Source: Hyaloraphidium curvatum SAG 235-1 (Eukaryota; Fungi; Monoblepharomycota). From it: a stretch of 64,000 nt of DNA. The stretch is taken from NCBI GenBank assembly GCA_025558095.1, contig JAIVFI010000027.1, positions 310,001 to 374,000 on the forward strand. The letters run 5' to 3'. The notes beneath the pieces were generated by a model. That model searched no databases. It was not told where the DNA came from and saw only the letters and a list, made by a program, of their open reading frames with translations. Position numbers and translations under genes: made by a program. Shown here piece by piece: positions 1-64,000 of this stretch (position 1 is the stretch's first letter; every line of letters starts with the position of its first letter).

Positions 1-49
1 AAGCGGAAGGTTCGAGTGTTCGACTACGGCTGGTGACCCCGACTGACGT

Positions 50-559
50 CACCCTTGCCACAAACCGTCGGCCGGCCCGGAAGTGAGGGCGATATCCCGG
101 CTACGAAGGCATCGCGGTCCAAAGGGGACCGGGCCCGTGCGGCCGCTGCTTCGGGCGACGCGTCGTCCTCGGGCGGCCGCGCGCGCAGTGGCCGGGCGGG
201 GAACACCGGGAGGGAGACCGGGAAGAGGGCGAGCCACGCAGCGTCCGAGAACGTCGGCTCCGCTGATTCCGCGTCCGAGAATGTCGGCTCCGCAGAGGGA
301 GCGTCCTTGACGTCGGGATTTGCGTCGGAGGGCGACATGGCCAAATGAACGGGCGGAAAAGGGAAGACGTCCAACTTCCGAGGGGGCCGGATGCCAAAAG
401 GTCGCCGGGGACGGACTCTAATTTCCATACGTCCTGCCGCCATTCCATATCTAGTGCTTCGCTGCTTGAACGAAAATGTGCTGGGTGCAGTTGATGTTAC
501 TACAGCTGGTTTACCCCCCGTTTCACTTCCGGGCCGGCCGACGGTTTGTGGCAAGGGTG
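50..559. mobile_element. Non-autonomous TIR element (Pack-type MITE) with CAC...GTG termini and a 4-bp ACGT target-site duplication
   Basis: Perfect inverted repeat 46-86 / 523-563 (acgtcacccttgccacaaaccgtcggccggcccggaagtga). ACGT lies at 46-49 and 560-563. No transposase inside. Internal ~30-bp tandem repeat at ~240-295. Confidence 0.85.
87..338 (-). pseudogene. Captured 5' fragment of a 7TM membrane-protein family gene inside the TIR element
   Basis: MSPSDA...FSDAAWLALFPVSLP...ARARSPLDRDAFVAGISP aligns with the N-terminus of the 3771 gene (FNAAEWIALFPAPVP...AVRGPLARDALLRGLRP). It is truncated at the TIR. Confidence 0.65.
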
Positions 560-581
560 ACGTTCGTCGCTGCTCGCGGGC

Positions 582-2020
582 ATGTTCCAGCTCGAGGAGT
601 TCAACGCCCCCTTCGGGCGCGCGCCCATTCCTGCGCTCGTCCGCGTCGTGTACGACGGGCTAAGAGCGGCTCTCTTCACAATGGTGTGGCCTGAAAACGA
701 CGGACGATTTTCCTACAGGCAGCTTGCCGTTGGTACCGCCGCGCACACAGTTTTCCAGGTCACCTGGACTTTGCCCATTCTGGCCACCGGGATCATGAAA
801 GGGAACGTCCGATTACAGGGGAGAGAGCTCGACGGGGAGGAGCAAAGCCGGGGCGGGCAAACACCGTTCGACTTCCACGTGCTCACACCCTTGGTGCGCT
901 ACAACCAGCTCGTCCGTCGGCCGTTGGACGTTGGGATGTGCGATGGGGACGCGGATCGGGTGGCGGACTGCCTGCTGCTCGAACACGACCCCAAGGACCA
1001 GCTTTGTCCCTGTCCTGCCCCATCGTGCGTAGGCGACATCCTGCGCAGGACCGGCCGATTGCAGGCTGCGGGCACCGCCGTCTCATGGATCGGGGGCAAC
1101 GCGATATGGTGCCTATTGGTCATGATTACGCCACTCATCACCTTTGGTGCCTCGACGTGGGGCACATGGTGGCGAGCGCTGATTGCAGTTGTCACACGTG
1201 GGTTCTTGGTTTCGGAACCGCAGTGTTCGCCGGCCCTGATTCCAGCTCCAGTGGTCGTCACAATCTTGACTAGCTTTCAGGGATGGGCAGCCATCTCCTT
1301 CCAGTTTCTCACGATTCTTCCCATCCTTGACCTCCAGCTCCGCCTTCACAATCGCGCCTTGTCGATTGCGCTGTCGCACACCGTCTCGTATTGCGAGCGC
1401 GTACTCCAAGTTGCCGGCAACCCCAAAGTCTTGGACCGCGCGGGCGTATCCCCGCTCTACGCGCGCCTGCACTCCTCGTTTGCCGCTGCATGGCGCTCCC
1501 GCCTCTCCGGCTTCCACACATACCGGCTCCTGCTATTCATGTTGCTCGTCGGGGAGGTGATCTCCGCCACAATCAACATCGTGGGTGGATGCAGATTGAA
1601 GATGCTGTCTACTGACGTGAATGCCGGTAGGCTGGAGCAAGCTGCATCACGGCCTACCAGCTCGGCAGCATCCTGTGGATTGTGGGTGAGCTGCTCAGGG
1701 GCTTGGTGGAGACTGCCGCCGCAAACTCCGAGATCACGACCATCGCCTCGGCCTGCCGCCGCGCCGCGTCGGACCTGCGCCTCCTGCTCGTCTCGTACCC
1801 GCGTGGGCATCCCGCCGCGGTCGAGGAGGCGCGGCGGCACGAGCGTGTGGTCGAGGGGTTCGTCGAGATGCCAGGGCTCCGCGCGCGGTTCCTCGGGTTC
1901 GAGGTGACGTACGCGGTTGTGCGGGGCGTTGCGCTCACGGCGTTCACGGTCGCCGTTGGGTTGTGGAGCATCGCAAGGGGGACGTCGCTCAGCCTGGTCT
2001 TCGAAAGCGTGTGCTTGTAA
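582..2020 (+). CDS. Multi-pass membrane protein, 7TM ion-channel (gustatory receptor-like/DUF3537-like) family, copy 1; 5' end uncertain
   Basis: Several hydrophobic helices. Introns at ~1198-1244 and 1581-1630. Shares HDPxDxLCPC, INI|xxxSCIxAY and a C-terminal RFLGFEVTYAVVRG..T.FT...GLWSI.RG motif with the 3771 gene. Confidence 0.6.
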
Positions 2021-2648
2021 TGAAGCAGTACAGAAGAATCAATCACGGCCCTGAGGCGGACCAAGACCACATTGCAAGACCGCATTGCTGGGGAAGTATG
2101 GGATCTCCATGACGGCAAGCTCACTCAAGAGGACTGCTAAACCACAATGATTGCGCTCCAGGAATGCGTCCAAAACCGCAGGATGACAAGAGGCGTCCAG
2201 AGTGTCAAGACAGTGAGGAACGACAGATATAGATCGTCTTCCAAGCCAAGTCGGTGACGTACCATACGTGAGCCTGGCCAGCAGCAAGCCAGCGCACGAC
2301 TTCCGAATGCAAACACACTCTGGGCCATCGATGTGCTCAAAGAGCTGGAGCGACTTTCCCTCACGAGGAACGCACGCCCATTCCTCGGGCGTGAAGAGCG
2401 AGGGGAGATCAGATCAGAGAGCGTTCCCGGCGCGGTGTCCGCCTGCAGAGCGGCCATCTCGGCGTCCGGTCCGTGGCCACGTTCGCGCTTCAGGATTTCA
2501 GGGACCTTTTCATATTGGCCCTCCTTGCGCCGGAAACGCGCGTGAGATTGGGCGTCGCGCAGGTGCTCCCAGAAGCGGCCCCGCGGGGGGAAACTTCGGA
2601 CAAGCAAGTGTCTCCCAACCCCTACGAACCCCCTACTCGGGCTCCAAA

Positions 2649-3497
2649 ATGATCTCGGGAATGCCTCGCATCGCCATCGCGGCGGCCGATTTCGACGCGA
2701 TGATCGCCGTGTGCCGCGACGCGCTCGGGCTCCCCGTCGCCATCGTTGACGCCTCGGCGCTCGGCGCAAAGGTCGCGATGTGCGTGCCCGAGGGCGGCTC
2801 CTGCATCGAGCTCATGGCGCCCGCGGACCCCGACGCCCCGCTGTCGCTGTCCCTGCAGCGCTTCCTGGACAAGCGCGGCCCGGGCCTTTTCGCGCTTATG
2901 CTAGAAGCGCCGGACCCGGACGCCGAGGCAAAGGTCCTCTCCTCGCGCGGGCTCAACGTGCTCCCGCTCATGAAGGACGCCGGGGGCCGCGATGTGCACC
3001 CCAACTCGACGTGCGGCACGCTGATCCGGGTTTATCCCGACAATTCGTACAAGGGCGGGAGGCAGCCGAGCAAGGTCACGGGCATCGCCAGGGTGATCAT
3101 GGCCGTGTGGGACGTCTCCAAGGCCGCCGAGGTGTACGGCAAGAGGTTCGGCCTGCAGGCCGATAAGCCCGTGCTGGACGCCGCCAGGGGCGTCGAGGCC
3201 GTCACCGTGCGCCCGGGCACGGGAGGCGTAATCGAACTCGTAGCCGTGCGCGACCCGAACAAGCCATTCGCCGCAGCGATCGCCGCCCACCTCAAGGACA
3301 GCCCGGAGGGCATGTATGCGCTCGTGCTGCAGGCCACGGATCCCGGAGCTATCGCGGAGAGGCTGCGGAGCAAAGGGATCGGGGCACAGCCGGCGGCGGA
3401 CGACCGAAAGGTCGTGGAGGTGCCGCGCAAGGACATGTTTGGGGCGCTGCTGAGGATCGAACCCGCGGAGGGGCAGCAGGCGCGGGCGTCGCTGTGA
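2649..3497 (+). CDS. VOC/glyoxalase-fold protein (methylmalonyl-CoA epimerase-like, two VOC domains), intronless
   Basis: RIAIAAADFD...RDALGL, IELMAP, RFLDKRGPGLFAL; second repeat RVIMAVWD...IELVA...EGMYALVL. Confidence 0.8.
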   Translation: MISGMPRIAIAAADFDAMIAVCRDALGLPVAIVDASALGAKVAMCVPEGGSCIELMAPADPDAPLSLSLQRFLDKRGPGLFALMLEAPDPDAEAKVLSSRGLNVLPLMKDAGGRDVHPNSTCGTLIRVYPDNSYKGGRQPSKVTGIARVIMAVWDVSKAAEVYGKRFGLQADKPVLDAARGVEAVTVRPGTGGVIELVAVRDPNKPFAAAIAAHLKDSPEGMYALVLQATDPGAIAERLRSKGIGAQPAADDRKVVEVPRKDMFGALLRIEPAEGQQARASL

Positions 3498-3770
3498 TGG
3501 AGCGGCTTGAAGATCGCTGCTTTGGATGGTCTTGCCGCCGTGTTTCTCGGCAGCCAGCGAGTGTGTAGGGGTCGGAAACTGTCCGTACGGATGGGTGTAC
3601 AGTCATTAGTGCCTATCGCATGCTGATTTCGAGGCCTAGAGGCCCGGACTTCTTCTTGGAAGTTTGCCACAAGCGGAGGAAATTCGACGCGCCATGGCTG
3701 AAAAAGAAGTCCGATCCCCCCGAATGTTCCAAAGTGTCGTCAGTTCTCGCTCACCCGACAGTCTCCCACC

Positions 3771-5432
3771 ATGGTTGCCAAGTTCTCCTTTAACGCCGCC
3801 GAGTGGATCGCGCTCTTCCCGGCGCCGGTGCCTGCGGGGGCCGGCCCGGTGCCGGGCTGCCCGCCGCGCGCGCGCGACGCCTTCGCGGCGGTGCGCGGGC
3901 CGCTGGCGCGCGACGCGCTCCTCCGCGGGCTGCGGCCGCTCAGCCGCCCGCTGCAGCTCGCGGCGGCCGCGCAGCTGCGCATCGAGCCGTGGGCGCGGCG
4001 CGCGAACCTGCGGCTGCTCGCCATGGCGCTCTTCGCCTTCGCGCTGTTCGGTGCCGTGTGGGCCCTCGACGGCGGCCGCTTCGGGCGCACGCAGCTGATC
4101 GCAGGTGCGTGGCCTCCGATCGCCCCGCATCCACCTCCGCCGATCGCCCCGACCCCGCAGGCACCGTCGCCGCCCTCTTCGCCGTCGGCCTGCCGCTCAT
4201 CATGGCCACAACGGCCGGCTACCGCAAGAGCGTGACCGTCACACATTCCGGCGCCGGCGACGCCTCCGCGGACCTCAACCGCTTCTCCATGGCTGGCGCC
4301 GTGCGCTGGGCGCAGCTCTGCGGGATCGGCGGCGGCGGTGAGGGCGGCGCCGAGGCGGGCAAGCTGGTGCAGGTCCCGTCGCTTCTGGTCCAGCACGATC
4401 CGGAGGACAGGCTGTGTCCCTGTGCCCTTCCCGGGTGCGCGGGCGGGCTGCCGGCCGCTGCAGGGCGCGTGCGCATCGCCGAAATTGTCCTGCGCGGCGT
4501 TGTCGGATTCATCTTCATCAGCGTTGCCGTGGGGTGGACGGCCATGATCACGCTGTCGCGCGAGTTCTGGGGGGTCTGGTGGGGCGCACTGCTGGGCACA
4601 TTCTACAGTAGGTGGCGGCGAGACGTGCAAGGGGCCCGCCTCCGCTGACCGCTCCGAACAGTCGTGACATCACTCAACTACAACCTCGTCAACGGCATCG
4701 GCCGCTTCGCCACCAATGCCCCGCTGCTCCGCCTCTCCCTCCGGCTACACCACCGCGCCATGGGGCTGGCCCTGGGCGACCTGCTTGCCCGCGCCCGCCG
4801 CGCGCTCGACGGGAGCGAGCAGGACGCGCTCGAGGGCGAGGAACCGTATTCCCAGCTGCACGCGTGCCTCGCCGAAGTGTGGAGGAATAGGCACCCGTAC
4901 CTGGGCTCCTACGCTGTCGCGTTGCCCCTGGCATTCGCGCTGCAGTCGTTCGTCGCAATCATCAACATCGTGGGTCCCTCGCCGCCTCCCCGGCGCCCGG
5001 GCCTGCTTCTCACTCCGTGCCCGCGCTCAGGTCGCCGGATCGTGCATCCCCGCGTACCCGATCGGAATCATGGCCTACACCGTCGTCCTCTTCCTCTTCG
5101 ACACGACGTCCCTCGTCGTCAGCAACGAGCAGATCTCCGAAATCACGGACCTGTACCTCGATGCGCGCCGCGAGATCCGGGAGCTCCTCGCCCGCGCCGA
5201 CGACCCCGCTTCGGCCCCGGCCGCCGCGCGGCTGGCCGCTCACGACGCGCTGCTGTCGTCGTACCTCGAGGCGTCGAGGTTCATGGGGAGGCTGCTGGGA
5301 TACCCGATCGACTTTTCCGCCGTGCGGACCTTCCTCCTCGCCCTCTTCACGGTGGTGATCGGGCTGTGGAGCATCCTCAGGGGGTCGGGCATCTTCATCA
5401 CCATGGACTTCGCGTGCCCGATCAACGCGTGA
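3771..5432 (+). CDS. Multi-pass membrane protein, 7TM ion-channel (Gr-like/DUF3537-like) family, copy 2
   Basis: Four exons (introns ~4105-4160, ~4607-4661, 4970-5030). C-terminus LSSYLEASRFMGRLLGYPIDFSAVRTFLLALFTVVIGLWSILRG. Paralog of the 582 gene. Confidence 0.7.
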
Positions 5433-5531
5433 GGTGTTGCCTCCATGAGACGGGCTCCAATGTATCGGAAGCTCCCTCTCTTCGACGGAGAACACGCAAC
5501 GTGTACAGATCCTTGGCCAGAACAGGTTCGA

Positions 5532-7098
5532 TCAGGGCAGGAAGATGGAAGCCCCCTTCTGCTTGGCATAGCCTGCCTCCTCGGCAACCAACGCCGGCAG
5601 CCGCGTCTCCCAGACCACGTCCAGCCATTCGACGATCCGCGTCCTCGTCTCCAGCGGAGAAATGATCTGCAATCGGCGAGTCAGCTCCAGGAACGAGCTG
5701 CTCGTCCACCTCCGGCACCCACGTCCTCAACGTCGAACGCTTCTGCGCTCCGCACGGGGCTCGACACGGCCCTTAGTTTCCTGGCAATCGCCTCCCTCTT
5801 CCTCTCCCTCTCCGCCGGGTCCTTTATCGCCTCCAGCCTCCCCTTGAACGCCGCCTCCACCCCGCCCTGCAGCGGGAGGCTGCCCCACTCCCCCGACGGG
5901 AACGCCACGCGCACGTTGCACATGGCGTCGCCGCCCTCCCCGCGCGCGGCGAGGATCCCGCCCGCGACGCCGTACTTCTTCCTCGCCACGACCGTGAACC
6001 ACGGCACCCGCGAGTCGAACGCCACGGCCGTCAGCCTGCTCCCCTTTCGGATCGTGCCCGCTCTCTCCGCCTTGGAACCGACGGCGAACCCGGGGCAGTC
6101 GACAAAGTTCACGATGGGGAGGTGGAACACCCCCGCGACGCCGATCAGCCGGCACAGCTTCTCGCACCCGTCGGCGCCGATCGCGCCGCCCTCGTGCCGC
6201 GGGTCGCCGGCCATCACCGCCGCGGGCTTCCCGTCGAACCGGGCGAACAGGGTGCGCACCTCGCGGCCCCAGCCGCCGCCGATCTCGAAGAGGGAGCCGG
6301 CGTCGGCGACCAGGCGGAGGTAGGACATGGGGTCGTAGGGTTTGGAGGGGTCGGGGGGGATGATCTTGAGCAGGGCGAGGGGGTCAGGGTCCGTTTCGGG
6401 ATCGCGCGGCGGGGCAAGGGGGGGGAGGGACCACCGGTTGGAGGGGAGGTACGACAGCCAGCGCCTGACCTGCGCGATGGCGTCGGCTTCGTCCGCGGCC
6501 ACGTTGTCGGCCGTGCCGTTGCCCCCGTGAACGTCGACGCCCCCGAGCTGGTTTTTTGTCAGGTCCTCGTGGGTCGCGGGGCGCACAACCGGTGGCCCAG
6601 CAGCAAAGATCTGCCCCGTCGTTTTTGGCGCGACGACAAAGTGCGCCGTGGTGGCCTTAGCGGCCCCAAGACCGACCGTCGGCCCGAGGCAGGCGCACGC
6701 GACGGGTACTTCGTCCAGCATGCGGATCCAGTGGAGGTAGCCGATCGCGGTGCCCGAGGTCATCTTGGAGTACCTCTGCTTGAGGATGACGGCGACGGAG
6801 CCGCCGCCAGAGGAGCCGTCGAGGAGCCGGACCATGGGAACGCGGAGCTCCCGGGCGAGGGACTCGGCGTGGATGGCCTTGCGGCCGATGGCGCCGTCGG
6901 CGTGGCCTCCTCTCACCGAAAAGTCTGCGCGGGACCAAGAGCTTCAATCAGGCCCGGTTCCTCGAAGCATGCCCATGTCACCCACCGTCGGCGCCCACAA
7001 TGACCGGCCTCCCGTCAATCCTCGCCTGGCCCATGACAAAGTTGGCTCGCGTGAAGCTCTTCAGCTTCTCCGGGTTGGCCTCGTCGTACGTAGTCGAA
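5532..7098 (-). pseudogene. Acyl-CoA carboxylase carboxyltransferase (PCCB/MCCB-like), 3' part of a split gene
   Basis: FVMGQARIDGRPVIVGAD|DFSVRGG, LLDGSSGGGS, IFAAGPPVV, QLGG..VH..NG, NFVDCPGFAVG..AE. Introns ~5666-5721 and ~6925-6986; stop at 5532. No in-frame N-terminus adjacent. Confidence 0.85.
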
Positions 7099-7410
7099 CG
7101 CGGCAAGGGCGTCGTACGCCTCGATGGCGTCCATTTCAGGGTGAGAAATTGGGAGAAAGAATCGGTTCACGCCCCGCGGGGGCGCCGAGCTCCGCAGGAC
7201 GGTGCTCCGCAGGACGGCGCGTCCAGCACGCGAGAGGGATGGCGCGGGAGGCGACAGTCCTTCGAAAGCGCCGTCGATGACGCCGCGACGGCGTGAAGTG
7301 AAATGGACGAGCAGGAGTTCACTCCACGGCCCCCGCCCGCGGTGGCAGACGTGCTGCTACTAGACAATCAGAGGAGACATCTATGCACTCCGATATCGCG
7401 TTCCATTCAA

Positions 7411-8949
7411 TCAACGCTTCCTCTTTCCAACCCTGCCCGCCTTGATCTCCTTGACCCTGTCCACCGCCGTCCAGTGGTTGTACATGATCCTGCGCCCCGC
7501 GATCTTCCTCGGCCTCGAGCTCACCGGAGACAACCGCCGGGCCTTTTCGACCTCCCAGCGCTCCTTGAACTCCTTCCTGTCGCGCCCGACCTTGGCGTAC
7601 TTGGGCACGTCCTTGTTGATGAAAGTGATCAGAGCCTCCCTGTGGACTGAACCGCCCGAGTTGTACATGGGCAGATTCATATGCTCCTCGACGTACTCGG
7701 AAATGAGAAGGCTCCCGGGCGGCGTATCAATCGCGAGTCCGAGCCGCACCATCACCTGCCCGCCTCCTTCCACCTGACGCTTCTTGGTCGAGGTCGAAAA
7801 GACGCCAATGAGGCAAGAGGTGCCTTCCAGGTTATCGTCGTCGGCGTGAATGTCCGTCGTCATGTCCTCTGCAATCTCATAAGTCGTCGTGGCTGACGTG
7901 GCAACCATGCGAAGATCCTCGGGGAGGTCGTCGACGTAGCCAGCATTGATGGCGTATTGCTCTGGCATGAGCTCTTTGAAGTCCTGGCTCATGGCCTCGG
8001 CCACGCGGTGCAACTTTGCCATGGGATAGAGGACCTCCAGCTTCTCGTTCCACTTGTACGGCCGGACTTTGAAACCCTTCATCCCAAGGTAGTCGACCGT
8101 CGTGCTGCAGTAGTGTGCCGTAAGCCCCGCGAGCACCACCCTCCCGGGATTGTCATCGGATGCGACGTTAGCGCGATCGAGTGGATCCCCAATCCAGGCC
8201 AGCTTATGCAGCACATCGCCGAGCTCGCCCCAATCGCCACCGTGCTCAGTCTGGACCAGTTTGGAGAGCCACGGTGGCCTGCACGTCGCCAGCAGGGCCA
8301 GTTTCCGCTCTCCATTCGATTGCCGTGCATAAACGCGGACAGTTTTCCCAGGTTCAAGGCGGATTCTCTTCCATCCGCCCTTGCGCGGGGGCAAAGTCGG
8401 CACCTCCACCTGGCCAGGGAGCAGGTGCGGCGGTCTCCCGGTTTTGGCGGCGGCGCCCGGCTCCAAACGCACTTCATTTGCTTCGCTTATGAGTTGCCTC
8501 AGGTGGCTCGATTCGGTGCGGGTGCCCCCGACGAGGCTGTCCTTCAGCGCCGCGAGCGCGCTGTCCTCCTTCCTGGCTGTCTCCAAGTGCCTGAAATCCG
8601 GCCAGGTATCGACGTCGTCGTCGACGTCGCACTCAATCTCGTTCCCCTCGATCACTTCGAACTGCGCAAGGCAAGCGCGCACGAAGGCCGCCTGGTTGCA
8701 GAGGCGGGTCCCAGCACCCCACGAGGGCCGCGGCGCCTCGGCCGCCCGGGTGCGCGACGAGGAGTCGCCAGACGGATCGGCTGACGACGGGCCTGCGGAG
8801 GATGGCCCCGCGGTCGGGTGCGGGTTGGGGCGGCCGTGGGCGCCGGTGGAAATCCGCGCCTGGACGATGTGCGACGGGTGGCCCTGGGCGTTACGCGAAG
8901 CGTTCCGGGCACGTCGCCGTCTGCCGTTGCTCTGGCTGTGCCGAGGCAT
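7411..8949 (-). CDS. TET/JBP-family 2OG-Fe(II) nucleic-acid dioxygenase, intronless, 512 aa
   Basis: TDIHADDDN (HxD), GGGQVMVRLGLAIDTPPGSLLI, EEHMNLP (distal His), HREALITF (2OG-binding Arg). Basic C-tail RVGKRKR. Confidence 0.8.
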   Translation of the reverse strand: MPRHSQSNGRRRRARNASRNAQGHPSHIVQARISTGAHGRPNPHPTAGPSSAGPSSADPSGDSSSRTRAAEAPRPSWGAGTRLCNQAAFVRACLAQFEVIEGNEIECDVDDDVDTWPDFRHLETARKEDSALAALKDSLVGGTRTESSHLRQLISEANEVRLEPGAAAKTGRPPHLLPGQVEVPTLPPRKGGWKRIRLEPGKTVRVYARQSNGERKLALLATCRPPWLSKLVQTEHGGDWGELGDVLHKLAWIGDPLDRANVASDDNPGRVVLAGLTAHYCSTTVDYLGMKGFKVRPYKWNEKLEVLYPMAKLHRVAEAMSQDFKELMPEQYAINAGYVDDLPEDLRMVATSATTTYEIAEDMTTDIHADDDNLEGTSCLIGVFSTSTKKRQVEGGGQVMVRLGLAIDTPPGSLLISEYVEEHMNLPMYNSGGSVHREALITFINKDVPKYAKVGRDRKEFKERWEVEKARRLSPVSSRPRKIAGRRIMYNHWTAVDRVKEIKAGRVGKRKR

Positions 8950-11900
8950 TGGTGCGGCGCCCTGCCGGCCGCGCGATGGCCGGGGTGAACGGCGCGGAGA
9001 TGGACCCCGGCGGTCAGTCAGGGTCTCCCGCTTCGGCCGGCATTCGGCTGTGGTTCACCCGCCGCTTCCCCTCCGCGGCCATCCCGGGAGCAAGAAGGGA
9101 CGGGACCCAACAGGCGCTTCAACTGCGACGTGTTCAGCAACCGCAACCTGTTTCGGAAGGACGCGTGTGCCCCAGGCCGGGAATCGTCATCGGAGGATCC
9201 AATCCTCCGTCTTCGATTCCATCCATCGCTGGCTCGAGATTGACCCAGCACGCCCTTTCCCACGAAGCAGGGCCTCATTATTTACGCCAGCTGCCGCGTG
9301 TGGAGCTTCCAGCGCGACACAGCGGATCTGCATCCCGATTATCTGGCAACCCATGCTAGCCATCTCTGTGGGGTTTGTCGGCGGCGGGGAGGGTGGCACA
9401 TAGGTCCATTGTATCGTGGAAGCACCGCAGAGCGAGCCGCGGGTCACTCGGGGTTGATTGGTTGGCGAAAAATTGCCGATGTCGAACACAGCTGCTGACT
9501 TTCTATCCACATCACCACAAGCAACAGAGAAGGACATCTGAAAGTCATCCAAGCTTCAGTTGACATTTGGTCCTTCCGATCGGTGGCGAATCATGCTTGG
9601 CAAAGTGATGCTTGAAGATCTGATTTGACATGCAACGGGTACGATGTCAGCATGCACAAGTCCGATTATCTGGAGGTGCGCAAAGACCTTCGGCAGCCAG
9701 GAAGTAATAAACCCAATGTAAACAATCTATCTCGCTTGTCAAAGTGATGGTAGACGTTCTGTCCAGGCACGGAGAAGGTTCACCTCCGAAAAGCGCAGCT
9801 CAACTGTGCACACCAAGAGTTGTTTTTCGTCCTCTCCGATATCATGGCGCGCACAGGATTATTAGTTTGATCGCGTTCAAGGCGAGGAAAACCCCGCCGT
9901 TGGCCTTGTTGGGCCTACACCTTGCTCGACCAGGTGGCATTTCTCGAGACCTTGAATACATACCGAAACAATCTAGGAGCTCGGATTCCAACACACCGGC
10001 GACCAATACGGGTTAGAAGAGCGGTTTCCTGTGTGCAAAGTCAACATCCGAGGGAGACCAACGCCGTGCATGCCACTCGAGTCCCAGCCCAGTCGCACTG
10101 CGCAGGTGCTGAAGAGCGAATGAAGGTTCAAAGCAAGCCTGGTAGTTGCCCTTGCATTAAGAACCATGTTTCCTGACTAAGAGTGCGGTGCCTTTCTGCA
10201 CTCACGCGAAACTCGATTGGAAGCCAGGGGTGAGCACGCGGCTCGGTTTCGGCGTCGGGTAAACAAACGCTCGCAGTGCTTCCGCGCGCTCGCCTTGCGC
10301 CGTCGCCGCGGCCATCCGGCCAACAGTGCCTGTGGCTAGCACGACTCGATAGCGGCGGCGCCCCAAGGGGGACGGCGCCCGCCCTTGGCTGAGGACGGCA
10401 CCGCGGAAGCACCCCGCCGCGGCTCTCCTGACGGCCGTGGCACTTTGACCGCGGCCAACGGCCCGCCAAGGGACTCAACCCGACGGGCGGATAGCGATGC
10501 GACCCAAGTCGATTGACGGTCTTGCCCCCTCTGCGCGTGGGACGGCCCGCAGTCGCCCGTGGCGGGTTGGCGGGCGCCGGAACGGGGCTTTGGAGGATGC
10601 CGGGGACTGGGGGGCGGGGGAATGAACACGGTAGCTCCCCGAGCCTGCGGTGTCGCAACCCACTCGTCGGCATCGGTCGCGACGCACCGTGGAGCCCCGG
10701 CAGATGGCCCGACGCGGGCGCCCTACCTCGACGAACCCATGATTATCCTTGTCACCCCCTTTCAGACACTGTCGCCTCGCATTTGCACCGGGGTTCCGGT
10801 GGTCTCGGCTCCGCGGCTGTCGATGGAGTCGGGAGTGGGAAGGCCGTGGGGGTGGATGCCGGGGGCGAAGTGCCGGACGGGGGGTGGGGGGGGCAGACCT
10901 CGGTGGTCGAGGCCGATTCCCAAAAGACGTCATCCACGACGAACGGCAAGTTTCCGGGTCTTCGCTCGTACCTCGTCGGCGTGCTGACGACCGCTCAGAC
11001 CCCGCGGACGATGAGACCCCCCCCCCCCCCCCTGATGGACCCGGCGCTGATCGGAGATGGCAAAGGCGTTCAGGGAAGCAGTGGGTTCCGCGTCTTCTTT
11101 CAACACCTCTTAAGTACCCGGTTCTCACCAACTTGCTCGCAGACCTTTCCGCCGCCGTCACCAGCGACGCTACCCACGAGGCCGCGGTCGTCACGCTTGT
11201 CCCCACTACCAACCTCGCCGAGAACCCTGCCGCAAAGCAGATTCCTCTCTCGGCGTGGATCCACGTAAGCACCCCTGCGGCGATGTCCTTTGGGTCATAA
11301 CGCCATCCCTGTATTCCGCAGATCTTCGCCCCCTCCGGTTTGATCGCGACGGATGGGGTCTGCGAGTAGCCCACCGCCTGCTGGAGGGACCGTGTTAATG
11401 GCAACACCGTCACAGGGGGTGAGGACGGATTGCGGATCTGCTGAAGCTGATCATTGTTGTCGTGTTCTTCGTCGTGTACTTTTCGAGCATAGATCATCTC
11501 CGTCAGCACGGCGTCCGGCGCGTCTGCTGCAAATGAAGTTGGTTCAAGCCTTGTCCGATCTCCGAGTGCCAAGATGTGGATGCGGACTGAAGGATCTCGA
11601 CGTGGAACAAAGCCGGCGACGCTTAGTTGAGAGGTTCTTGGGAATGATTCAAGCAGGGGAGTCGAGTCGTCGCTCGATGCAGCCGTGTGGTCCTGGTCGT
11701 TCTCAGCCTCGAAATCAGATGCGCGGCAAGATCCTAGTAAAACCTAATGGTGACGAGTCCCGCGGGCGGGAGGGGATGCGCTGGAGCAGCAGGTGGCGAC
11801 CATGCCGAATCCAGCAGCGACACATGCGCAATCGTTGCGCCGAAGGAGGGCTAGTGAGGGCAAGACGTTACCGGAGGGAAGGAGGAATGGAGACTTTGGT

Positions 11901-13468
11901 CGCCGGCGTCAGTCACAGTGGCCGCCCGCGTCGGTCACAGTGGCCAAGGTCCATGCCAGACAATCAGAGTATTGCGGTCCCGGTCATGTCCCGGCAAAGT
12001 GCGCGCAAGTCGAGGCCCAAGGTGCACGGTATCCGCATTCCCATCGACCCGCCAAGCTTGCCGGAGCGTCAGCACGCCCAAGCTTTGCGCGGAGGAGGTG
12101 CTCTGAACCAGCATAAACGGCGAGCACGGCGGTTCAAGCCCACGGGAAAAGCAGTTCTGCCCGAACGCGAGTGTAGGCGTTGCGTGAGCATGCAAATGCC
12201 GCGAGTCCTGCTGCACCCATCGACAATCCACGCTCTCCCTCCCGCCCTCTGGGCACCGCGCCCGCCCGGGAAGCGATGCCGCGCACCGTGCCCGTGGAAT
12301 CCCGCCCGGCGCCGCCGACGCGCGCCAGGATGCGCTGCGGCAAGGGCCGCGCGAGTCGGTCCGTGGCGTTTTCGGCCGCCCGCGCGCATCCGTGCATCCA
12401 CGGGTGGGGCGGAGGGGTCTGTTCGGGGAGGGGGTCATGAGGTGGGATTCCGTGGTTTTGCTGGGAGCGGCGAGGGCCGGCGGCCGTCCCACGGCGCCGT
12501 GACCGGGGTGTTGGCGAGGAGGTGGGTCCGACTCCGCCCGCGCGCGTCGGCTTCCCCGCACCGCTGACGGTGCGTCTGTAGGGACCACGCCGAGCGGAGT
12601 TTTGTGGTCCGGCGGCGGAGGTTGCGGCTCCCCATGAGCCCCCGCACCATCCTGATGGACACAGCGCCGCCCCGCATGGTCGACGTCCCCGGCGACCGAG
12701 CTTGCGCGGCGGAGTTGCGCCGGGGTACAGGAACGGGGCACCGACGCCGGCGCTCGTTCCACCTGCCCTCCGCCGCCATGGAGCGCGTCCCGCCGATCGC
12801 GGTGACGCGGCAAGGCGCGGCGCGATGCGCTTCCACTTCGTCGCGGCCGCGCTTCGACGCCTCCGGCAGCACGAGGTCGAGCTGCGACGGTGTCTGGTGC
12901 TTGTAGGTGCCCCAGCCCGTTCCCCCCGACCCTCTTTCCGGTGCTTTGGCGGGCGCGGGCTGTTTGGAGTCGCTCGGAGCGGCGCGCCGTGCGGACCGGC
13001 TCGCCCACAACCTCCTCTCCAACTCGACCGCGGATCCCCCGCGAGTCAGACCCGTGCTCCCCGCGGCACGCGTCGGAGACGGAAGCGCCGGCCGCGCTCG
13101 GTGCGCCCCTCGGTCGCCCGGTGAGTGATTCGCGTGCTCGGGCAGCGCGCGCTCATCTCCTCTCGCTCGTTCCCTCCGAAGCTCCCTCGCGTCGGACACC
13201 TGGCCACGCGTCCGCGCACTCCGCCTGTTCCGCACCGGTCGGGTCAGGAACCCCTCGTCGTGCTGGCGTGGGGCCGCACAGCGAGATCTCGCGGCGACCG
13301 CCCGGCACGTCTTGCTGCTGGCTCTCCGCCTCGCAGCTGCTCAGCACCCAGCTCTACGCGCGCGCTCTGCTACCTTCTAGACCTTCTTGCTACGTGGAAG
13401 AGGACTTGGAGGCCCGCGCGCGTAGCTGCCAGCGTTCCTGCCGCCTCGATCCCGGGACCGGCGACACA

Positions 13469-16400
13469 ATGAGCGGCGTCGCGGCCGGCAGCGTCATGTC
13501 GGTCGCGGACGGCACTGGCTGCGACGTTCAGGATGTGTCGCCCCACATTACGCACTGTCTGACCCTCTTGCTGGAGGCCGAGGACGGGGCGGGTGGCGTG
13601 GACGCTTCCGTGATGCGGGCACCTCACGCTCAGCGGCTCGCGGGTCACGTCCCAGTCGCGACTCTCGTGTTTCCGGAAGGAGAAGGTCCCACGTTGACGG
13701 ACAGGTGCCTTGTTCTGAAGCCGCGGAACTGGGTCCCCGTCGACCAGCTGGGCGACAGCGACGTTGTGTTTGGGTCTATGACGGTGGTCAGACGCGATGC
13801 TTGCACTGTGGAGGACTACGTCATGAAGCTTGAACACCTGAACAAGGAGCTTCACTCGAACCATCCCAAGGGCTTCCACGATCAGCTCCGGTTTAGGCGC
13901 CTCGGTGGTGCGGTCCTCAGCGACGGCACGATCTCCCAGAGCCACGGACGGACGTACGGCACGCTCTACCTCAATCACCCTTATGATGTTGCGGTTGCTC
14001 AGCGAGACATAGAAGCTTTGACCGGGAGCCCATGGGACGGCGTAAGGCACTCTACAGAACGGAAGAGCGCGTTTGGCAACAATTTCGAGCTGAGATTGCC
14101 AGCTGCTTTGGCCAGGGACATTGCCGCTGCCACGGGACAGAACGGACGCAAAACCGACAAAGCACCTGCTCTTTTCCCACCCGCCCTCGAGGGCGCTGGG
14201 GTCCCGCGCGCCCATCGGGACGAACACCTGAGCGGAATCTATGGTGGCGACGGTTGCGCGACCGTCTATGTCAGACCCGCTGACAATTTCACCGAGATAC
14301 GCTACACTTTCTCTGCAAAGAAGGTGTTCAAATCCGATGCGGAAAGGATGTTCAACGACCATATGCTCCCGTGGCTCACCGAACGGGGTCTGACTGCGTC
14401 TTTGAAGGTCGCCCGCGAGTATTCTACGAAGGACGGCACTTTGATGCTGGAGTTCTCAGTGACACACACCATTCCGGAGATCCCAGACTTTTCCAATACT
14501 CTGCATTTCGCCTATGACGCGAGCAAGCAACTGCGTCAGACCATGGCAGAGTTGTACCGTCGTTATTGGGAGTTCGCGGCCGATATCTACCGCAACTTTC
14601 TCCGGAGTGCGTTGCGTGCCTATGCTGGCGGAGGTGTCACGCAGCCGCAGGCGATTCTTCAGGCTCGGAACGAGTACGAGACGCGGTATCCCTGGATGAA
14701 AGCCTCTCTGCCATGCTCACGGACTTACTTGTCCGAGCTGAAGAGCGGTCGTAGAGACGTCGAGCACGCTGGCGAAAAGCGAAGGATACCCCCGCTTGCC
14801 GAGTGGCTGGAGAAGAACGGAACCAGCGACTTCTTCCTGGTCGAGGGCCGCGGCGAGCGAAAGATTGCTTACGGACTCAAGCGGGGAGATGGGGGCCGCA
14901 TTACCCTGCCGTTCTTCCCGCGGAGGCTTGCCGCCGTGCGTCGTTCGGGGGCGAGGGGTGCCGGGCGGGCCAGGCTGGCCCAAGCCTTCAAGCTCTTCAA
15001 CGAGAACTTCAACATTTTCCTCATCGACAACGTTCTCGTCGCGTTCGTGTGAGCTTTTACTCGAGTCTCTGCAGCTTCTCGTCGCACTGATTCGCTCCGT
15101 AGAGACGACCCGGACGAGATCGAGGCATTGCGCGCGCGGACGGCGCCCCTCCTCCGGAAGTTGGACGCCAACGGGATCCCTGTGGGGTGGAAGCCGCGGG
15201 AGCCTGCTCCTGAGACGAAGGGCGGGGGCACCGAGAAGCGACCGGCTGCCGACATGGCCGACGGCGGGGAGCAAGACGGCCGGAGGCCGAAGCGTCCGCG
15301 TCAGGCGTCGGCGCGTGGCAGCAAGTCGGGATCCGACGACGGCCCACTCGTCTACGGTCTCCTGAAGGCGAAGCAGGTGGGTGCTTGGCTGGTGGCGTGT
15401 CGCTGCATCGCGAGACCCACGCCGTCTGTCCTTTCCAGCTTGTCAACCTCGACGTGGCCATTCGCGATCGTTTCGAGCACCTGCTGCTCGACACGTTCAA
15501 GACCGTCGGGGGTTCCGATCAAGTACTCTTGGCCGGAGAAGTGCTCGAGCAGCTGATGGTCGAGTACGACGAGGATCCCTGGCGGCAGGAGCGAGATCAG
15601 GTCGCGATGGAGGCGCTGATTGCGGAGTTGATGGTCAACATGAACTCCGTGAGCCTGTGCCTCTCCAGACACTTGCGCTCGGATGATTGACTTGTGCCTA
15701 CCGCGCAGCGAGGGCTCATCTCGTTCGATCGAGGGCACGAGCGGGCGGACAGGGCGGACGACGGGGAGGGGGAGGATTGGCTGGACGACGTGAAGGAACA
15801 CGAGGACGGCAGCGTCTTGTCGGCTTACGGCGACTTATCGGAGGCGGCAGCTGGGCGGGAGTGCTGGGGGGGCGTTTTCAACCAGGGTGTGGTTCGGGAA
15901 TTCGCCTCCATCGACGATCTGGAGCCGTGGATGCGGACGGCGGGCATCGAGGTAATGTTGCCCGAAGCAAAGAATCTCGGTTCTTTGACACGCTGCGCAG
16001 GAACTCTGGTCCCGTGCCCATCGCGTCGCCGAGGCCGAGGCCGAAGCCGAAGAGGAGGACGAGCAGCAGATGCTTCTCAAGGACTACCGCAAGTTCCAAG
16101 AGCGAGTGTGGCCGCCGGAGGACCCGGAGGTGGGGGAAGCTGTTGCGTGTTCTGCTGACGACTAACGCAAGCGCAGTCGATCAAGGAGATGGACGAGATT
16201 GACGGAATTGTAGCGGATTTGCTCGGGGGAGGCATTGTGGACCGCGCGACAGTGGACATGATCCAGGTTGGTTCCTTCGCCTCTACTCGTGCGCGACAGC
16301 GCGACACCAACGTGCTCCTTGTCACAGGACCGTATCCAGGCCGTGATGGCCGGAGATGGGGACGTTTTGGTCATGGAAGAGGAGGCGGAGCCAAGCATCG

Positions 16401-16567
16401 TTGACTTGCTTGAGGCGGTACGTTAATCTTCTGGCTCTCGGGTTGCGCCTGATTGGGCTGTTGGATTCCGCCAGCTCCACGACCGAGCTACGGCGATGAG
16501 GCCTCGTCGCAGACTGCTAGAATGGAGCGACCTGACGAAGGAAGAGTACGAGGCGTTGTGGATTTAG
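13469..16567 (+). CDS. Intein-derived protein: degenerate Hint + LAGLIDADG endonuclease fused to an acidic C-terminal region, ~902 aa, 8 exons
   Basis: Exons 13469-15048, 15103-15376, 15439-15648, 15709-15951, 16001-16129, 16177-16266, 16328-16417, 16475-16567 join in one open frame through GT-AG introns. Motifs LGGAVLSDG and HLSGIYGGDG. Hint-like N-terminus GVAAGSVMSVADG...WVPVDQL..SDVV. Block F/G-like FKLFNENFNIFLIDNVLV. Confidence 0.8.
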
Positions 16568-16952
16568 ATTCATGGTGGGTCGTGGAGTTTAGTTGACGGC
16601 AGCGGCAGACTGATGTTGCTTAGACAGGCATCCTTCGCACGTGCGACACAAAGGAAACGATCTGCTGCTTAACGATACCCCCGCCATGTGCATTCCAACT
16701 GCTGTAGATAACCACGAATCGAAGAATTTTATCCAGTAACCATTGAGCTCGGCTGAGGCAGCGGACCCCATCCGACAACGAGTAGTAGCGCCAGCTTAGC
16801 AGTGCTCAAATATTCTTCACATTAGTTTCCTTCAGCTTTTTGCTTTTGCATTCGTGCGTCAGGGTTGGGCGGTGGGGGACAGCCGGAATCTCGGGGTCCT
16901 CCACCCGTCCGACTCTCCTGACCGCCTTCCCCCCGACCGCATCGCGGCGCCG

Positions 16953-17472
16953 ATGTGGAAGTTCAAATCGGCGCCGTCGTCCGACGCCACGCCGGCGCAA
17001 CGGCTCGAGATGGAGATGCTCGCGGCGGTCAAGGCGGCCAACGCCGACATCCTGCGCGGCTACGCGCTGCGGTTCGACGCGCCGCTCGACCACGCCGACC
17101 CCGACGACGGCCAGACGCTGCTGATCAAGGCGGCGATCCACGAGGAGGGGCTGGAGCACCGGGTCTCCCTCTGCCGCATCCTGCTCGAGAAGGGCGCGAA
17201 CCCCGACGCAAGGCAAAGAACAAGAACGCGCAGACGCCGCTCATGTACGCCGCCTCGATGCCCGCCTACAACGTGCCCGTGCTGCGGTTGCTGCTCGACT
17301 ACGGCGCGGACATCGACGCCCTGTCGGGCCAATGCCACACGGCCATCTCGGTCGCCGCCTACCTGGGCCACGAGTCCAACGTGCGCTTCCTGCTGCGCGA
17401 GGGCGCCGACATCGCCGTCAAGGACGGCCAGGGGAAGACCGCCGCGGACTGGGCCTGCGACAAGGACGCGAT
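16953..17472 (+). pseudogene. Ankyrin-repeat protein, frameshifted and 3'-truncated
   Basis: GQTLLIKAA, LLEKGANPDA, QTPLMYAA, LLDYGADIDA, GKTAADWA. Frameshift at ~17208-17216. Runs into antisense carboxyltransferase sequence at ~17473. Confidence 0.8.
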
Positions 17473-17652
17473 CTGGCGTTTCACGCCCGGATCCGAAGGC
17501 TCGAGGAACCGCGACCGCGAGGCGCGGTCCGCCACCTCGGCGAGCACGCCCGCGTACGGGGCGCCGGGCGGCGGCGGGGGCGCCTCGGGCGCGAGAGAGG
17601 AAGAGAGCTGCGCGGCGACCGCGGCGATGCGCTCCGCGGCGGACTTGGGCAT
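17473..17652 (-). pseudogene. 5' part of the carboxyltransferase gene, separated from 5532-7098
   Basis: MPKSAAERIAAVAAQL has a PTS2 consensus R-I-x5-Q-L. VLAEVADRASRSRFLEPSDPGVKRQ matches the family N-terminus that precedes GKLTxRER. Same strand as the 3' part. Confidence 0.7.
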
Positions 17653-18027
17653 GCTGGGAGGTGTGGGAGACAAAGGAGGATTGCGAGGTGGTGACCCTCT
17701 CGATCAACTCCTTCTGCCCCCCCTGGCCAGATTGCCTTCGTCACTGCAAATCTGCGAGCTAAGGTGATCCTCATGAGTTAGAAGGATTGCTCTCCATTTC
17801 CGATGGCGCGCGGCCGGAAGGGCCACTTCGGAATCCGCCCGTCCAGCCTCGAAACCGTCCAATCCATCATTTCTCCCGGCGATCCGGCACGGTCGCGGAC
17901 ACAGTTAGAGGTAGCTGCTTCATCACTAAAACTTGGATGGGACGCGCCCTGGTCGCCTTACTTGTATCCAGAAGTGATCGATTGCGCACCTCTAATTCCC
18001 GCAACCGCATCTCCCGGCTGTATCGCA

Positions 18028-19473
18028 ATGCGGAGCCTCCTCTCCGCCGTGATCCTCGTCGGCCTCGCGGCCCACGCGCGCGGCGAGGTCGACCCGCGCA
18101 CGCTCGTCCTGCGGTGCGCGGTGGGCGGCGACCGGTCCGCCGCGCTGTCTGCGCTGCACGGCGCGGCGGCGGCGGCGCGCGCCGACGTGTGGCGCGTCGG
18201 CGCATCGGACTTTGACGTGCGCGTGGCGCCGCACGACGCGCCGGAATGGCGCGCCGCGTTCGCCTGCGCCGACTGGATCGGGGACGTGTCGCCGCTGCTC
18301 GCCGCGGCCTCGCGCGTCGCCTCGCTGCTGCCGCCCCCGCCGGCCGCACACGCCGCGCAGCACGCGATCGGCCGCCGTCCCCGGCCCCTCAAGCACGACT
18401 TTGACTCGTACCTCGACTACCCGTCCATGGTCGCCCTCCTCGAAAGCTACGCCGCCGAGAACCCCGCCATCGCCCGCTTCGTGCCCTCCATGGGCGTGCC
18501 CACCTGGGAACACCGCAACATCTCGTGCCTGGTTATCCGATCTGCCGCCGAAGCGGCAACGCGCGCCGCCGCGGTCCGCGAGGGGCGGAACCAGGTCCTC
18601 TTCACCGGCGGCATGCACGCCCGCGAGTGGATCGCCCCAGCGACGGTGCTCTTCATCACCCACCGCATCCTAGAGGAGCACGGCAAGCCGGGCTCGGCGG
18701 TGCGGGCGCTGCTCGAGGAGGAGGGCGTGGAGTGGACCCTGTGCCCCTGCGTGAATCCGGACGGCTATACATATGCGCACAAGGGGAGCGGGCAGAGGCT
18801 CTGGCGCAAGAACAGGCGCAGCAACGGCCTAGGATCCTACGGCGTCGATTTAAATAGGAACTTTCCGGTGCATTGGGGAGAGACGGGCTCGAGCAGCCTT
18901 CCTTTCTCCGAGATCTACCAGGGTGCGTGTTTGGACCTTTCGAACTGCCAATCTCGAGCGTCAAACCCACTAACGCCCCTTGGCAGGTCCGTCGGCCGGC
19001 TCCGAGCCCGAGACCCAGGCCATCATGTCCTTCTCCCGCTCCCTGCCCAACCTCACCGCCTCGATCGATTTCCACTCCTTCGGCCAGCTCATCCTCCGCT
19101 CCTGGGGCTTCACCGAACGCCCGTCCCGCAACGAGCGCATCCTCAAGAAGCTCGGCGACGGCATGGGGCACCACCTGCCCGGCTACACCTCGGAGCAGTC
19201 GAGCGCGCTGTACCCGACCAGCGGGAGCGTGGACGACTGGCTGAGCGCCGAGCTGGGGATCGCGGGGTTCACGATCGAGCTCAGGTGGGTCCGGAGCGGT
19301 GGGGCGCGGGAACGAAACACGCTCACCGTGTGCCTGTCGACAGGGACAAGGGAGACAAGGGCTTCCTGCTCCCACCCTCTGAGATCAAGACCGTAGGGGC
19401 CGAGGCGTTCGAGGCCGCCATGTTCTTCACCAAGTTCGTGCTGATGCACGAGATCCCCCCAAACGGGGAGTAA
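18028..19473 (+). CDS. Secreted zinc carboxypeptidase, M14A
   Basis: Signal peptide, GGMHAREW, NPDGY, LWRKNR, GVDLNRNF, IDFHSF, FTIELR. Introns ~18923-18987 and ~19285-19342. Confidence 0.92.
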   Translation: MRSLLSAVILVGLAAHARGEVDPRTLVLRCAVGGDRSAALSALHGAAAAARADVWRVGASDFDVRVAPHDAPEWRAAFACADWIGDVSPLLAAASRVASLLPPPPAAHAAQHAIGRRPRPLKHDFDSYLDYPSMVALLESYAAENPAIARFVPSMGVPTWEHRNISCLVIRSAAEAATRAAAVREGRNQVLFTGGMHAREWIAPATVLFITHRILEEHGKPGSAVRALLEEEGVEWTLCPCVNPDGYTYAHKGSGQRLWRKNRRSNGLGSYGVDLNRNFPVHWGETGSSSLPFSEIYQGACLDLSNCQSRASNPLTPLGRSVGRLRARDPGHHVLLPLPAQPHRLDRFPLLRPAHPPLLGLHRTPVPQRAHPQEARRRHGAPPARLHLGAVERAVPDQRERGRLAERRAGDRGVHDRAQVGPERWGAGTKHAHRVPVDRDKGDKGFLLPPSEIKTVGAEAFEAAMFFTKFVLMHEIPPNGE

Positions 19474-19511
19474 TGACGGGCGGGGCCGAATCCGTTGGCG
19501 CTTTTGGGCCA

Positions 19512-21073
19512 TCATTTGTCCTGCGGAACGAACGAATGTAGCTCCGGTCGGCCCGCATCCTGCACCGGCACCCACCGGGTATACCGTCCACACCGCCACC
19601 CTCCCGTCCTTCCCCCCGCTCGCGAACCTCCCGCCTTCGCCGCACGCCAGCGCCGCCACGCCCTCGCGGTGGTACCGCAGCACAGCCAGGGGCTTCCTCC
19701 GGGTGGACACGAGCCTGATCCTGTCCGGCGGTCAGTGCGGGCATTCGAGGGCGGGAAGCGGATACGGACTTGCCGTCCCAGCCACCGGAGATGAGCAGCT
19801 TGCCGTCGGGGCGAACGAGCGCGCAGGCGGTGCCGGGAGTGCGTATCCCGACATGGTTGAGGGTGACGACGGCAGCCTTTTCGTCCTGCGCCGTTCGAAC
19901 GGCGGTCAGCTCTGCGCCGGCAGAAGGGGAGGCAGCGATCCACCTGGTAGGCTAGGTGCACGAAGCCGAGCGAGTCGTCGGCGGAGCCGGTGCAGAGGAG
20001 GGACGAGTCGGGGGAGGGTGACATGCAGAGGACTGGGCGGACCCGTCAGCAGCGATTCCGGCTCGAAGTGACCGTCACGGGCTACGCACCTGGTTCCTCG
20101 TGAACCCTGAACTTAGCCACCATTTGCGGGGCCTCGGATGACGTGCCGGCCAGCGCCGGTTCGGCGTCGAAAAGGGCCACGTCGCCGCTCTCGTACGCGG
20201 CGGCGAGGAAGCGGCGCGACTGCGGGGAGGTGAGGAAGGCGAGGGCCATGACGATGCCTGTATGAAAAGGGGAAATTGGCCCGCCGTCGGATGCTGGAGA
20301 AAAGGCGGACGCACCGCATGCCTTGGCTTCGGTCTTGTCGGGCACGGCGAGGGGCGGGCAGATGACGGCTTCGGCGGCGACGTCCAAAAGATCAATCTGG
20401 AAGGGAAGGCCGCGTTCAGGAAAGCTCGACCGCCCTCCAACGTCGCCCGCCCACCTTGTTTGCGTCTTCCTTGCTCGGCACCGCGAGCACGGTCCGTCCG
20501 CCCTCCTGCAGCACCGCCATCCGGCAGTAATTGAGCGTGTTGACGATGATCGATTTCAGAGGCTTGCCCGGCTCCGCGGGCGGCCGGAACGGGATGACGT
20601 GGACCAGGTGGTCCCGTCCGTGCCTGACCCCGTCGCGAAGGATCAGAACCCCGCGTCCGGGAGGGCAAACGGGGCCAACCCACGTTATGAGCACGCTCTG
20701 TCCGTCCGCAATCCCCGTCCAGAGGGCCAGCACGCTGCCGGCGTGGAGCCGGGCGGTCCAAGCGCGCTTGCGGCGGAGGAGGTCCCAGAGGGCGACGTTC
20801 CCGTCGCCATCGCTGGAAGCGGCACCAACCGGGGTACGGAAGAGGTGCATGTGACAGCATAGCAATCGATGCCGGGGCACAGAGAGGGAGGTAGGCCGGT
20901 GCACGGCACGGAGGGATCCGAGAATGAGAGCGCGTTCCGAGCCTTCGGGCGTCGCGAGAGCCCGCTGCCCACCCCGAGACCAGAAACGCCCCGCCCGGCG
21001 CAAAATGCAGGGCACTAAGTTCGCAATCGTGGCCTCGGAGGACAAAATCCGGGTCCGGCGGCGGTCCGGGCAT
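19512..21073 (-). CDS. ASA1: WD40 protein, ASTRA-associated protein 1 / GNB1L-like
   Basis: PPPDPDFVLRGH, AAAYESGDVALFD, RKPLAVLRYHREGV, ASGGKDGRVAVWTVY. Multiple introns. Confidence 0.75.
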
Positions 21074-21262
21074 GGCGGCGACGAAGAGGTCTTTTTGAGA
21101 CGCGCGAGAGCGGCAAATTGACTTCGTAGTCGATTCGGCCGCGTTACGCGTCGAACGTCGTCAGTCCAAGGAGAAAGGACGGCTTCATCGCTGAGAACCG
21201 AGTCCTGCGCGCTGGGCCCCCGGAACGCCCCGCCGCTTCCGAGAGACGCCCCGAAACGCGCG

Positions 21263-21841
21263 ATGGAACCCCGCACGCTCCCGTCCCTGGCGCCCGAAAT
21301 CGTCTGCGAGATTGCCTCCTACCTCGACGACTCGGAGCTCTCCCTGTTTGCGAGGAGCTGCCGCGCCGCGAATGCTTCCCTGCTCCCCGTTCTGTACCGC
21401 CGCATGGCCCGCAAGTTCTCGCGCGCTCGCTCGCTCCTCGAGGTCCTGAACAGGGCCGCCAAAGCCAAGGAGAAGAAGGGCTTCGATCTCGTCTGGTACG
21501 CGCGCAAGGATATCGTCAACCCGCACCCGGCGTCGATCCCCGGCATGCGTAGGGTCGACCAGGAGTTGCCGCACGAAGTCGAGAAGCTCCAATCGGAAGA
21601 GTACGGCAACTGGCAGCACGGATTCAACACCGGGATGCTGGGGATGGCGCGCTTGTTCACCAGGATCCTCGGCGCGAGGGAGAAAGCATGCTCCTTCATC
21701 GATCAGGAAAGAGAGCTCGATGAACTGGGTGTGCCCAGGGGCTACGATAGGGGAAGCAAGACAGCTCAGGAAGAGGAGGACGAAATGACGACTTCGATCA
21801 TCCAGCAGGCCCTGGGCGACTTCCCGGAGACGGACACGTAG
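21263..21841 (+). CDS. Small F-box-like protein, intronless
   Basis: LPSLAPEIVCEIASYLDDSELSLFARSCR....LLPVLYR at the N-terminus. Confidence 0.65.
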   Translation: MEPRTLPSLAPEIVCEIASYLDDSELSLFARSCRAANASLLPVLYRRMARKFSRARSLLEVLNRAAKAKEKKGFDLVWYARKDIVNPHPASIPGMRRVDQELPHEVEKLQSEEYGNWQHGFNTGMLGMARLFTRILGAREKACSFIDQERELDELGVPRGYDRGSKTAQEEEDEMTTSIIQQALGDFPETDT

Positions 21842-22005
21842 ATCTCCGTATGATGTGCTCAATGACACTTTGTTGGCTTCGACATCGCCCTTTTAATGGT
21901 CCTCGCAGTTCAGTCCTGAGATTCTTCCGTGATGAAGCCTCGTTCATGGATCTGGCTCTTACCCAGCGTCCGTTATTGAACCGTTCGCCTTCCATGGTCA
22001 CATGT

Positions 22006-23835
22006 TCACCGTGCGGTGACGATCGCCGCCGCGTACATCAGCGCCAGGCTAATATAAGGGGGCCATACAGCCCGTCTCCGGCCCGTGGAGGCAAGGGACA
22101 ACGAGCACGGTTCCGGCGGTCTGCCCAGCAGCGCATCCCGCGCTGCCGCGCACCAGCTGCCCTCGGCCTGCACCTCCTCCGGCCTGCATTCGTAGCCCAC
22201 CCGTTCCGAGGCATCCGGTGGCGTTTCCCCTGGCGCCAGCTCGGAGCACGAGCCCGACCCCGTATACCAGCTGCAGCGCTTCGCATCCGGGCCCAAGCAT
22301 TGCACGGGCCCCGATGAGTTCAGAAAGATCCGCACGGAGTTGCCCTTCTCACGGCAGCTCCGCACGCATGTCCAGGAGCCCTGTGTTCCACCCTGGGCGG
22401 CCGCGATCCAGTCCGCCTGCCAGACCGGCGTCGGAGAGGGCGCCGGCACGGGCTGCACCACCTCAGCCGGGTTGTTCGGAGGCCATGGGTTGCTTATGTT
22501 GGCCAGCATGAACGTCCTCCAGGGAGCCCGCGGGCCCGCCGATGCCGCGACGTTCATCCCGCATGTCGCCAGGGCTTCATCGAATCGGATGCAAGTGGTG
22601 GGCCCTCCCTGGGATGGATCCGGGTCGACGAGACAGGAAACGGAGCCGTCGGATGCGTTGCGGTGGACCGCACCGTAGTCGTTGTATGGGAATTTGAAGT
22701 AAAACCATGGCGATGCTCCCGGATCGGGCACCCCGGCGGCGTTGAAGGCATTTCGAACGGTGCAGTTGTCCCCGAGCATTGATGCATGCCCCAGGGCGGG
22801 CTTGATGTGACTAGGGTTGCTGTCGAGGAAGGCCACAGCCGCCGTGCATCGCCGCAATGCGCCGGCATAGGATGGCTGTCCACGGAGCCCATCTAAGTAA
22901 TGAGCACACGGCAGGTAGGGGACGACCGCATCCCTTCTCTTGATCTCCTCAGAGTAAGCGCGCGTCCCACTCCATATCATGTGCAAGCAGCACTCCCGCG
23001 TCATCACCGCGCAGCTGTGTTCATCGAGGGAAACGCAGGCCGCGTCGCCGAGGCCCGTCCTTTTGACGGCAATCTGCGCGCCGCGAAGGCCGATGGGATC
23101 GTCGATGCAGTGGAAGTTCCCGCCAAGGTTATCTATGTGTCCCGGCGGCTCGCGTAGGTACTTGTAGATGGCAGCAGAGACACACCCGAAGGCCGCGTCG
23201 CCTACACCCAGTTGCGGCACGTCGATCCGGGCCAGCGCGGTTGAATTGGGCGGGGCCAGCACAAAGCCGGGCAGCTCCCGCGCGTAATCGATGGGGCACG
23301 GGGCCATGAAACGGTACCCCGTATTGTGCGCCGTGCCCGTAGTCAGCGGCCTCCCGAGCACCTCCTCGACCGCCCGGAGGTAGCACTCGCCGCCGATGAG
23401 GCGGTACTCGATGTAACCGACGGTGCGGTTCGGCCCGGCCGCGCCGTTGTCCGCGTCCGGCGGGCAGGTTGTCTGAATTAGCGTCGTTTGCGGGTTCGGA
23501 TTGTAGGGGTTGCCGTTGAGCATTGCGCTGTCCGTGCCCGGCGGGTTGCACCGGCCGGGACAGTACGTCCAGCGCTCAAGATAGCTTCCGTACGCGTTGT
23601 CGCCGGACAGCATGCGGCAGGAAGGCGCACCGGTTGCGGGATCGGGAACGTCGACCGATTCCCAGTACCGGGTCGAGGAGCTGCGGGCCGCCGTGCGTGT
23701 GGCACTTGCGGCGGGTGCCAGCGCGAAGGCGAAGCCGAGAAAGAGGAGGGCGGCGGCCGCCCGTCGGCCATCGTGGTCCGGCGCGCCGCGGGCAGAGTTG
23801 CCGTGTTTCGCGAGTTGATATCGAGGTCTCTTCAT
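22006..23835 (-). CDS. Cysteine-rich secreted/surface protein with three short Cys repeat modules, intronless
   Basis: Signal-like hydrophobic stretch. Modules FHCI..IAVKRTGLGDAACVSLDEHSC, AVHRNASDGSVSCL..C and WTCV..IFLNSSGPVQCLGPDAKRCSWY. Hydrophobic C-terminus (GPI/TM-like). Confidence 0.65.
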   Translation of the reverse strand: MKRPRYQLAKHGNSARGAPDHDGRRAAAALLFLGFAFALAPAASATRTAARSSSTRYWESVDVPDPATGAPSCRMLSGDNAYGSYLERWTYCPGRCNPPGTDSAMLNGNPYNPNPQTTLIQTTCPPDADNGAAGPNRTVGYIEYRLIGGECYLRAVEEVLGRPLTTGTAHNTGYRFMAPCPIDYARELPGFVLAPPNSTALARIDVPQLGVGDAAFGCVSAAIYKYLREPPGHIDNLGGNFHCIDDPIGLRGAQIAVKRTGLGDAACVSLDEHSCAVMTRECCLHMIWSGTRAYSEEIKRRDAVVPYLPCAHYLDGLRGQPSYAGALRRCTAAVAFLDSNPSHIKPALGHASMLGDNCTVRNAFNAAGVPDPGASPWFYFKFPYNDYGAVHRNASDGSVSCLVDPDPSQGGPTTCIRFDEALATCGMNVAASAGPRAPWRTFMLANISNPWPPNNPAEVVQPVPAPSPTPVWQADWIAAAQGGTQGSWTCVRSCREKGNSVRIFLNSSGPVQCLGPDAKRCSWYTGSGSCSELAPGETPPDASERVGYECRPEEVQAEGSWCAAARDALLGRPPEPCSLSLASTGRRRAVWPPYISLALMYAAAIVTAR

Positions 23836-24268
23836 GGCTGCATGGTGTTTGGGTTGCGGATGACTCGAAGTCTTGGGTTAGTGTGGCGAAGCCGGACGCA
23901 AGAATGGTCTGAGCCTCGGACATCCTCGCCAACTTGAAGGGCCCGTCCACAGGGATTCAAATGCATTGCGCATTGCTTTGGAAGCTGCGAGACATTTTCT
24001 TGCCCGGGATGCTCGGTCAGGCAATGTGGACTGCAACGAGAATGCCCGTCCGCGCCGTCGTGGGAAAGTCACCCACAAAAGGACGGGTTGGTCGACATCA
24101 AAAGACAATCCAACACGGCTTGTTGCCTTCAGCTCGGTTTGTTTAGATTTCGTCTGGCTGGGGCACGAAGGACGCGAGCGATGGCCGCGTGATGAAAGCT
24201 AGACGCGTTCTTCAACACTTCATTTCGATACCACTTAATACCCCGTGCCGACCACGGCGTTCCCCGCC

Positions 24269-26494
24269 ATGCTCGCCGGCAGCCCCATAGTGACGGAGGC
24301 CGACCTCGAGCGCGAGTTCCGAGCGGCGCTGCCGCCCGGCATGGTCGAGGCCGCGGCGTCGCTGTGCCGCGCGTACGGGCTCACCGCCGACGCGCTCTTC
24401 GCCAAGTGGGAGGCGTACGCAATGGAGCGCAACCAGAAGAGCGGCGAGGACATGTCGGAGCTCACGTCGCGGCACCTCGACGACCTGCGCCGCGCGCTGC
24501 AGAAGGTGGGCCGCCGGGACGCGAGTCCCGTCTGCACGGATTTAACCAGTCCTTGGTGGATCAGGACGCCGAGGCGCGGCTGTCGTCGTCGTTCGGCCTC
24601 GAGGGCTCGTTTGTGCAGCGCCGCGCCGTCGCCGACCCGCCCCCCGCGACCGCCGACTCGCTCGCCGACCTGTTCGGCGACCCGCAGACGCCGCGCCCCG
24701 CCGCGCGCCGCGCAAAGATCACGCCCATCAACGCGCAGCGCTCTCAGCCGCCGCAGCCCACGCAGCCCGGCCCCGTGTTCGCCACGCCGAGCAGGCCGGC
24801 CTCGGCGTACCCGCCCTCTTCGGCCGGCCGCACCGGCCCGTCGCCCGGCCAGTACGGCGCCTTCTCAACTCACACCGGCGCCTCGCCCTCGGCACGCGCC
24901 GCAGGCCCGCCGCCGACCTTCGTCGCGCCCTCGCAGTCGCCCGCAGAGGCCGCACGCAGCTTCGCGGACCGCAGGGACCGCGGCAAGGTCGAGGAGGTGT
25001 ACAACAGCCACGTGCCCTTCGAGCCCTCGGCAGACAACCCGCCCGGCTGCCGCCCCGACCCGCAGGTCTTCCTCAACGCCGACCCGCCGCAGCCGGCGCA
25101 CGGCTTCCGCTACATGTTCGAGAAGCTAACGGCGCACGGCGAGCACCTGGACGACCAGATCGACCGCTTCTGCGAGCACTTCCTCGCGCTCAACCCGCAC
25201 ATCGAGGAGCTCGCGCACCCCGGCCTGCCGCACCAGGACCCCGTCACCACCGCCGGCCGCATCTGCAAGGACGCCGCGGACCCGACCAGCCCCGCGCTGT
25301 TCCTTGAGCCCTCGCGCCGCATCGGCAACGGCGTCCGCATCCCGCTCGACCTGTCTCCGCTGCTGGGCATCTCCGGGCCCGGGTTCTCGCTGTTCCCGGG
25401 CCAGCTCGTCGCCGTGACGGGGACCAACCCCACGGGCGGCCTGCTGACCGTCACGGAGATCCACAAGGCGCCGCCGCCCCCCGCCGCCGCGACCCCGCTG
25501 TCGCGGCTGCGGGCCATGTACCCGGACGACTCGCGCCCGCTGAACCTGGCCGTGGCCGCGGGCCCGTACGCGCTCGAGGGGTCGCTGGCCTACGAGCCGC
25601 TGGAAGAGCTGGTGGCGGCGCTGTCGAGGGAGCAGCCCGACGTGGTGCTCCTGCTTGGGCCGTTCGTGGACGCTCAGCACCCGATGGTCAAGAACGGGGA
25701 GCTGGACGTGTCGCTGGAGGACCTGTTCCGCACGCAGGTGGGTTGCATCCACACGATCATGCAGGGTTGCGTATCAATCTGACCCGGGCTTCCCGGCTGC
25801 ACTTTTCCAGATCTCGCGCCGCCTCACGTCGCTCCTCTCGGCCTCCCCGCGCACCCGCATCATCCTGCTCCCCTCCCTCTCCGACGCCCTCTCTCCCTAC
25901 CTCTGCCTCCCCCAGCCCCCCCTCCCCGCGGGCCTCGCCGACGGCGAAACCGCCCTCCGCGCGCGCGAGCTCGGCCTCTCGGACCCGCGCCTCCTCCTCT
26001 TGCCCAACCCCGCGCAGTTCACCCTCAACGAGCTCGCGGTGGCCGCCATGTCCGTCGACGCCCTGGTCCCCCTCGGCTCCGAGGAGGTGCACCGCGACCC
26101 GCCCGCCGGGAACGGCGGCGCACCCCCTGGCAACAGGATGGCCCGGCTCGCGGGGCACATCGTCGCGTCGGGGTCGCTGTACCCGCTGTTCCCTCCCGCG
26201 CCGTCGGACCCCGTGCTCCCCTCGCACCTGCACGGGCTCGCGCTGCCCGTGCGCCCCGACGTGCTCGTTGTCCCGAGCCAGCTGCGCCACTTTGCCCGCG
26301 AGGCAGGCGGATGCGTCGCGGTGAACCCCGGCAGGCTGAGCAAGGGCCGCGCGGGGGGCACGTGGGCGCGGGTGTGCGTGTGGCCGCTGAGGGTCGGGGA
26401 TGCGCCGGTCAAGGAGGAGGGGAAGGAGGAGGACGACGAGGCGGTGGAGAACGGGGTGGCGGGGAGGTGCAGGGTGGAGATCGTGAGGATCTAG
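24269..26494 (+). CDS. POL12: DNA polymerase alpha subunit B
   Basis: LFAKWEAY, FRYMFEKL, FSLFPGQLVAVTGTNPTG, PDVVLLLGPFVD, LPNPAQFTLNE, PDVLVVPS, VNPGRL. Introns ~24506-24564 and ~25738-25810. Confidence 0.95.
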
Positions 26495-26659
26495 AGATAC
26501 CGGATACCGGGGGCATACGCGAGTACCCTGTACAAAAGCATAGCTGTACGTCTAATCTAGCCGGAAGCAAGGATCCTTGACCCGAGCAATGCAGTCCGAC
26601 GCACCGAGCCGCGGGAACCCGTGCCGCCGCCCATAACTTACCACTGCTCCCGCGCCGGA

Positions 26660-27584
26660 TCACCTCCCCAGCAGCGCGGTCTCGTAGTCCCTCCCCTCCC
26701 TCAGCCCCATCCACAGGAAGATCCCCCCGAACAGGTGCCACGCCGGATGCCACCTCCCCCAGCCCTTCCTGTCCGCCACGAAGCACACCGCGCCCACCGC
26801 GCCCGCCACCGCGGGCCTCCACGATCCCACGCGGACGCACGCGGCGAGGTAGAACGGGAGCGCGAGGGCGGTCAGCTGCACCGCGAGCGAGTGCGTGGAG
26901 CGCCAGGAGCGGAGGTAGGCCTGGGCGACGAGGAGGGAGGCGGCGAGGGGGACGAGGGGGTGCGAGAGGAGGGGGCGGAAGGGGGACGGGGGGAGGGAGA
27001 GGAGGTATATCGTTTTCTGGTCGGGTGCGGAGTTGGTTTGCTCGAGCAATGAGGGGAGGCCGGGAGGGGAACCCACCACGTAAAGCATCAGGCTGGCCAT
27101 GCAGACGTCCAGCGTCGACCAGAGGCGCCACAGGGTGGCGTGATAAAGCGCCGAAACGGTACCGGTGGCGACCGAGAGGGCCACGGCGAGGTGCAGCGAC
27201 GGGTTGAGCCCGCGGTGGCCCTCGAGGTAGAGCAGCACGGGCAGGGCAAAGAGCGGGGAGGTGACGGTGCAGTAGAATTCGGCGATGCGGGGGTGCACGG
27301 CGTATTTGGACTCGGAGGTTGTGACGGCGGCGGGGTGGAAGAGGGGGTGGCCTGCCTGCGCGGACTTGGGGTCGCGTGCCTGCTCGGCCGGGTCTGCAGC
27401 CCCAGAGTGCCCGCCATCGCAGTCCTTGGATGCTGGGACGGCGTCGGCTACCAGCTTCTGCGCCGGCTGGGCGTCCTGCGCGCAGCACGACGAGTTGCCG
27501 GGGGCCGCCACCGCGTCGAGGAACTCCTGCTCAGTTCGGTCAGCCAACTCCCACTACCGGCCACCGCGCAACGCATCCCACCAT
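26660..27584 (-). CDS. Alkaline ceramidase-like (CREST superfamily) membrane hydrolase
   Basis: YAVHPRIAEFYCTVTS, SALYHATL...LD, WHPAWHLF. The ATG at 27584 is followed by an intron. Confidence 0.75.
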
Positions 27585-28231
27585 TGCGAACGAGAAGGAT
27601 CGCGACAGCGAGCGCGCGAACCCCCGCGTGCCGTCCAGCGGCCTCCTCGCGGGCAGCGCGGGGGCGACCCGCGCGTCGTCGGCGGCCGTGGCCAGCCCGA
27701 GGTCGGCCAGCCCGAGGCCGGCCAGCAGGCTGCCGTTCTCTGCCCACGCGGGGCTGTCCTCTCGACGGGTGCCGCCGTCCCCGCCGTCCCCCGCGGAGCT
27801 GCCCGCGCGGCCGCTCCCCGCGCTGCGCGGCCGCGCCGCCGCCGCCCTGCCGCCGTCGGGCAGCCGCGCAGAGCCCGGCCGCGGCACCGCGCCGTCCTCC
27901 GTCGCCGCCATCTCGCGCGCGCCCATCGCGGACGCGGCTGCCCCGGGGGGCGAAGAGGCTGACGGCGGCGGCTCAAGGGAAATCGGATGATGCGCGGGCC
28001 CGCCCACGTGCTCGCCCCCGCTGACGCCTCGCGCAGAGGAGACCAGGGCGGATGGAATTGGTCTTGGACATTCGGATGCGGTCGGAGGCTGCCGGGGAGG
28101 ATGCGGGGGACTCGGCCGCGGGAGACGGACTGCCGGCGCACAGTCATCGCCTCGTCGAAGACAAAAGGCGACCCACGACACCGGCCGGCCCGCGCACCGC
28201 ACCCGCACCCGCACCCGCCCACCAACCAGCG

Positions 28232-29850
28232 ATGGACACGCAGACCAACGGCAGCAACGGCGCCGCCGCCGCGCCCTACGGCAAGCCCGGCGGGGGCGAA
28301 GGCCCCGGCCTGTTCCACCGCGTCGCGATGACCTTCACCGTGCCGGCGCTGTTCGTCTGGGACCAGACCGCGTTCGCGCTCGACTTTCTGTTCGCGTCGT
28401 GGCTGTGGCTGCTCGGCGGGCAGGTCAGGTGGGGAGCCATTCGCCGATGGGGCACCTGCCTCGCCCATCGTCCCGTTCTTTCGGGCTGACGGTCCACCCC
28501 ACAGGTTCGGCGTCGACCTCCCCACGCCCACCAACCACCCCATCGTCGTCGCCACCGGCACCTCCACCGGTTCGCCCGCTCCTGCCCCGCGCGCCCGACG
28601 CCGGATCGCTGACTCACCCTTCGTTCTCCTTCGTTCCCCTGTTTGCCCACCACCGCTTCCCCCCATTCGCAGGCATCGGCTACCACTGCGCCCTCTCCCT
28701 CGCCTCGGCCGGCTACCTCGTCTTTGCCGGCGTCCGCAAGCCCTCCGACGGCGAACGCCTCCTCTCCGCGTGGCGCTCCCGCCGGGCGGCCCTCGAAGCG
28801 CGCCGCGCCAACCTCTTCTTCCGCGCGTGGGACTGGCTCGCGGGCAGCGAGGCCGCCGGCTACGTGGAGGGCGGCGAGGTGCGGTGGATCATCGTGGACG
28901 TGGCGCGGACCGAGACGGTCGCGCGGGCGGCGGAGGAGGTGGCGAAACAGGTCCGGGATGCGGGGCAGGCGGGGGTGTACGGGGTGTTTGCCAATGCTGG
29001 TGGGTTGTGCGCTCCCCGGCGGGGCAACGTACGGCGGCGGTGCTGATGCGCGCGCAGGGATCAACGCCGGATGCGCGTTCGAGCTCGAGACGCTGGACGA
29101 GGAGCGCAAGACCCTGGACGTCAACGTCTTTGGCGCCCTCGAGACATGCCGCGCCTTCCTGCCTCTCCTGCGCCGCAACGGCAAGGGCAGGATCGTGGTG
29201 ACGGGCTCGCTCGCCGGGATCGCGACCGCCCCGATGGCCGCCGCATGTAGGTCTCCGGTTCCCCGACCGCCCCGGAGCTGACGCGCCCCCCCTTCCCTTC
29301 CAGACACCGCCTCCAAGCACGCCCTCTACGCCGCCGCCGACGCTATGCGCATGGAGCTCGCCCCGCTGGGCATCGCCGTGAGCAACATGGAGCCCGGCGA
29401 GATCGAGACCGAGATCTGGGGCAAGCAGCTCGGCCTGGTGGACCACATGACGTCGCACCCGCTCCGCAGGATCTGTGGGTCCCTTCGTGTCGCCCGTGCC
29501 CGGCAGGATGCGGCTGACGCCCCCGTGCCGGCGCAGACGAGGGCCACATCCGCTCCTTCGCCGCCGGCCTCAAGCTCGTCTCGGCCTTCCCGGGCACCCC
29601 GCCGTCGTACTGCGCCGTCTCGCTGCTGCACACGCTGGCGTCGCCGTTCCCGCTGCCGCGGTACCCCGTCGGGTTCGGTGGGTCCCTCTTTGCTCGCGAT
29701 CGGCCGGTCGCAGGGGCTGACGCCCCGCGGGCAGACTCGTGGTTCGGGAGGTTCGTCAAGTGGTTCACGCCCGACAGGCTGTGGGACGCGTGGATGGTGG
29801 CGGGGATGAGGGGCGGGATGGCGCTGCCCGAGACGGTGCTGCAGAAGTGA
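28232..29850 (+). CDS. Short-chain dehydrogenase/reductase, paralog 1
   Basis: ATGTSTGIG, VFANAG, DVNVFG, GRIVVTGS, YTASKHA, ELAPLGIAVSNMEPG. Multiple introns. Confidence 0.9.
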
Positions 29851-30079
29851 GCCGCCGGCGGTTGCGGAGGGGATGGGCGATGGGAGGGGATAGATCTTTG
29901 GGTTCTTGAGCGCGCTGGACCGGGAAAAGCTAGTAGATGCATGGGAGCTTCGTCGCGTGCTCGCAGCGCTCTTCGCACCCCGGTCCCCTACCGCGCATTG
30001 GCCGAGCCGGTCCGATCTTTTGATGAAGCCAGACCTCCGATCGGCCGCTCTCCAGCCTTTCCCGAGCACTGGAGGGGCA

Positions 30080-30119
30080 TTGGAAGGCACTGCTATTCTG
30101 ACCTTTATACCACTGACGA
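30080..30119 (-). pseudogene. tRNA-Gly 5'-half fragment
   Basis: Reverse complement tcgtcagtggtataaaggtcagaatagcagtgccttccaa matches the 5' half of the tRNA at 47154. Confidence 0.8.
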
Positions 30120-30236
30120 GTACCACTCTGCTTAGGCGGAGATGGCAGCTTTGGCGGATGCGGTCCGCCGAGGCGGGCAAAAGCCAAGGGGCTGCCACGT
30201 TCCGCCGCAGGAGGCCATTCCCGCAGGCTCGCTCCG

Positions 30237-30276
30237 GGAAGGCACAGTACTATTCTGACCTTTATACCACCGACGA
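30237..30276 (-). pseudogene. Second tRNA-Gly 5'-half fragment
   Basis: Reverse complement tcgtcggtggtataaaggtcagaatagtactgtgccttcc. Confidence 0.75.
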
Positions 30277-30905
30277 CCCCAAGGATCGCCGTATTCGGGA
30301 TCGTGGGCTACTTGGGGCGTGCGGGACGCCGGTGCAGGCCTGCTCGAATGGGCTGGGATGGGAGGCGGATGCAGGGCGACCGTCCGTCATTGTCCGCCTC
30401 GGACTCCCACAGACAGCGACTGCGCAGAGAGCTTGTGCGAGGGCGCTGGACAAGTCCGTGCGGTGGTGGGTTGATGGACGTGCCGCCCGACAGTCCGCCG
30501 TGGGGGAGACACCACCCACAAGAGCCTCCAGCACCCGAGTTCGATGGACGTTCCAAACAGCCTGCGGAGATAACTTTCACGCATCTCGAAGCCGTGATGC
30601 AACGGCGTGACGCACCGCCGAGGTGCAGATCGGCCCCTGCCTGCCCCAGAGTGCTTCTCCACCGAGCCGGGCACCGTGCACTGTAAGATGCGATCTCCCG
30701 CCCGGATGCGCATCGCAATGCATTATTTAGGGGCCGATGCTGCTGCTGGGTGGTTGCCGGGAGCAGGATGCAGCGTTGGGAGGCGGGGCGCCTCACTTTG
30801 AGACCGACCGGCTGTAGGCCGCAGGACGAGGCACACGGAGGCTGGGACCCCAAATCCGTAACCTAATGCGCTGGATGGCACTGGCGGGTCGCGGCAGCGC
30901 GGGAA
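30277..30905. repeat. ~630 bp segment duplicated in inverted orientation at ~46500-47153
   Basis: Near-identical blocks, e.g. caggcctgctcgaatgggctgggatgggaggcggatgcagggcgaccgtccgtcattgtcc. Confidence 0.9.
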
Positions 30906-31169
30906 AGAGCGCGTTGCAGGACGACACCATGCTGTGCTCTGACCTCGGAGGACGACGCCTGCGGCCATCGGCGGGCCGCCCTCTTGGTGCCGCAACGTCG
31001 TTCTGCAAGGGCGCGCAGCTGGTGACTGGGACGCGTCGTCAACCTCGTTGGCGGGGTCAGATCCGGCGGCAAAGATGCCTACCTGTCGTGACTTGACCGC
31101 CTGCACCGGGGTCTTGGAGCCATCGGTGCGGGACGCGGCGGGCGGTCGCCGCCGAAAGGGGGCATTCCG

Positions 31170-31392
31170 TCGGCCACGTTCCCTGCTCGGGTCGGTCAGA
31201 TTCTCTGCGCTCGCCTTGGCCATCGGTCTTTGAGGGCGCTCACCGCCGTCAAGGGCGTCTCGGAGGGCGACGGCATCGCCCCGACGCGGCTGGATCACGA
31301 GGGACGGCCGTTGCGGGGGACGGCGCGCCCTCGGCTGCCTCCGGCGACGGCGCCGGCCCGGACTGCCGCGGATTGAACTCCATTTCGAGCTC
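31170..31392 (-). repeat. Inverted partial copy of repeat R (33143-33360)
   Basis: Reverse complement of gagctcgaaatggagttc.atccgcggcagtccgggccggcgccgtcg...atggccaaggcgag.gc.gagaatctgaccgacccgagcagg. Confidence 0.85.
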
Positions 31393-31551
31393 AGAGAATT
31401 CCGGCGATGGCTGGTGCGCCCCGGTGGATAGTGCCGGGAGGAGGTGGTGGACGCTTTCACTCGTCGGCATTTCAAGAGCAGGGACCACAGTCCGGTGCCG
31501 TCCAAACACCACTTCGACTCGTTCCCCACACACCAATTACACCGATTTTGC

Positions 31552-32150
31552 CTAGAAAATCTGCCCAGACGCGCGCAATAGAGCCGCCTCCATGGCACTG
31601 GGGCTGGGGTTTCGCCCCGCTTGGATTTCCGCCCACGCATCGGCGTTCATTGCCAAAGCCAGCGCGACCTCCGCGTCGAACTCCTCGTCCAGCGCTTCCT
31701 GGACCCTCACAGCCAACTCGTCGTTGTCATCTTCATCGTCCTCATCCGGGATGGGTTGGACAGGGTCCCCAGAGTCGTCGTTGTCGCTCTCAAGCTCGTT
31801 GTCCACGACCATCTCCGCGGTCCGAAACGAGCGACTTCGAGGCTCCGCCGGCACCGTGGCCTCCTCCTGCTCATCGTCCTCGTCAATGTGAATGACCATA
31901 GTGGCATCCTGGCGTCGGTATTCGTCCTCTTCCTTCCCAGCATGGATGACGAGTTTCTCCCATGCGGCGGCGTCCACCAGCGCGAACCCCTCCTCCAAAA
32001 GGACCTTGACGTTGGCAAACATGCGCGAGTCATTGTTCTCAGCAACATGGTTCTTTGCACGAGCCCATGCCAGCTCGATGGGGTTGAGTTTGGGGTGGTA
32101 TGGGGGAAGGAAGTGGAGGTAGATGTTGAACTCAAGCGCCAGCTTATCAA
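31552..32150 (-). mobile_element. Tc1/IS630-type DDE transposase C-terminal remnant
   Basis: IDKLALEFNIYLHFLPPYHPKLNPIELAWARAKNHVAENN followed by an acidic tail. N-terminus missing. Confidence 0.85.
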
Positions 32151-32615
32151 TGAAGCGTTCCGGCTGGCATCCAATCTCCAGCAGCAGTTACGATCCGCCT
32201 CTTCGACACGATGGATGTTTAGGGGCTCCAGGGCAATCCCAGGTGTATGGTGCGGGGAATCGCGACCAGCGTTACTCGTTTAAGCCTCCGCTGCTCGCGT
32301 CCCAGTCCCTATCTGGCACCTGTGCTGCGGGCCCGTGCCCGGCCCGAGCGTGCTGACAAACACGATCTTGGCATCCGCGAGGATGCGAAAGTCGGATTGG
32401 TAAGCAAGGACGGACGGTTTCGCTGCGAGCCGAAAAATGGTGCCATGAAATCGGGAGCGAGGCCATTTCGCTGACTATATGGTGTTTAGGAAGCATACGC
32501 ACGAAGGCGAAAGGTGAAGGCGGACAATCCCGTGCCCCCTTCTGACCATCGGGGGAGGTGGTGAATGGTGGAGTGACGGAGGAGGCGTCCAGACTGCTGG
32601 CCTATGCATTCCGGT

Positions 32616-32701
32616 TGGCGTTTGGTCTAGTGGTATGATTCTCGCTTAGGGTTTCTTCTCTGGAATGCGAGAGGTCCCGAGTTCAATCCTCGGAACGCCC
32701 C
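32616..32701 (+). tRNA. tRNA-Pro(AGG) with 14-nt intron (32652-32665); position 1 is T opposite C72
   Basis: ggcgtttggtctagtggtatgattctcgcttAGGg[intron]tgcgagaggtcccgagttcaatcctcggaacgcccc; A and B boxes present. Confidence 0.88.
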
Positions 32702-33049
32702 TTAAGCAGTCATTTTGGTGTCCTGTGGTGGAGACGCAGGGTGGGGGAGCGTGGGGCGGGGGCGGCGGGAGGGGGGGGGGGCAGACCACCACCGATCCCC
32801 TTTTGCTACTGGAGCAAAGTGTTTCGTTTATGGACGCAGCTCAAGGTCTACCGGTTTCAGATGGACAGCTTCTGTGATCACCTCGCTCTCCGGTGGGGTG
32901 GGGGAGAAGCTGTCCTCCGCATTCCCGACGGCGCCCTTTTGTAATGCCACGAGGAAGCGTATGCTACAGGAGGCAATGTTGTGCTCGCGTGCGGAACATT
33001 TCGGAGTCTTGTGTCCCGCGGGGTGGTCGTTCAGGGGGCAAGACGGATC

Positions 33050-34740
33050 ACTGTTGCCCCTCGAACGCACCCGCCCCTCCCGCGCTGCACCCGAGCCAGC
33101 CCGCAACCGACTCCGCGACCACCCGAGCCCGCGACCGTCATCTGAGCTCGAAATGGAGTTCGATCCGCGGCAGTCCGGGCCGGCGCCGTCGTCCGAGGCA
33201 CCGGAGGTGGCGCCGTCCCCCGCAACCGCCGTCCCGCGTGATCCTAGCGCGTCGGGACAATGCAGTCGTCCTCCGAGACGCCCTTGACGGCGGTGAGCAC
33301 CCCAAGACACCCATGGCCAAGGCGAGTGCGGAGAATCTGACCGACCCGAGCAGGGAGACCCGCCGACGCGGCGGCGTCCTGGCCGAGCGACTCCCGCTCC
33401 CCACCACGCCTGCAAGTCTCCATCTCGGCTGCCCATCTGAACGAGTAAGTGTTTCGAGGGGCAAGTGGTCGAGATTGGGGCCATTGATTGTCGCCGGCGG
33501 AATCCTCGGCGGGCAGGCGAGCCGGAGCAGCCGCCAGCGACTGCGCGCCATCCGACGCCCGGCGATGGTCGAGGCCCCCAACTGCGACGGATCCGCGGCT
33601 TTGGATCGTCCTGGAACAGAGGGCGCCCGCGGAAGCGGCCTCTGGAGGCCGCACCGAGGCAGACGGCGCGGGGCAAGTCGGCGCTGACTGTGCGCGGCCG
33701 TCGCCCCCTCCGCTCGCCGAGGGGGCCATCTGAACGGCCGACACGCCGCCGGCTGGAAGAAAACCAGGCATGACGGTCGACCAGATGCTCAGACGCGTGC
33801 TGCAGCGGCCGCTGAGGGCAGTCGGGCGGGCCTCGTCGGCAGTTGCACCAACTCGGCCACGCCGAGCTGGGGACGCGCCGGCGATGGAGAATCCACCGCC
33901 CTGCGGCGGAGGGCGCCGGCATTTGCTGTTTCACGGCATGTTTTGCCCGCTCCGCCTGGTTTCGGCGGCGAGTTCTGCGGGCAGCGATCGCGGTCGTTTT
34001 GGGCGCCCATGCGCCGCCCTGCGAACTCCATCTCGGATCGCAACTCGCCCCACGGCGGACACCCCTTCTGCCCCGTACTTTCGCGGCGCAGAACGTCGCG
34101 CGGACGCGTTTCCCGGACCTTTATCCCTTTCCCCGCCCTCGGCGCACGCCTGCGACCGCCCCCGAGCGCCCCAAGCCGGGCGGGGCAGCGCGGGACCGCG
34201 GCACCGGCGGGCACCTTCCTGCGCCGCTGCTGGGCTCGGGACACCGCGCAATCATGTTGGGAGATGGAGATTCGGGCGCCGCCGCGCCCCGGCCCACCAA
34301 GGCCGCGGTGGCAGAGGCGGAGAAGAAGGTCCGGGGGGAGAGGGCAGGCGATGCCTTGGAGGCCGCCAGGGCCGTCGCTGTGGAGCGCGGACTCTCTCGG
34401 GAGGCAGCGGCGGCTGCTGCGGGCACCAGGGAGCTCCGGGAGCTGCTTCGCCGCCTGCCCAAGACGACATACCTCGACGAGTGCGCCGTTCTGGTTGGTA
34501 CAGGCGCTGCCGCCGTTCCAATCCGCTGCCTGACGCTTGGCCCGTGCTTCGCGTACCAGAACGCCCATTCACTTGTCGTTCGCGGCGGCGTCGAGGAAGA
34601 TTGGCAGGGAAGGATATCGAAGGAGCGGGCGAGGGCGATGGCTTTCAACAGGGTTGGCCCAGGATACCGCAGCTGCCGCGATCTCGCCGATCTCACCTCC
34701 GTTGTCAACCGCAGGCTTGCTGGGAGAAGCAGGAGGAGAA
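33050..34740 (+). repeat. Repeat R copy 1 (upstream region plus first exons of the Cys-rich gene)
   Basis: Direct repeat of ~42450-44110, highly similar over the coding part. Confidence 0.9.
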
Positions 34741-37700
34741 CAACAACCGCCAGAGGTCCAAGAGGGAAGTCCTGCGCATCATGCGCCTGTACAGGACGAT
34801 CGACGGTGAGCCCTTTCTCGCGGCCTGCGCCGCCGGCCATCACGATCTCCTGGGCAAAAGCTGACCATCCTTTGCACCAGAGTGGAGCTCTCCGAGCGGA
34901 AACTCGAAATCCAAAGGTACCGCCGCGGACGCGATCGTGCGTACCCAGCATCGGTCTCATCCCTCCTTTTCCTGTCGGCAGGAACCTCGTGCACGGGTCA
35001 GCAGACCCCCACCAGCGGGACGCCTCCAGTTCTCCCTCCGCCCCCTGCGCACGCCGGCTCCGCGTGCTCGTGCTCGGAGCACGTCGAGCACCTCGCCCAA
35101 TCCGCCCCCAGCGATCACGCCCGCGCCGGGACCGAGTGCGAGGATACAATCATCGCAGAGATCCAGCATCTGCTGGACGGCGTGCACGACGAGGGAGGGG
35201 AAGACTACAACGAAGCTGAGGAGGACGCCAACTGTGGGCTACCGCAGTCTTGCGCGTCCAGCTGCGGCATTTCCTGACTGTCGCCTCCGCAGGGGCAAAG
35301 CTGGGGGAGCTCGTCCGCCGCCTCGGATTGGACCTCGACTCGTTGGAGCAGCTGACGGAGGACGAGTTGGGGGGGGATGAGGACCCTCTGCGGCTTCGCG
35401 GTGGGGCTCCCCCTTTCGAGCAAGACCGCAAGCGCAAGGCCCCCGATGCAGCGGCCGGCAAGAACAACGATTCCGAGCCCGGCGAGAACGCCGTCAAGGG
35501 TGGTGAGTGCCGATCGGTCTTTTGCTGTGCCGCGGAGGTGCTAACGGTCTTCATGGCTCAAGCACGATCGCCCAACGCGCGACAGCCGCCGTCGGGACAA
35601 GAGCACCTCGGCGAGTCCTCCGCAGAAGCAAACAAGGTACTCGCAAGCCTCTGCTGCCCAACGCCTCGTCTTTGGTGCTGACACGCTTGCGCCGTGCAGA
35701 AACCTCGCAAGGGCAAGTCCAAGGCGGATGCGACGCCGCACGCTTTGGCCGACCACCCGCTTCTCACACGGACGCCAACGGCGCCGAAGAAGGTGGTCGT
35801 CGCTCCTTGCCCTCGCGTCGTCGTCCCTCGCTGACCTTCTTTCCCGCCGTCAGGGCAAGGCCAAGCAGCCCAAGGACGACGGTGCGGTCTCGGGATCCGG
35901 ACAACCACAAGTCGGTCAAGGCGTGCTTGGGCAAGCCGACACCGAGCAACCCCTTTGGGTCACGGGGGACCCGTTCAACCTTCCAGATCGCGAGCAGCGC
36001 CTCACTGCCGCCCGCGGTGCGTTGGCCTCGCGGAGTGGCCCTCCTTTCCGGTTCTGACCCGCCCTTGACTCGCAGAGGAAACTCAGAGGCGGCAGGCGCA
36101 GCAGCTCGTCCGGAAATTCGGCCTCAAGGACCTCGATCCGGAAGTCGCGCAGGTCGACCCGCTGTCCATCAAGCCCACCGAGACGATCCTCAAGGAGGCC
36201 AAGGCAGCAGTTCTGCTGCAGTACCCCAAGACACTCGCCTGGATCGAGCGGGACGACGGCGGGGAAGAGGGCCGGAGGCAACGCAGCAAGATCTTCGGCA
36301 GGTCAGTCATCAAGCAGCTGCTCAAGCTGTACATACTCGTTGCAATGAACCGGGTGGGTTGGAACGGTATGGCTCTCTGATCTCGATGCTCACGTTGTTC
36401 CCCCCCGCAGAAGCATGGCCGCCCTCCGCTGGAGCGCCCAAAATGCTCGAGACCCGGATGCCCGGCGACGCTGGTCGACATCGGACACGGCACTGCGCCC
36501 CACGATGGGAACTTGGATCCCACCAACAAGCTGGGGAACGCAGCTGCGCTGTGCCATTCGGGCACCGTCGATGATCGCCAGACACTCATTGCGGACGTCA
36601 ACACCTCGGACTCGGACTTTGTTTGTGTGCACTGCAATCGCACCGCGCCGGACACCAGCTGCGGCGTTGCCGCACAATTGTTTCGAGACCGCGTCGAGGA
36701 GCTCGGAGGGGACGTGGAGGCCGCGATAGCGGAGAAGGACCCGTTCGTCGCGCAAGCGATGCGGTACAAGGTGGTTACCGGCTGCCAGTTCGAGGCGTGC
36801 CCTTGGAACGGCAAGGGGACCGACGGTGGGCACGTTGTCCCCGCGGAGATGGACATGGGAAGTCAGCCCGAGGAGGACGAGAGCCCATGGGGGAAGCACG
36901 GTCAAGGCCTCTACGATGGACTAGGCGGCGGCGTGGAGGAAGAGGAGCAGGAGGTGGACCAGGGGGCAGAGGATGCTTGGGAGGCCTGTCTGGCAAAGCT
37001 TGGGAGGGAGCGGAGGGCGCAGGCAGACGGCGCACGGATGGGCGACGATCTTTTCGAGGAGGGCGAGGAGTCTGGGGACCAGGACGCCGGCTCAGGTGAC
37101 GACGTGAAGGTGAAGCCACCGTTGGGACTTGTGGTGCGTTTGCTTGGATCCGTGGGAGACGACGCAGTTGAACTAATCACGGATGCAGACCTCGGAACGC
37201 GGGAGCTTCCGGCCTACCCACGAGTTTATGGCGCGCGAGTTCCCCCAGTTTCCATCCTTTCCGTTCTTCCAAGACGGCTCAGGACGCATCGGTGCTCTCA
37301 AGAACGCCTCCAAGTTCACCATGGCATGCAGCGGCCAACTCCGCCGATACGCCGATCAACCTGACAAGATTGAGCGTTTGCTGAACCTCCAGCTCCAGGT
37401 TTTCTCAACGCGGTACGTCTTCCACAAGGTGTGCCACGCGGAGTACGACCGCATCACGTTCGTAAGCTCTGACGATATCGGATTGCTCTCCCTCATGGTC
37501 ACCTCCACCTCAAGTTCGGCTGCTCGTCCATCACCAAGGTCGAGTACTGGGACGTCATCAGCAAGATCGATGTCGTCGAGGTCTTCGAGGGCCGCGCGGT
37601 GCTCTCCGAGGACGGCAAGTTCAGGAACGGATCGCGCCACATCGACTGCAAGACGTGCTGCTTGTACTGCTCCGAGACCCGGAAGGTCAGTTTGAACTGC

Positions 37701-38495
37701 GTGAAGCCGTCCTTCCAGATCACAATCTCATCTTTGCGCCGCACAGGCAGACGGCATCGTCTGCGGCTACTGTCGCAACTACCCCTCTGGCAATGTTTGC
37801 CGGCTTGCCTACCTCGCCGACAAGCTAGGGGAGGAGTACGCCCTCAAGTTCTACCGCGGCGAGATCTTCAGGCACCACGGGACGGGCGCGACCGTCAAGT
37901 GCGGCCGCCGCTGCTGCACCTGCGTGGGGTGGGTGCCCGTGACGATCATCGCCGTGCGACGGAACTGACTCTGCCTTCCGCCGTCAGTCTCCCTCCGGGT
38001 GGACAGTGCCCTCCCTGCTCGGAAGTCGACGCCAAGGGCAACCGCAAAGGCTCTATCGACAGGTGCATGATCAAGAAGAGCATGGAGGAGGCCAGGGCGG
38101 GCGAGATCCCCACCGAGACCGAGGTCGACATTCCTTTCTTCTGGACCGTGATCCTGCGCGAGCTCAACATCGCGGCGGAGTTCCGCACCAAGCGGAATGA
38201 GCAGAAGGATTCGCAGGATGACTACGTGCGGGACGACGCAGGCAACGTGATCAGGATGTGGCACATGTTGCAAGCCGACCGCAACGTCCCGCACCGGCGC
38301 CTCCGGTGCCCCTGCTGCTTCTGCCAGGGCTTCTCGATCGCCGGCAGCAAGAAAGCAGGCTGCGTCCCGTGCCAGAGCGAGCGGAGCCAGGAGCGCGAGC
38401 GGTGCAAGTTCGTGAAGGCAAAGGGTGCTGCTCCGACGGAGTGGCTGTTCGAGTACGCCAAGGAGCAGGCGGCGTTGGCGGCTGACGATGCCTAG
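34254..38495 (+). CDS. Large multi-exon Cys-rich protein of unknown function (internal LRLRGG, many CxxC, possible HNH-like C-terminus); exon structure partly inferred
   Basis: Coding-like exons joined by GT-AG introns. DPLRLRGGAP at ~35382-35411. CVHC, CKTCCLYC, CGYC, CPPC, LQADR..RLRCPCCFCQ, CVPC. Confidence 0.55.
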
Positions 38496-38624
38496 GCAAT
38501 AGATTGTTGGCAACCTCCGTTTAGCGCCTTCCTTCGTCCATTGGATGTTTTGATTCGTACGGGGTCCATTCCGGCGCGATACAGCTGGGCCGATTCGACG
38601 CGAGCGCAACAAACACCACCAATT

Positions 38625-38812
38625 GTGTCGCTCCCGTCCCCGTCCCCCTAAAGAGATGGTTTTTGCTGTCGGCCGGGGGGGGGCGGGAGAAAGGGGGGTG
38701 AGATGGTTTTGCTGTCGGGGGCTCCTCCGTCGCTCCCGTCCCCGCCCCCCTGAAGAGATGGTTTTTGCTTGTTCGGCACGGGGGGGGGGAGATGGTTTTG
38801 CTGTCGGGGGGC
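38625..38812. repeat. Imperfect tandem repeat (agatggttttt?gctgtcgg core, four copies)
   Basis: Core at ~38654, 38701, 38756 and 38790; gtcgctcccgtccc also repeated. Confidence 0.75.
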
Positions 38813-39373
38813 GCGGAGGAGCGGGACGACTGCAAGGCAACAAGAGACGTCCCTGGACATGACGTTCTCAACAACGCCCCGCGACGCTAGACTGGTCAGG
38901 CAGCTGCTCTGTCTGTCCCGGAAGCTTTGCTGTCACGAGGGGGGTTTCACAGGCGTTGAAGTCGATCCCCGTGTGGCGGCACGGGCCGCCTGGGTTAACA
39001 CTTTCCTATTTGGGGACTTCATTCCGAACCGGGTGGACTCATCGGGAGGCATAGAGGTTGCGGAGGCGAACGGTCGTACACTTGTACGGTCGTACAGTTG
39101 TACGGCCGTAGAGCTGTGGGACTCCACCACGCACCAGCCGACCCCGTAGAATATACAAGCAGCGCGAAATGTAGTAGAGGGGACTGTTCCGCTCGGAAGG
39201 CGAACCGTTCGGAATCCGGTCTTCGCGTGATTGCGAGGTCCGAGTTCCGTGACCGGCGTCCCCTTCTGAGAAACCTTCCGCAACCCGAAAGTCACTTTCA
39301 CTCGTGCAAGGTGCGACTAAATCGCAAGCAACCATCGTTGAAGATCAAACAAACATTCTTGCCAGCTGTTGCG

Positions 39374-40698
39374 ATGTCCCAACAGCATCTCGTCGACCGC
39401 CGGGACGTCGCCCAGAAGCTGTGGCGGGGCGGGATGTGCCAGACGAGTTGGATATGCCGCGCGTTCGGGGTGGACCGCAGCACCTTCTGGCGATGGATGA
39501 ACGTCGCACGGGAGTTCGAGCGCGAATTCGGGGTAGCCATCTCGCAGCAGACCGTGTCGCGTATTCTGGGCGAGCAGGGCATCGTGAGGAAGAAGCTAAA
39601 GTTCGTCAGCCCCGAAGCCATGGCCCAGCCGGAGCGTCACGTTACCTTCCATGAGCGCATCGCCGGCGTGGAGCCCGAAAACCTCGCCGCCCTCGACGAG
39701 TCGAGCTTCCACATCAACGAGGGCCCACGCACGGCTACGCTCGCAGGGGCCAGGAAGCCGTCGTCGACAGGAGCGGCGACCGCGGCACCAAGCTCACCCT
39801 GGCTCTCTGCTTGTCCATGGTGCCCAGGCCGAGCAACTACGGCGGCTGCGTCGTGTCGTATGCGCTCTATGAGGGCAACATGAATGGCGACCGCTTTGTA
39901 CGCTTTCTCGGAACCATCGGAGCAGGCCGGCGCGCCCAGCAGCACGGAGACGGCGACAGGCAGAGCGGGGAACGGACTTCCGAGGAGCTCGTAGTCATCG
40001 CCGACAATGCTGGCTACCACGGCTCGCCGGTGCGGAAGACCAAGGACGCGGACGGCCAGACTGTTTACCGGGACTCGTCGGCCACGAAGTCGCACCGCGC
40101 GGTGCACGATGCCGCCAAGGCGAACGGGCTGCGGATGACTTACATGCGCCCGCGTTCACCGCAGTTCAATCCGACGGAGCCCACGTTTTCCGTCATCAAG
40201 CTACGGGTGAGGAAAGACTGCCCGACCACGATGGAGGAGCTCATCGTCTCCATCCGCAGCGCCATCGACTACGTCGCTACCATGGACCTGTCGAAGATGT
40301 TTCGGCACTGTCTGAAGGCGAGCAAGACCGAGTACGACCTCGTCGGCCCTGAAGCAGCACAGAAAGCCGATCAAGATGAGGAACTGAATGGAGAGAACGA
40401 GATCGTCATTGGCGCAGCTTTAAGGCGGCCTGCAATCGTTCACTTACGTAGATGCCCGCCTTTTTCGCCTCTGACCAACCGCAGCGCGTGTCAGGAGAGG
40501 CCGTGGGAGGCCGGTCCTGGCCTGCGGGATCGGGAGAACGGGGAGACGGGGTACGGGGGCTTTATCCGAACGTTCGGGTTGTACAGGCAAAGATCTATCG
40601 GTTTATATAGTCCGGTCCGCGCCAGCGTGAGGCGTAGGTGCGTGTGGCGGAGCCAGGAAGAGTCCGGGAAAGCCTCAGAACCTTCCAGGGTGGCGTAG
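39374..40698 (+). mobile_element. IS630/Tc1/mariner-superfamily transposase, frameshifted (~39730) and probably internally deleted; DD57E spacing
   Basis: HTH motifs (FGVDRSTFWRW; FGVAISQQTVSRIL), LDESSF, VIADNAGYH, RSPQFNPTEPTFSVIK. Homology ends near 40320. Termini not identified. Confidence 0.88.
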
Positions 40699-41556
40699 TC
40701 CCTGACAGCGCGTGGTGGCGAACAAATAGTTCCAAATCCGTTCCAGATCGAAATGGAGAATCGCGCGCATGGACTGCTGGCGATCCCCGGTGCTTGCCTT
40801 GTCCTTCTTGATCGCGACCATGAGGTCGGCAATGGTGTCGCTTAGCGCCGGATTGCCAAACCTCCGTCTCGATCAGTTCTCTAGCCGCCTGTTTCATGCC
40901 GGTCCACTCACCATCTTCCGCTCGGATCCTTGTAGAACCGCATGGCAGTGACATCGAAAAGATCACCGAACAATTTTGATATGGCTGAGCGATGCTTGAC
41001 TATGGTGTTGAACTATGAAAGAGGGTGAGCATCGGGAATGCGCCGCCGTGGTGTCCCACTTTCAGTGCCAGCTCCAGCCAAAGGTGAACGAGGTACGCCA
41101 TGATGTAGTTCATCTGGTCGATAGACGGAGGGCCCGGCTCGTAGTCCGGCACACCCCCGCCGCGGACGAAAGAGATGTACCGCTGCTGAATGCTGTTTGA
41201 AAAGATAAGCATCCGCTTAACTGGCCTGGGGCAAAAGGAAGCTACCTCTTGTGTTCGTTCTTTGTCGATTCTTCGAGCCTGAACTTGGAAAGCTCGCCGC
41301 CCGCCTCGGCGAGCTCGTCAATAGGACGGCGGAGTGCCGCCGTCCCCCTGTCCGCTCCCTCGTTCTGCTCGCCGCCGTCGGCCAACTCCTCCACGTCCGC
41401 AAGATCCTCGTGTTCCATCTGGCCCAGCTCGTCCTCCCGTTAGCCGAAGGCCACCGACGGGTCCATGGAAGCGGATAGCGCGGCAAGTCGCTCGCGGCCC
41501 TCGTGCATCAACTCCTGCAGCGTGCCGTGCCGCGCCGGCGGCAGCTGCGAAGCCAT
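40491..41556 (-). pseudogene. Degenerate gene, possibly AEP/PrimPol-like
   Basis: In-frame stop and frameshifts. SSTP(fs)ASLSHIKIV and GLYKPIDLCLYNPNVRIKPPY resemble AEP motifs II and III. Confidence 0.3.
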
Positions 41557-42449
41557 AGCAGTTTTCTCGGCCGATTTCTACGCGTCCGTTTTCCACTGGT
41601 CAGATTTCTGCGAAGTTCGGTTTAGAGCGAGAAGCGTCTCGGACTCTTAAGTCCCCATTGAGTCCCCAGCTCTGGCGAGGAGTCCAGCTCTCCTACACCC
41701 CGATGAATGGCTCGTGCGTGAATGAAAATAAGGAAACGAGCCTTTGATAGTGCTCTACTTCGTATATGTCGGAACTACGCGGGCCGCCGGCTTGCAGGGG
41801 GCTCGGAAGGACGAACCCGCCATCTTCCGGCCCTCGCTGCTCTCGACAATCCCACCTTCCAGACCTCGCGGTGCCAGCGAATCCAGTCAATTTATCTTTT
41901 TCTTTGCCGCTGTCTGCATAGATTAGCGGCGGATCGCCTGCCGGCCGAGAAAAGGCCAGATGCGACGGCGCCAGCGAGAAATTCACCCCGGGCGTATCTC
42001 GAGGATCCCCCTCCGCCGTGCCCTCAAAATCCCGCCCGATCGGCCCGCTGGGTGTTCCGGTACCCTAATTTGCCCGGATCCGCGGTCCGCTGCGCGGTCG
42101 GAGCGTTCTGGTCCCAGGAAACTGATTCAATTAGTCGTCGCAATTCAGGGTCCTGCGCGGAATCACGGTTTCCGAGTCCCCCGGGGAGAATGTAGATACA
42201 CCAAGGGCTAATCCTGAGGCCGCGCGATCCCACTGATCAGTGTTTAGGTCGCGGTGTTTAGGTCGCCACGCGGTGCGCGGCAGGTGTCCAGCTAGTTTTG
42301 CGTGGGGGAGTAAGGGCGGGCGGGGGACAGATGCCACAGCAAATCACAATTGCGATTCCTAGCTTCATTTGTTTGACTCCTTTCGGAATCTGTGTCGCCG
42401 GCATTCGCGGCCCTTCGTGTGATCCGGGGTTTCAGAGGGCACGCGTGAT

Positions 42450-44110
42450 CACGCTTGCCCCTCGAACGCCATGCCGCGTCCCCGCCCCCCTTCCGCGCCA
42501 CACCCGAGCGCAAAACAACGCCCGTGATCCCATTCTATGCTCGAAATGGAAGCCGGATCCGGGGCATTCCCGCCGGCGCCGTCGCCCGAGGCAGCCGAGG
42601 GCGCGCCGTCCCCCTGACCGCCGTCCCACGTGATCCACGCGTGTCGGGAAGATGCCGTCGTCCTTCGAGACGGCCGGGACGATGGTGGGCACCTCAAAAC
42701 ACCGATGAACATGCCGAGCATGGAGAAGCTGGCCGGTTCGAGCTGGGAGACCCGCCGACCCGACGCCCACTTCACGGGGGACCGACTGCCGCTCTCCACC
42801 ACGCCTCCAAGTCTCCATCTCGGTGACCGTGTGTTCCCATGGATAGGCGGTCGAGATTGGGGCCCACTGGTTGTCGCCGGCGGAATCCTCGGCGGGCACG
42901 CGAACCGGAGTTGCCCCGAGCGACCGTTCGGAATCCGACGCCCGGCGATGACCGAGGCTCCAAGGCTCGATGCCGGAAAAGTTTCCCACCCTCCTGGAGC
43001 AAGATGAACCCGCAGAAGGGGCCTCCAGAGGCCGACCGAGGCGGGCGACGCGGGGCAAAGAGACGCTGACTGTGCGCAGCCCGTCGCCCCCTCCGCTCGC
43101 CGAGGAGGCCATCTGAACGGCCAACACGCCGCCAGCGGAAGGACAGTCGATCATGACGCCCGATTGGAGGCCTAGACGCGTGCGGCAACGCCACTCGAGG
43201 GCAGTCGGGCGGGACTCGTTGGCCGTCGCACCAACGTGATCACGGCTGGCCGCGACGCGCCTGGGAGGGGGAATCCCCCCGCCCGTCTGCGGCAGGCGTC
43301 GTCATTGGCTGTTTTGCGACGGATTTGGAGTGCTCCGCCCGGTTTGGCGGCGAGTTGGTCGCGCCGCGATTGGTTGGGTTTTGAGGGACCGGCGGCGCCC
43401 CTGCGAACTCCTTTCGAATCGCAACTCGCCCCGCGGACGGACACCCCTTCTGCCCCGCACTTTCGCGGCGCAGAACGTCGCGCGGACGCGTTTCCCGAAA
43501 CTTCGCCCTTTTCCCGGCCTCGGCGCACGCCTGCGACCGCCCCCGAGCGCCCCAAGCCGGGCGGGGCAGCGCGGGACCGCGGCACCGGCGGGCACCTTCC
43601 TGCGCCGCTGCTGGGCTCGGGACACCGCGCAATCATGTCGGGAGATGGAGACTCCGGTGCCGCCGCGCCCCGGCCCACCAAGGCCGCGGTGGCGGAGGCG
43701 GAGAAGAAGGTCCGGGGGGAGAGGGCAGGCGATGCCTTGGACGCCGCCAGGGCGGTCGCTGTGGAGCGCGGTCTCTCTCGGGAGGCAGCGGCGGGTGCTG
43801 ATGGCACCAGGGATCTGCGGGAGCTGCTGCGCCGCCTGCCCAACACGACCTACCTCGACGAGTGCGCCGTTCTGGTGGGTCTGGCTGCCGCCGTTCCAAT
43901 CCGCTGCCTGACGCTTGGCCCGTGCTTCGCGTGCCAGAACGCCCATTTGTCGATCATTCGGGGCGACGAGGAGGTGAAGTGGCAAGGGAACATGTCGAAG
44001 GAGCGGGCACGGCGATGGCTTTCAACAGGGTGGGTCGGGGCGGCAGCTGCCGCGATCTCGCCGATCTCATCTCCTTTGCCAACCGCAGGCTTGCTGGGAG
44101 AAGCAGGACG
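42450..44110 (+). repeat. Repeat R copy 2 containing a truncated 5' copy (ATG 43635) of the 34254 gene; a further fragment at ~44200-44340
   Basis: MSGDGDSGAAAPRPTKAAVAEAEKKVRGERAGDAL nearly identical to copy 1. Similarity stops at ~44110. Confidence 0.9.
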
Positions 44111-44528
44111 AGAACGTGAGTTCTCCTGTCGGCCGGCCCCAATGGCCGTCGCTTCGGCACGACCTGATATCATCCTTCACTATAGAATCGGGTTCTTGTT
44201 TTGCTGGCGAGTTCGTCGCGCCGCCATTTTCCGAGCTTCCCTCCTTATTGCACGTCGCCCCATGGACGGACACCTCTTCTGCCCCGCCTTTTGCGGCGCA
44301 GAACATCGCGTGGACGCGTTTCCCGCGCCCTCGCTCCTCTCCCGCCCTTAACGCGCTCGACCGGCTTCCCCGCTTTCGGCGCTTTCCGACAAAGCTGGCC
44401 AACTTGTGTCTCCGCAAAAGAGCATCAATTGAATGAATGCACCACGATTCAAGATGTACACCACCATGAAAAGCTCTGTCACTGCTCAAGACGTGGGTTT
44501 TCGTGACCACCACAAGCCTCCAGCCTCT

Positions 44529-46220
44529 TCACTGCCCGCTGGCAGTGGCCTCGGGAAGCTGCGACCCCATCCGCAAGCTGTTGACCACGACGGCATCGTA
44601 GATTCTGTCCGGCGTGAGACACCGCACGAACCGCAGACCCCAAGAATCTGTCCGCACGGAATCAGCACTGCAGACACCCCATTGCGGCGCGGGCAGCACA
44701 CCCACCGAGTCCGACAGGGTAGCGAGGCATTGGGAAGGGGGAACGGAGTGCGTGCAGGAGAGATATGGCGCAGTACCATGGCGGAGTCCCCGGGAAGGCG
44801 GCAGAAAGCTTCAGGCTGGCGGCAAACGTCCGAATGTGGCCTTCATCTGCGAGCCGAAGTGGTCAACGGATGCGGCACAGCGGCCGACGCGAAGAAAACC
44901 CACAGAGCTTGCGGTTGGGATGACCAACCATTTGGTCGATCATCTCGTACTGCTTGTTCCATATTTCCGTCTCGATTCTGGGAAGAACGACGCAAACGGG
45001 TCAAACAGGCCTGTGCGGGCCTCGAAAGATCGTCATCCTTAGATACCAACTCGCCAGGTTCCATGTTGCTAACGGCGATCCCCAGGGGAGCGAGCTCCAT
45101 CCTCATGGCGTCGCCGGCCGCTCGAATCGCATGCTTGGACGCACAGTCTGACGAGGAGTGAGTGCAAAGTCCCGGAATGCCGACAGGCGGCGACGCACAC
45201 GCGGCATTCATGGGAGCCGTGATCATGCTGAGGAGCGACCCGGTAATGACGATCCGCCCGCTTCCGTTCCGCCTGATCAGGGGCAAGAAGGCGCGGCACG
45301 TTTCAAGCGCGCCAAAGAAGTTGACATCCATGATCTTCTTTTCCTCCTGCAGCGTCTCGAGCTGTTTTCGGCGCAACAGCTAGTGAGCGCAGTTGAGTCA
45401 ATCCAGCGACTGCCAACGCACCTCGAAGACGGACCCGAGATTGATGCCTGAATGAAGGAACGACACTTTGAGCGAAAAGGCAAGAGCCGCCTTATTCGGC
45501 ACACGCTTACCAGCGTTCGCAAAGACTGCGTAGACACCGTTCTTGCCTCCCGGACGCTGCTGCTTCCGCAGCTCCGTCTCGACCTGCCTGACCGCATCTC
45601 CGATCGTCTCGACCTTTGCGACGTCCACGATGATCCACTTCAAATCCCCTCCAGGCACGTACGGGGTGCCGAGCCAGCCGGTCACGAAGTCCAGCACACG
45701 GAAGAAAACGTTGCCGCGGCGGGCCTTGAGGGCGGAGCGACGGGCACGCCACGCGTCGAGCAGCTTCTCTCCGTCCGCAGGGCGCCGTACTCCGGCAAAG
45801 ACGTGGTATCCCGCCCCGGCAAGCGCGATAGCGGTATGGAAGCCGATTCCTGTCGCGAGCACGTGGTCATGCGCCGCAAAGCGGGCCTAGGCACGCGAAA
45901 GTTACCCGTAGAGGTGCCCGTGCAGACCACAATGGGGTGGTTGGTGGCAGTAGGATAGTCGACGGCGAAGCTGGCGCGTCGTACCAGGTCAACGGGGTCT
46001 GAGTCCGGATTAACCAGTTTGCTCACCTGACCTGGCTTCCGAGAAGCCAGAGGAGTGTGGCGAACGCGAAGTCGACCAGAAAGACGAGCTGATCCCACAG
46101 GAACAGCGTTGGCATGAGGAACCACATCGCAACGCGATGGAACGCGCCCGGGCCCTGCGGGGCGGCAGGCTTGGGCTCCCTCGCCACCGGGACTTCCGCA
46201 CGCGCGGAGGGCGAAGCCAT
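44529..46220 (-). CDS. Short-chain dehydrogenase/reductase, paralog 2
   Basis: Colinear with the 28232 gene (GPGAFHRVAM, CTGTSTGIG, VFANAG, ASKHA, NMEPGEIETEIW, PRYPVG). Has two extra introns. Confidence 0.85.
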
Positions 46221-46360
46221 CGCGAAGGAGAGGCTCTTGAAGTGCTCAGAATAGGCGATTTCGGGCCCCGAAGGGGAGAAGAATGGTGAGTATACGCAAT
46301 GTTTGCAGCAGCGTCGCACCGGCCAAACACATCCCGCGGTTAACATCCTAGTTGGCTAAA

Positions 46361-46408
46361 ATTCCAGAGAGCAGACCCTAAGCGATCATACCACTAGACC
46401 AAACGCCC
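46361..46408 (-). pseudogene. Truncated tRNA-Pro(AGG): 5' half plus intron
   Basis: gggcgtttggtctagtggtatgatcgcttagggtctgctctctggaat; 3' half absent. Confidence 0.8.
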
Positions 46409-47153
46409 GTGTTTGAGTGCTTGAACCGGGGGGTGGGGCTCCAAGAGCGTCGCAGGGGCTCGGGCGAGGCCGGGGTGGCCCGGCGCCCGTCTCCCAAACT
46501 CTTCCCGCGCTGCCGCGACCTGCCAGTGCCATCCAGCGCATTAGGTTACGGATTTGGGGTCCCTCGCCTCCATGTGCCTTGTCCTGCGGCCTGCTGCTGA
46601 TCGGGCTGAAAGTGAGGCGCCCCGCCTTCCAACGCTGCATCCTGCTCCCGGCAACCATCCAGCAGCAGCATCGGCTCCTAGATATTGCATTGCGATGCAC
46701 ATCCGGGCGGGAGTTCGCATCTTACAGTGCACGGCGCCGGGCTCGGTGGAGCAGCACTCTGGGGCAGGCAAAGGCCGATCTCCACCTCGGCGGTGCATGA
46801 CGGCGTTGCATCACGGCTCTGAGATGCGTGCCATTCGTCTCCGCAGGCTGTTTTGAACGTCCATCGAACTCAGGTGCCGGTGGCTCTTGTGGGTGGTGTG
46901 TCTCTTCCTCCGCGGCGGACTTTCAGGCGGCACGTTCATCAACCCACCAACGCACGGACTTGTCCAGCGCCCGTGCACAAGCCCACTTTCTGCCACTTTC
47001 TGTTTCTGCGCAGTCGCTGTCTGTGGGAGTCCGAGGCGGACAATGACGGACGGTCGCCCTGCATCCGCCTCCCATCCCAGCCCATTCGAGCAGGCCTGCA
47101 CCGGCGTCCCTCACGCCGCAAGTAGCCCACGATCCCGGATATGGCGATCCTGG

Positions 47154-47255
47154 TCGTCAGTGGTATAAAGGTCAGAATAGCAGCCTTCCAAACCCTTATT
47201 GCGTAAAGCATAAGCGAGTTAGCTGTTGATCCGGGTTCGATTCCCGGCTGACGCA
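47154..47255 (+). tRNA. tRNA-Gly(TCC) with 30-nt intron (47191-47220); position 1 is T opposite C72
   Basis: tcgtcagtggtataaaggtcagaatagcagcctTCCa[intron]agctgttgatccgggttcgattcccggctgacgca. Confidence 0.88.
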
Positions 47256-48897
47256 GGTGACATTTTGCTCCATCCGACCCCCAGCCGTCTCTCTCTTGCT
47301 GCCGGGTGTCGTGGGCGCGGTTTGGGGGCAGTTTCGTGGGTGTAGCGGGCTCCAGGCCGCTCTGGGGACCGTGAGGGGCGTAGATCAGACGGGTCAGAGC
47401 CAAAAACGACAGCTGCGCACTTACTTTCAACAGTTTTTTTTTCCGATCTGTCGCCTTTAGCGATGTGAAGAGGTGGGGCGGCCGACCGTCGGCAAGCCGC
47501 TGGCGTCGCTTGCCTGCGTGCGCCGGCGGCTGGAGACCAACCGCGAAACCGCTCGGGCCTGCTCTTCCGCCAGCGCGTCGCCTCCTTTCTTCCTCATTTC
47601 GGACCTGGCGCTAATTTGCTGGCTGCCCGGGACCGAGCTGTGCCCGCAGCCGCGCACCTGGACGCGGAGGGTGCTGCGTCCGCGGGTGGTGTCTCCCGCC
47701 TGGCATGGGGCTGATGAAGCCGGCTAGGCGCACCGGCGAGGTGTCCATTTTGACCTGTTTTGCCTGCCCCTTCGCCGTACCGTTTCGCGCTCGGCGCCTG
47801 AGAAGCTCCATTCGGCCACCACACCTCTGAAGTTCACCGGCGTCGGCAGGCTTTGGGACTCCTTCTTCGCCGGCATGCCGAGCACCGAGCATTCTGATTT
47901 TGCGCAGGACTCTGGCAGCCGGCTTCGTTGGAAAGCTGGCCCCCGCGGACGGCGTCCCGTGCCCAGGGAACGCCAGGACGCCCCGTCCCATCGAGAGGAT
48001 CGGCATGACGGCGATTGGCGTGGTGGTTGCCTCGAACGATATGCTCAAGTTTGCCTTTTGAAGCTTCGTAGTTTGGAAACGAGTTCAGGAAGGTTTCGTC
48101 GGTACCGGAAAGATGGACATCGACTGAACGCCACCGGCACTGCTGTCCGGCGGTCAAATCAAAGATCGGAAACTATGAGGACTTTGGATGTTTCGATGTG
48201 TTTCGCTCCACCCGCATTGGAATGTTCTGGGCGTGACCCGAGAGACCCGGAGAGACCTGGGGACGTGGCGGAGGAGCCATTCGGACCTTTTGGCCCTAAT
48301 CTGCCTGACGGGTGCTTTTGAGCGTAAGGTGCACATTCTACTTGTTGAACGTTTCTTGGTGGCGGGGCGTGGGAGCCACGAGTCGGTGCTGGACGGGGTC
48401 TCGGGGCATAAGGGTTCGCCGTCGCCGATGCCGCCTGGGCAAGTGTGCCGACGCTCTGGACTTGTTCCTTCTATCATGCCGCGAGCTATGTGACCAACAT
48501 CCGCTGATTTGAGTGAAGATTGGCGGCTCCGCCAACCTTTTGGCATCCGATCAAACTCCCGGCCTTTTCCGACACGTCGACGCCGACGGGATGTGCCGTC
48601 CCTCAGCTACTTCAATCCTAGTCGTTAATTCTGATCTATTCTTTGCGCCTTTCTTTGGTTATTGTGGCCATGTCGCTGATGAACGACCGGTCGCTGGTGG
48701 GGTTTGTCGTACAGCTGAGCTAGCCCGTCGGAGCCCATCGACCACCTCGTGCGATAGAGCGTCAAAGCCTTCTATCCAGTAGTTTGCCGTTCTTGCGGTC
48801 AATTTTGTTGTGCCGATCACACCAGCGCGTGGACGGACGGCAGGGGACCGACGCCCCATTTTTCTTTCCCCGAATTCTGGAGCCAATCGCGGGCACG

Positions 48898-51650
48898 ATG
48901 GCGTCCAATCCGTTCGACGACCCTCGTTTGAGGCCTCTCATTCTGAAGTACGAGAAGGAGAGAGGTTTTCGGACCGGCATTTTCCGCGAGGCGTTCGAAA
49001 TCGCCGTCTCGCATTGCGGTCTGCGCGTCAACTTCGGATCCACGCCTCCAGAGATCGTCATCGAGGGTGTCTTTGAACCGGAAAAAGGCGATGATTGTCT
49101 GGACTACACACGCGTGTTCGACAAGAGCCTCTACGATTTGGATCCGGAGACGAAGATCTTGCGCCTCAGGGGCGCGTACTACTTCGGCGACACGATGCAG
49201 GACATGGAGGGCCGAGACAAGTCGAAACAGGACTATCTGGAAGAGGCGATCGAGAAGGGTACGCTCGCCGTGATGGTTTCGATCGCGCCCCTGACTTTTC
49301 CGACCCGAAGCCGGCGACAACTACAAGGTCTTCGCCAGGCAGAACCGCGACCGCCGCCAAAGATCGATGATCGAGATCGCGGAAATCGCTCTCGGAAAGA
49401 TCCTCCATTCCGATTGCCCGTATCCGATTCTCAACAAGTCCTGCTTCGGGGTGCTGTGGCACGAGCAGCTACGCGAGTGGGAGCATGAAGGCGTGGAGCT
49501 CGACCTCGTCCTCGACCTTGGAACGGCGCCCCCGCTGTACATGGCAAAGAAGGAGGTTCTCGAGTACGCGGATCTGGCATCCGTGGCGCACATGTCGAAT
49601 TCGGCCGCCATCCAAGTGTCGAAGTGGAACACGTCGTTTGCTGATTTCTTCTTCGACCTTGACTCGGCGCACTTCAAGACGCAGGCCGGCAAGATGTCCC
49701 GCGCGGAGCTTCTCGCCCGAGAAAAGCTGGTCAAGGACTTCGCGATCGCGGAAAGGAAGCGAATCCTGGTGTTCGCCGGCGATCACGGCCCGCTCTCGAT
49801 AATCACCAAGCCTCCCGTCTTCCTCGACTCGCTTCACTTGGCCTACGTGATCCGGCTGAGCAATGAAGTGTTCGGCCTCGGCGTGACGCGCTACGACTTT
49901 GGGAGCTTCGGGCACCACAATGACGAGGTCAAGATCGCCCTCAACTCGCTCCACGATCTCAAGAAGACCTCGCTTGTGGCCGCCAAAGAGTACCTCAAGA
50001 GCCTACCCGCCGAGAAGCTGGACCTCAAGGAGACATACGTGCACGTGGTCGACAAGGTCCTGGCCCGTTTCGCCCCCGAGCTCAAGGCCCGCGCCGAGGC
50101 GGTCAACGCGGCCATGGCGAAAGAGAGGGCCCGGGCGGAAAAGAAGAAAGGTAGTTCCATCGCCAGTTTCGTTGGCTCAATTTCGTCGTCTTGCTTTCCA
50201 GGTGTCGTACGGGGGCCTCCAAACGAGCGGGTGGAGCCCGTGTATCGCGCCGAACTCAGCTCGGGCCTCGCGCCCGAAGTCGTCGCGAAGATCAAGGAAC
50301 TCGACAGCCGAGGAGTGCTCAAGGTCGGCGAGAACGCCCCGGACAGCGGCGCTTCGGGCGCAGCTGCAGAGGCCATCGCGACGCCGTCCGCCGATCCCCG
50401 TCGCGACGTCGACTCCGAGATGGCTGACGTCCACAGCGCGAGCATCGCAGAAAGCTCGACGTGCGGTGCCGAAAAGTGAGCCGAACGATCCATTTACCTT
50501 CAGTGGCGGAAACTGACTGCCCATGCTGCGTGCCCAAGAATCCGCAGCCGGCCCGTCAAGCTGTCACGGCAAAGACCGGCGTCAAGATCTTCCCGCTTGT
50601 CGAAGAGGAGATTGCGCGTCAGACCGAAATCAAGGCAGTGGCGGACAAGGGCTTCGCCACCTTCCTGGACCGCAAGCTCGCCGCCTCGACTCCCCACTAC
50701 AACGCCCTCACCGATGCCGAACGTGATGGGCTGCGCTTGAGCCTTGCCAAGAAGGAGATGTCGGACCTCGAGAGGTACAAGATCGTGAAGCACTACGTCG
50801 CGGGCACGATCACGACGGAGCAATTGCTCACCATGTCCGACAAGAAGCTCATCCAGATCGCCCGGCACTCCTCGTACGTTGCGATCAGCAAGAAGGGGTA
50901 TTTCCGAGCGCAGAGACGACATGGTTCATCTGCTGCGGGTTCGACGCAACCAAGGAGACGGTTTGGGACGTATCCAAAATCTTCTCGGGGAGCCACGTCA
51001 AACATTACGTGCACACGGATTGACTCTGCTTGGTCATGGACTACTTCCTGAATGAGCTCGAGGGCGAAGGAGCGGAAAAGTCCATGAAACTCCTGCTCGG
51101 CTACGATGCCATCGTCTCGCCCGACATGACTCGCGAGCTGGGGGAACTGCTGGCGGACACCAACGTGTGGCAACGCTGCACGCGCTTCCTCTTCGATGGC
51201 AACGTGCTGCCGTTGGTGGTGAACCAGCGTCAGCTGGAGGCGCTCGTCGCCCGCGAGGTGATCCGCACGCCGGAAGATGTGCACTCGGCCGCGATAGCCC
51301 AGATTGTGGGTCTGGAGGTACTGCAGGCGAAGGCCAACTACACCAAGCTTGGTCGCGACACGAAAGGCAAGAACGATGAGGAGGCGGAGCGGACCAAACG
51401 AAACGCGGCGATGGGCATCTCGTTCGCGCAGACTATTCCGAACCGGATCCGCAAGTACGCAGAGGTCTTTTTCGGCATTCAGAGCGTGCAGAGCAAGCGG
51501 AAGCCCACGGCGGTGGAGAGGAACAAGAGTGGGAACTCGTCCGACCTCAATATGTACTGCTTCTTCGAGGTCGGTGAGGATCCCGGCTTTGAGGACATCG
51601 GCGCTTTCGAGGCCGTGGAGGTCCTTGACTACGACCGGCTGGCGATGTAA
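48898..51650 (+). CDS. Large multi-exon protein of unknown function, probably damaged near 50900-51030; weak resemblance to the C-terminal part of large-DNA-virus origin-binding proteins
   Basis: Introns ~49259-49310, ~50151-50201, ~50461-50503. LSLAKKEMSDLERYKIVKHY; IRKYAEVFFGIQSVQSKRK...NMY. Frame break before 51030. Confidence 0.45.
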
Positions 51651-52762
51651 CGTAACTTGACTGATGCCATTTGTCCGTCGTCAAGAAGTGCAGCTTGACA
51701 AGAATCCGCAGAACATAGTCTGGGAAGGGTCCCGAGACGCCCGCAGATTGAGCGTCCCCGAACTGGATCCAACAGGAGCACAAAAGCCATCCAATCCACT
51801 TGCAGTTTGACAAGGTCCCAAATATAGCCCAGTTGTCCGAAAGAACCGGGAGCGAAAATCGGACCCGTGGCCCGTGGCCCGGCCGCCGTTGAAGTCGTTG
51901 AGCCACAACCGCCCGAAAGGCGCTGGCTTCAAACAGTGCTTATCATGGTTCGGAGAAAAGCGTAGTTCCTCCGAGGCGTTACGACGTGGTGTAGGAGCGA
52001 GCGGAGTTCTCGGTTGTTTGCTTGCTTTCCCGCCTCACTCGGGCCGCCGCCTCCCGCCTCCATCCGACTCCTAGCGCACATTAACCTGATCCGCGGGGCT
52101 CGCAACGTATCTCCCTCCGAGGCCCAGGTGTCTTTCTTTTGCTCCCCTGATGCTGTGGGGCCGGTTTGGGGGCTCTGGCCCCGGTGTGCCGAGAGGCACT
52201 CTGGGACGTTCGGGGGAGCCTGAGGTCGGCGCCAAGGTCCCAAACCGACAGCATCAAAGCTACGAGCGACAAATAATATAGTTTGCTGCGTTCGATCTGT
52301 CGTTTGGGACGTTTGAGCAAGGACCGGAATGAGCGAACCTTGCCGGCGCCGGCGCGGGCGTCCGCCGGCGGGCTGGAGGACGGACGACCTCCAAATCCTC
52401 GGGCGTCGGCACTTCTGCCGGTCTCGCCTCCTTTCTCCGTCATTCGGACGTGCCGCTGATTCGGTGCCAGTTGGACCGGCTGCCCCCGCGCCTGGACGTG
52501 GCGTGTCGCCTTCGCGCGATGTCTCCCGGGGCCAATGCCGACGACACCGGCCGGGCATTTCCGTCGGCACCCGCATAGTCCTTTCTCGTCGGGCATTTTG
52601 CTTCTGGTGGGGCTCCTTTTGATCGTGGTTGATGGCGCGAGCAAGGCGGCGGGCGCCCACAGGGCCCCACGATAAACTAATCCGCGGGGCTCGCAACCTA
52701 TCGAAAACAGGCATGTGGTTTGCTTCAGTGGCGATAAGCCTACAGTCAGACATCCTAGCCCG

Positions 52763-54103
52763 TCAAGGCCTCAATACGGCAAGGACCTCCTCCGCCGCCC
52801 TGGTCCCGCTGTCCAGGGCCCCGTGCACGGTCTGCGGATTGCTGTGCCAGGCGGTCGCCTCGCCGGCGAAGAACAGCTTGCCCTCCACGGGCTCCGCCAG
52901 CGCCTCCCGTGCCCACGCCGCCCCGGTCGGCACGTAAGCGTAACCCCCGAGAGCAAGCTCGTCCGCTGCCCACGACACCCTGCGCGCATCCACCAGCGCC
53001 GCCTGCAACTCCTTCAATGGCCGCCCCAGAAGTCCAGCCAGCTGCGCGAGGCCCAGCGCCAGCGCCTCCTCCTCGGGCATGCGGTCCAGCTCCGCTGCCC
53101 GCCGCGCCGTCGCGTAGCAGCTGATGGCGTACGGGGGTTTGTCGGGCCGGCCTTCGCCGGGGGTCCACCACCGCGCCGTGAGCGCGTCCTGGCACAGGTA
53201 GGTCATGTCCGGGTCCCAGAACCGGGATCGGAAGCGGTAGATGAGCTTGGTCGCGGCCTCGGTGCGGAATGCGCCGATGGCCTCGCGCTTCCGGTCCGGC
53301 AGCGCGGGGTCGAAGGCGATCGGGCCGCCGTCGCGCAGGAGGGGCACGGGGGCAGTGACGACGATGGTCTTTGCCTGCAGGACCGTGCCGTCGGCGAGCA
53401 CGGCCTCTGGCGATCCTGCCCAGTGCACCGCCGCAACCCGCGCATTGAGCCGCGCGTCGAGGCCCCGCGCATACCATTCCCAGAGGGCCGAGTAGCCCTG
53501 CTCGAGCCGGAACTCGCGGCTGCCCGATTGGTCAGTCGCCAACTCCCGCGCGAGGTCCGCGGCGCTCAGCTCCTCCAGGGGCGCGCAGCAGGTCTGTGCG
53601 AGGAGCACGTCGGCCATGCGGCGCAGGCCGTTGTCGAAGCCTGCCTCCGGCGCCTCCCGCTCGAGATACTCGCCCAGCGACACGTCGGGGTTGGGGCCGG
53701 GCGGGAAGGTGCCCTCGAGGCGCCGCTTTGCCGCGGCCACGGCGTCCCAGCGTGCTTTGAGGTGCGGCGGGAGGTCGGCCAGCCGCCGCAGCGGCCGATC
53801 GCGGTCGGCGTCCGAAGCGCGCAGTCCCGCGGGGACGAGCCAACGCTGGTTCCGCGCCCGCTCGGCCGCGATCGCGCGCATCCCGGCGGCGCGCAGCAGC
53901 GCGTGCGTCGACGCGTTCTCGCCGTGGATGAACTCGCCGCCGAGCTCGAGCACGGTGCCCGCCGCGGCGTCGCGCTCCGTGTGCGTGCGCCCGCCCAGCC
54001 GGTCTCGCGCCTCGGCGACGGCGACCCGCAGCCCCGCATCGTGCAGCGTGCGCGCCGCCGCGAGCCCCGCCGCGCCGGCGCCGATCACCAGGCAGTCCAG
54101 CAT
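52763..54103 (-). CDS. Flavin-dependent amine oxidase, intronless
   Basis: VIGAGAAGLAAA, EARDRLGGR, ELGGEFIHG, LFFAGEAT...TVHGALDSGTRAA. Confidence 0.92.
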   Translation of the reverse strand: MLDCLVIGAGAAGLAAARTLHDAGLRVAVAEARDRLGGRTHTERDAAAGTVLELGGEFIHGENASTHALLRAAGMRAIAAERARNQRWLVPAGLRASDADRDRPLRRLADLPPHLKARWDAVAAAKRRLEGTFPPGPNPDVSLGEYLEREAPEAGFDNGLRRMADVLLAQTCCAPLEELSAADLARELATDQSGSREFRLEQGYSALWEWYARGLDARLNARVAAVHWAGSPEAVLADGTVLQAKTIVVTAPVPLLRDGGPIAFDPALPDRKREAIGAFRTEAATKLIYRFRSRFWDPDMTYLCQDALTARWWTPGEGRPDKPPYAISCYATARRAAELDRMPEEEALALGLAQLAGLLGRPLKELQAALVDARRVSWAADELALGGYAYVPTGAAWAREALAEPVEGKLFFAGEATAWHSNPQTVHGALDSGTRAAEEVLAVLRP

Positions 54104-54720
54104 TGGCGGAGGCTCGGACTGTAAGCGACGCAATGCCGCCCTCGGACGTTGCTCCGCTCCGCAATCTCGCTGCCTCAAGAGACCCCCCTTTGGCACAGGA
54201 AGAATCCATCAACTGGGGCGTCGAAATACATTGCAGACCAGGCTGCCTGCTTCCGGCGCTGCTTTCGGCTCGTACCGTTCGCTGGAGACGCCGCCACGTG
54301 GCCTCGATGGTGCAAGCGGCTTCTTCACCTCCACCCCAATGCCGCGGAGGGTGCGATGAATTCTGTCCCCGTCTGCTATTTCCTAGCTGAAGCTCATCCG
54401 CACGGATCCGGTTGCTCGCAAGGCCTATTCCGACTTGCCACCACGCCGCCGGATCATCGGTTTAGGCCCCGTCCGGAGCGGCCCCAAAGCGCGGCTGGTG
54501 AATCAGTCAAGCCCGCGCAGATCCGAGCACCCCAAATCACTCTCACGCGGGCGACAGGCCGGGAGACCACCTGAATCGCGTCCAGCTCGCCGCAGACAGC
54601 CTTCCGCACCGACTCGCGCGCTTTCCGGGCGTGCATCGCGTGAACGCCGACCGCAATCGCGCCCGCGCTCCCGCCACCCGCGCTCGGATCACCCCCCGGC
54701 TCGGACCTTGCGCCGGCACC

Positions 54721-56249
54721 ATGCAGGACTCGAACGTCTCGTGCGGCTTCGAAGCCCCCCCGCACACGTCCTCCCGCCTCCCCATGCCCCCGGTAAGCCC
54801 GTCCGCCGAGCAGGGGCCCCGGCGGTTGCCCCAATCTCTCGGCCCGCTGACCCCAAACCCCCCAGTCCTCGCTGCTGACCCCGGGCGGGTTCGCGGCCGC
54901 CCTCGGGGTCCTCTTCCTCGGCATCGTCGCCAGCATCTGCACGTTCAGGCTCGTCAAGGCCGCCGGCGAGCTGATCTGGCGCTTCACCTTCAAGAAACCC
55001 ACGGACTTTGCCCGCTTCGGCGCGCGCTCCGGCAGAGCATGGGGTGGGCAAGACCCCCGCGGCGAACGTCTTACGGCTTCCTGACTCATCTTGCGCCGCA
55101 GCCATCGTCACGGGGAGCTCCGACGGCATCGGTCGCGAGTTCGCGGTGCAGCTCGCGCAGAAGAAGCTCAACGTCGTGCTCGCCGCCCGCCGCAAGGACA
55201 AGCTGGAGCAGGTGGCGCAGGAGTGCAGGGACGCCGGCGTCAAGACCCAGGTGGTCGTGTGCGACTTTTCGGACCTCGCGAGGTGCGTTGCGTGCATGCC
55301 CTACTTCCGCTCGGCACCGACTGATCTCGCGCGCTACAGCTCCGGTTGGGATGAGCTGTCCAAGGTCATCGCCTCCATTCACGCCCAGGGCGACAAGGTC
55401 ACCGTGCTTGTCAACAACGCCGGGTACGACGCCAAATGCACGCCGGCACATGCATCCGATTGAAGTGTACACCTTTACAGCGTCTCGTACGAGTTCCCCA
55501 TGCGCTACGACGAGCTTCCCGCCGACCGCGCGACCGCTATCATCGAGGTCAACGTCAAGGGTGAGCTGCCGTCCGCACGTGCATGCGCGATCGTGCGATC
55601 TGACCCTCCCTCCCCAGCCGTCATGAAGATGACCTCCCTCGTGACCCCCTACATGATCGAACGCGGCAACGGCCTCATCCTCAACCTCGGCTCGGTCGTC
55701 TCGCAGATCCCCAGCGCCTACCTCGCCGTCTACTCGGGCTCCAAGGCCTTCCTCAAGTACTGGTCCATGGCCATCGGGCAGGAGCTCAAGGAGACGGGCG
55801 TGCTTGTGGAGCACCTCAACACGTGGTTCGTGTCCACCGCCATGTCCAAGATCAGGAAGAGCACCTGGCAGGGTACGTCATTGCGTGGGTCGATGCGCTG
55901 ATGCATGCTCACCCCACCCCACCCCCATTTGCAGTCCCGAGTGCAAAGGACTACGTCAGCTACGCCCTCAGGCACGCCGGCTCGGGCTCGCTGTCCTGGA
56001 CTCCCTACCCTTCGCACGCCCTCTTTGCCTTCATCGTCGACAACGTGGTCACCAGGCACAAGGCCATGGATTGGTGTGTTGCCCTGCTCGCATTGCTTCT
56101 CTGTGGGAGCTGACGTGGGCGCCGCTTTCAGGTTCGGGGAGCAGCAACGCGGTGTGCGTGCGCTGGCGATGAAGAAGAAGCTTGAGAAGGAGAAGAAGGC
56201 CAAGGAGGCCGCGATTGCCGCGTCGGCGCCCATGACGGAAGCCAAGTGA
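54721..56249 (+). CDS. IFA38: Very-long-chain 3-oxoacyl-CoA reductase (KAR/HSD17B12-like)
   Basis: IVTGSSDGIGREFAVQLA, LVNNAG, GLILNLGS, YSGSKAF, VSTAMSKIRK. Multiple introns. Confidence 0.88.
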
Positions 56250-56471
56250 AGCCTGCCTTTTGGAGTCTTGTCCAAACGAGCATCTTGGGGTGGTTCGGGG
56301 GATTCGGAGGTGGACGGATCGATTGGACTATCAGAATCGTGTTTGCCGGCGTTCGGCCGCGGTTTGGAGGTGTGGTGGACTGGTCCCAGCATGTGATTCC
56401 CGCAGATCGTCGTTTCATTCTCTGTGTACGAGCATTCCCTAGACGTGAGATCCGTGCCTCCGAGCAACAAA

Positions 56472-57854
56472 TCACGCCTCGCAGAAAGTCCAAACCGTGG
56501 TCCTTCCTCCTTCCCTCGAAGCCACCACCTTCCTATGGTCGAAAGCGAGCGCCCGTATGCTCTCGGATCCGCAGGTCCCCGTCCAATTGCCGGCCTGCGC
56601 ATCGGCAAGCGTCACCGCGCTCGACCGCGGGAGCTCTGCATCGAGCCCGTCCTCCAGGCTCCACACCTTGACGGTGCCGTCCCGCGCGCCGCTGACCAGG
56701 CGGCCGGGGAGCAGCGAGCTGACCCGTACCGCGGTGGGCGACGAGGTGTGCCCGTACAGGCGTTCGGCCTCGTGTAGGTTGCGGAAGTCCGCGGAAGGTT
56801 CAAGAACGCGGATAGTGTTGTCCGCAAACGTGGCGATAAGGCGGACGCCGTCGTACCGCAGCGCCTGTATCGGAGCCGGGGCGGGAGAATCGGAGCTGCC
56901 CGTGGTGGAGCCGAGGAAAGCACCGGTGTGGGCGTCAAAGAGGAAGCGCTGCAGGCCAACGCACCACCGGCCGCCGGCCGAAGAGAGAGAGTAGACGACG
57001 GTCGCGGCGAGGGGCGCAGACTCTTCCGGGCCGGTGGGGCTGACGTGCACATCCACCGGGGCGCCGGCAAGACCGGATCTGAACGTAGCCAGCCTCCGCA
57101 AACTGCGGCCCTTGCCCTGCAGACGGAACACTGAGATGCCGAGAACGAAGCCGGCAGAATCAAGATCGGCAACATCCTGGCAGACGGCGAGCGTGTTTCC
57201 CCATAATGCTGCGGCCAGCAGCGTATCCCTGTCTGGAGAAAGCACGCCCTTGGCGACTTTGCGGAGGGCACCCGATCGGTCCAACTCAAAAAGGCGGTAT
57301 CGCGAGTCCGACAACCCCACGAAAACGCTGTGGGTGCCGTCGGCTCCAGCCTGGTCCATGGCCAAGCACGCCACCGTGCCGGAATCCTCCGCCGAAGGGG
57401 GCTGCGGAACCTCCATCCCGTCGGGGCCCCAAACGCGCAGCGCCGCGTTCTCGCTGGCCGTGAGCACGAAGTCCCCTGCCACAGCCGCTTCGACGACGGA
57501 ACCCGGCTCTGTAGCATCGCGTAGCGCCGAAACCCGGGCTCGTCCGGCGGCCCAGGCATCGAGGAGTCTGTAAACCGATCGCCACCCGGACAGCGGCGGC
57601 CGGGACGGCACAGAAAAGCGCCTCATCACAAGCCTCCGCCAGAGCAGCGCGTCGTGCGCCAGCGAGTGCCACGCGCGGCTGACGCCGGCGGTCGTGGCCA
57701 GGTCGCCGACGTCGAGGTGCGCGAAGATCGACAGGCTCAGCTCCCCCGGCAGGAACGAGGCAAAGTCGTAGCTCCCCGCGGCGAGGGCCTCGCGCACCCG
57801 CGCGACTGCCGCGGCGGTGCCGCGTCGCTTCGCCCTCCCGCGCCGGCGGTCCAT
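56472..57854 (-). CDS. F-box/WD40 protein, intronless
   Basis: LPGELSLSIFAHLD..DL....VSRAW; LYGHTS...LVSGARDGTVKVWSL. Confidence 0.85.
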   Translation of the reverse strand: MDRRRGRAKRRGTAAAVARVREALAAGSYDFASFLPGELSLSIFAHLDVGDLATTAGVSRAWHSLAHDALLWRRLVMRRFSVPSRPPLSGWRSVYRLLDAWAAGRARVSALRDATEPGSVVEAAVAGDFVLTASENAALRVWGPDGMEVPQPPSAEDSGTVACLAMDQAGADGTHSVFVGLSDSRYRLFELDRSGALRKVAKGVLSPDRDTLLAAALWGNTLAVCQDVADLDSAGFVLGISVFRLQGKGRSLRRLATFRSGLAGAPVDVHVSPTGPEESAPLAATVVYSLSSAGGRWCVGLQRFLFDAHTGAFLGSTTGSSDSPAPAPIQALRYDGVRLIATFADNTIRVLEPSADFRNLHEAERLYGHTSSPTAVRVSSLLPGRLVSGARDGTVKVWSLEDGLDAELPRSSAVTLADAQAGNWTGTCGSESIRALAFDHRKVVASREGGRTTVWTFCEA

Positions 57855-58045
57855 GGCGGCCCGTTCGGTGTCGGGATGGCTGGCCTCGGCTGCTTGAACC
57901 TTTAACGTCGAATTTTCGGCGTATCAAGCGTGATCAGACGGATCCGACTCGGTCAGCAGTCAATCAATCAACGCGGGAAATCGAGCCGCACGCAACGGCA
58001 CTGCAACCTCCGGCAGGGCCGAACCCCGTCCTCCGGCCCCGCAGC

Positions 58046-58739
58046 ATGCAGCGACTTGCGCGCGCGGCATCGCTGCCGCGGCAACACTCGTGCTTCGCGG
58101 CGCTGCCGCTCTTCGGCGCCGCGCCGCCCCGCCCGCGGCCCGCGCTCCTCCCCGCGACCGCGCTCGCGCTGCCCGCCGCCCGCGGCGTCAGCGGCCAGGC
58201 AACCGTGCGGAAGGGGACGTCGCCGCGGCTGGCGAGCAGGAAGGCCGTCATCTCGATCGTGCGTGGGCCCGTGCGAGACAGCGGATCTGGCCTCATCGGC
58301 TGCCGCCCACAGACCCCGACGGCCCTGGACCGCATCAGGAGCCTGCAGCAGAACGCCGAGTCGCCGCGCTTCCTCCGGATAGGCGTCAAGAACAAGGGGT
58401 GCTCGGGACTGGAGTACGCCCTCGACTACGTCGACAAGAAGGGCAAGTTCGACGAGGAGGTCAAGCAGGAAGGTGGGGACCCAGCTGCTGGCGTGTCGTT
58501 AGTGGCGTCGGGGGTCTCATTGCTGTTTTGGCAGACGTGACGATCCTGGTGGACTCCAAGGCCCTCTTCACCATCATCGGCTCGGAGATGGACTACGTCG
58601 AGGACAAGCTGAGCTCGCAGTTCGTCTTTACGAACCCAAACATCAAGGTCCGCGTTTCTATCGTCGCTGGCGTTCTTTCGTCTGACGCGATCGCTTGATC
58701 CAGGAAACGTGCGGGTGTGGGCAGAGCTTTGCGGTATAG
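58046..58739 (+). CDS. ISA1: Mitochondrial Fe-S cluster assembly protein, A-type
   Basis: LRIGVKNKGCSGLEY, GKFDEEV, IIGSEMDYVEDKLSSQFVFTNPNIK|ETCGCGQSF. Confidence 0.95.
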
Positions 58740-58977
58740 CCGGGCGAGCTCGCGGTCTGGCTGCAGGATGACTGCGGGGAGCAAGCGATTAGGGTCTCTG
58801 GAGCATGGTCTGGGAAAAAATGTTCTTGACTTGATGCGATCTCTGCTTGTCGGTCTAGCCGAGGGCCGTCGTCAGGTAATACCGAATCCCCGGCTCCCAG
58901 AACACTTCCAAATCCAACCCTTCCCGCGACGCATTGAGGCCCCGTTTGCGCTATTCCCGCCCTCTCTCCCATTCAAA

Positions 58978-59840
58978 ATGTCCGAAGAGTACGGGCGGTG
59001 CGTCCTCTTCGCGCCTCTCTGCTCCCCACGAGCTCATTTGCCCGGCAGCCGGCTCGCTTCGCTCGGCCTCGACCCCGCGCGAACCGCAGGCATTACACCC
59101 GCTCAGGTTGCCTCAATGCTCGGCCTTCATTCTACCGACAGCATCGACGAAGTGCTCTCGGAGATGGAGCGGGCGTCGCCGGGGGAGGTGACCGCGGCCT
59201 CTGTGCGAGCGGGCAAAACGCTCGACGTGCTGGTCGCATGGCACTTGGGGAGCGTGCTGCGAAAAGAGGTCGATGTGCTGCCTCCGGAGCTAGCGGAGGC
59301 GGTGAGGAGGAAGCTGGATGCCGAAACGCAGGGGGTGGAGGAGATGGCGCGGCGCTTGAACGGAGAGCTGCAGAGGGCGAGGGCTCTGGGGGCCGAGGCC
59401 CGTGCTGATCTCCTTACCCTGCAGGAAAAGGTACGAGACCTGTGCCTCGCATCGCTGCCGACCTCTGACTTCGGTGCAGCTAGCGAAACTGGACCGAAGC
59501 GACCCCATGGAAGCGGCAGAGCGTTTCGCCAGGACCGTGGACGCCGTGTCCCGCGAATGCTCACAGTTCCTCGCTGCCTGGCCGCAACACGCGGATGCTT
59601 TCGCGGAAAAGGCGCCGGTGCGGCCACATCCGGAAATCAGCAAGGTGGTGGCCTCCGTCGCGAAGAAGCAGGCCGTCTTTCGGCAGGTTGGTTCCTCTGC
59701 AGTTCGACAGCTTGCCCGGCTCACTTCCCTCTTGCCAGGCGGCATCGCTGGCGCACGAGGCAAAGGCGGCGGAGGACGAATACCTCTCGCAGTTGCCGGC
59801 AAAGGCAGCGGCGATCCACGCGAAGCTGGCAACCATGTAG
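58978..59840 (+). CDS. Hypothetical coiled-coil protein, multi-exon
   Basis: Spliceable exons with helical heptad character. No confident family. Confidence 0.55.
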
Positions 59841-59908
59841 CGGCCCGTTTCCCGTTTCATCTTCCTCCAGCTGCAATACACCAGTCCCGCCTACCACTAG
59901 CATACGCC

Positions 59909-61596
59909 TTAATCCGAAAAGTGCGGGAACTTGTCCCACTGTATGTCGATAAAGGTCAAGTTCAGGTCGTCGACGGTCATCGGCCGCTTCATCAGCGCCT
60001 CGACCTCCTTCGCGTCCGCGCCGTCTGCGGCAGCCATTTCCATGTCCTCCGTTTTTGGTGCCTGCATCTGAGGCTGCGCCGCATACACCGGCGGCCTGTC
60101 GCCCCGAGCGCGCATCTGCGTCGGCGGCGGGGCCGAGTCTCCGGAATCGAAGTTGAAACACAAGCACGCCGTCCGCTTGTTCGACGGCGGTGCGGGCTTG
60201 TGGTCCACCACGGGCGGCTTCTCCAAGCTCGCCCACCTCTGGGCGATCATCGACTGCCAGCTCTGCATCGTCTTGCCCCGCAACAGGGCAACGATGATCA
60301 CGGTCATGTTGTCACAGCCGGCACCGCCGCCGTGCGTCAGCTCGTAAACAGCGGGGTTGACCGCTATGCAGCGGTCCAGGAGTTTTTCGGAGACGTCCTG
60401 GATGGACACCCCCTGCGCAAGGTGGTACCTCACGAACGTCACGGCGGCCTGCGAGGTCAGCACATCCCAGATGCCTGTTCCGCTGCCGGTGAGATCCAAG
60501 GCGGAAAGTCCTCGTAGCGAACCCACCATCCGTAGCGAGAATGAGGAATTCGTCATCCTCGGTTACCGTCCGCTCCCAAACGTCCGGCCGTGCAGTGACC
60601 ACCTGGTCGTCTATCGTCGTACTTTTGTTCGACTTGAAGTCGAAATCTCCGAACGAACGCGATGTTGCTAGGCGACCTGTAATCACGACATAGTCTGATC
60701 AAAAGAACGTCCCGGGCTCGCCGAGTCCGGGACATACCGTTCACGCGGCCGTCCGAGACGTGGCCTCCAGCCTTCATGATCCGGGCCTCCTCCTCTGAAA
60801 AAGAGAGTCGTTGTCAATGGCAGGTCCAAAGACTGCAACGGGCGGTCCGAGTATTACCAGGGTACTCGGGTTTGTGGTCGTAGCTCATCGGAATGGCCTT
60901 GCCGTTCGAGCCAAGGACACACCGCGAGTCGCCGGCGCTGGCGCAGTACAGCTTGAACTCGTTGGTCACAAGCAGCAGCACGCCCGTGCTGCCGACGTAG
61001 TCCTGCCCCTTGAGCGTCGTTTGGTAGGCTGCGGCAACGTCAACGGTGAGGTGGCCGCCCATCGTAGCCCGGCAGGGTAGGCGCCCACCCTGCAGCAGCT
61101 CCGCATCCAGACTGATGAAGCCGCGCCGCAGCGCCTCCGGGAAATTGCGCTCGCGGAAAGCGTCCTCGCCGGCCACCTTCCAGTGCAGCCTCCGGGACAC
61201 AAAGTGCGCCACGCGGTTGCCACGGTGGCCATCGTACACGCCAAAGAACGAGTAGCGCTCGGCCTGCGGGAACAGCTCGCCCGCAAAGGTGTAGGGCGAC
61301 GGGTGCACGGTGGGCGCGCCGGCGCCGGGCCGCGTCGACTTGTTGGTGTTCCCGCTCGACGCGGAGAAGTGCACGCCGCGCGGCTCGCCGTCGCCCGCCG
61401 TGCCGTCGATGATGCACACGTACGGGTGCGGGCAGAAGTGCGAGTGCGTCGTGTTCGGCAGCGCGGGGATCGCGGCGTGGAAGTCCTCCATGTACGGCCG
61501 CCAGCCCTGCAGGCACGACGACGCGAAAGCGAGCCGGTCATCGGCCGCGTGCGTCGTGTACTTGATGCTCTCGGGCTTCGATTCGGCGTTGCCCAT
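59909..61596 (-). CDS. Protein phosphatase 2C (PTC2/PTC3-like)
   Basis: MG myristoylation start, QGWRPYMED, FFGVYDGH, AGDSR, DHKP, SRSFGDFDFK, DEFLILATDGIWD, GCDNMT. Confidence 0.95.
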
Positions 61597-61774
61597 GGCG
61601 GAGAAGTGGAGTGGGGGACGGTTTTACAGCCGTTCGGCCGGGTGCCGACGGACTTCATCACCCGGACCGAATGACTCAAGAGCTCGATGAACATTCGGCA
61701 CCACCGGCCCTGCTTCAATCAGGAAACATGTCTTCGCGCTTTGATCGGCATACAGTGGCCGACGGAGGCGGTCG

Positions 61775-62416
61775 TCACTGGGAATCACCCCAGCCCCATA
61801 TCGCCTCGCCTGTCACCGCGTCCACGATCCGCACCTCGACGATGTGCACCTCGGCACACGCTGCCTTGCACGTAGCACGCACGTAGCAGGTCGCCACGGG
61901 CTCCTTGCGCCGGCCGGACTCGCCCAGCGCCTTTTCTTCCGCGTCCGACATCCGCTCGAAGATCGGCACCCGTATCCACGCCCCCTGGGGCCACAGCAGC
62001 GAAATCGGCCCCGTTTCCTCGTAAAAGTAGTCCATCTGCCGCGTGAAGGTTGCCGGGAGCTCCCAGTTGGGAAAGTCACGCGCGAAAGGCTCCTGAATCT
62101 GCTTCAGCATGAGCAGCGCGGGAATCGGGATCGCACCCTTCCGGGGGGTAAAGAGCGACGTCGAGAAGTCCTTTTGCTTGGCCGGCGCGCACGCAACGCG
62201 ATGAGGGCCTTCCAACGCCGTGGAAGCGGCGAACGCAAAGGCGGCACCGGCTGCGAAGGGGGCCCAACGCGGGCCCCGTGGAGCCCAGGCAACTCCTCCT
62301 GCCCTGGGGCGAGCATTGAAGCCGATCGCTCTTCGCGATGGCGCAAGCTTGCGCGCCCTGAGGTGCCCGAAAGGCCGGGAAAACGTGTTCATTTGGCGAC
62401 GTTCGACGGACAACAA
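61775..62416 (-). CDS. Hypothetical protein with mitochondrial-presequence-like N-terminus
   Basis: 213-aa ORF with an Arg-rich N-terminus and an Ala-rich TM-like segment. Confidence 0.5.
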   Translation of the reverse strand: MLSVERRQMNTFSRPFGHLRARKLAPSRRAIGFNARPRAGGVAWAPRGPRWAPFAAGAAFAFAASTALEGPHRVACAPAKQKDFSTSLFTPRKGAIPIPALLMLKQIQEPFARDFPNWELPATFTRQMDYFYEETGPISLLWPQGAWIRVPIFERMSDAEEKALGESGRRKEPVATCYVRATCKAACAEVHIVEVRIVDAVTGEAIWGWGDSQ

Positions 62417-62584
62417 GCGACACGGACGTGTTTCACGGCACAGCAGGCTTTATGGGGAAACACACCGGGCCAGAGATTTCTATCTTCGTGTCTCGTCCAC
62501 GAACCACCGCCCGGCTCGCTTGGCAGCAACTGAGCCGACAGACCGACGATTGGGACGCCTCCTGCCCAGAGCTCCCCATCTCGC

Positions 62585-64000
<1,416 letters not shown>

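What the first reader, a model, noticed from the sequence alone, without database searches (positions are those of the whole stretch)
7099..17472. 10.4-kb cargo block with TET/JBP and intein-derived endonuclease inserted into a carboxyltransferase gene
Seen: the carboxyltransferase N-terminus (17652-17473, PTS2 ... GVKRQ) and its remainder (from ..TTYDEANPEK, ~7098-5532) are on the same strand 10.4 kb apart. About 30 expected codons (the GKLTxRER..LLD.GSF.E region) are missing. Both block ends are outward-reading truncated genes: ankyrin on the right, an MDAIEAYDALAAFDY start on the left. I see no TIR, TSD or transposase, only weak similarity cggcaagggcg / cgacaaggacg. Inference: this may be a mobile module that integrates at a double-strand break, possibly made by its own LAGLIDADG enzyme, and carries a base-modifying dioxygenase. 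I do not recognise this pairing from described elements.
Basis: partly seen in the sequence, partly recalled or inferred. Interest (0 to 1): 0.82.

Follow-up and report, generated by a model that had tools for sequence, protein, structure and literature searches.

The report
Nuclease-TET block splitting a fungal gene
A 10-kb stretch carrying a DNA-cutting enzyme descended from a self-splicing intein, a DNA-base-modifying enzyme and scraps of other genes has broken a metabolic gene in a water fungus; its layout resembles the yeast WHO10 jumping element but arose separately, though only one copy exists and its mobility is unproven.

Summary
A carboxyltransferase (CT) gene is split, 27-29 codons are lost, and there is no TSD, TIR or transposase. 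An RNA contig spans the left junction; the right junction was not read-tested.

The block is a patchwork:
- a transcribed, phage-like TET/JBP gene with its catalytic residues;
- a single-copy, full-length intein homologue that has lost all four splicing motifs but keeps both LAGLIDADG aspartates (HO/WHO-like, probably of giant-virus intein ancestry);
- directly downstream of it, a 94% copy of the 5' third of an ankyrin-AAA gene that is intact on another contig.

This layout matches yeast WHO10 insertions. It is not a WHO member: no FBA1, no zinc finger, a different intein family.

The TET-nuclease pairing is not shown to be stable. TET relics and a 1.2-kb repeat recur beside tRNA-Lys genes without this nuclease, and a second CT paralogue is split by an unrelated 4.4-kb block.

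Best reading (0.5): a WHO10-like self-mobilising island. Main rival (0.35): a passenger block captured at a break. Other scan notes report the intein gene, the second split CT gene and other TET/nuclease islands in this genome.

The parts
5532..7097 (-). Carboxyltransferase remainder (from STTY..), 3 exons, no stop or frameshift, transcribed and spliced
   Evidence: Pfam Carboxyl_trans 1e-57; intron 6925-6985 spliced in X1; exon comparison with paralogues
7098..7410 (-). Left end of block: unique promoter/5'UTR-like stretch with an ATG at 7134 that is out of frame with CT (39-codon uORF). RNA reads from at least 7285 into the CT remainder. The last 5-11 codons may be decayed CT sequence or microhomology
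   Evidence: CT-likeness P about 0.02-0.03, post hoc
7411..8949 (-). Intronless TET/JBP 2OG-Fe dioxygenase, 512 aa, H368-x-D370, H423, R437; transcribed; 5' and 3' relics on C40 and C26
   Evidence: Atlas Tet_JBP 0.96; phrog_24024 5e-9; PF12851 0.022, below cut-off; phage protein tblastn 1e-4, pairwise 2e-10; RNA contig 7419-8785; relics
9477..10138 (-). Small polyadenylated spliced transcript (intron 9620-9687), no long ORF
10289..11900 (+). Most abundant transcript contigs of the region tested, spliced (GT-AG introns 11081-11142 and 11265-11321); runs past 11900; coding status unknown
   Evidence: first exon has no Pfam hit
11919..13118 (.). GC-rich non-coding repeat, 82-85% identical to two copies on C26 in a tRNA-Lys/TET-relic island, where it precedes an unrelated orphan gene
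   Evidence: no codon bias; no covariation
13469..15049 (+). Full-length intein homologue with splicing motifs lost (Cys1 to Gly, block B His, block F Asp, terminal HN-C) and both LAGLIDADG aspartates plus the conserved Lys kept; single copy
   Evidence: AF2 pLDDT 84.7 and Foldseek to TliVMA, PI-PfuI, PI-SceI
15050..16426 (+). Predicted intron-containing acidic C-terminal tail of the nuclease gene; no Pfam family, no CxxC zinc finger seen; splicing inferred from sequence only
16811..17466 (+). Copy of the promoter and 5' third of the ankyrin-AAA gene intact at C6:850251 onward; 94% overall, about 2% diverged in coding sequence, one frameshift
17467..17472 (.). Right junction, 6 nt of uncertain origin (possible 3-nt microhomology); not read-tested
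17473..17652 (-). Carboxyltransferase N-terminal piece with PTS2-type signal

Best explanation
The block works like a yeast WHO10 insertion. Shown: an intein lost protein splicing but kept its endonuclease and became a stand-alone nuclear gene; it sits with a TET/JBP gene and host-gene scraps inside a CT gene that lost about 85 bp, with no TSD. Inferred, step 1: the nuclease gene joined a TET-plus-repeat module from a family of selfish islands otherwise found at tRNA-Lys genes. Inferred, step 2: it earlier sat at or cut the ankyrin-AAA locus and carried off its 5' part as a fossil of that site. Inferred, step 3: the whole unit was copied or excised and joined by end-joining into a break in a redundant CT paralogue, probably a break made by its own enzyme. 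Inferred, step 4: the TET enzyme oxidises methylated bases and so helps keep the island expressed.
For: All four splicing motifs are lost while the nuclease core is kept over a long branch, which implies selection for cutting. The layout (nuclease gene, gene fragment immediately downstream, host gene interrupted without duplication) is the one described for WHO10 (PMC7282813). The ankyrin piece has decayed (10 substitutions, 1 frameshift) while both CT halves are lesion-free, weakly suggesting it was in the block before the CT break. The only such gene found in 32 Mb lies inside a gene-splitting insertion. TET is transcribed, and TET cargo is common in fungal mobile DNA (PMC12730594).
Against: Single copy, so repeated mobility is not shown. 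TET and the repeat occur elsewhere without this nuclease. Another CT paralogue is split at a different site by an unrelated block, so gene-splitting insertions here do not need this enzyme. No recognisable target site; end similarity is near chance. Expression of the nuclease gene and the right junction are untested.
Confidence: 0.5

Rival explanations
1. One-off repair scar: a break made by something else was patched with a pre-existing orphan island and a copied ankyrin piece; the intein-derived gene is a passenger, possibly domesticated like HO.
For: Single copy; patchwork of unrelated sources; second CT paralogue split by a different block; tRNA genes broken and duplicated at C26, C40 and in this window; other agents' unchecked notes describe several such scars in this genome.
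Against: Chance inclusion of the genome's only intein-derived nuclease gene in such a patch is unlikely unless nuclease islands are themselves break-prone; the layout matches WHO10.
Confidence: 0.35
2. Decayed TET-carrying DNA transposon (KDZ, Dada or other) that lost its transposase and ends.
For: Eleven fungal transposon lineages carry TET (PMC12730594); related relics sit at split tRNA-Lys genes, as Dada elements do (PMC3706591).
Against: No TSD, TIR or transposase remnant; an 85-bp deletion instead of a duplication; the TET is phage-like; the C26 slot gene has no DDE/KDZ hit; the tRNA duplication is 19 bp or more, not 6-7.
Confidence: 0.07
3. Misassembly at the right junction, or a translocation joining unrelated pieces.
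For: The right junction is not read-tested (the single read-laying run was used on 6000-11900).
Against: The left junction is confirmed by RNA; the CT halves are in correct order and orientation on one contig; the ankyrin copy differs by 6% from C6, so it is not a collapsed repeat.
Confidence: 0.04
4. Relic of an integrated giant virus.
For: Best homologues are polB inteins, and a free-standing, splice-degenerate relative lies beside an NCLDV capsid gene; the TET is virus-like.
Against: No viral hallmark gene in the block; predicted spliceosomal introns; host-like GC and CpG content.
Confidence: 0.04

Closest known systems
WHO10 elements of Torulaspora globosa (PMC7282813)
   Same: Extein-less, splicing-dead intein-derived LAGLIDADG gene; multi-kb insertion that interrupts an unrelated host gene without duplication; gene fragment immediately downstream plus other fragments.
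   Different: Different intein family (polB/RPB2/GCN5/importin-type inteins rather than VDE), acidic tail instead of a zinc finger, predicted introns, a 5' rather than 3' gene fragment, TET cargo, one copy rather than five, no FBA1 link.
HO endonuclease of budding yeasts
   Same: Stand-alone intein-derived nuclease gene without exteins or motif G.
   Different: No known cellular role; lies in a gene-disrupting insertion; no zinc finger.
TET+ fungal DNA transposons (PMC12730594)
   Same: TET/JBP gene as cargo of apparently mobile DNA in a fungal-type genome.
   Different: No transposase, TIR or TSD; host outside the three lineages described there; phage-like TET; paired with a homing-type nuclease.
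Dada transposons (PMC3706591)
   Same: Related relics on C26 and C40 adjoin tRNA-Lys genes split near the D-loop.
   Different: No DDE transposase found, no 6-7 bp TSD, and the window's block is not in a tRNA gene.
NCLDV/eukaryote inteins (PMC10710043)
   Same: Full-length sequence and fold homology, HINT plus dodecapeptide nuclease.
   Different: Splicing residues lost, no host protein.

Membership tests
Active intein | N-terminal Cys/Ser, block B TxxH, block F Asp, terminal HN + C/S/T, flanking exteins | tested here: not met
   All four replaced and no exteins; 70 of 85 homologous domains keep an xN[CST] end
LAGLIDADG endonuclease | Two dodecapeptide motifs with catalytic acidic residues and the fold | tested here: met
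   D156 and D265 of alignment A1; Foldseek E 8e-9 to TliVMA intein
LAGLIDADG endonuclease | DNA cleavage activity | not testable with these tools
   needs an assay
WHO elements | Extein-less intein-like nuclease lacking motif G | tested here: met
WHO elements | C-terminal CxxC zinc finger | tested here: not met
   Tail exons are acidic, with no Pfam hit and no CxxC array
WHO elements | Association with FBA1 or FBA1 fragments; VDE/HO ancestry | tested here: not met
   Adjacent fragment is ankyrin-AAA; top relatives are polB/GCN5/importin/SET inteins
WHO10-like mobility | Several strain-specific insertion sites | tested here: inconclusive
   One copy in the one genome available; no relatives offered
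TET/JBP dioxygenases | HxD...H triad, 2OG-binding Arg, family similarity | tested here: met
   H368, D370, H423, R437; Atlas 0.96; phrog_24024 5e-9; Pfam only 14 bits, below cut-off
TET+ DNA transposons (KDZ, hAT, EnSpm, Helitron and others) | Transposase plus TIR/TSD or Helitron ends | tested here: not met
Dada | DDE transposase, 6-7 bp TSD, insertion in a small RNA gene | tested here: not met
   No tRNA in or at the block ends; no transposase

The most novel reading that the evidence does not exclude
An independent, giant-virus-derived origin of a WHO/HO-like mobile nuclease in an early-diverging fungus, belonging to a genome-wide class of transposase-free islands in which a TET/JBP base-modifying gene is paired with an interchangeable site-specific nuclease and which integrate at self-made breaks.
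Probability: 0.25. Interest if true: 0.85.

Novelty: new variant of a known kind. Interest (0 to 1): 0.6.

Why it matters
HO and WHO are the only extein-less, intein-derived nuclear nuclease genes I found described, both from VDE in budding yeasts. A second origin from another intein family would show that this route is repeatable. It would also give a fresh case for the open question of how WHO10-type elements integrate without homology. I found no paper pairing TET/JBP with a homing-type nuclease in a eukaryotic element, although the library lacks most subscription journals. Even as a passenger, the gene is a new meganuclease candidate with testable targets.

Tried and rejected
- TIR/TSD and tandem-repeat searches: nothing at the ends.
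- End similarity as a recognition site: about 4% by chance; a looser version of the motif is not enriched in the window.
- Left end as the partner of the C6 intergenic region, i.e. C6 as the empty site: no significant alignment.
- 1.2-kb repeat as structured RNA or coding DNA: covariation term unfavourable; no codon bias and non-triplet indels.
- TET word searches found nothing; its single-sequence fold was useless (pLDDT 30). PF12851 genome search rang nowhere, controls included.
- C26 slot gene as transposase or His-Me nuclease: no Pfam, PDB or clear PHROG support; single copy.
- Tree placement of the nuclease: long branch, unresolved.
- Junction-spanning ORFs are not in the protein collection.
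- Spliced models were searched exon by exon by reference; the joined search step was left out.

Full report
Setting. The window is G000:C27:310001-374000 of a 31.9-Mb, 55-contig, GC-rich, intron-containing genome. Other scan notes call it the early-diverging fungus Hyaloraphidium curvatum; I did not test that.

The split gene. The piece 17652-17473 starts with a PTS2-type signal and ends GVKRQ; the remainder resumes at 7097 with STTY. Against the intact paralogue on C3 they match residues 14-72 and 98/101 onward, so 27-29 codons are missing. The remainder has no stop or frameshift and no clear excess of private changes: 62, versus 59 and 34 in two paralogues. The break is therefore recent, or the remainder is still constrained. 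A spliced contig of run X1 covers 6000-7285 without mismatch, crossing the left junction. The left junction is thus real, and the remainder is transcribed from inside the block, behind an out-of-frame ATG that gives a 39-codon uORF. The right junction was not read-tested. At least six family members exist, so the loss is probably tolerated (inference).

Ends. There is no TIR or TSD. The 10/12 terminal similarity arises in 3.8% of random GC-rich pairs. The right end, 16811-17466, is a 94% copy of the promoter and 5' third of an ankyrin-AAA gene that is intact on C6; no second 3' part exists. Its coding part differs by 10 substitutions (6 non-synonymous) and one frameshift, whereas its upstream 130 bp differ by roughly a fifth, which I cannot explain. 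The left end is unique.

TET/JBP. ORF 8949-7411 has H368-x-D370, H423 and R437. It matches Tet_JBP clusters made mostly of phage proteins at 0.96, phrog_24024 at 5e-9, a phage protein at 1e-4 (pairwise 2e-10) and PF12851 only weakly. It is transcribed. Broken relatives at 76% DNA identity lie on C26 and C40, both beside tRNA-Lys genes with split or duplicated fragments. C26 also holds two 82-85% copies of the non-coding stretch 11919-13118, one in the same order relative to TET, but followed by an unrelated single-copy orphan gene. So TET plus the repeat form an older module whose downstream slot is filled differently at the two loci.

Nuclease. The ORF from ATG 13469 to 15049 has 90 hits in the representative library, the best at 1e-20. 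The top hits scanned are inteins in family B DNA polymerases, GCN5, importin-beta and SET proteins. It aligns over the full intein length. Cys1 is Gly, the block B His, block F Asp and terminal HN-C are gone, and both LAGLIDADG aspartates and a conserved Lys remain. The model (pLDDT 84.7) matches TliVMA, PI-PfuI and PI-SceI. It is the only such gene found in the genome. By sequence it continues through GT-AG introns into an acidic tail without a zinc finger. In a quick tree it joins, on a long and unreliable branch, a free-standing splice-degenerate gene lying beside an NCLDV major capsid gene. A giant-virus intein origin is therefore likely but not shown; viruses are known to spread inteins into eukaryotes (PMC10710043).

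Context. A second CT paralogue on C25 is also split: its first exon ends at 428333 and the gene resumes near 432800, with an EndoVII-like ORF (phrog E 0.11, weak) just before the remainder. That break lies about 80-100 codons further into the gene and that block shows no similarity to this one where I could compare. Unchecked notes describe more repair scars and several TET-plus-putative-nuclease islands in this genome. Gene-splitting insertions are thus a habit of this genome and do not require this enzyme.

Mechanism. Shown: end-joining-type insertion with deletion, composite cargo, and a splicing-dead nuclease gene with an intact active-site signature. Inferred: the unit behaves like WHO10. 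WHO10 insertions of 2.8-6.6 kb interrupt unrelated genes without duplication, carry a fragment of an earlier host gene immediately downstream, and integrate by an unknown route (PMC7282813). The ankyrin piece would be such a fossil; its decay against lesion-free CT halves weakly supports that order. I give this 0.5, a passenger block captured at someone else's break 0.35, a decayed TET transposon 0.07, misassembly 0.04 and a viral relic 0.04. A role for TET in countering methylation-based silencing is borrowed from PMC12730594 and is untested here.

Membership and novelty. It is not an active intein, not a WHO member (no zinc finger, no FBA1, other ancestry), and not a TET+ transposon or Dada element (no transposase or TSD). 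It works most like WHO10 and is best filed as a new variant of that kind. My paper searches found no TET-plus-homing-nuclease element, within the library's limits.

Limits. Spliced models were searched exon by exon by reference and the joined search step was left out; RNA-supported pieces were only read locally. The viral contig L058 was observed only.

Noticed in passing
G000:C25:427827-432800 (L010 covers 431869 onward): A second carboxyltransferase paralogue split after the GSSGGG motif by about 4.4 kb that ends in an EndoVII/HNH-like ORF.
   Followed up: partly
L030 (C26:485701-495700): tRNA-Lys island: intact tRNA, an inverted copy truncated at the D-loop, a 19-bp duplicate of its sequence, 877-bp inverted repeats, a deleted TET relic and a single-copy spliced orphan gene with Cys/His motifs.
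   Followed up: partly
L031 (C40:292601-296600): About five 315-bp tandem repeats, most carrying a tRNA-Lys-like 5' half, followed by a TET 5' relic and two tRNA-Lys-like genes, one 5'-truncated.
   Followed up: partly
window 28300-47255: Inverted duplication (28301-30905 versus 44700-47191) of a dehydrogenase gene and tRNA-Gly 5' fragments, flanking two IS630/Tc1 transposase pieces (31555-32187, 39655-40695) and a Cys-rich orphan ORF (36381-38492).
   Followed up: no
window 40489-40708: 220-bp, 96% identical element also inserted in a repeat on C5 (L040:1225-1450); probably a solo LTR or MITE.
   Followed up: no
L058 (public contig SRR14578322): Giant-virus contig with a free-standing, splice-degenerate intein-type LAGLIDADG gene (P0007) divergent from a major capsid gene.
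   Followed up: partly
window 10289-11900 and 9477-10138: Two spliced transcripts without a recognisable product inside the block; the first has the highest contig depth of the region tested.
   Followed up: partly
window 48724-51647: Long low-GC orphan ORFs downstream of the tRNA-Gly gene with no meaningful Pfam hit.
   Followed up: no
window 40-86 and 523-569: 47-bp inverted repeat (96%) near the window start, around a 30-bp tandem repeat.
   Followed up: no

Follow-up and report, generated by a model that had tools for sequence, protein, structure and literature searches.

The window analysed here, a 64,000-nucleotide stretch of contig JAIVFI010000027.1 of the fungus Hyaloraphidium curvatum SAG 235-1, carries on its forward strand an expressed, single-copy nuclear gene whose first coding exon is a former intein. 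We think that this intein has been domesticated and that the gene product is a site-specific LAGLIDADG endonuclease or DNA binder; we put the probability of this reading at roughly 0.45. The activity is inferred, and domestication is itself an inference from the open reading frame and the selective retention of endonuclease residues, without comparative or functional data.

Structure and expression of the gene

An RNA-derived contig of 3,547 nt from the public run X1 matched the DNA with 0 mismatches and represents a single spliced transcript running from about 12690 to about 16736; the 3' end was obtained by contig-length arithmetic, and coverage ceases near 16738. The RNA contig skips exactly the seven predicted introns of the coding sequence, all of them GT..AG, and reveals two further introns, one each in the 5' leader and the 3' untranslated region (UTR). 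Of the 10 exons of the gene, 8 are coding, and the seven joints within the coding sequence (13469-16567; ATG at 13469, stop codon at 16565-16567) preserve one reading frame throughout its 902 codons. The first-pass annotation, made from the DNA alone, had proposed eight coding exons with seven GT-AG introns and an intronless first exon of 1,580 nt that starts at the initiator Met; all seven junctions are present in the RNA contig, and the open frame and the RNA together bear out exon 1. The features of the gene, in window positions, are as follows.

12690-13468, forward strand: 5' leader, about 718 nt when spliced, 73% GC, with an intron at 13121-13181; the RNA contig starts at 12690
13469-15048, forward strand: coding exon 1, 1,580 nt, intronless; residues 1-526 and two bases of codon 527, the whole intein-like module
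13469-13858, forward strand: N-terminal half of the Hint (splicing) domain, residues 1-130, with the Gly3 codon at 13475-13477 and block B at 13697-13708; from alignments and the structural model
13859-14518, forward strand: double-motif LAGLIDADG domain, residues 131-350, with motif 1 at 13895-13927 (Asp152) and motif 2 at 14228-14254 (Asp261)
14519-14899, forward strand: family-specific helical region, residues 351-477, opening with Lys353 (14525-14527)
14900-15048, forward strand: C-terminal part of the Hint domain, residues 478-526, with Lys508 at the place of the block-F Asp and the block-G end Ala525-Phe526 (15041-15046)
15049-15102, forward strand: first intron of the coding sequence, 54 nt, phase 2; RNA joint 15048>15103
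15103-15376, 15439-15648, 15709-15951, 16001-16129, 16177-16266, 16328-16417 and 16475-16567, forward strand: the seven tail exons, from RNA joints
15377-15438, 15649-15708, 15952-16000, 16130-16176, 16267-16327 and 16418-16474, forward strand: the remaining introns of the coding sequence, GT..AG, from RNA joints
15281-15301, forward strand: RRPKRPR basic patch in exon 2 (tail), resembling a nuclear localization signal (NLS) by motif only
16568-16736, forward strand: 3' UTR, interrupted at 16575-16623 by a GT-AG intron; from the RNA contig, joint 16573>16623

The unspliced frame that begins at 13469 is open as far as 15049. As estimated from base frequencies, the chance of a 527-codon open frame at the local base composition is about 4e-8, and the exon 1 product scores 435 bits over its whole length with the family profile HMM described below; a chance origin of the open frame and its homology is thus excluded. 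The first intron interrupts the codon of the '+1' residue, precisely at the C-terminal boundary of the intein, and its 5' splice site, GTGAGC, holds a TGA (15050-15052) that would stop an unspliced product of 527 aa.

Homologous inteins

A word-based homologue search with exon 1 returned only the protein itself, a single-sequence search of PDB sequences gave no match, and the 527-aa product matched no Pfam family even at an E value of 10. Homology required an exhaustive HMMER search, which found 88 relatives, all of them inteins of about 500 aa, with a best E value of 1e-20; the 69 full-length inteins score 300-590 bits with the family HMM. The host genes of these relatives are PolB, RPB2-like, RNR-like, GCN5 and SET, and 75 family loci lie on giant-virus contigs in IMG/VR, in agreement with the kinship to inteins of large DNA viruses that had been suspected from short segments. 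In 5.8 billion protein clusters no orthologue exceeded about 29% identity. The family profile reaches the DnaB, RecA and DnaE inteins (E 1e-21 to 1e-12); PI-SceI (VDE) was not reached at E <= 1e-3.

In the family tree the gene has the longest end branch of all (2.58; median 0.65) and groups as sister to the metagenomic sequence P0007 with an SH-aLRT of 96. We did not accept P0007 as sister, because several canonical inteins have more rare residues in common with the gene than P0007 has, and long-branch attraction is possible. We regard the donor lineage of the intein as unresolved.

P0007 (locus L003) and a second metagenomic member, P0059 (locus L002), are extein-less, free-standing ORFs without splicing nucleophiles: Cys is missing from position 1, where Met or Gly stands, and the C-termini are degenerate (CN followed by Q and AG followed by T). 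The neighbour of P0007 is the major capsid gene of a giant virus, that of P0059 a collagen-repeat gene. Both resemble our gene in being free-standing, in the coincidence of ORF ends with intein ends, in the loss of the nucleophiles and in the retention of the endonuclease columns, and they differ from it in being intronless and, as judged by tblastn of the exons against both contigs, in having no similarity to its tail. Because both are extein-less and keep the endonuclease columns, the step from an intein to a free-standing endonuclease gene seems to recur in this family.

Loss of splicing residues

Residues of the module were compared with those of the 69 full-length family members. The protein begins two residues (Met-Ser) ahead of the old intein N-terminus, and Gly3 stands at the position held by Cys1 in 65 of the 69. 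Block B reads T-D-R-C instead of T-x-x-H, with Thr77 retained and the His column, which is 97% conserved, occupied by Arg79/Cys80. The block-F Asp is replaced by Lys508, the terminal pair is Ala-Phe (His-Asn in 53 relatives, a final Asn in 66) and the +1 residue is Val (Cys in 63). The exchange of the block A Cys for Gly, the TDRC in block B and the AFV end, all noticed earlier in the gene itself, were thereby confirmed. Since every residue required for splicing is replaced, the product can neither splice nor cleave itself out, and the exon 1 module is a former intein.

The claim that the gene is free-standing, with no upstream extein exon, also held. No N-extein exists in the start-codon frame of the leader, where a stop codon at 12904-12906 is followed by no later ATG, and a hunt for a remnant in and upstream of the leader, covering seven ORFs from both strands, gave no Pfam match. 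The context of a class 1 intein, set between two host-protein exteins, is absent, since an N-extein is lacking and no known host protein matches the tail. Canonical LAGLIDADG inteins of Nucleocytoviricota and protists are collinear with the module over about 500 residues and share its helical region, Lys353 and fold; lying between exteins, they retain Cys1, the His of block B, the terminal His/Ser-Asn and a +1 Cys/Ser. All of these are missing from our gene, which also lacks a host protein that splicing could restore.

Predicted fold and the endonuclease residues

The AlphaFold (AF2) model of the exon 1 product had a pLDDT of 88.6 and a pTM of 0.91. Residues 1-130 and 478-527 of the model matched the Ssp DnaB mini-intein (1mi8) with a Z of 17.8 and an rmsd of 2.2 Å over 136 residues, and the Mtu RecA and Npu DnaB inteins gave similar scores for the Hint fold. 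The range 136-347 matched I-DmoI with a Z of 17.0 and an rmsd of 2.2 Å over 163 of 175 residues; I-OnuI and E-DreI likewise match the LAGLIDADG domain, and the model meets the pseudo-symmetric alpha-beta-beta-alpha-beta-beta-alpha fold. The top Foldseek matches were the TliVMA intein, PI-PfuI and PI-SceI (E 4e-9 to 1e-5), in which, as here, the endonuclease is nested in the Hint fold; these proteins differ in that they splice, are only about 10% identical to the module and lack the helical region 351-477 as modelled. According to the model, then, both folds are intact, Hint as well as the two-motif LAGLIDADG fold nested in it, and the architecture first proposed from motifs is supported by the sequence family as well as by fold comparison. 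Modelled alone, the helical region had a pLDDT of 84. A solved fold was sought for residues 348-480, and the best Z, 6.1, with matches to saposin-like and various other helical proteins, was dismissed as noise.

Model helices 133-152 and 247-261, spaced by about 100 residues, terminate at Asp152 and Asp261, the two LAGLIDADG acidic residues that had been recognized as kept; their columns are 97% Asp across the family. The gene also retains R144, G147, G153, D173, D180 and G259-G262 as well as Lys353, which is invariant in 68 sequences. Three well-conserved endonuclease columns have changed (G169N, F253H and G346H).

An intact fold on a basic N-terminal module (pI 8.9) would suit as well a sequence-specific binder of DNA or RNA that no longer cleaves, domesticated within a nuclear regulator and comparable to bacterial WhiA or the LAGLIDADG maturases, with the tail as an activation or chromatin-interaction region. 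WhiA (8dy9_I, 8dy7_I) is among the structural matches of the model, the three altered columns point the same way, and the acidic tail is like activation regions, although that likeness is inferred. LAGLIDADG proteins that are past cleavage are often without these acidic residues, however, whereas here both catalytic Asp residues, the family-invariant Lys353 and the Gly-rich context of the motifs are retained, and we regard the loss of cleavage as unlikely.

The acidic tail

The seven remaining coding exons encode 375 aa with a pI of 4.4 and 87 Asp and Glu residues, as expected from the proposal of an acidic tail of about 375 aa, bearing the NLS-like RRPKRPR and joined in frame to the module. 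Pfam searches with each of the seven tail exons singly gave no match at E values up to 10, and no tail paralogues were found in the same genome with exons 2-4. In the ESM Atlas, exon 3 gave only sub-threshold, EF-hand-like leads and exon 4 no usable match. We found no recognisable DNA-binding domain in the tail; a zinc finger in particular was absent from the translation, with no Cys-x-x-Cys run and no Pfam match.

Possible constraint on the endonuclease part

Of the family columns conserved at 90% or more, 23 fall in the endonuclease part, of which the gene has kept 20, and 11 in the Hint part, of which it has kept 5 (Fisher p 0.03); the median retention in other members is 96% and 100%, respectively. 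This contrast between conserved columns is only moderately significant, and the very long branch inferred for the gene would fit relaxed constraint too. A dN/dS estimate is impossible without an orthologue closer than about 29%, and where we speak of selection it does not come from comparative data.

These results bear on the possibility that the module is a functionless relic, an intein that decayed after loss of its N-extein and is transcribed and spliced merely as it lies within an active transcription unit. Every splicing residue is indeed lost, the branch is the longest in the family, there is no orthologue and the tail is an orphan. A relic would hardly be expected, however, to remain open for 902 codons across seven junctions: in our simulation, neutral drift that changes 6 of the 11 conserved Hint codons introduces about 9 stops into exon 1, and an outcome of zero stops occurred in 0.3% of 300 runs. 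The simulation was crude, as indels were ignored and the Hint changes were assumed to be neutral. The selective retention of endonuclease residues, the high-confidence predicted fold, a tail GC3 codon-biased like that of the neighbours and the failure to find an upstream extein remnant likewise speak against decay, and we consider it quite unlikely.

Genomic setting

The host genome, 31.9 Mb in size, has 65% GC and is rich in introns. A search with the family profile confirmed the gene as single-copy, one of the checks suggested by the first-pass annotation, and found no further family member or pseudogene copy; no other intein was detected in the genome by Pfam Intein_splicing or by the family profile. 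Exon 1 contains no intron in 1,580 nt, against seven in the 1,125 nt of the tail, and at the intron density of the tail an intronless exon 1 has a probability of 5e-5; exon 1 therefore seems to have a history different from that of the tail. GC3 is 0.71 in exon 1, 0.80 in the tail and 0.76-0.80 in neighbouring genes, and the host-like GC3 together with the long end branch suggests a long residence in the genome.

An intronless block lying right at the 5' end of a gene otherwise rich in introns could also be a still selfish element, an intein or free-standing homing endonuclease that mis-homed into a resident gene, the fusion being either tolerated or used in a WHO-like drive against empty alleles. 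The unspliced ORF that stops at the intein boundary, with its TGA within the 5' splice site, the extein-less relatives on giant-virus-like contigs and the precedent of WHO (PMC7282813) would fit such an element. We nevertheless give it rather little weight: the gene is single-copy, without other family members or pseudogene copies in the genome, there are no host-gene fragment duplications or flanking repeats (within 9000-21000, a search for WHO-like duplications and repeats gave only chance-level repeats), and the largely host-adjusted composition and very long branch argue against recent mobility. An upstream orphan ORF at 7411-8946 on the reverse strand had no viral relatives. No giant-virus capsid gene (PF04451) matched in the genome, and control genomes gave none either, which makes this result uninformative.

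Comparison with HO and WHO

For the HO and WHO endonucleases, the proposed origin is an intein that mis-homed close to the 5' terminus of a resident gene (Coughlan et al., 2020, PMC7282813). Like them, our gene consists of an intein-derived Hint and LAGLIDADG module in a stand-alone nuclear gene without N-extein, has lost splicing including the block-G residues, carries a non-intein region at its C-terminus, and may have arisen by the same proposed route. At block G, which is lost in HO and WHO, the correspondence is less plain: the His-Asn is gone, but the model still has the block-G strand, and a long C-terminal region follows. There are also clear differences. HO has a C-terminal zinc finger; the tail of our gene is acidic, without a zinc finger, and its region of the gene holds seven spliceosomal introns. 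The nearest intein to HO and WHO is VDE (PI-SceI), and the nearest to our gene are those of giant viruses and protists. WHO genes cluster beside the target gene with its duplicated fragments, while here there is one copy, no cluster and no duplicated fragment of a target gene, in a 32-Mb genome that, with its many introns and high GC, is unlike those of the budding yeasts that carry HO and WHO. Because the family profile misses PI-SceI (VDE) and the tail has no zinc finger, the gene, judged on sequence alone, is independent of HO and WHO and HO-like only by an analogy of origin, which upholds the earlier suggestion of a separate domestication.

Proposed origin and function

On the reading that we prefer, a domesticated site-specific endonuclease or DNA binder, an intein from the pool shared by giant viruses and protists would have been inserted by copying, as a block without introns, at the 5' end of a resident gene rich in introns; alternatively, an intein may have lost its N-extein. 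Selection may afterwards have maintained the fusion. The product is presumed to enter the nucleus, for which the NLS is a motif only. Like PI-SceI or HO, it would act as a monomer and bind a single long and asymmetric DNA site with the two beta-sheet saddles of its LAGLIDADG domain, possibly assisted by the retained Hint scaffold. Metal ions would be held by Asp152 and Asp261 with the help of Lys353, and both strands would be cut. The acidic tail may be a regulatory or partner-binding part.

A more specific version can be imagined, in which an active, host-controlled endonuclease makes a programmed double-strand break in its own genome, for example in the switching of a cell-type locus or another rearrangement, with the acidic tail gating the activity and a giant-virus-type intein recruited independently of HO. 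At present we hold this to be a speculative and improbable extension.

Apart from HO and WHO, our literature searches turned up no further nuclear gene that derives from an intein and lacks exteins in this way. The locus would be a second, independent case, from another intein family and a genome unlike that of yeast, with transcript proof and spliceosomal introns, and it would offer a naturally monomeric, long-site nuclease scaffold if the inferred nuclease activity is real. P0007 and P0059, which lie on virus-like contigs, suggest that viruses too can take the first step, in which splicing is lost and the nuclease kept. The passage from an intein to a stand-alone nuclear endonuclease by 5' fusion to a resident gene looks repeatable, and the inteins of giant viruses appear to be tied to gene innovation in their hosts.

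Gene model and transcript

The locus lies in an assembly of 31.9 Mb (55 contigs), the G+C content is about 65% over the whole window, and the short introns at the locus (47-62 nt) have GT-AG borders, which marks this as a eukaryotic nuclear genome. The sole public run containing this stretch, X1, is kept only as assembled contigs and carries the label 'RNA?'; the RNA evidence thus rests on a single run of contigs, which does not allow conclusions on isoforms, the ends of the transcript or its expression level. A 3,547-nt X1 contig maps to 12690-16736 with no mismatches and skips nine short GT..AG segments. Because the genome has a single copy of every part of the intein gene, this intron-free contig must derive from spliced RNA.

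Segments skipped in the X1 contig (all GT..AG)
13121-13181, +, intron in the 5' leader, not predicted in the first-pass annotation
15049-15102, +, CDS intron 1
15377-15438, +, CDS intron 2
15649-15708, +, CDS intron 3
15952-16000, +, CDS intron 4
16130-16176, +, CDS intron 5
16267-16327, +, CDS intron 6
16418-16474, +, CDS intron 7
16575-16623, +, intron just 3' of the stop codon, likewise not predicted

The seven introns proposed in the first-pass annotation are exactly seven of these nine. When the exons were joined with a local script, one frame of 902 codons was obtained, which opens with the ATG at 13469 and closes with the stop codon 16565-16567. The GC3 of the tail (0.80) resembles that of neighbouring genes (0.76-0.79) and the frame is preserved over all seven junctions, so the tail is coding sequence and not UTR.

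An upstream extein exon would have spoken against a free-standing gene, and none was found. With the leader intron removed, the frame 5' of the ATG meets a stop at 12904-12906 and has no ATG between there and 13469, so the protein starts Met-Ser-Gly, two residues ahead of intein residue 1. The leader and upstream ORFs on both strands, including the in-frame stretch, matched no Pfam family. The junction 12521|12582 in a second small X1 contig of lower depth points to another exon farther upstream or to a different start; it cannot add coding sequence because it lies 5' of the in-frame stop. The leader (12519-13468, +) is unusually long (~720 nt or more) and 73% GC, and uORFs are possible from its upstream ATGs at 12777 and 12824.

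Exon 1 belongs to a family of inteins

The exon 1 product gave no match against Pfam, PDB sequences or in a word-based homologue search. An exhaustive HMMER search of 1.84 billion representatives yielded 88 relatives at 23-39% identity (E values down to 1e-20), in all of which the matching segment is internal to a larger protein. Pfam identified the best of them as inteins (Intein_splicing and LAGLIDADG_3) and their hosts as family-B DNA polymerases, GCN5-type acetyltransferases and SET-domain proteins. The HMM made from the aligned segment detected 69 full-length members of a single intein family (~500 aa), and it scores exon 1 end to end at 435 bits. A scan of IMG/VR added 75 loci, many of which lie on giant-virus MAGs (GVMAG in the contig name). 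All are canonical inteins that interrupt long host ORFs, and the same few insertion sites recur (ERD|C..N|CMVS, NPH|C..N|CIPS, FDF|C..N|CSLY). One GCN5 host is surrounded by ordinary eukaryotic genes, and one PolB host is in a virus-like context. The earlier impression of large-DNA-virus-type inteins is thus confirmed.

Chromatin-modifier genes interrupted by family inteins were seen on the contig of the metagenomic member P0014 (L011:10001-13303) and for members P0004, P0018, P0012 and P0020. In the GCN5-type host the intein occupies the catalytic motif (..IVF|C...HN|CAIT..), a bromodomain is encoded in the next ORF, and the neighbours are a DEAD helicase, a formin and SGF29; in the SET-domain host the insertion point is ..NHSC.PN|C. 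The literature searched, including a survey of eukaryotic inteins that does not mention GCN5 (PMC5784728), yielded no account of hosts of this kind.

Fold and active-site residues

The predicted Hint and LAGLIDADG architecture was borne out by an AlphaFold2 model of the exon 1 product computed with the family alignment (pLDDT 88.6, pTM 0.91). Its top PDB matches in Foldseek are intein endonucleases, namely TliVMA (E 4e-9), PI-PfuI, PI-SceI and PI-PkoII. Residues 1-130 and 478-527 superpose on mini-inteins (1mi8; Z 17.8, rmsd 2.2 Å over 136 residues) and residues 136-347 on I-DmoI (Z 17.0, rmsd 2.2 Å over 163 residues). In the model, the LAGLIDADG helices (133-152 and 247-261) terminate exactly at both aspartates, and residues 351-477 form a helical region, conserved within the family, for which no convincing solved counterpart was found.

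Full-length family members start with Cys (65 of 69), end with Asn (66/69; His-Asn in 53/69) and are followed by Cys at +1 (63/69); in the Hyaloraphidium protein the corresponding residues are Gly, Ala-Phe and Val. The block-B His is replaced by Arg/Cys, the conserved block-B residues Asp70, Arg72 and Cys76 are also gone, the block-F Asp has become Lys508 and the block-G Gly Asn521. Kept are R144, G147, D152 and G153 of motif 1, G256 and G259-G260-D261-G262 of motif 2, as well as D173, D180, P211, G226, P237, P246 and the family-invariant K353. Among columns at least 90% conserved, 20 of 23 are retained in the endonuclease versus 5 of 11 in Hint (Fisher p 0.03), while the median retention in other members is 96% and 100%, respectively. 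The earlier claim of lost splicing residues beside intact LAGLIDADG aspartates holds in this comparison with the 69 members. Judged by its residues, the protein is dead for splicing and retains its nuclease centre. That it binds DNA or RNA without cleaving appears unlikely.

Other free-standing members

Two metagenomic relatives on virus-like contigs also lack exteins and the nucleophile and retain the endonuclease columns and LAGLIDADG residues. P0007 (L003:1298-2863) starts at the intein start and ends ..CN|Q, after which come 20 acidic residues; 232 bp away, in divergent orientation, is a major capsid gene of giant-virus type (Capsid_N, E 1.7e-27). P0059 (L002:559-2310) has Gly at position 1, ends ..AG|T and adjoins a collagen-repeat gene. 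It is possible that both are free-standing homing endonuclease genes of giant viruses, derived from inteins. Since P0059 is nested within a clade of canonical inteins (support 100), the change to a free-standing state happened more than once. The Hyaloraphidium gene pairs with P0007 (SH-aLRT 96), but both branches are long and several canonical inteins have more rare residues in common with it than P0007 has, so its donor is left unresolved.

Origin of the fusion and genomic surroundings

No intron occurs in the 1,580 nt of exon 1, against seven in the 1,125 nt of the tail; at the tail's intron density this has a probability of 5e-5, so the two parts have different histories. CDS intron 1 sits within the codon of the '+1' residue, and the TGA of the unspliced 527-aa ORF (15049-15052) falls inside its 5' splice site GTGAGC, at the intein boundary. 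These data fit the insertion of an intronless intein block at the 5' end of an intron-rich resident gene, as has been proposed for the ancestor of HO/WHO (PMC7282813); an invaded gene that lost its N-extein fits as well. The tail gives no clue to its origin: searches of Pfam, of the genome for paralogues and of the Atlas gave no lead (exons searched separately, not as one chain), and it matches no host protein of the family. If CDS intron 1 were retained, the product would be the intein-like module lacking the acidic tail and NLS-like patch, and this could act as a splicing-controlled switch, although such an isoform is not decidable from contigs.

The neighbouring genes, both downstream (16955-19470, +), are unremarkable: one encodes ankyrin repeats (Ank_2, E 2e-14), the other an M14 zinc carboxypeptidase (E 1e-38). 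The RNA contig of the ankyrin gene differs from the genome at five single bases (16963-17162), that of the intein gene at none. A 512-aa orphan ORF of ordinary protein-like composition (7411-8949, -), without a Pfam match or a relative on IMG/VR contigs, lies upstream, about 4 kb from where the intein gene's transcript begins. No flanking repeats were found around the intein gene. In the proposed genome-wide count each part occurs once and the family has no further member; a still-selfish element seems quite unlikely.

Selection and function

No orthologue was found in the collections searched, so dN/dS could not be computed, and the arguments for maintenance by selection are indirect only: the domain-specific retention, an intact long branch and a simulation of stop codons. 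The end branch is the longest of the family (2.58; median 0.65), yet the alignment is collinear, without frameshift or stop. In a crude neutral simulation, run until 6 of 11 formerly conserved Hint codons had changed and ignoring indels, exon 1 acquired about nine stop codons, and none in only 0.3% of runs. We regard a relic without function as improbable. The composition is close to the host's (GC3 0.71 in exon 1, against 0.76-0.80), which argues against a recent arrival.

Although homologous to inteins, the protein fails every functional criterion of one. The closest parallel in mechanism and origin is HO/WHO, the only stand-alone intein-derived nuclear genes found described in the literature searched; in the 2018 survey, domestication comes up only with regard to Hint domains as a class (PMC5784728). 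Both are intein-derived, lack exteins, have lost splicing, keep the LAGLIDADG centre and are fused to a C-terminal non-intein part. In contrast to HO/WHO, the Hyaloraphidium gene has no zinc finger, cluster or target-gene fragment, and its family profile fails to reach VDE/PI-SceI by sequence; it does not belong to that family. All details observed in the first-pass annotation were confirmed, and its reading of the anatomy, the origin and the independence from HO/WHO is supported. Its function can only be inferred, and we put the probability that it is a nuclear site-specific endonuclease at roughly 45%.
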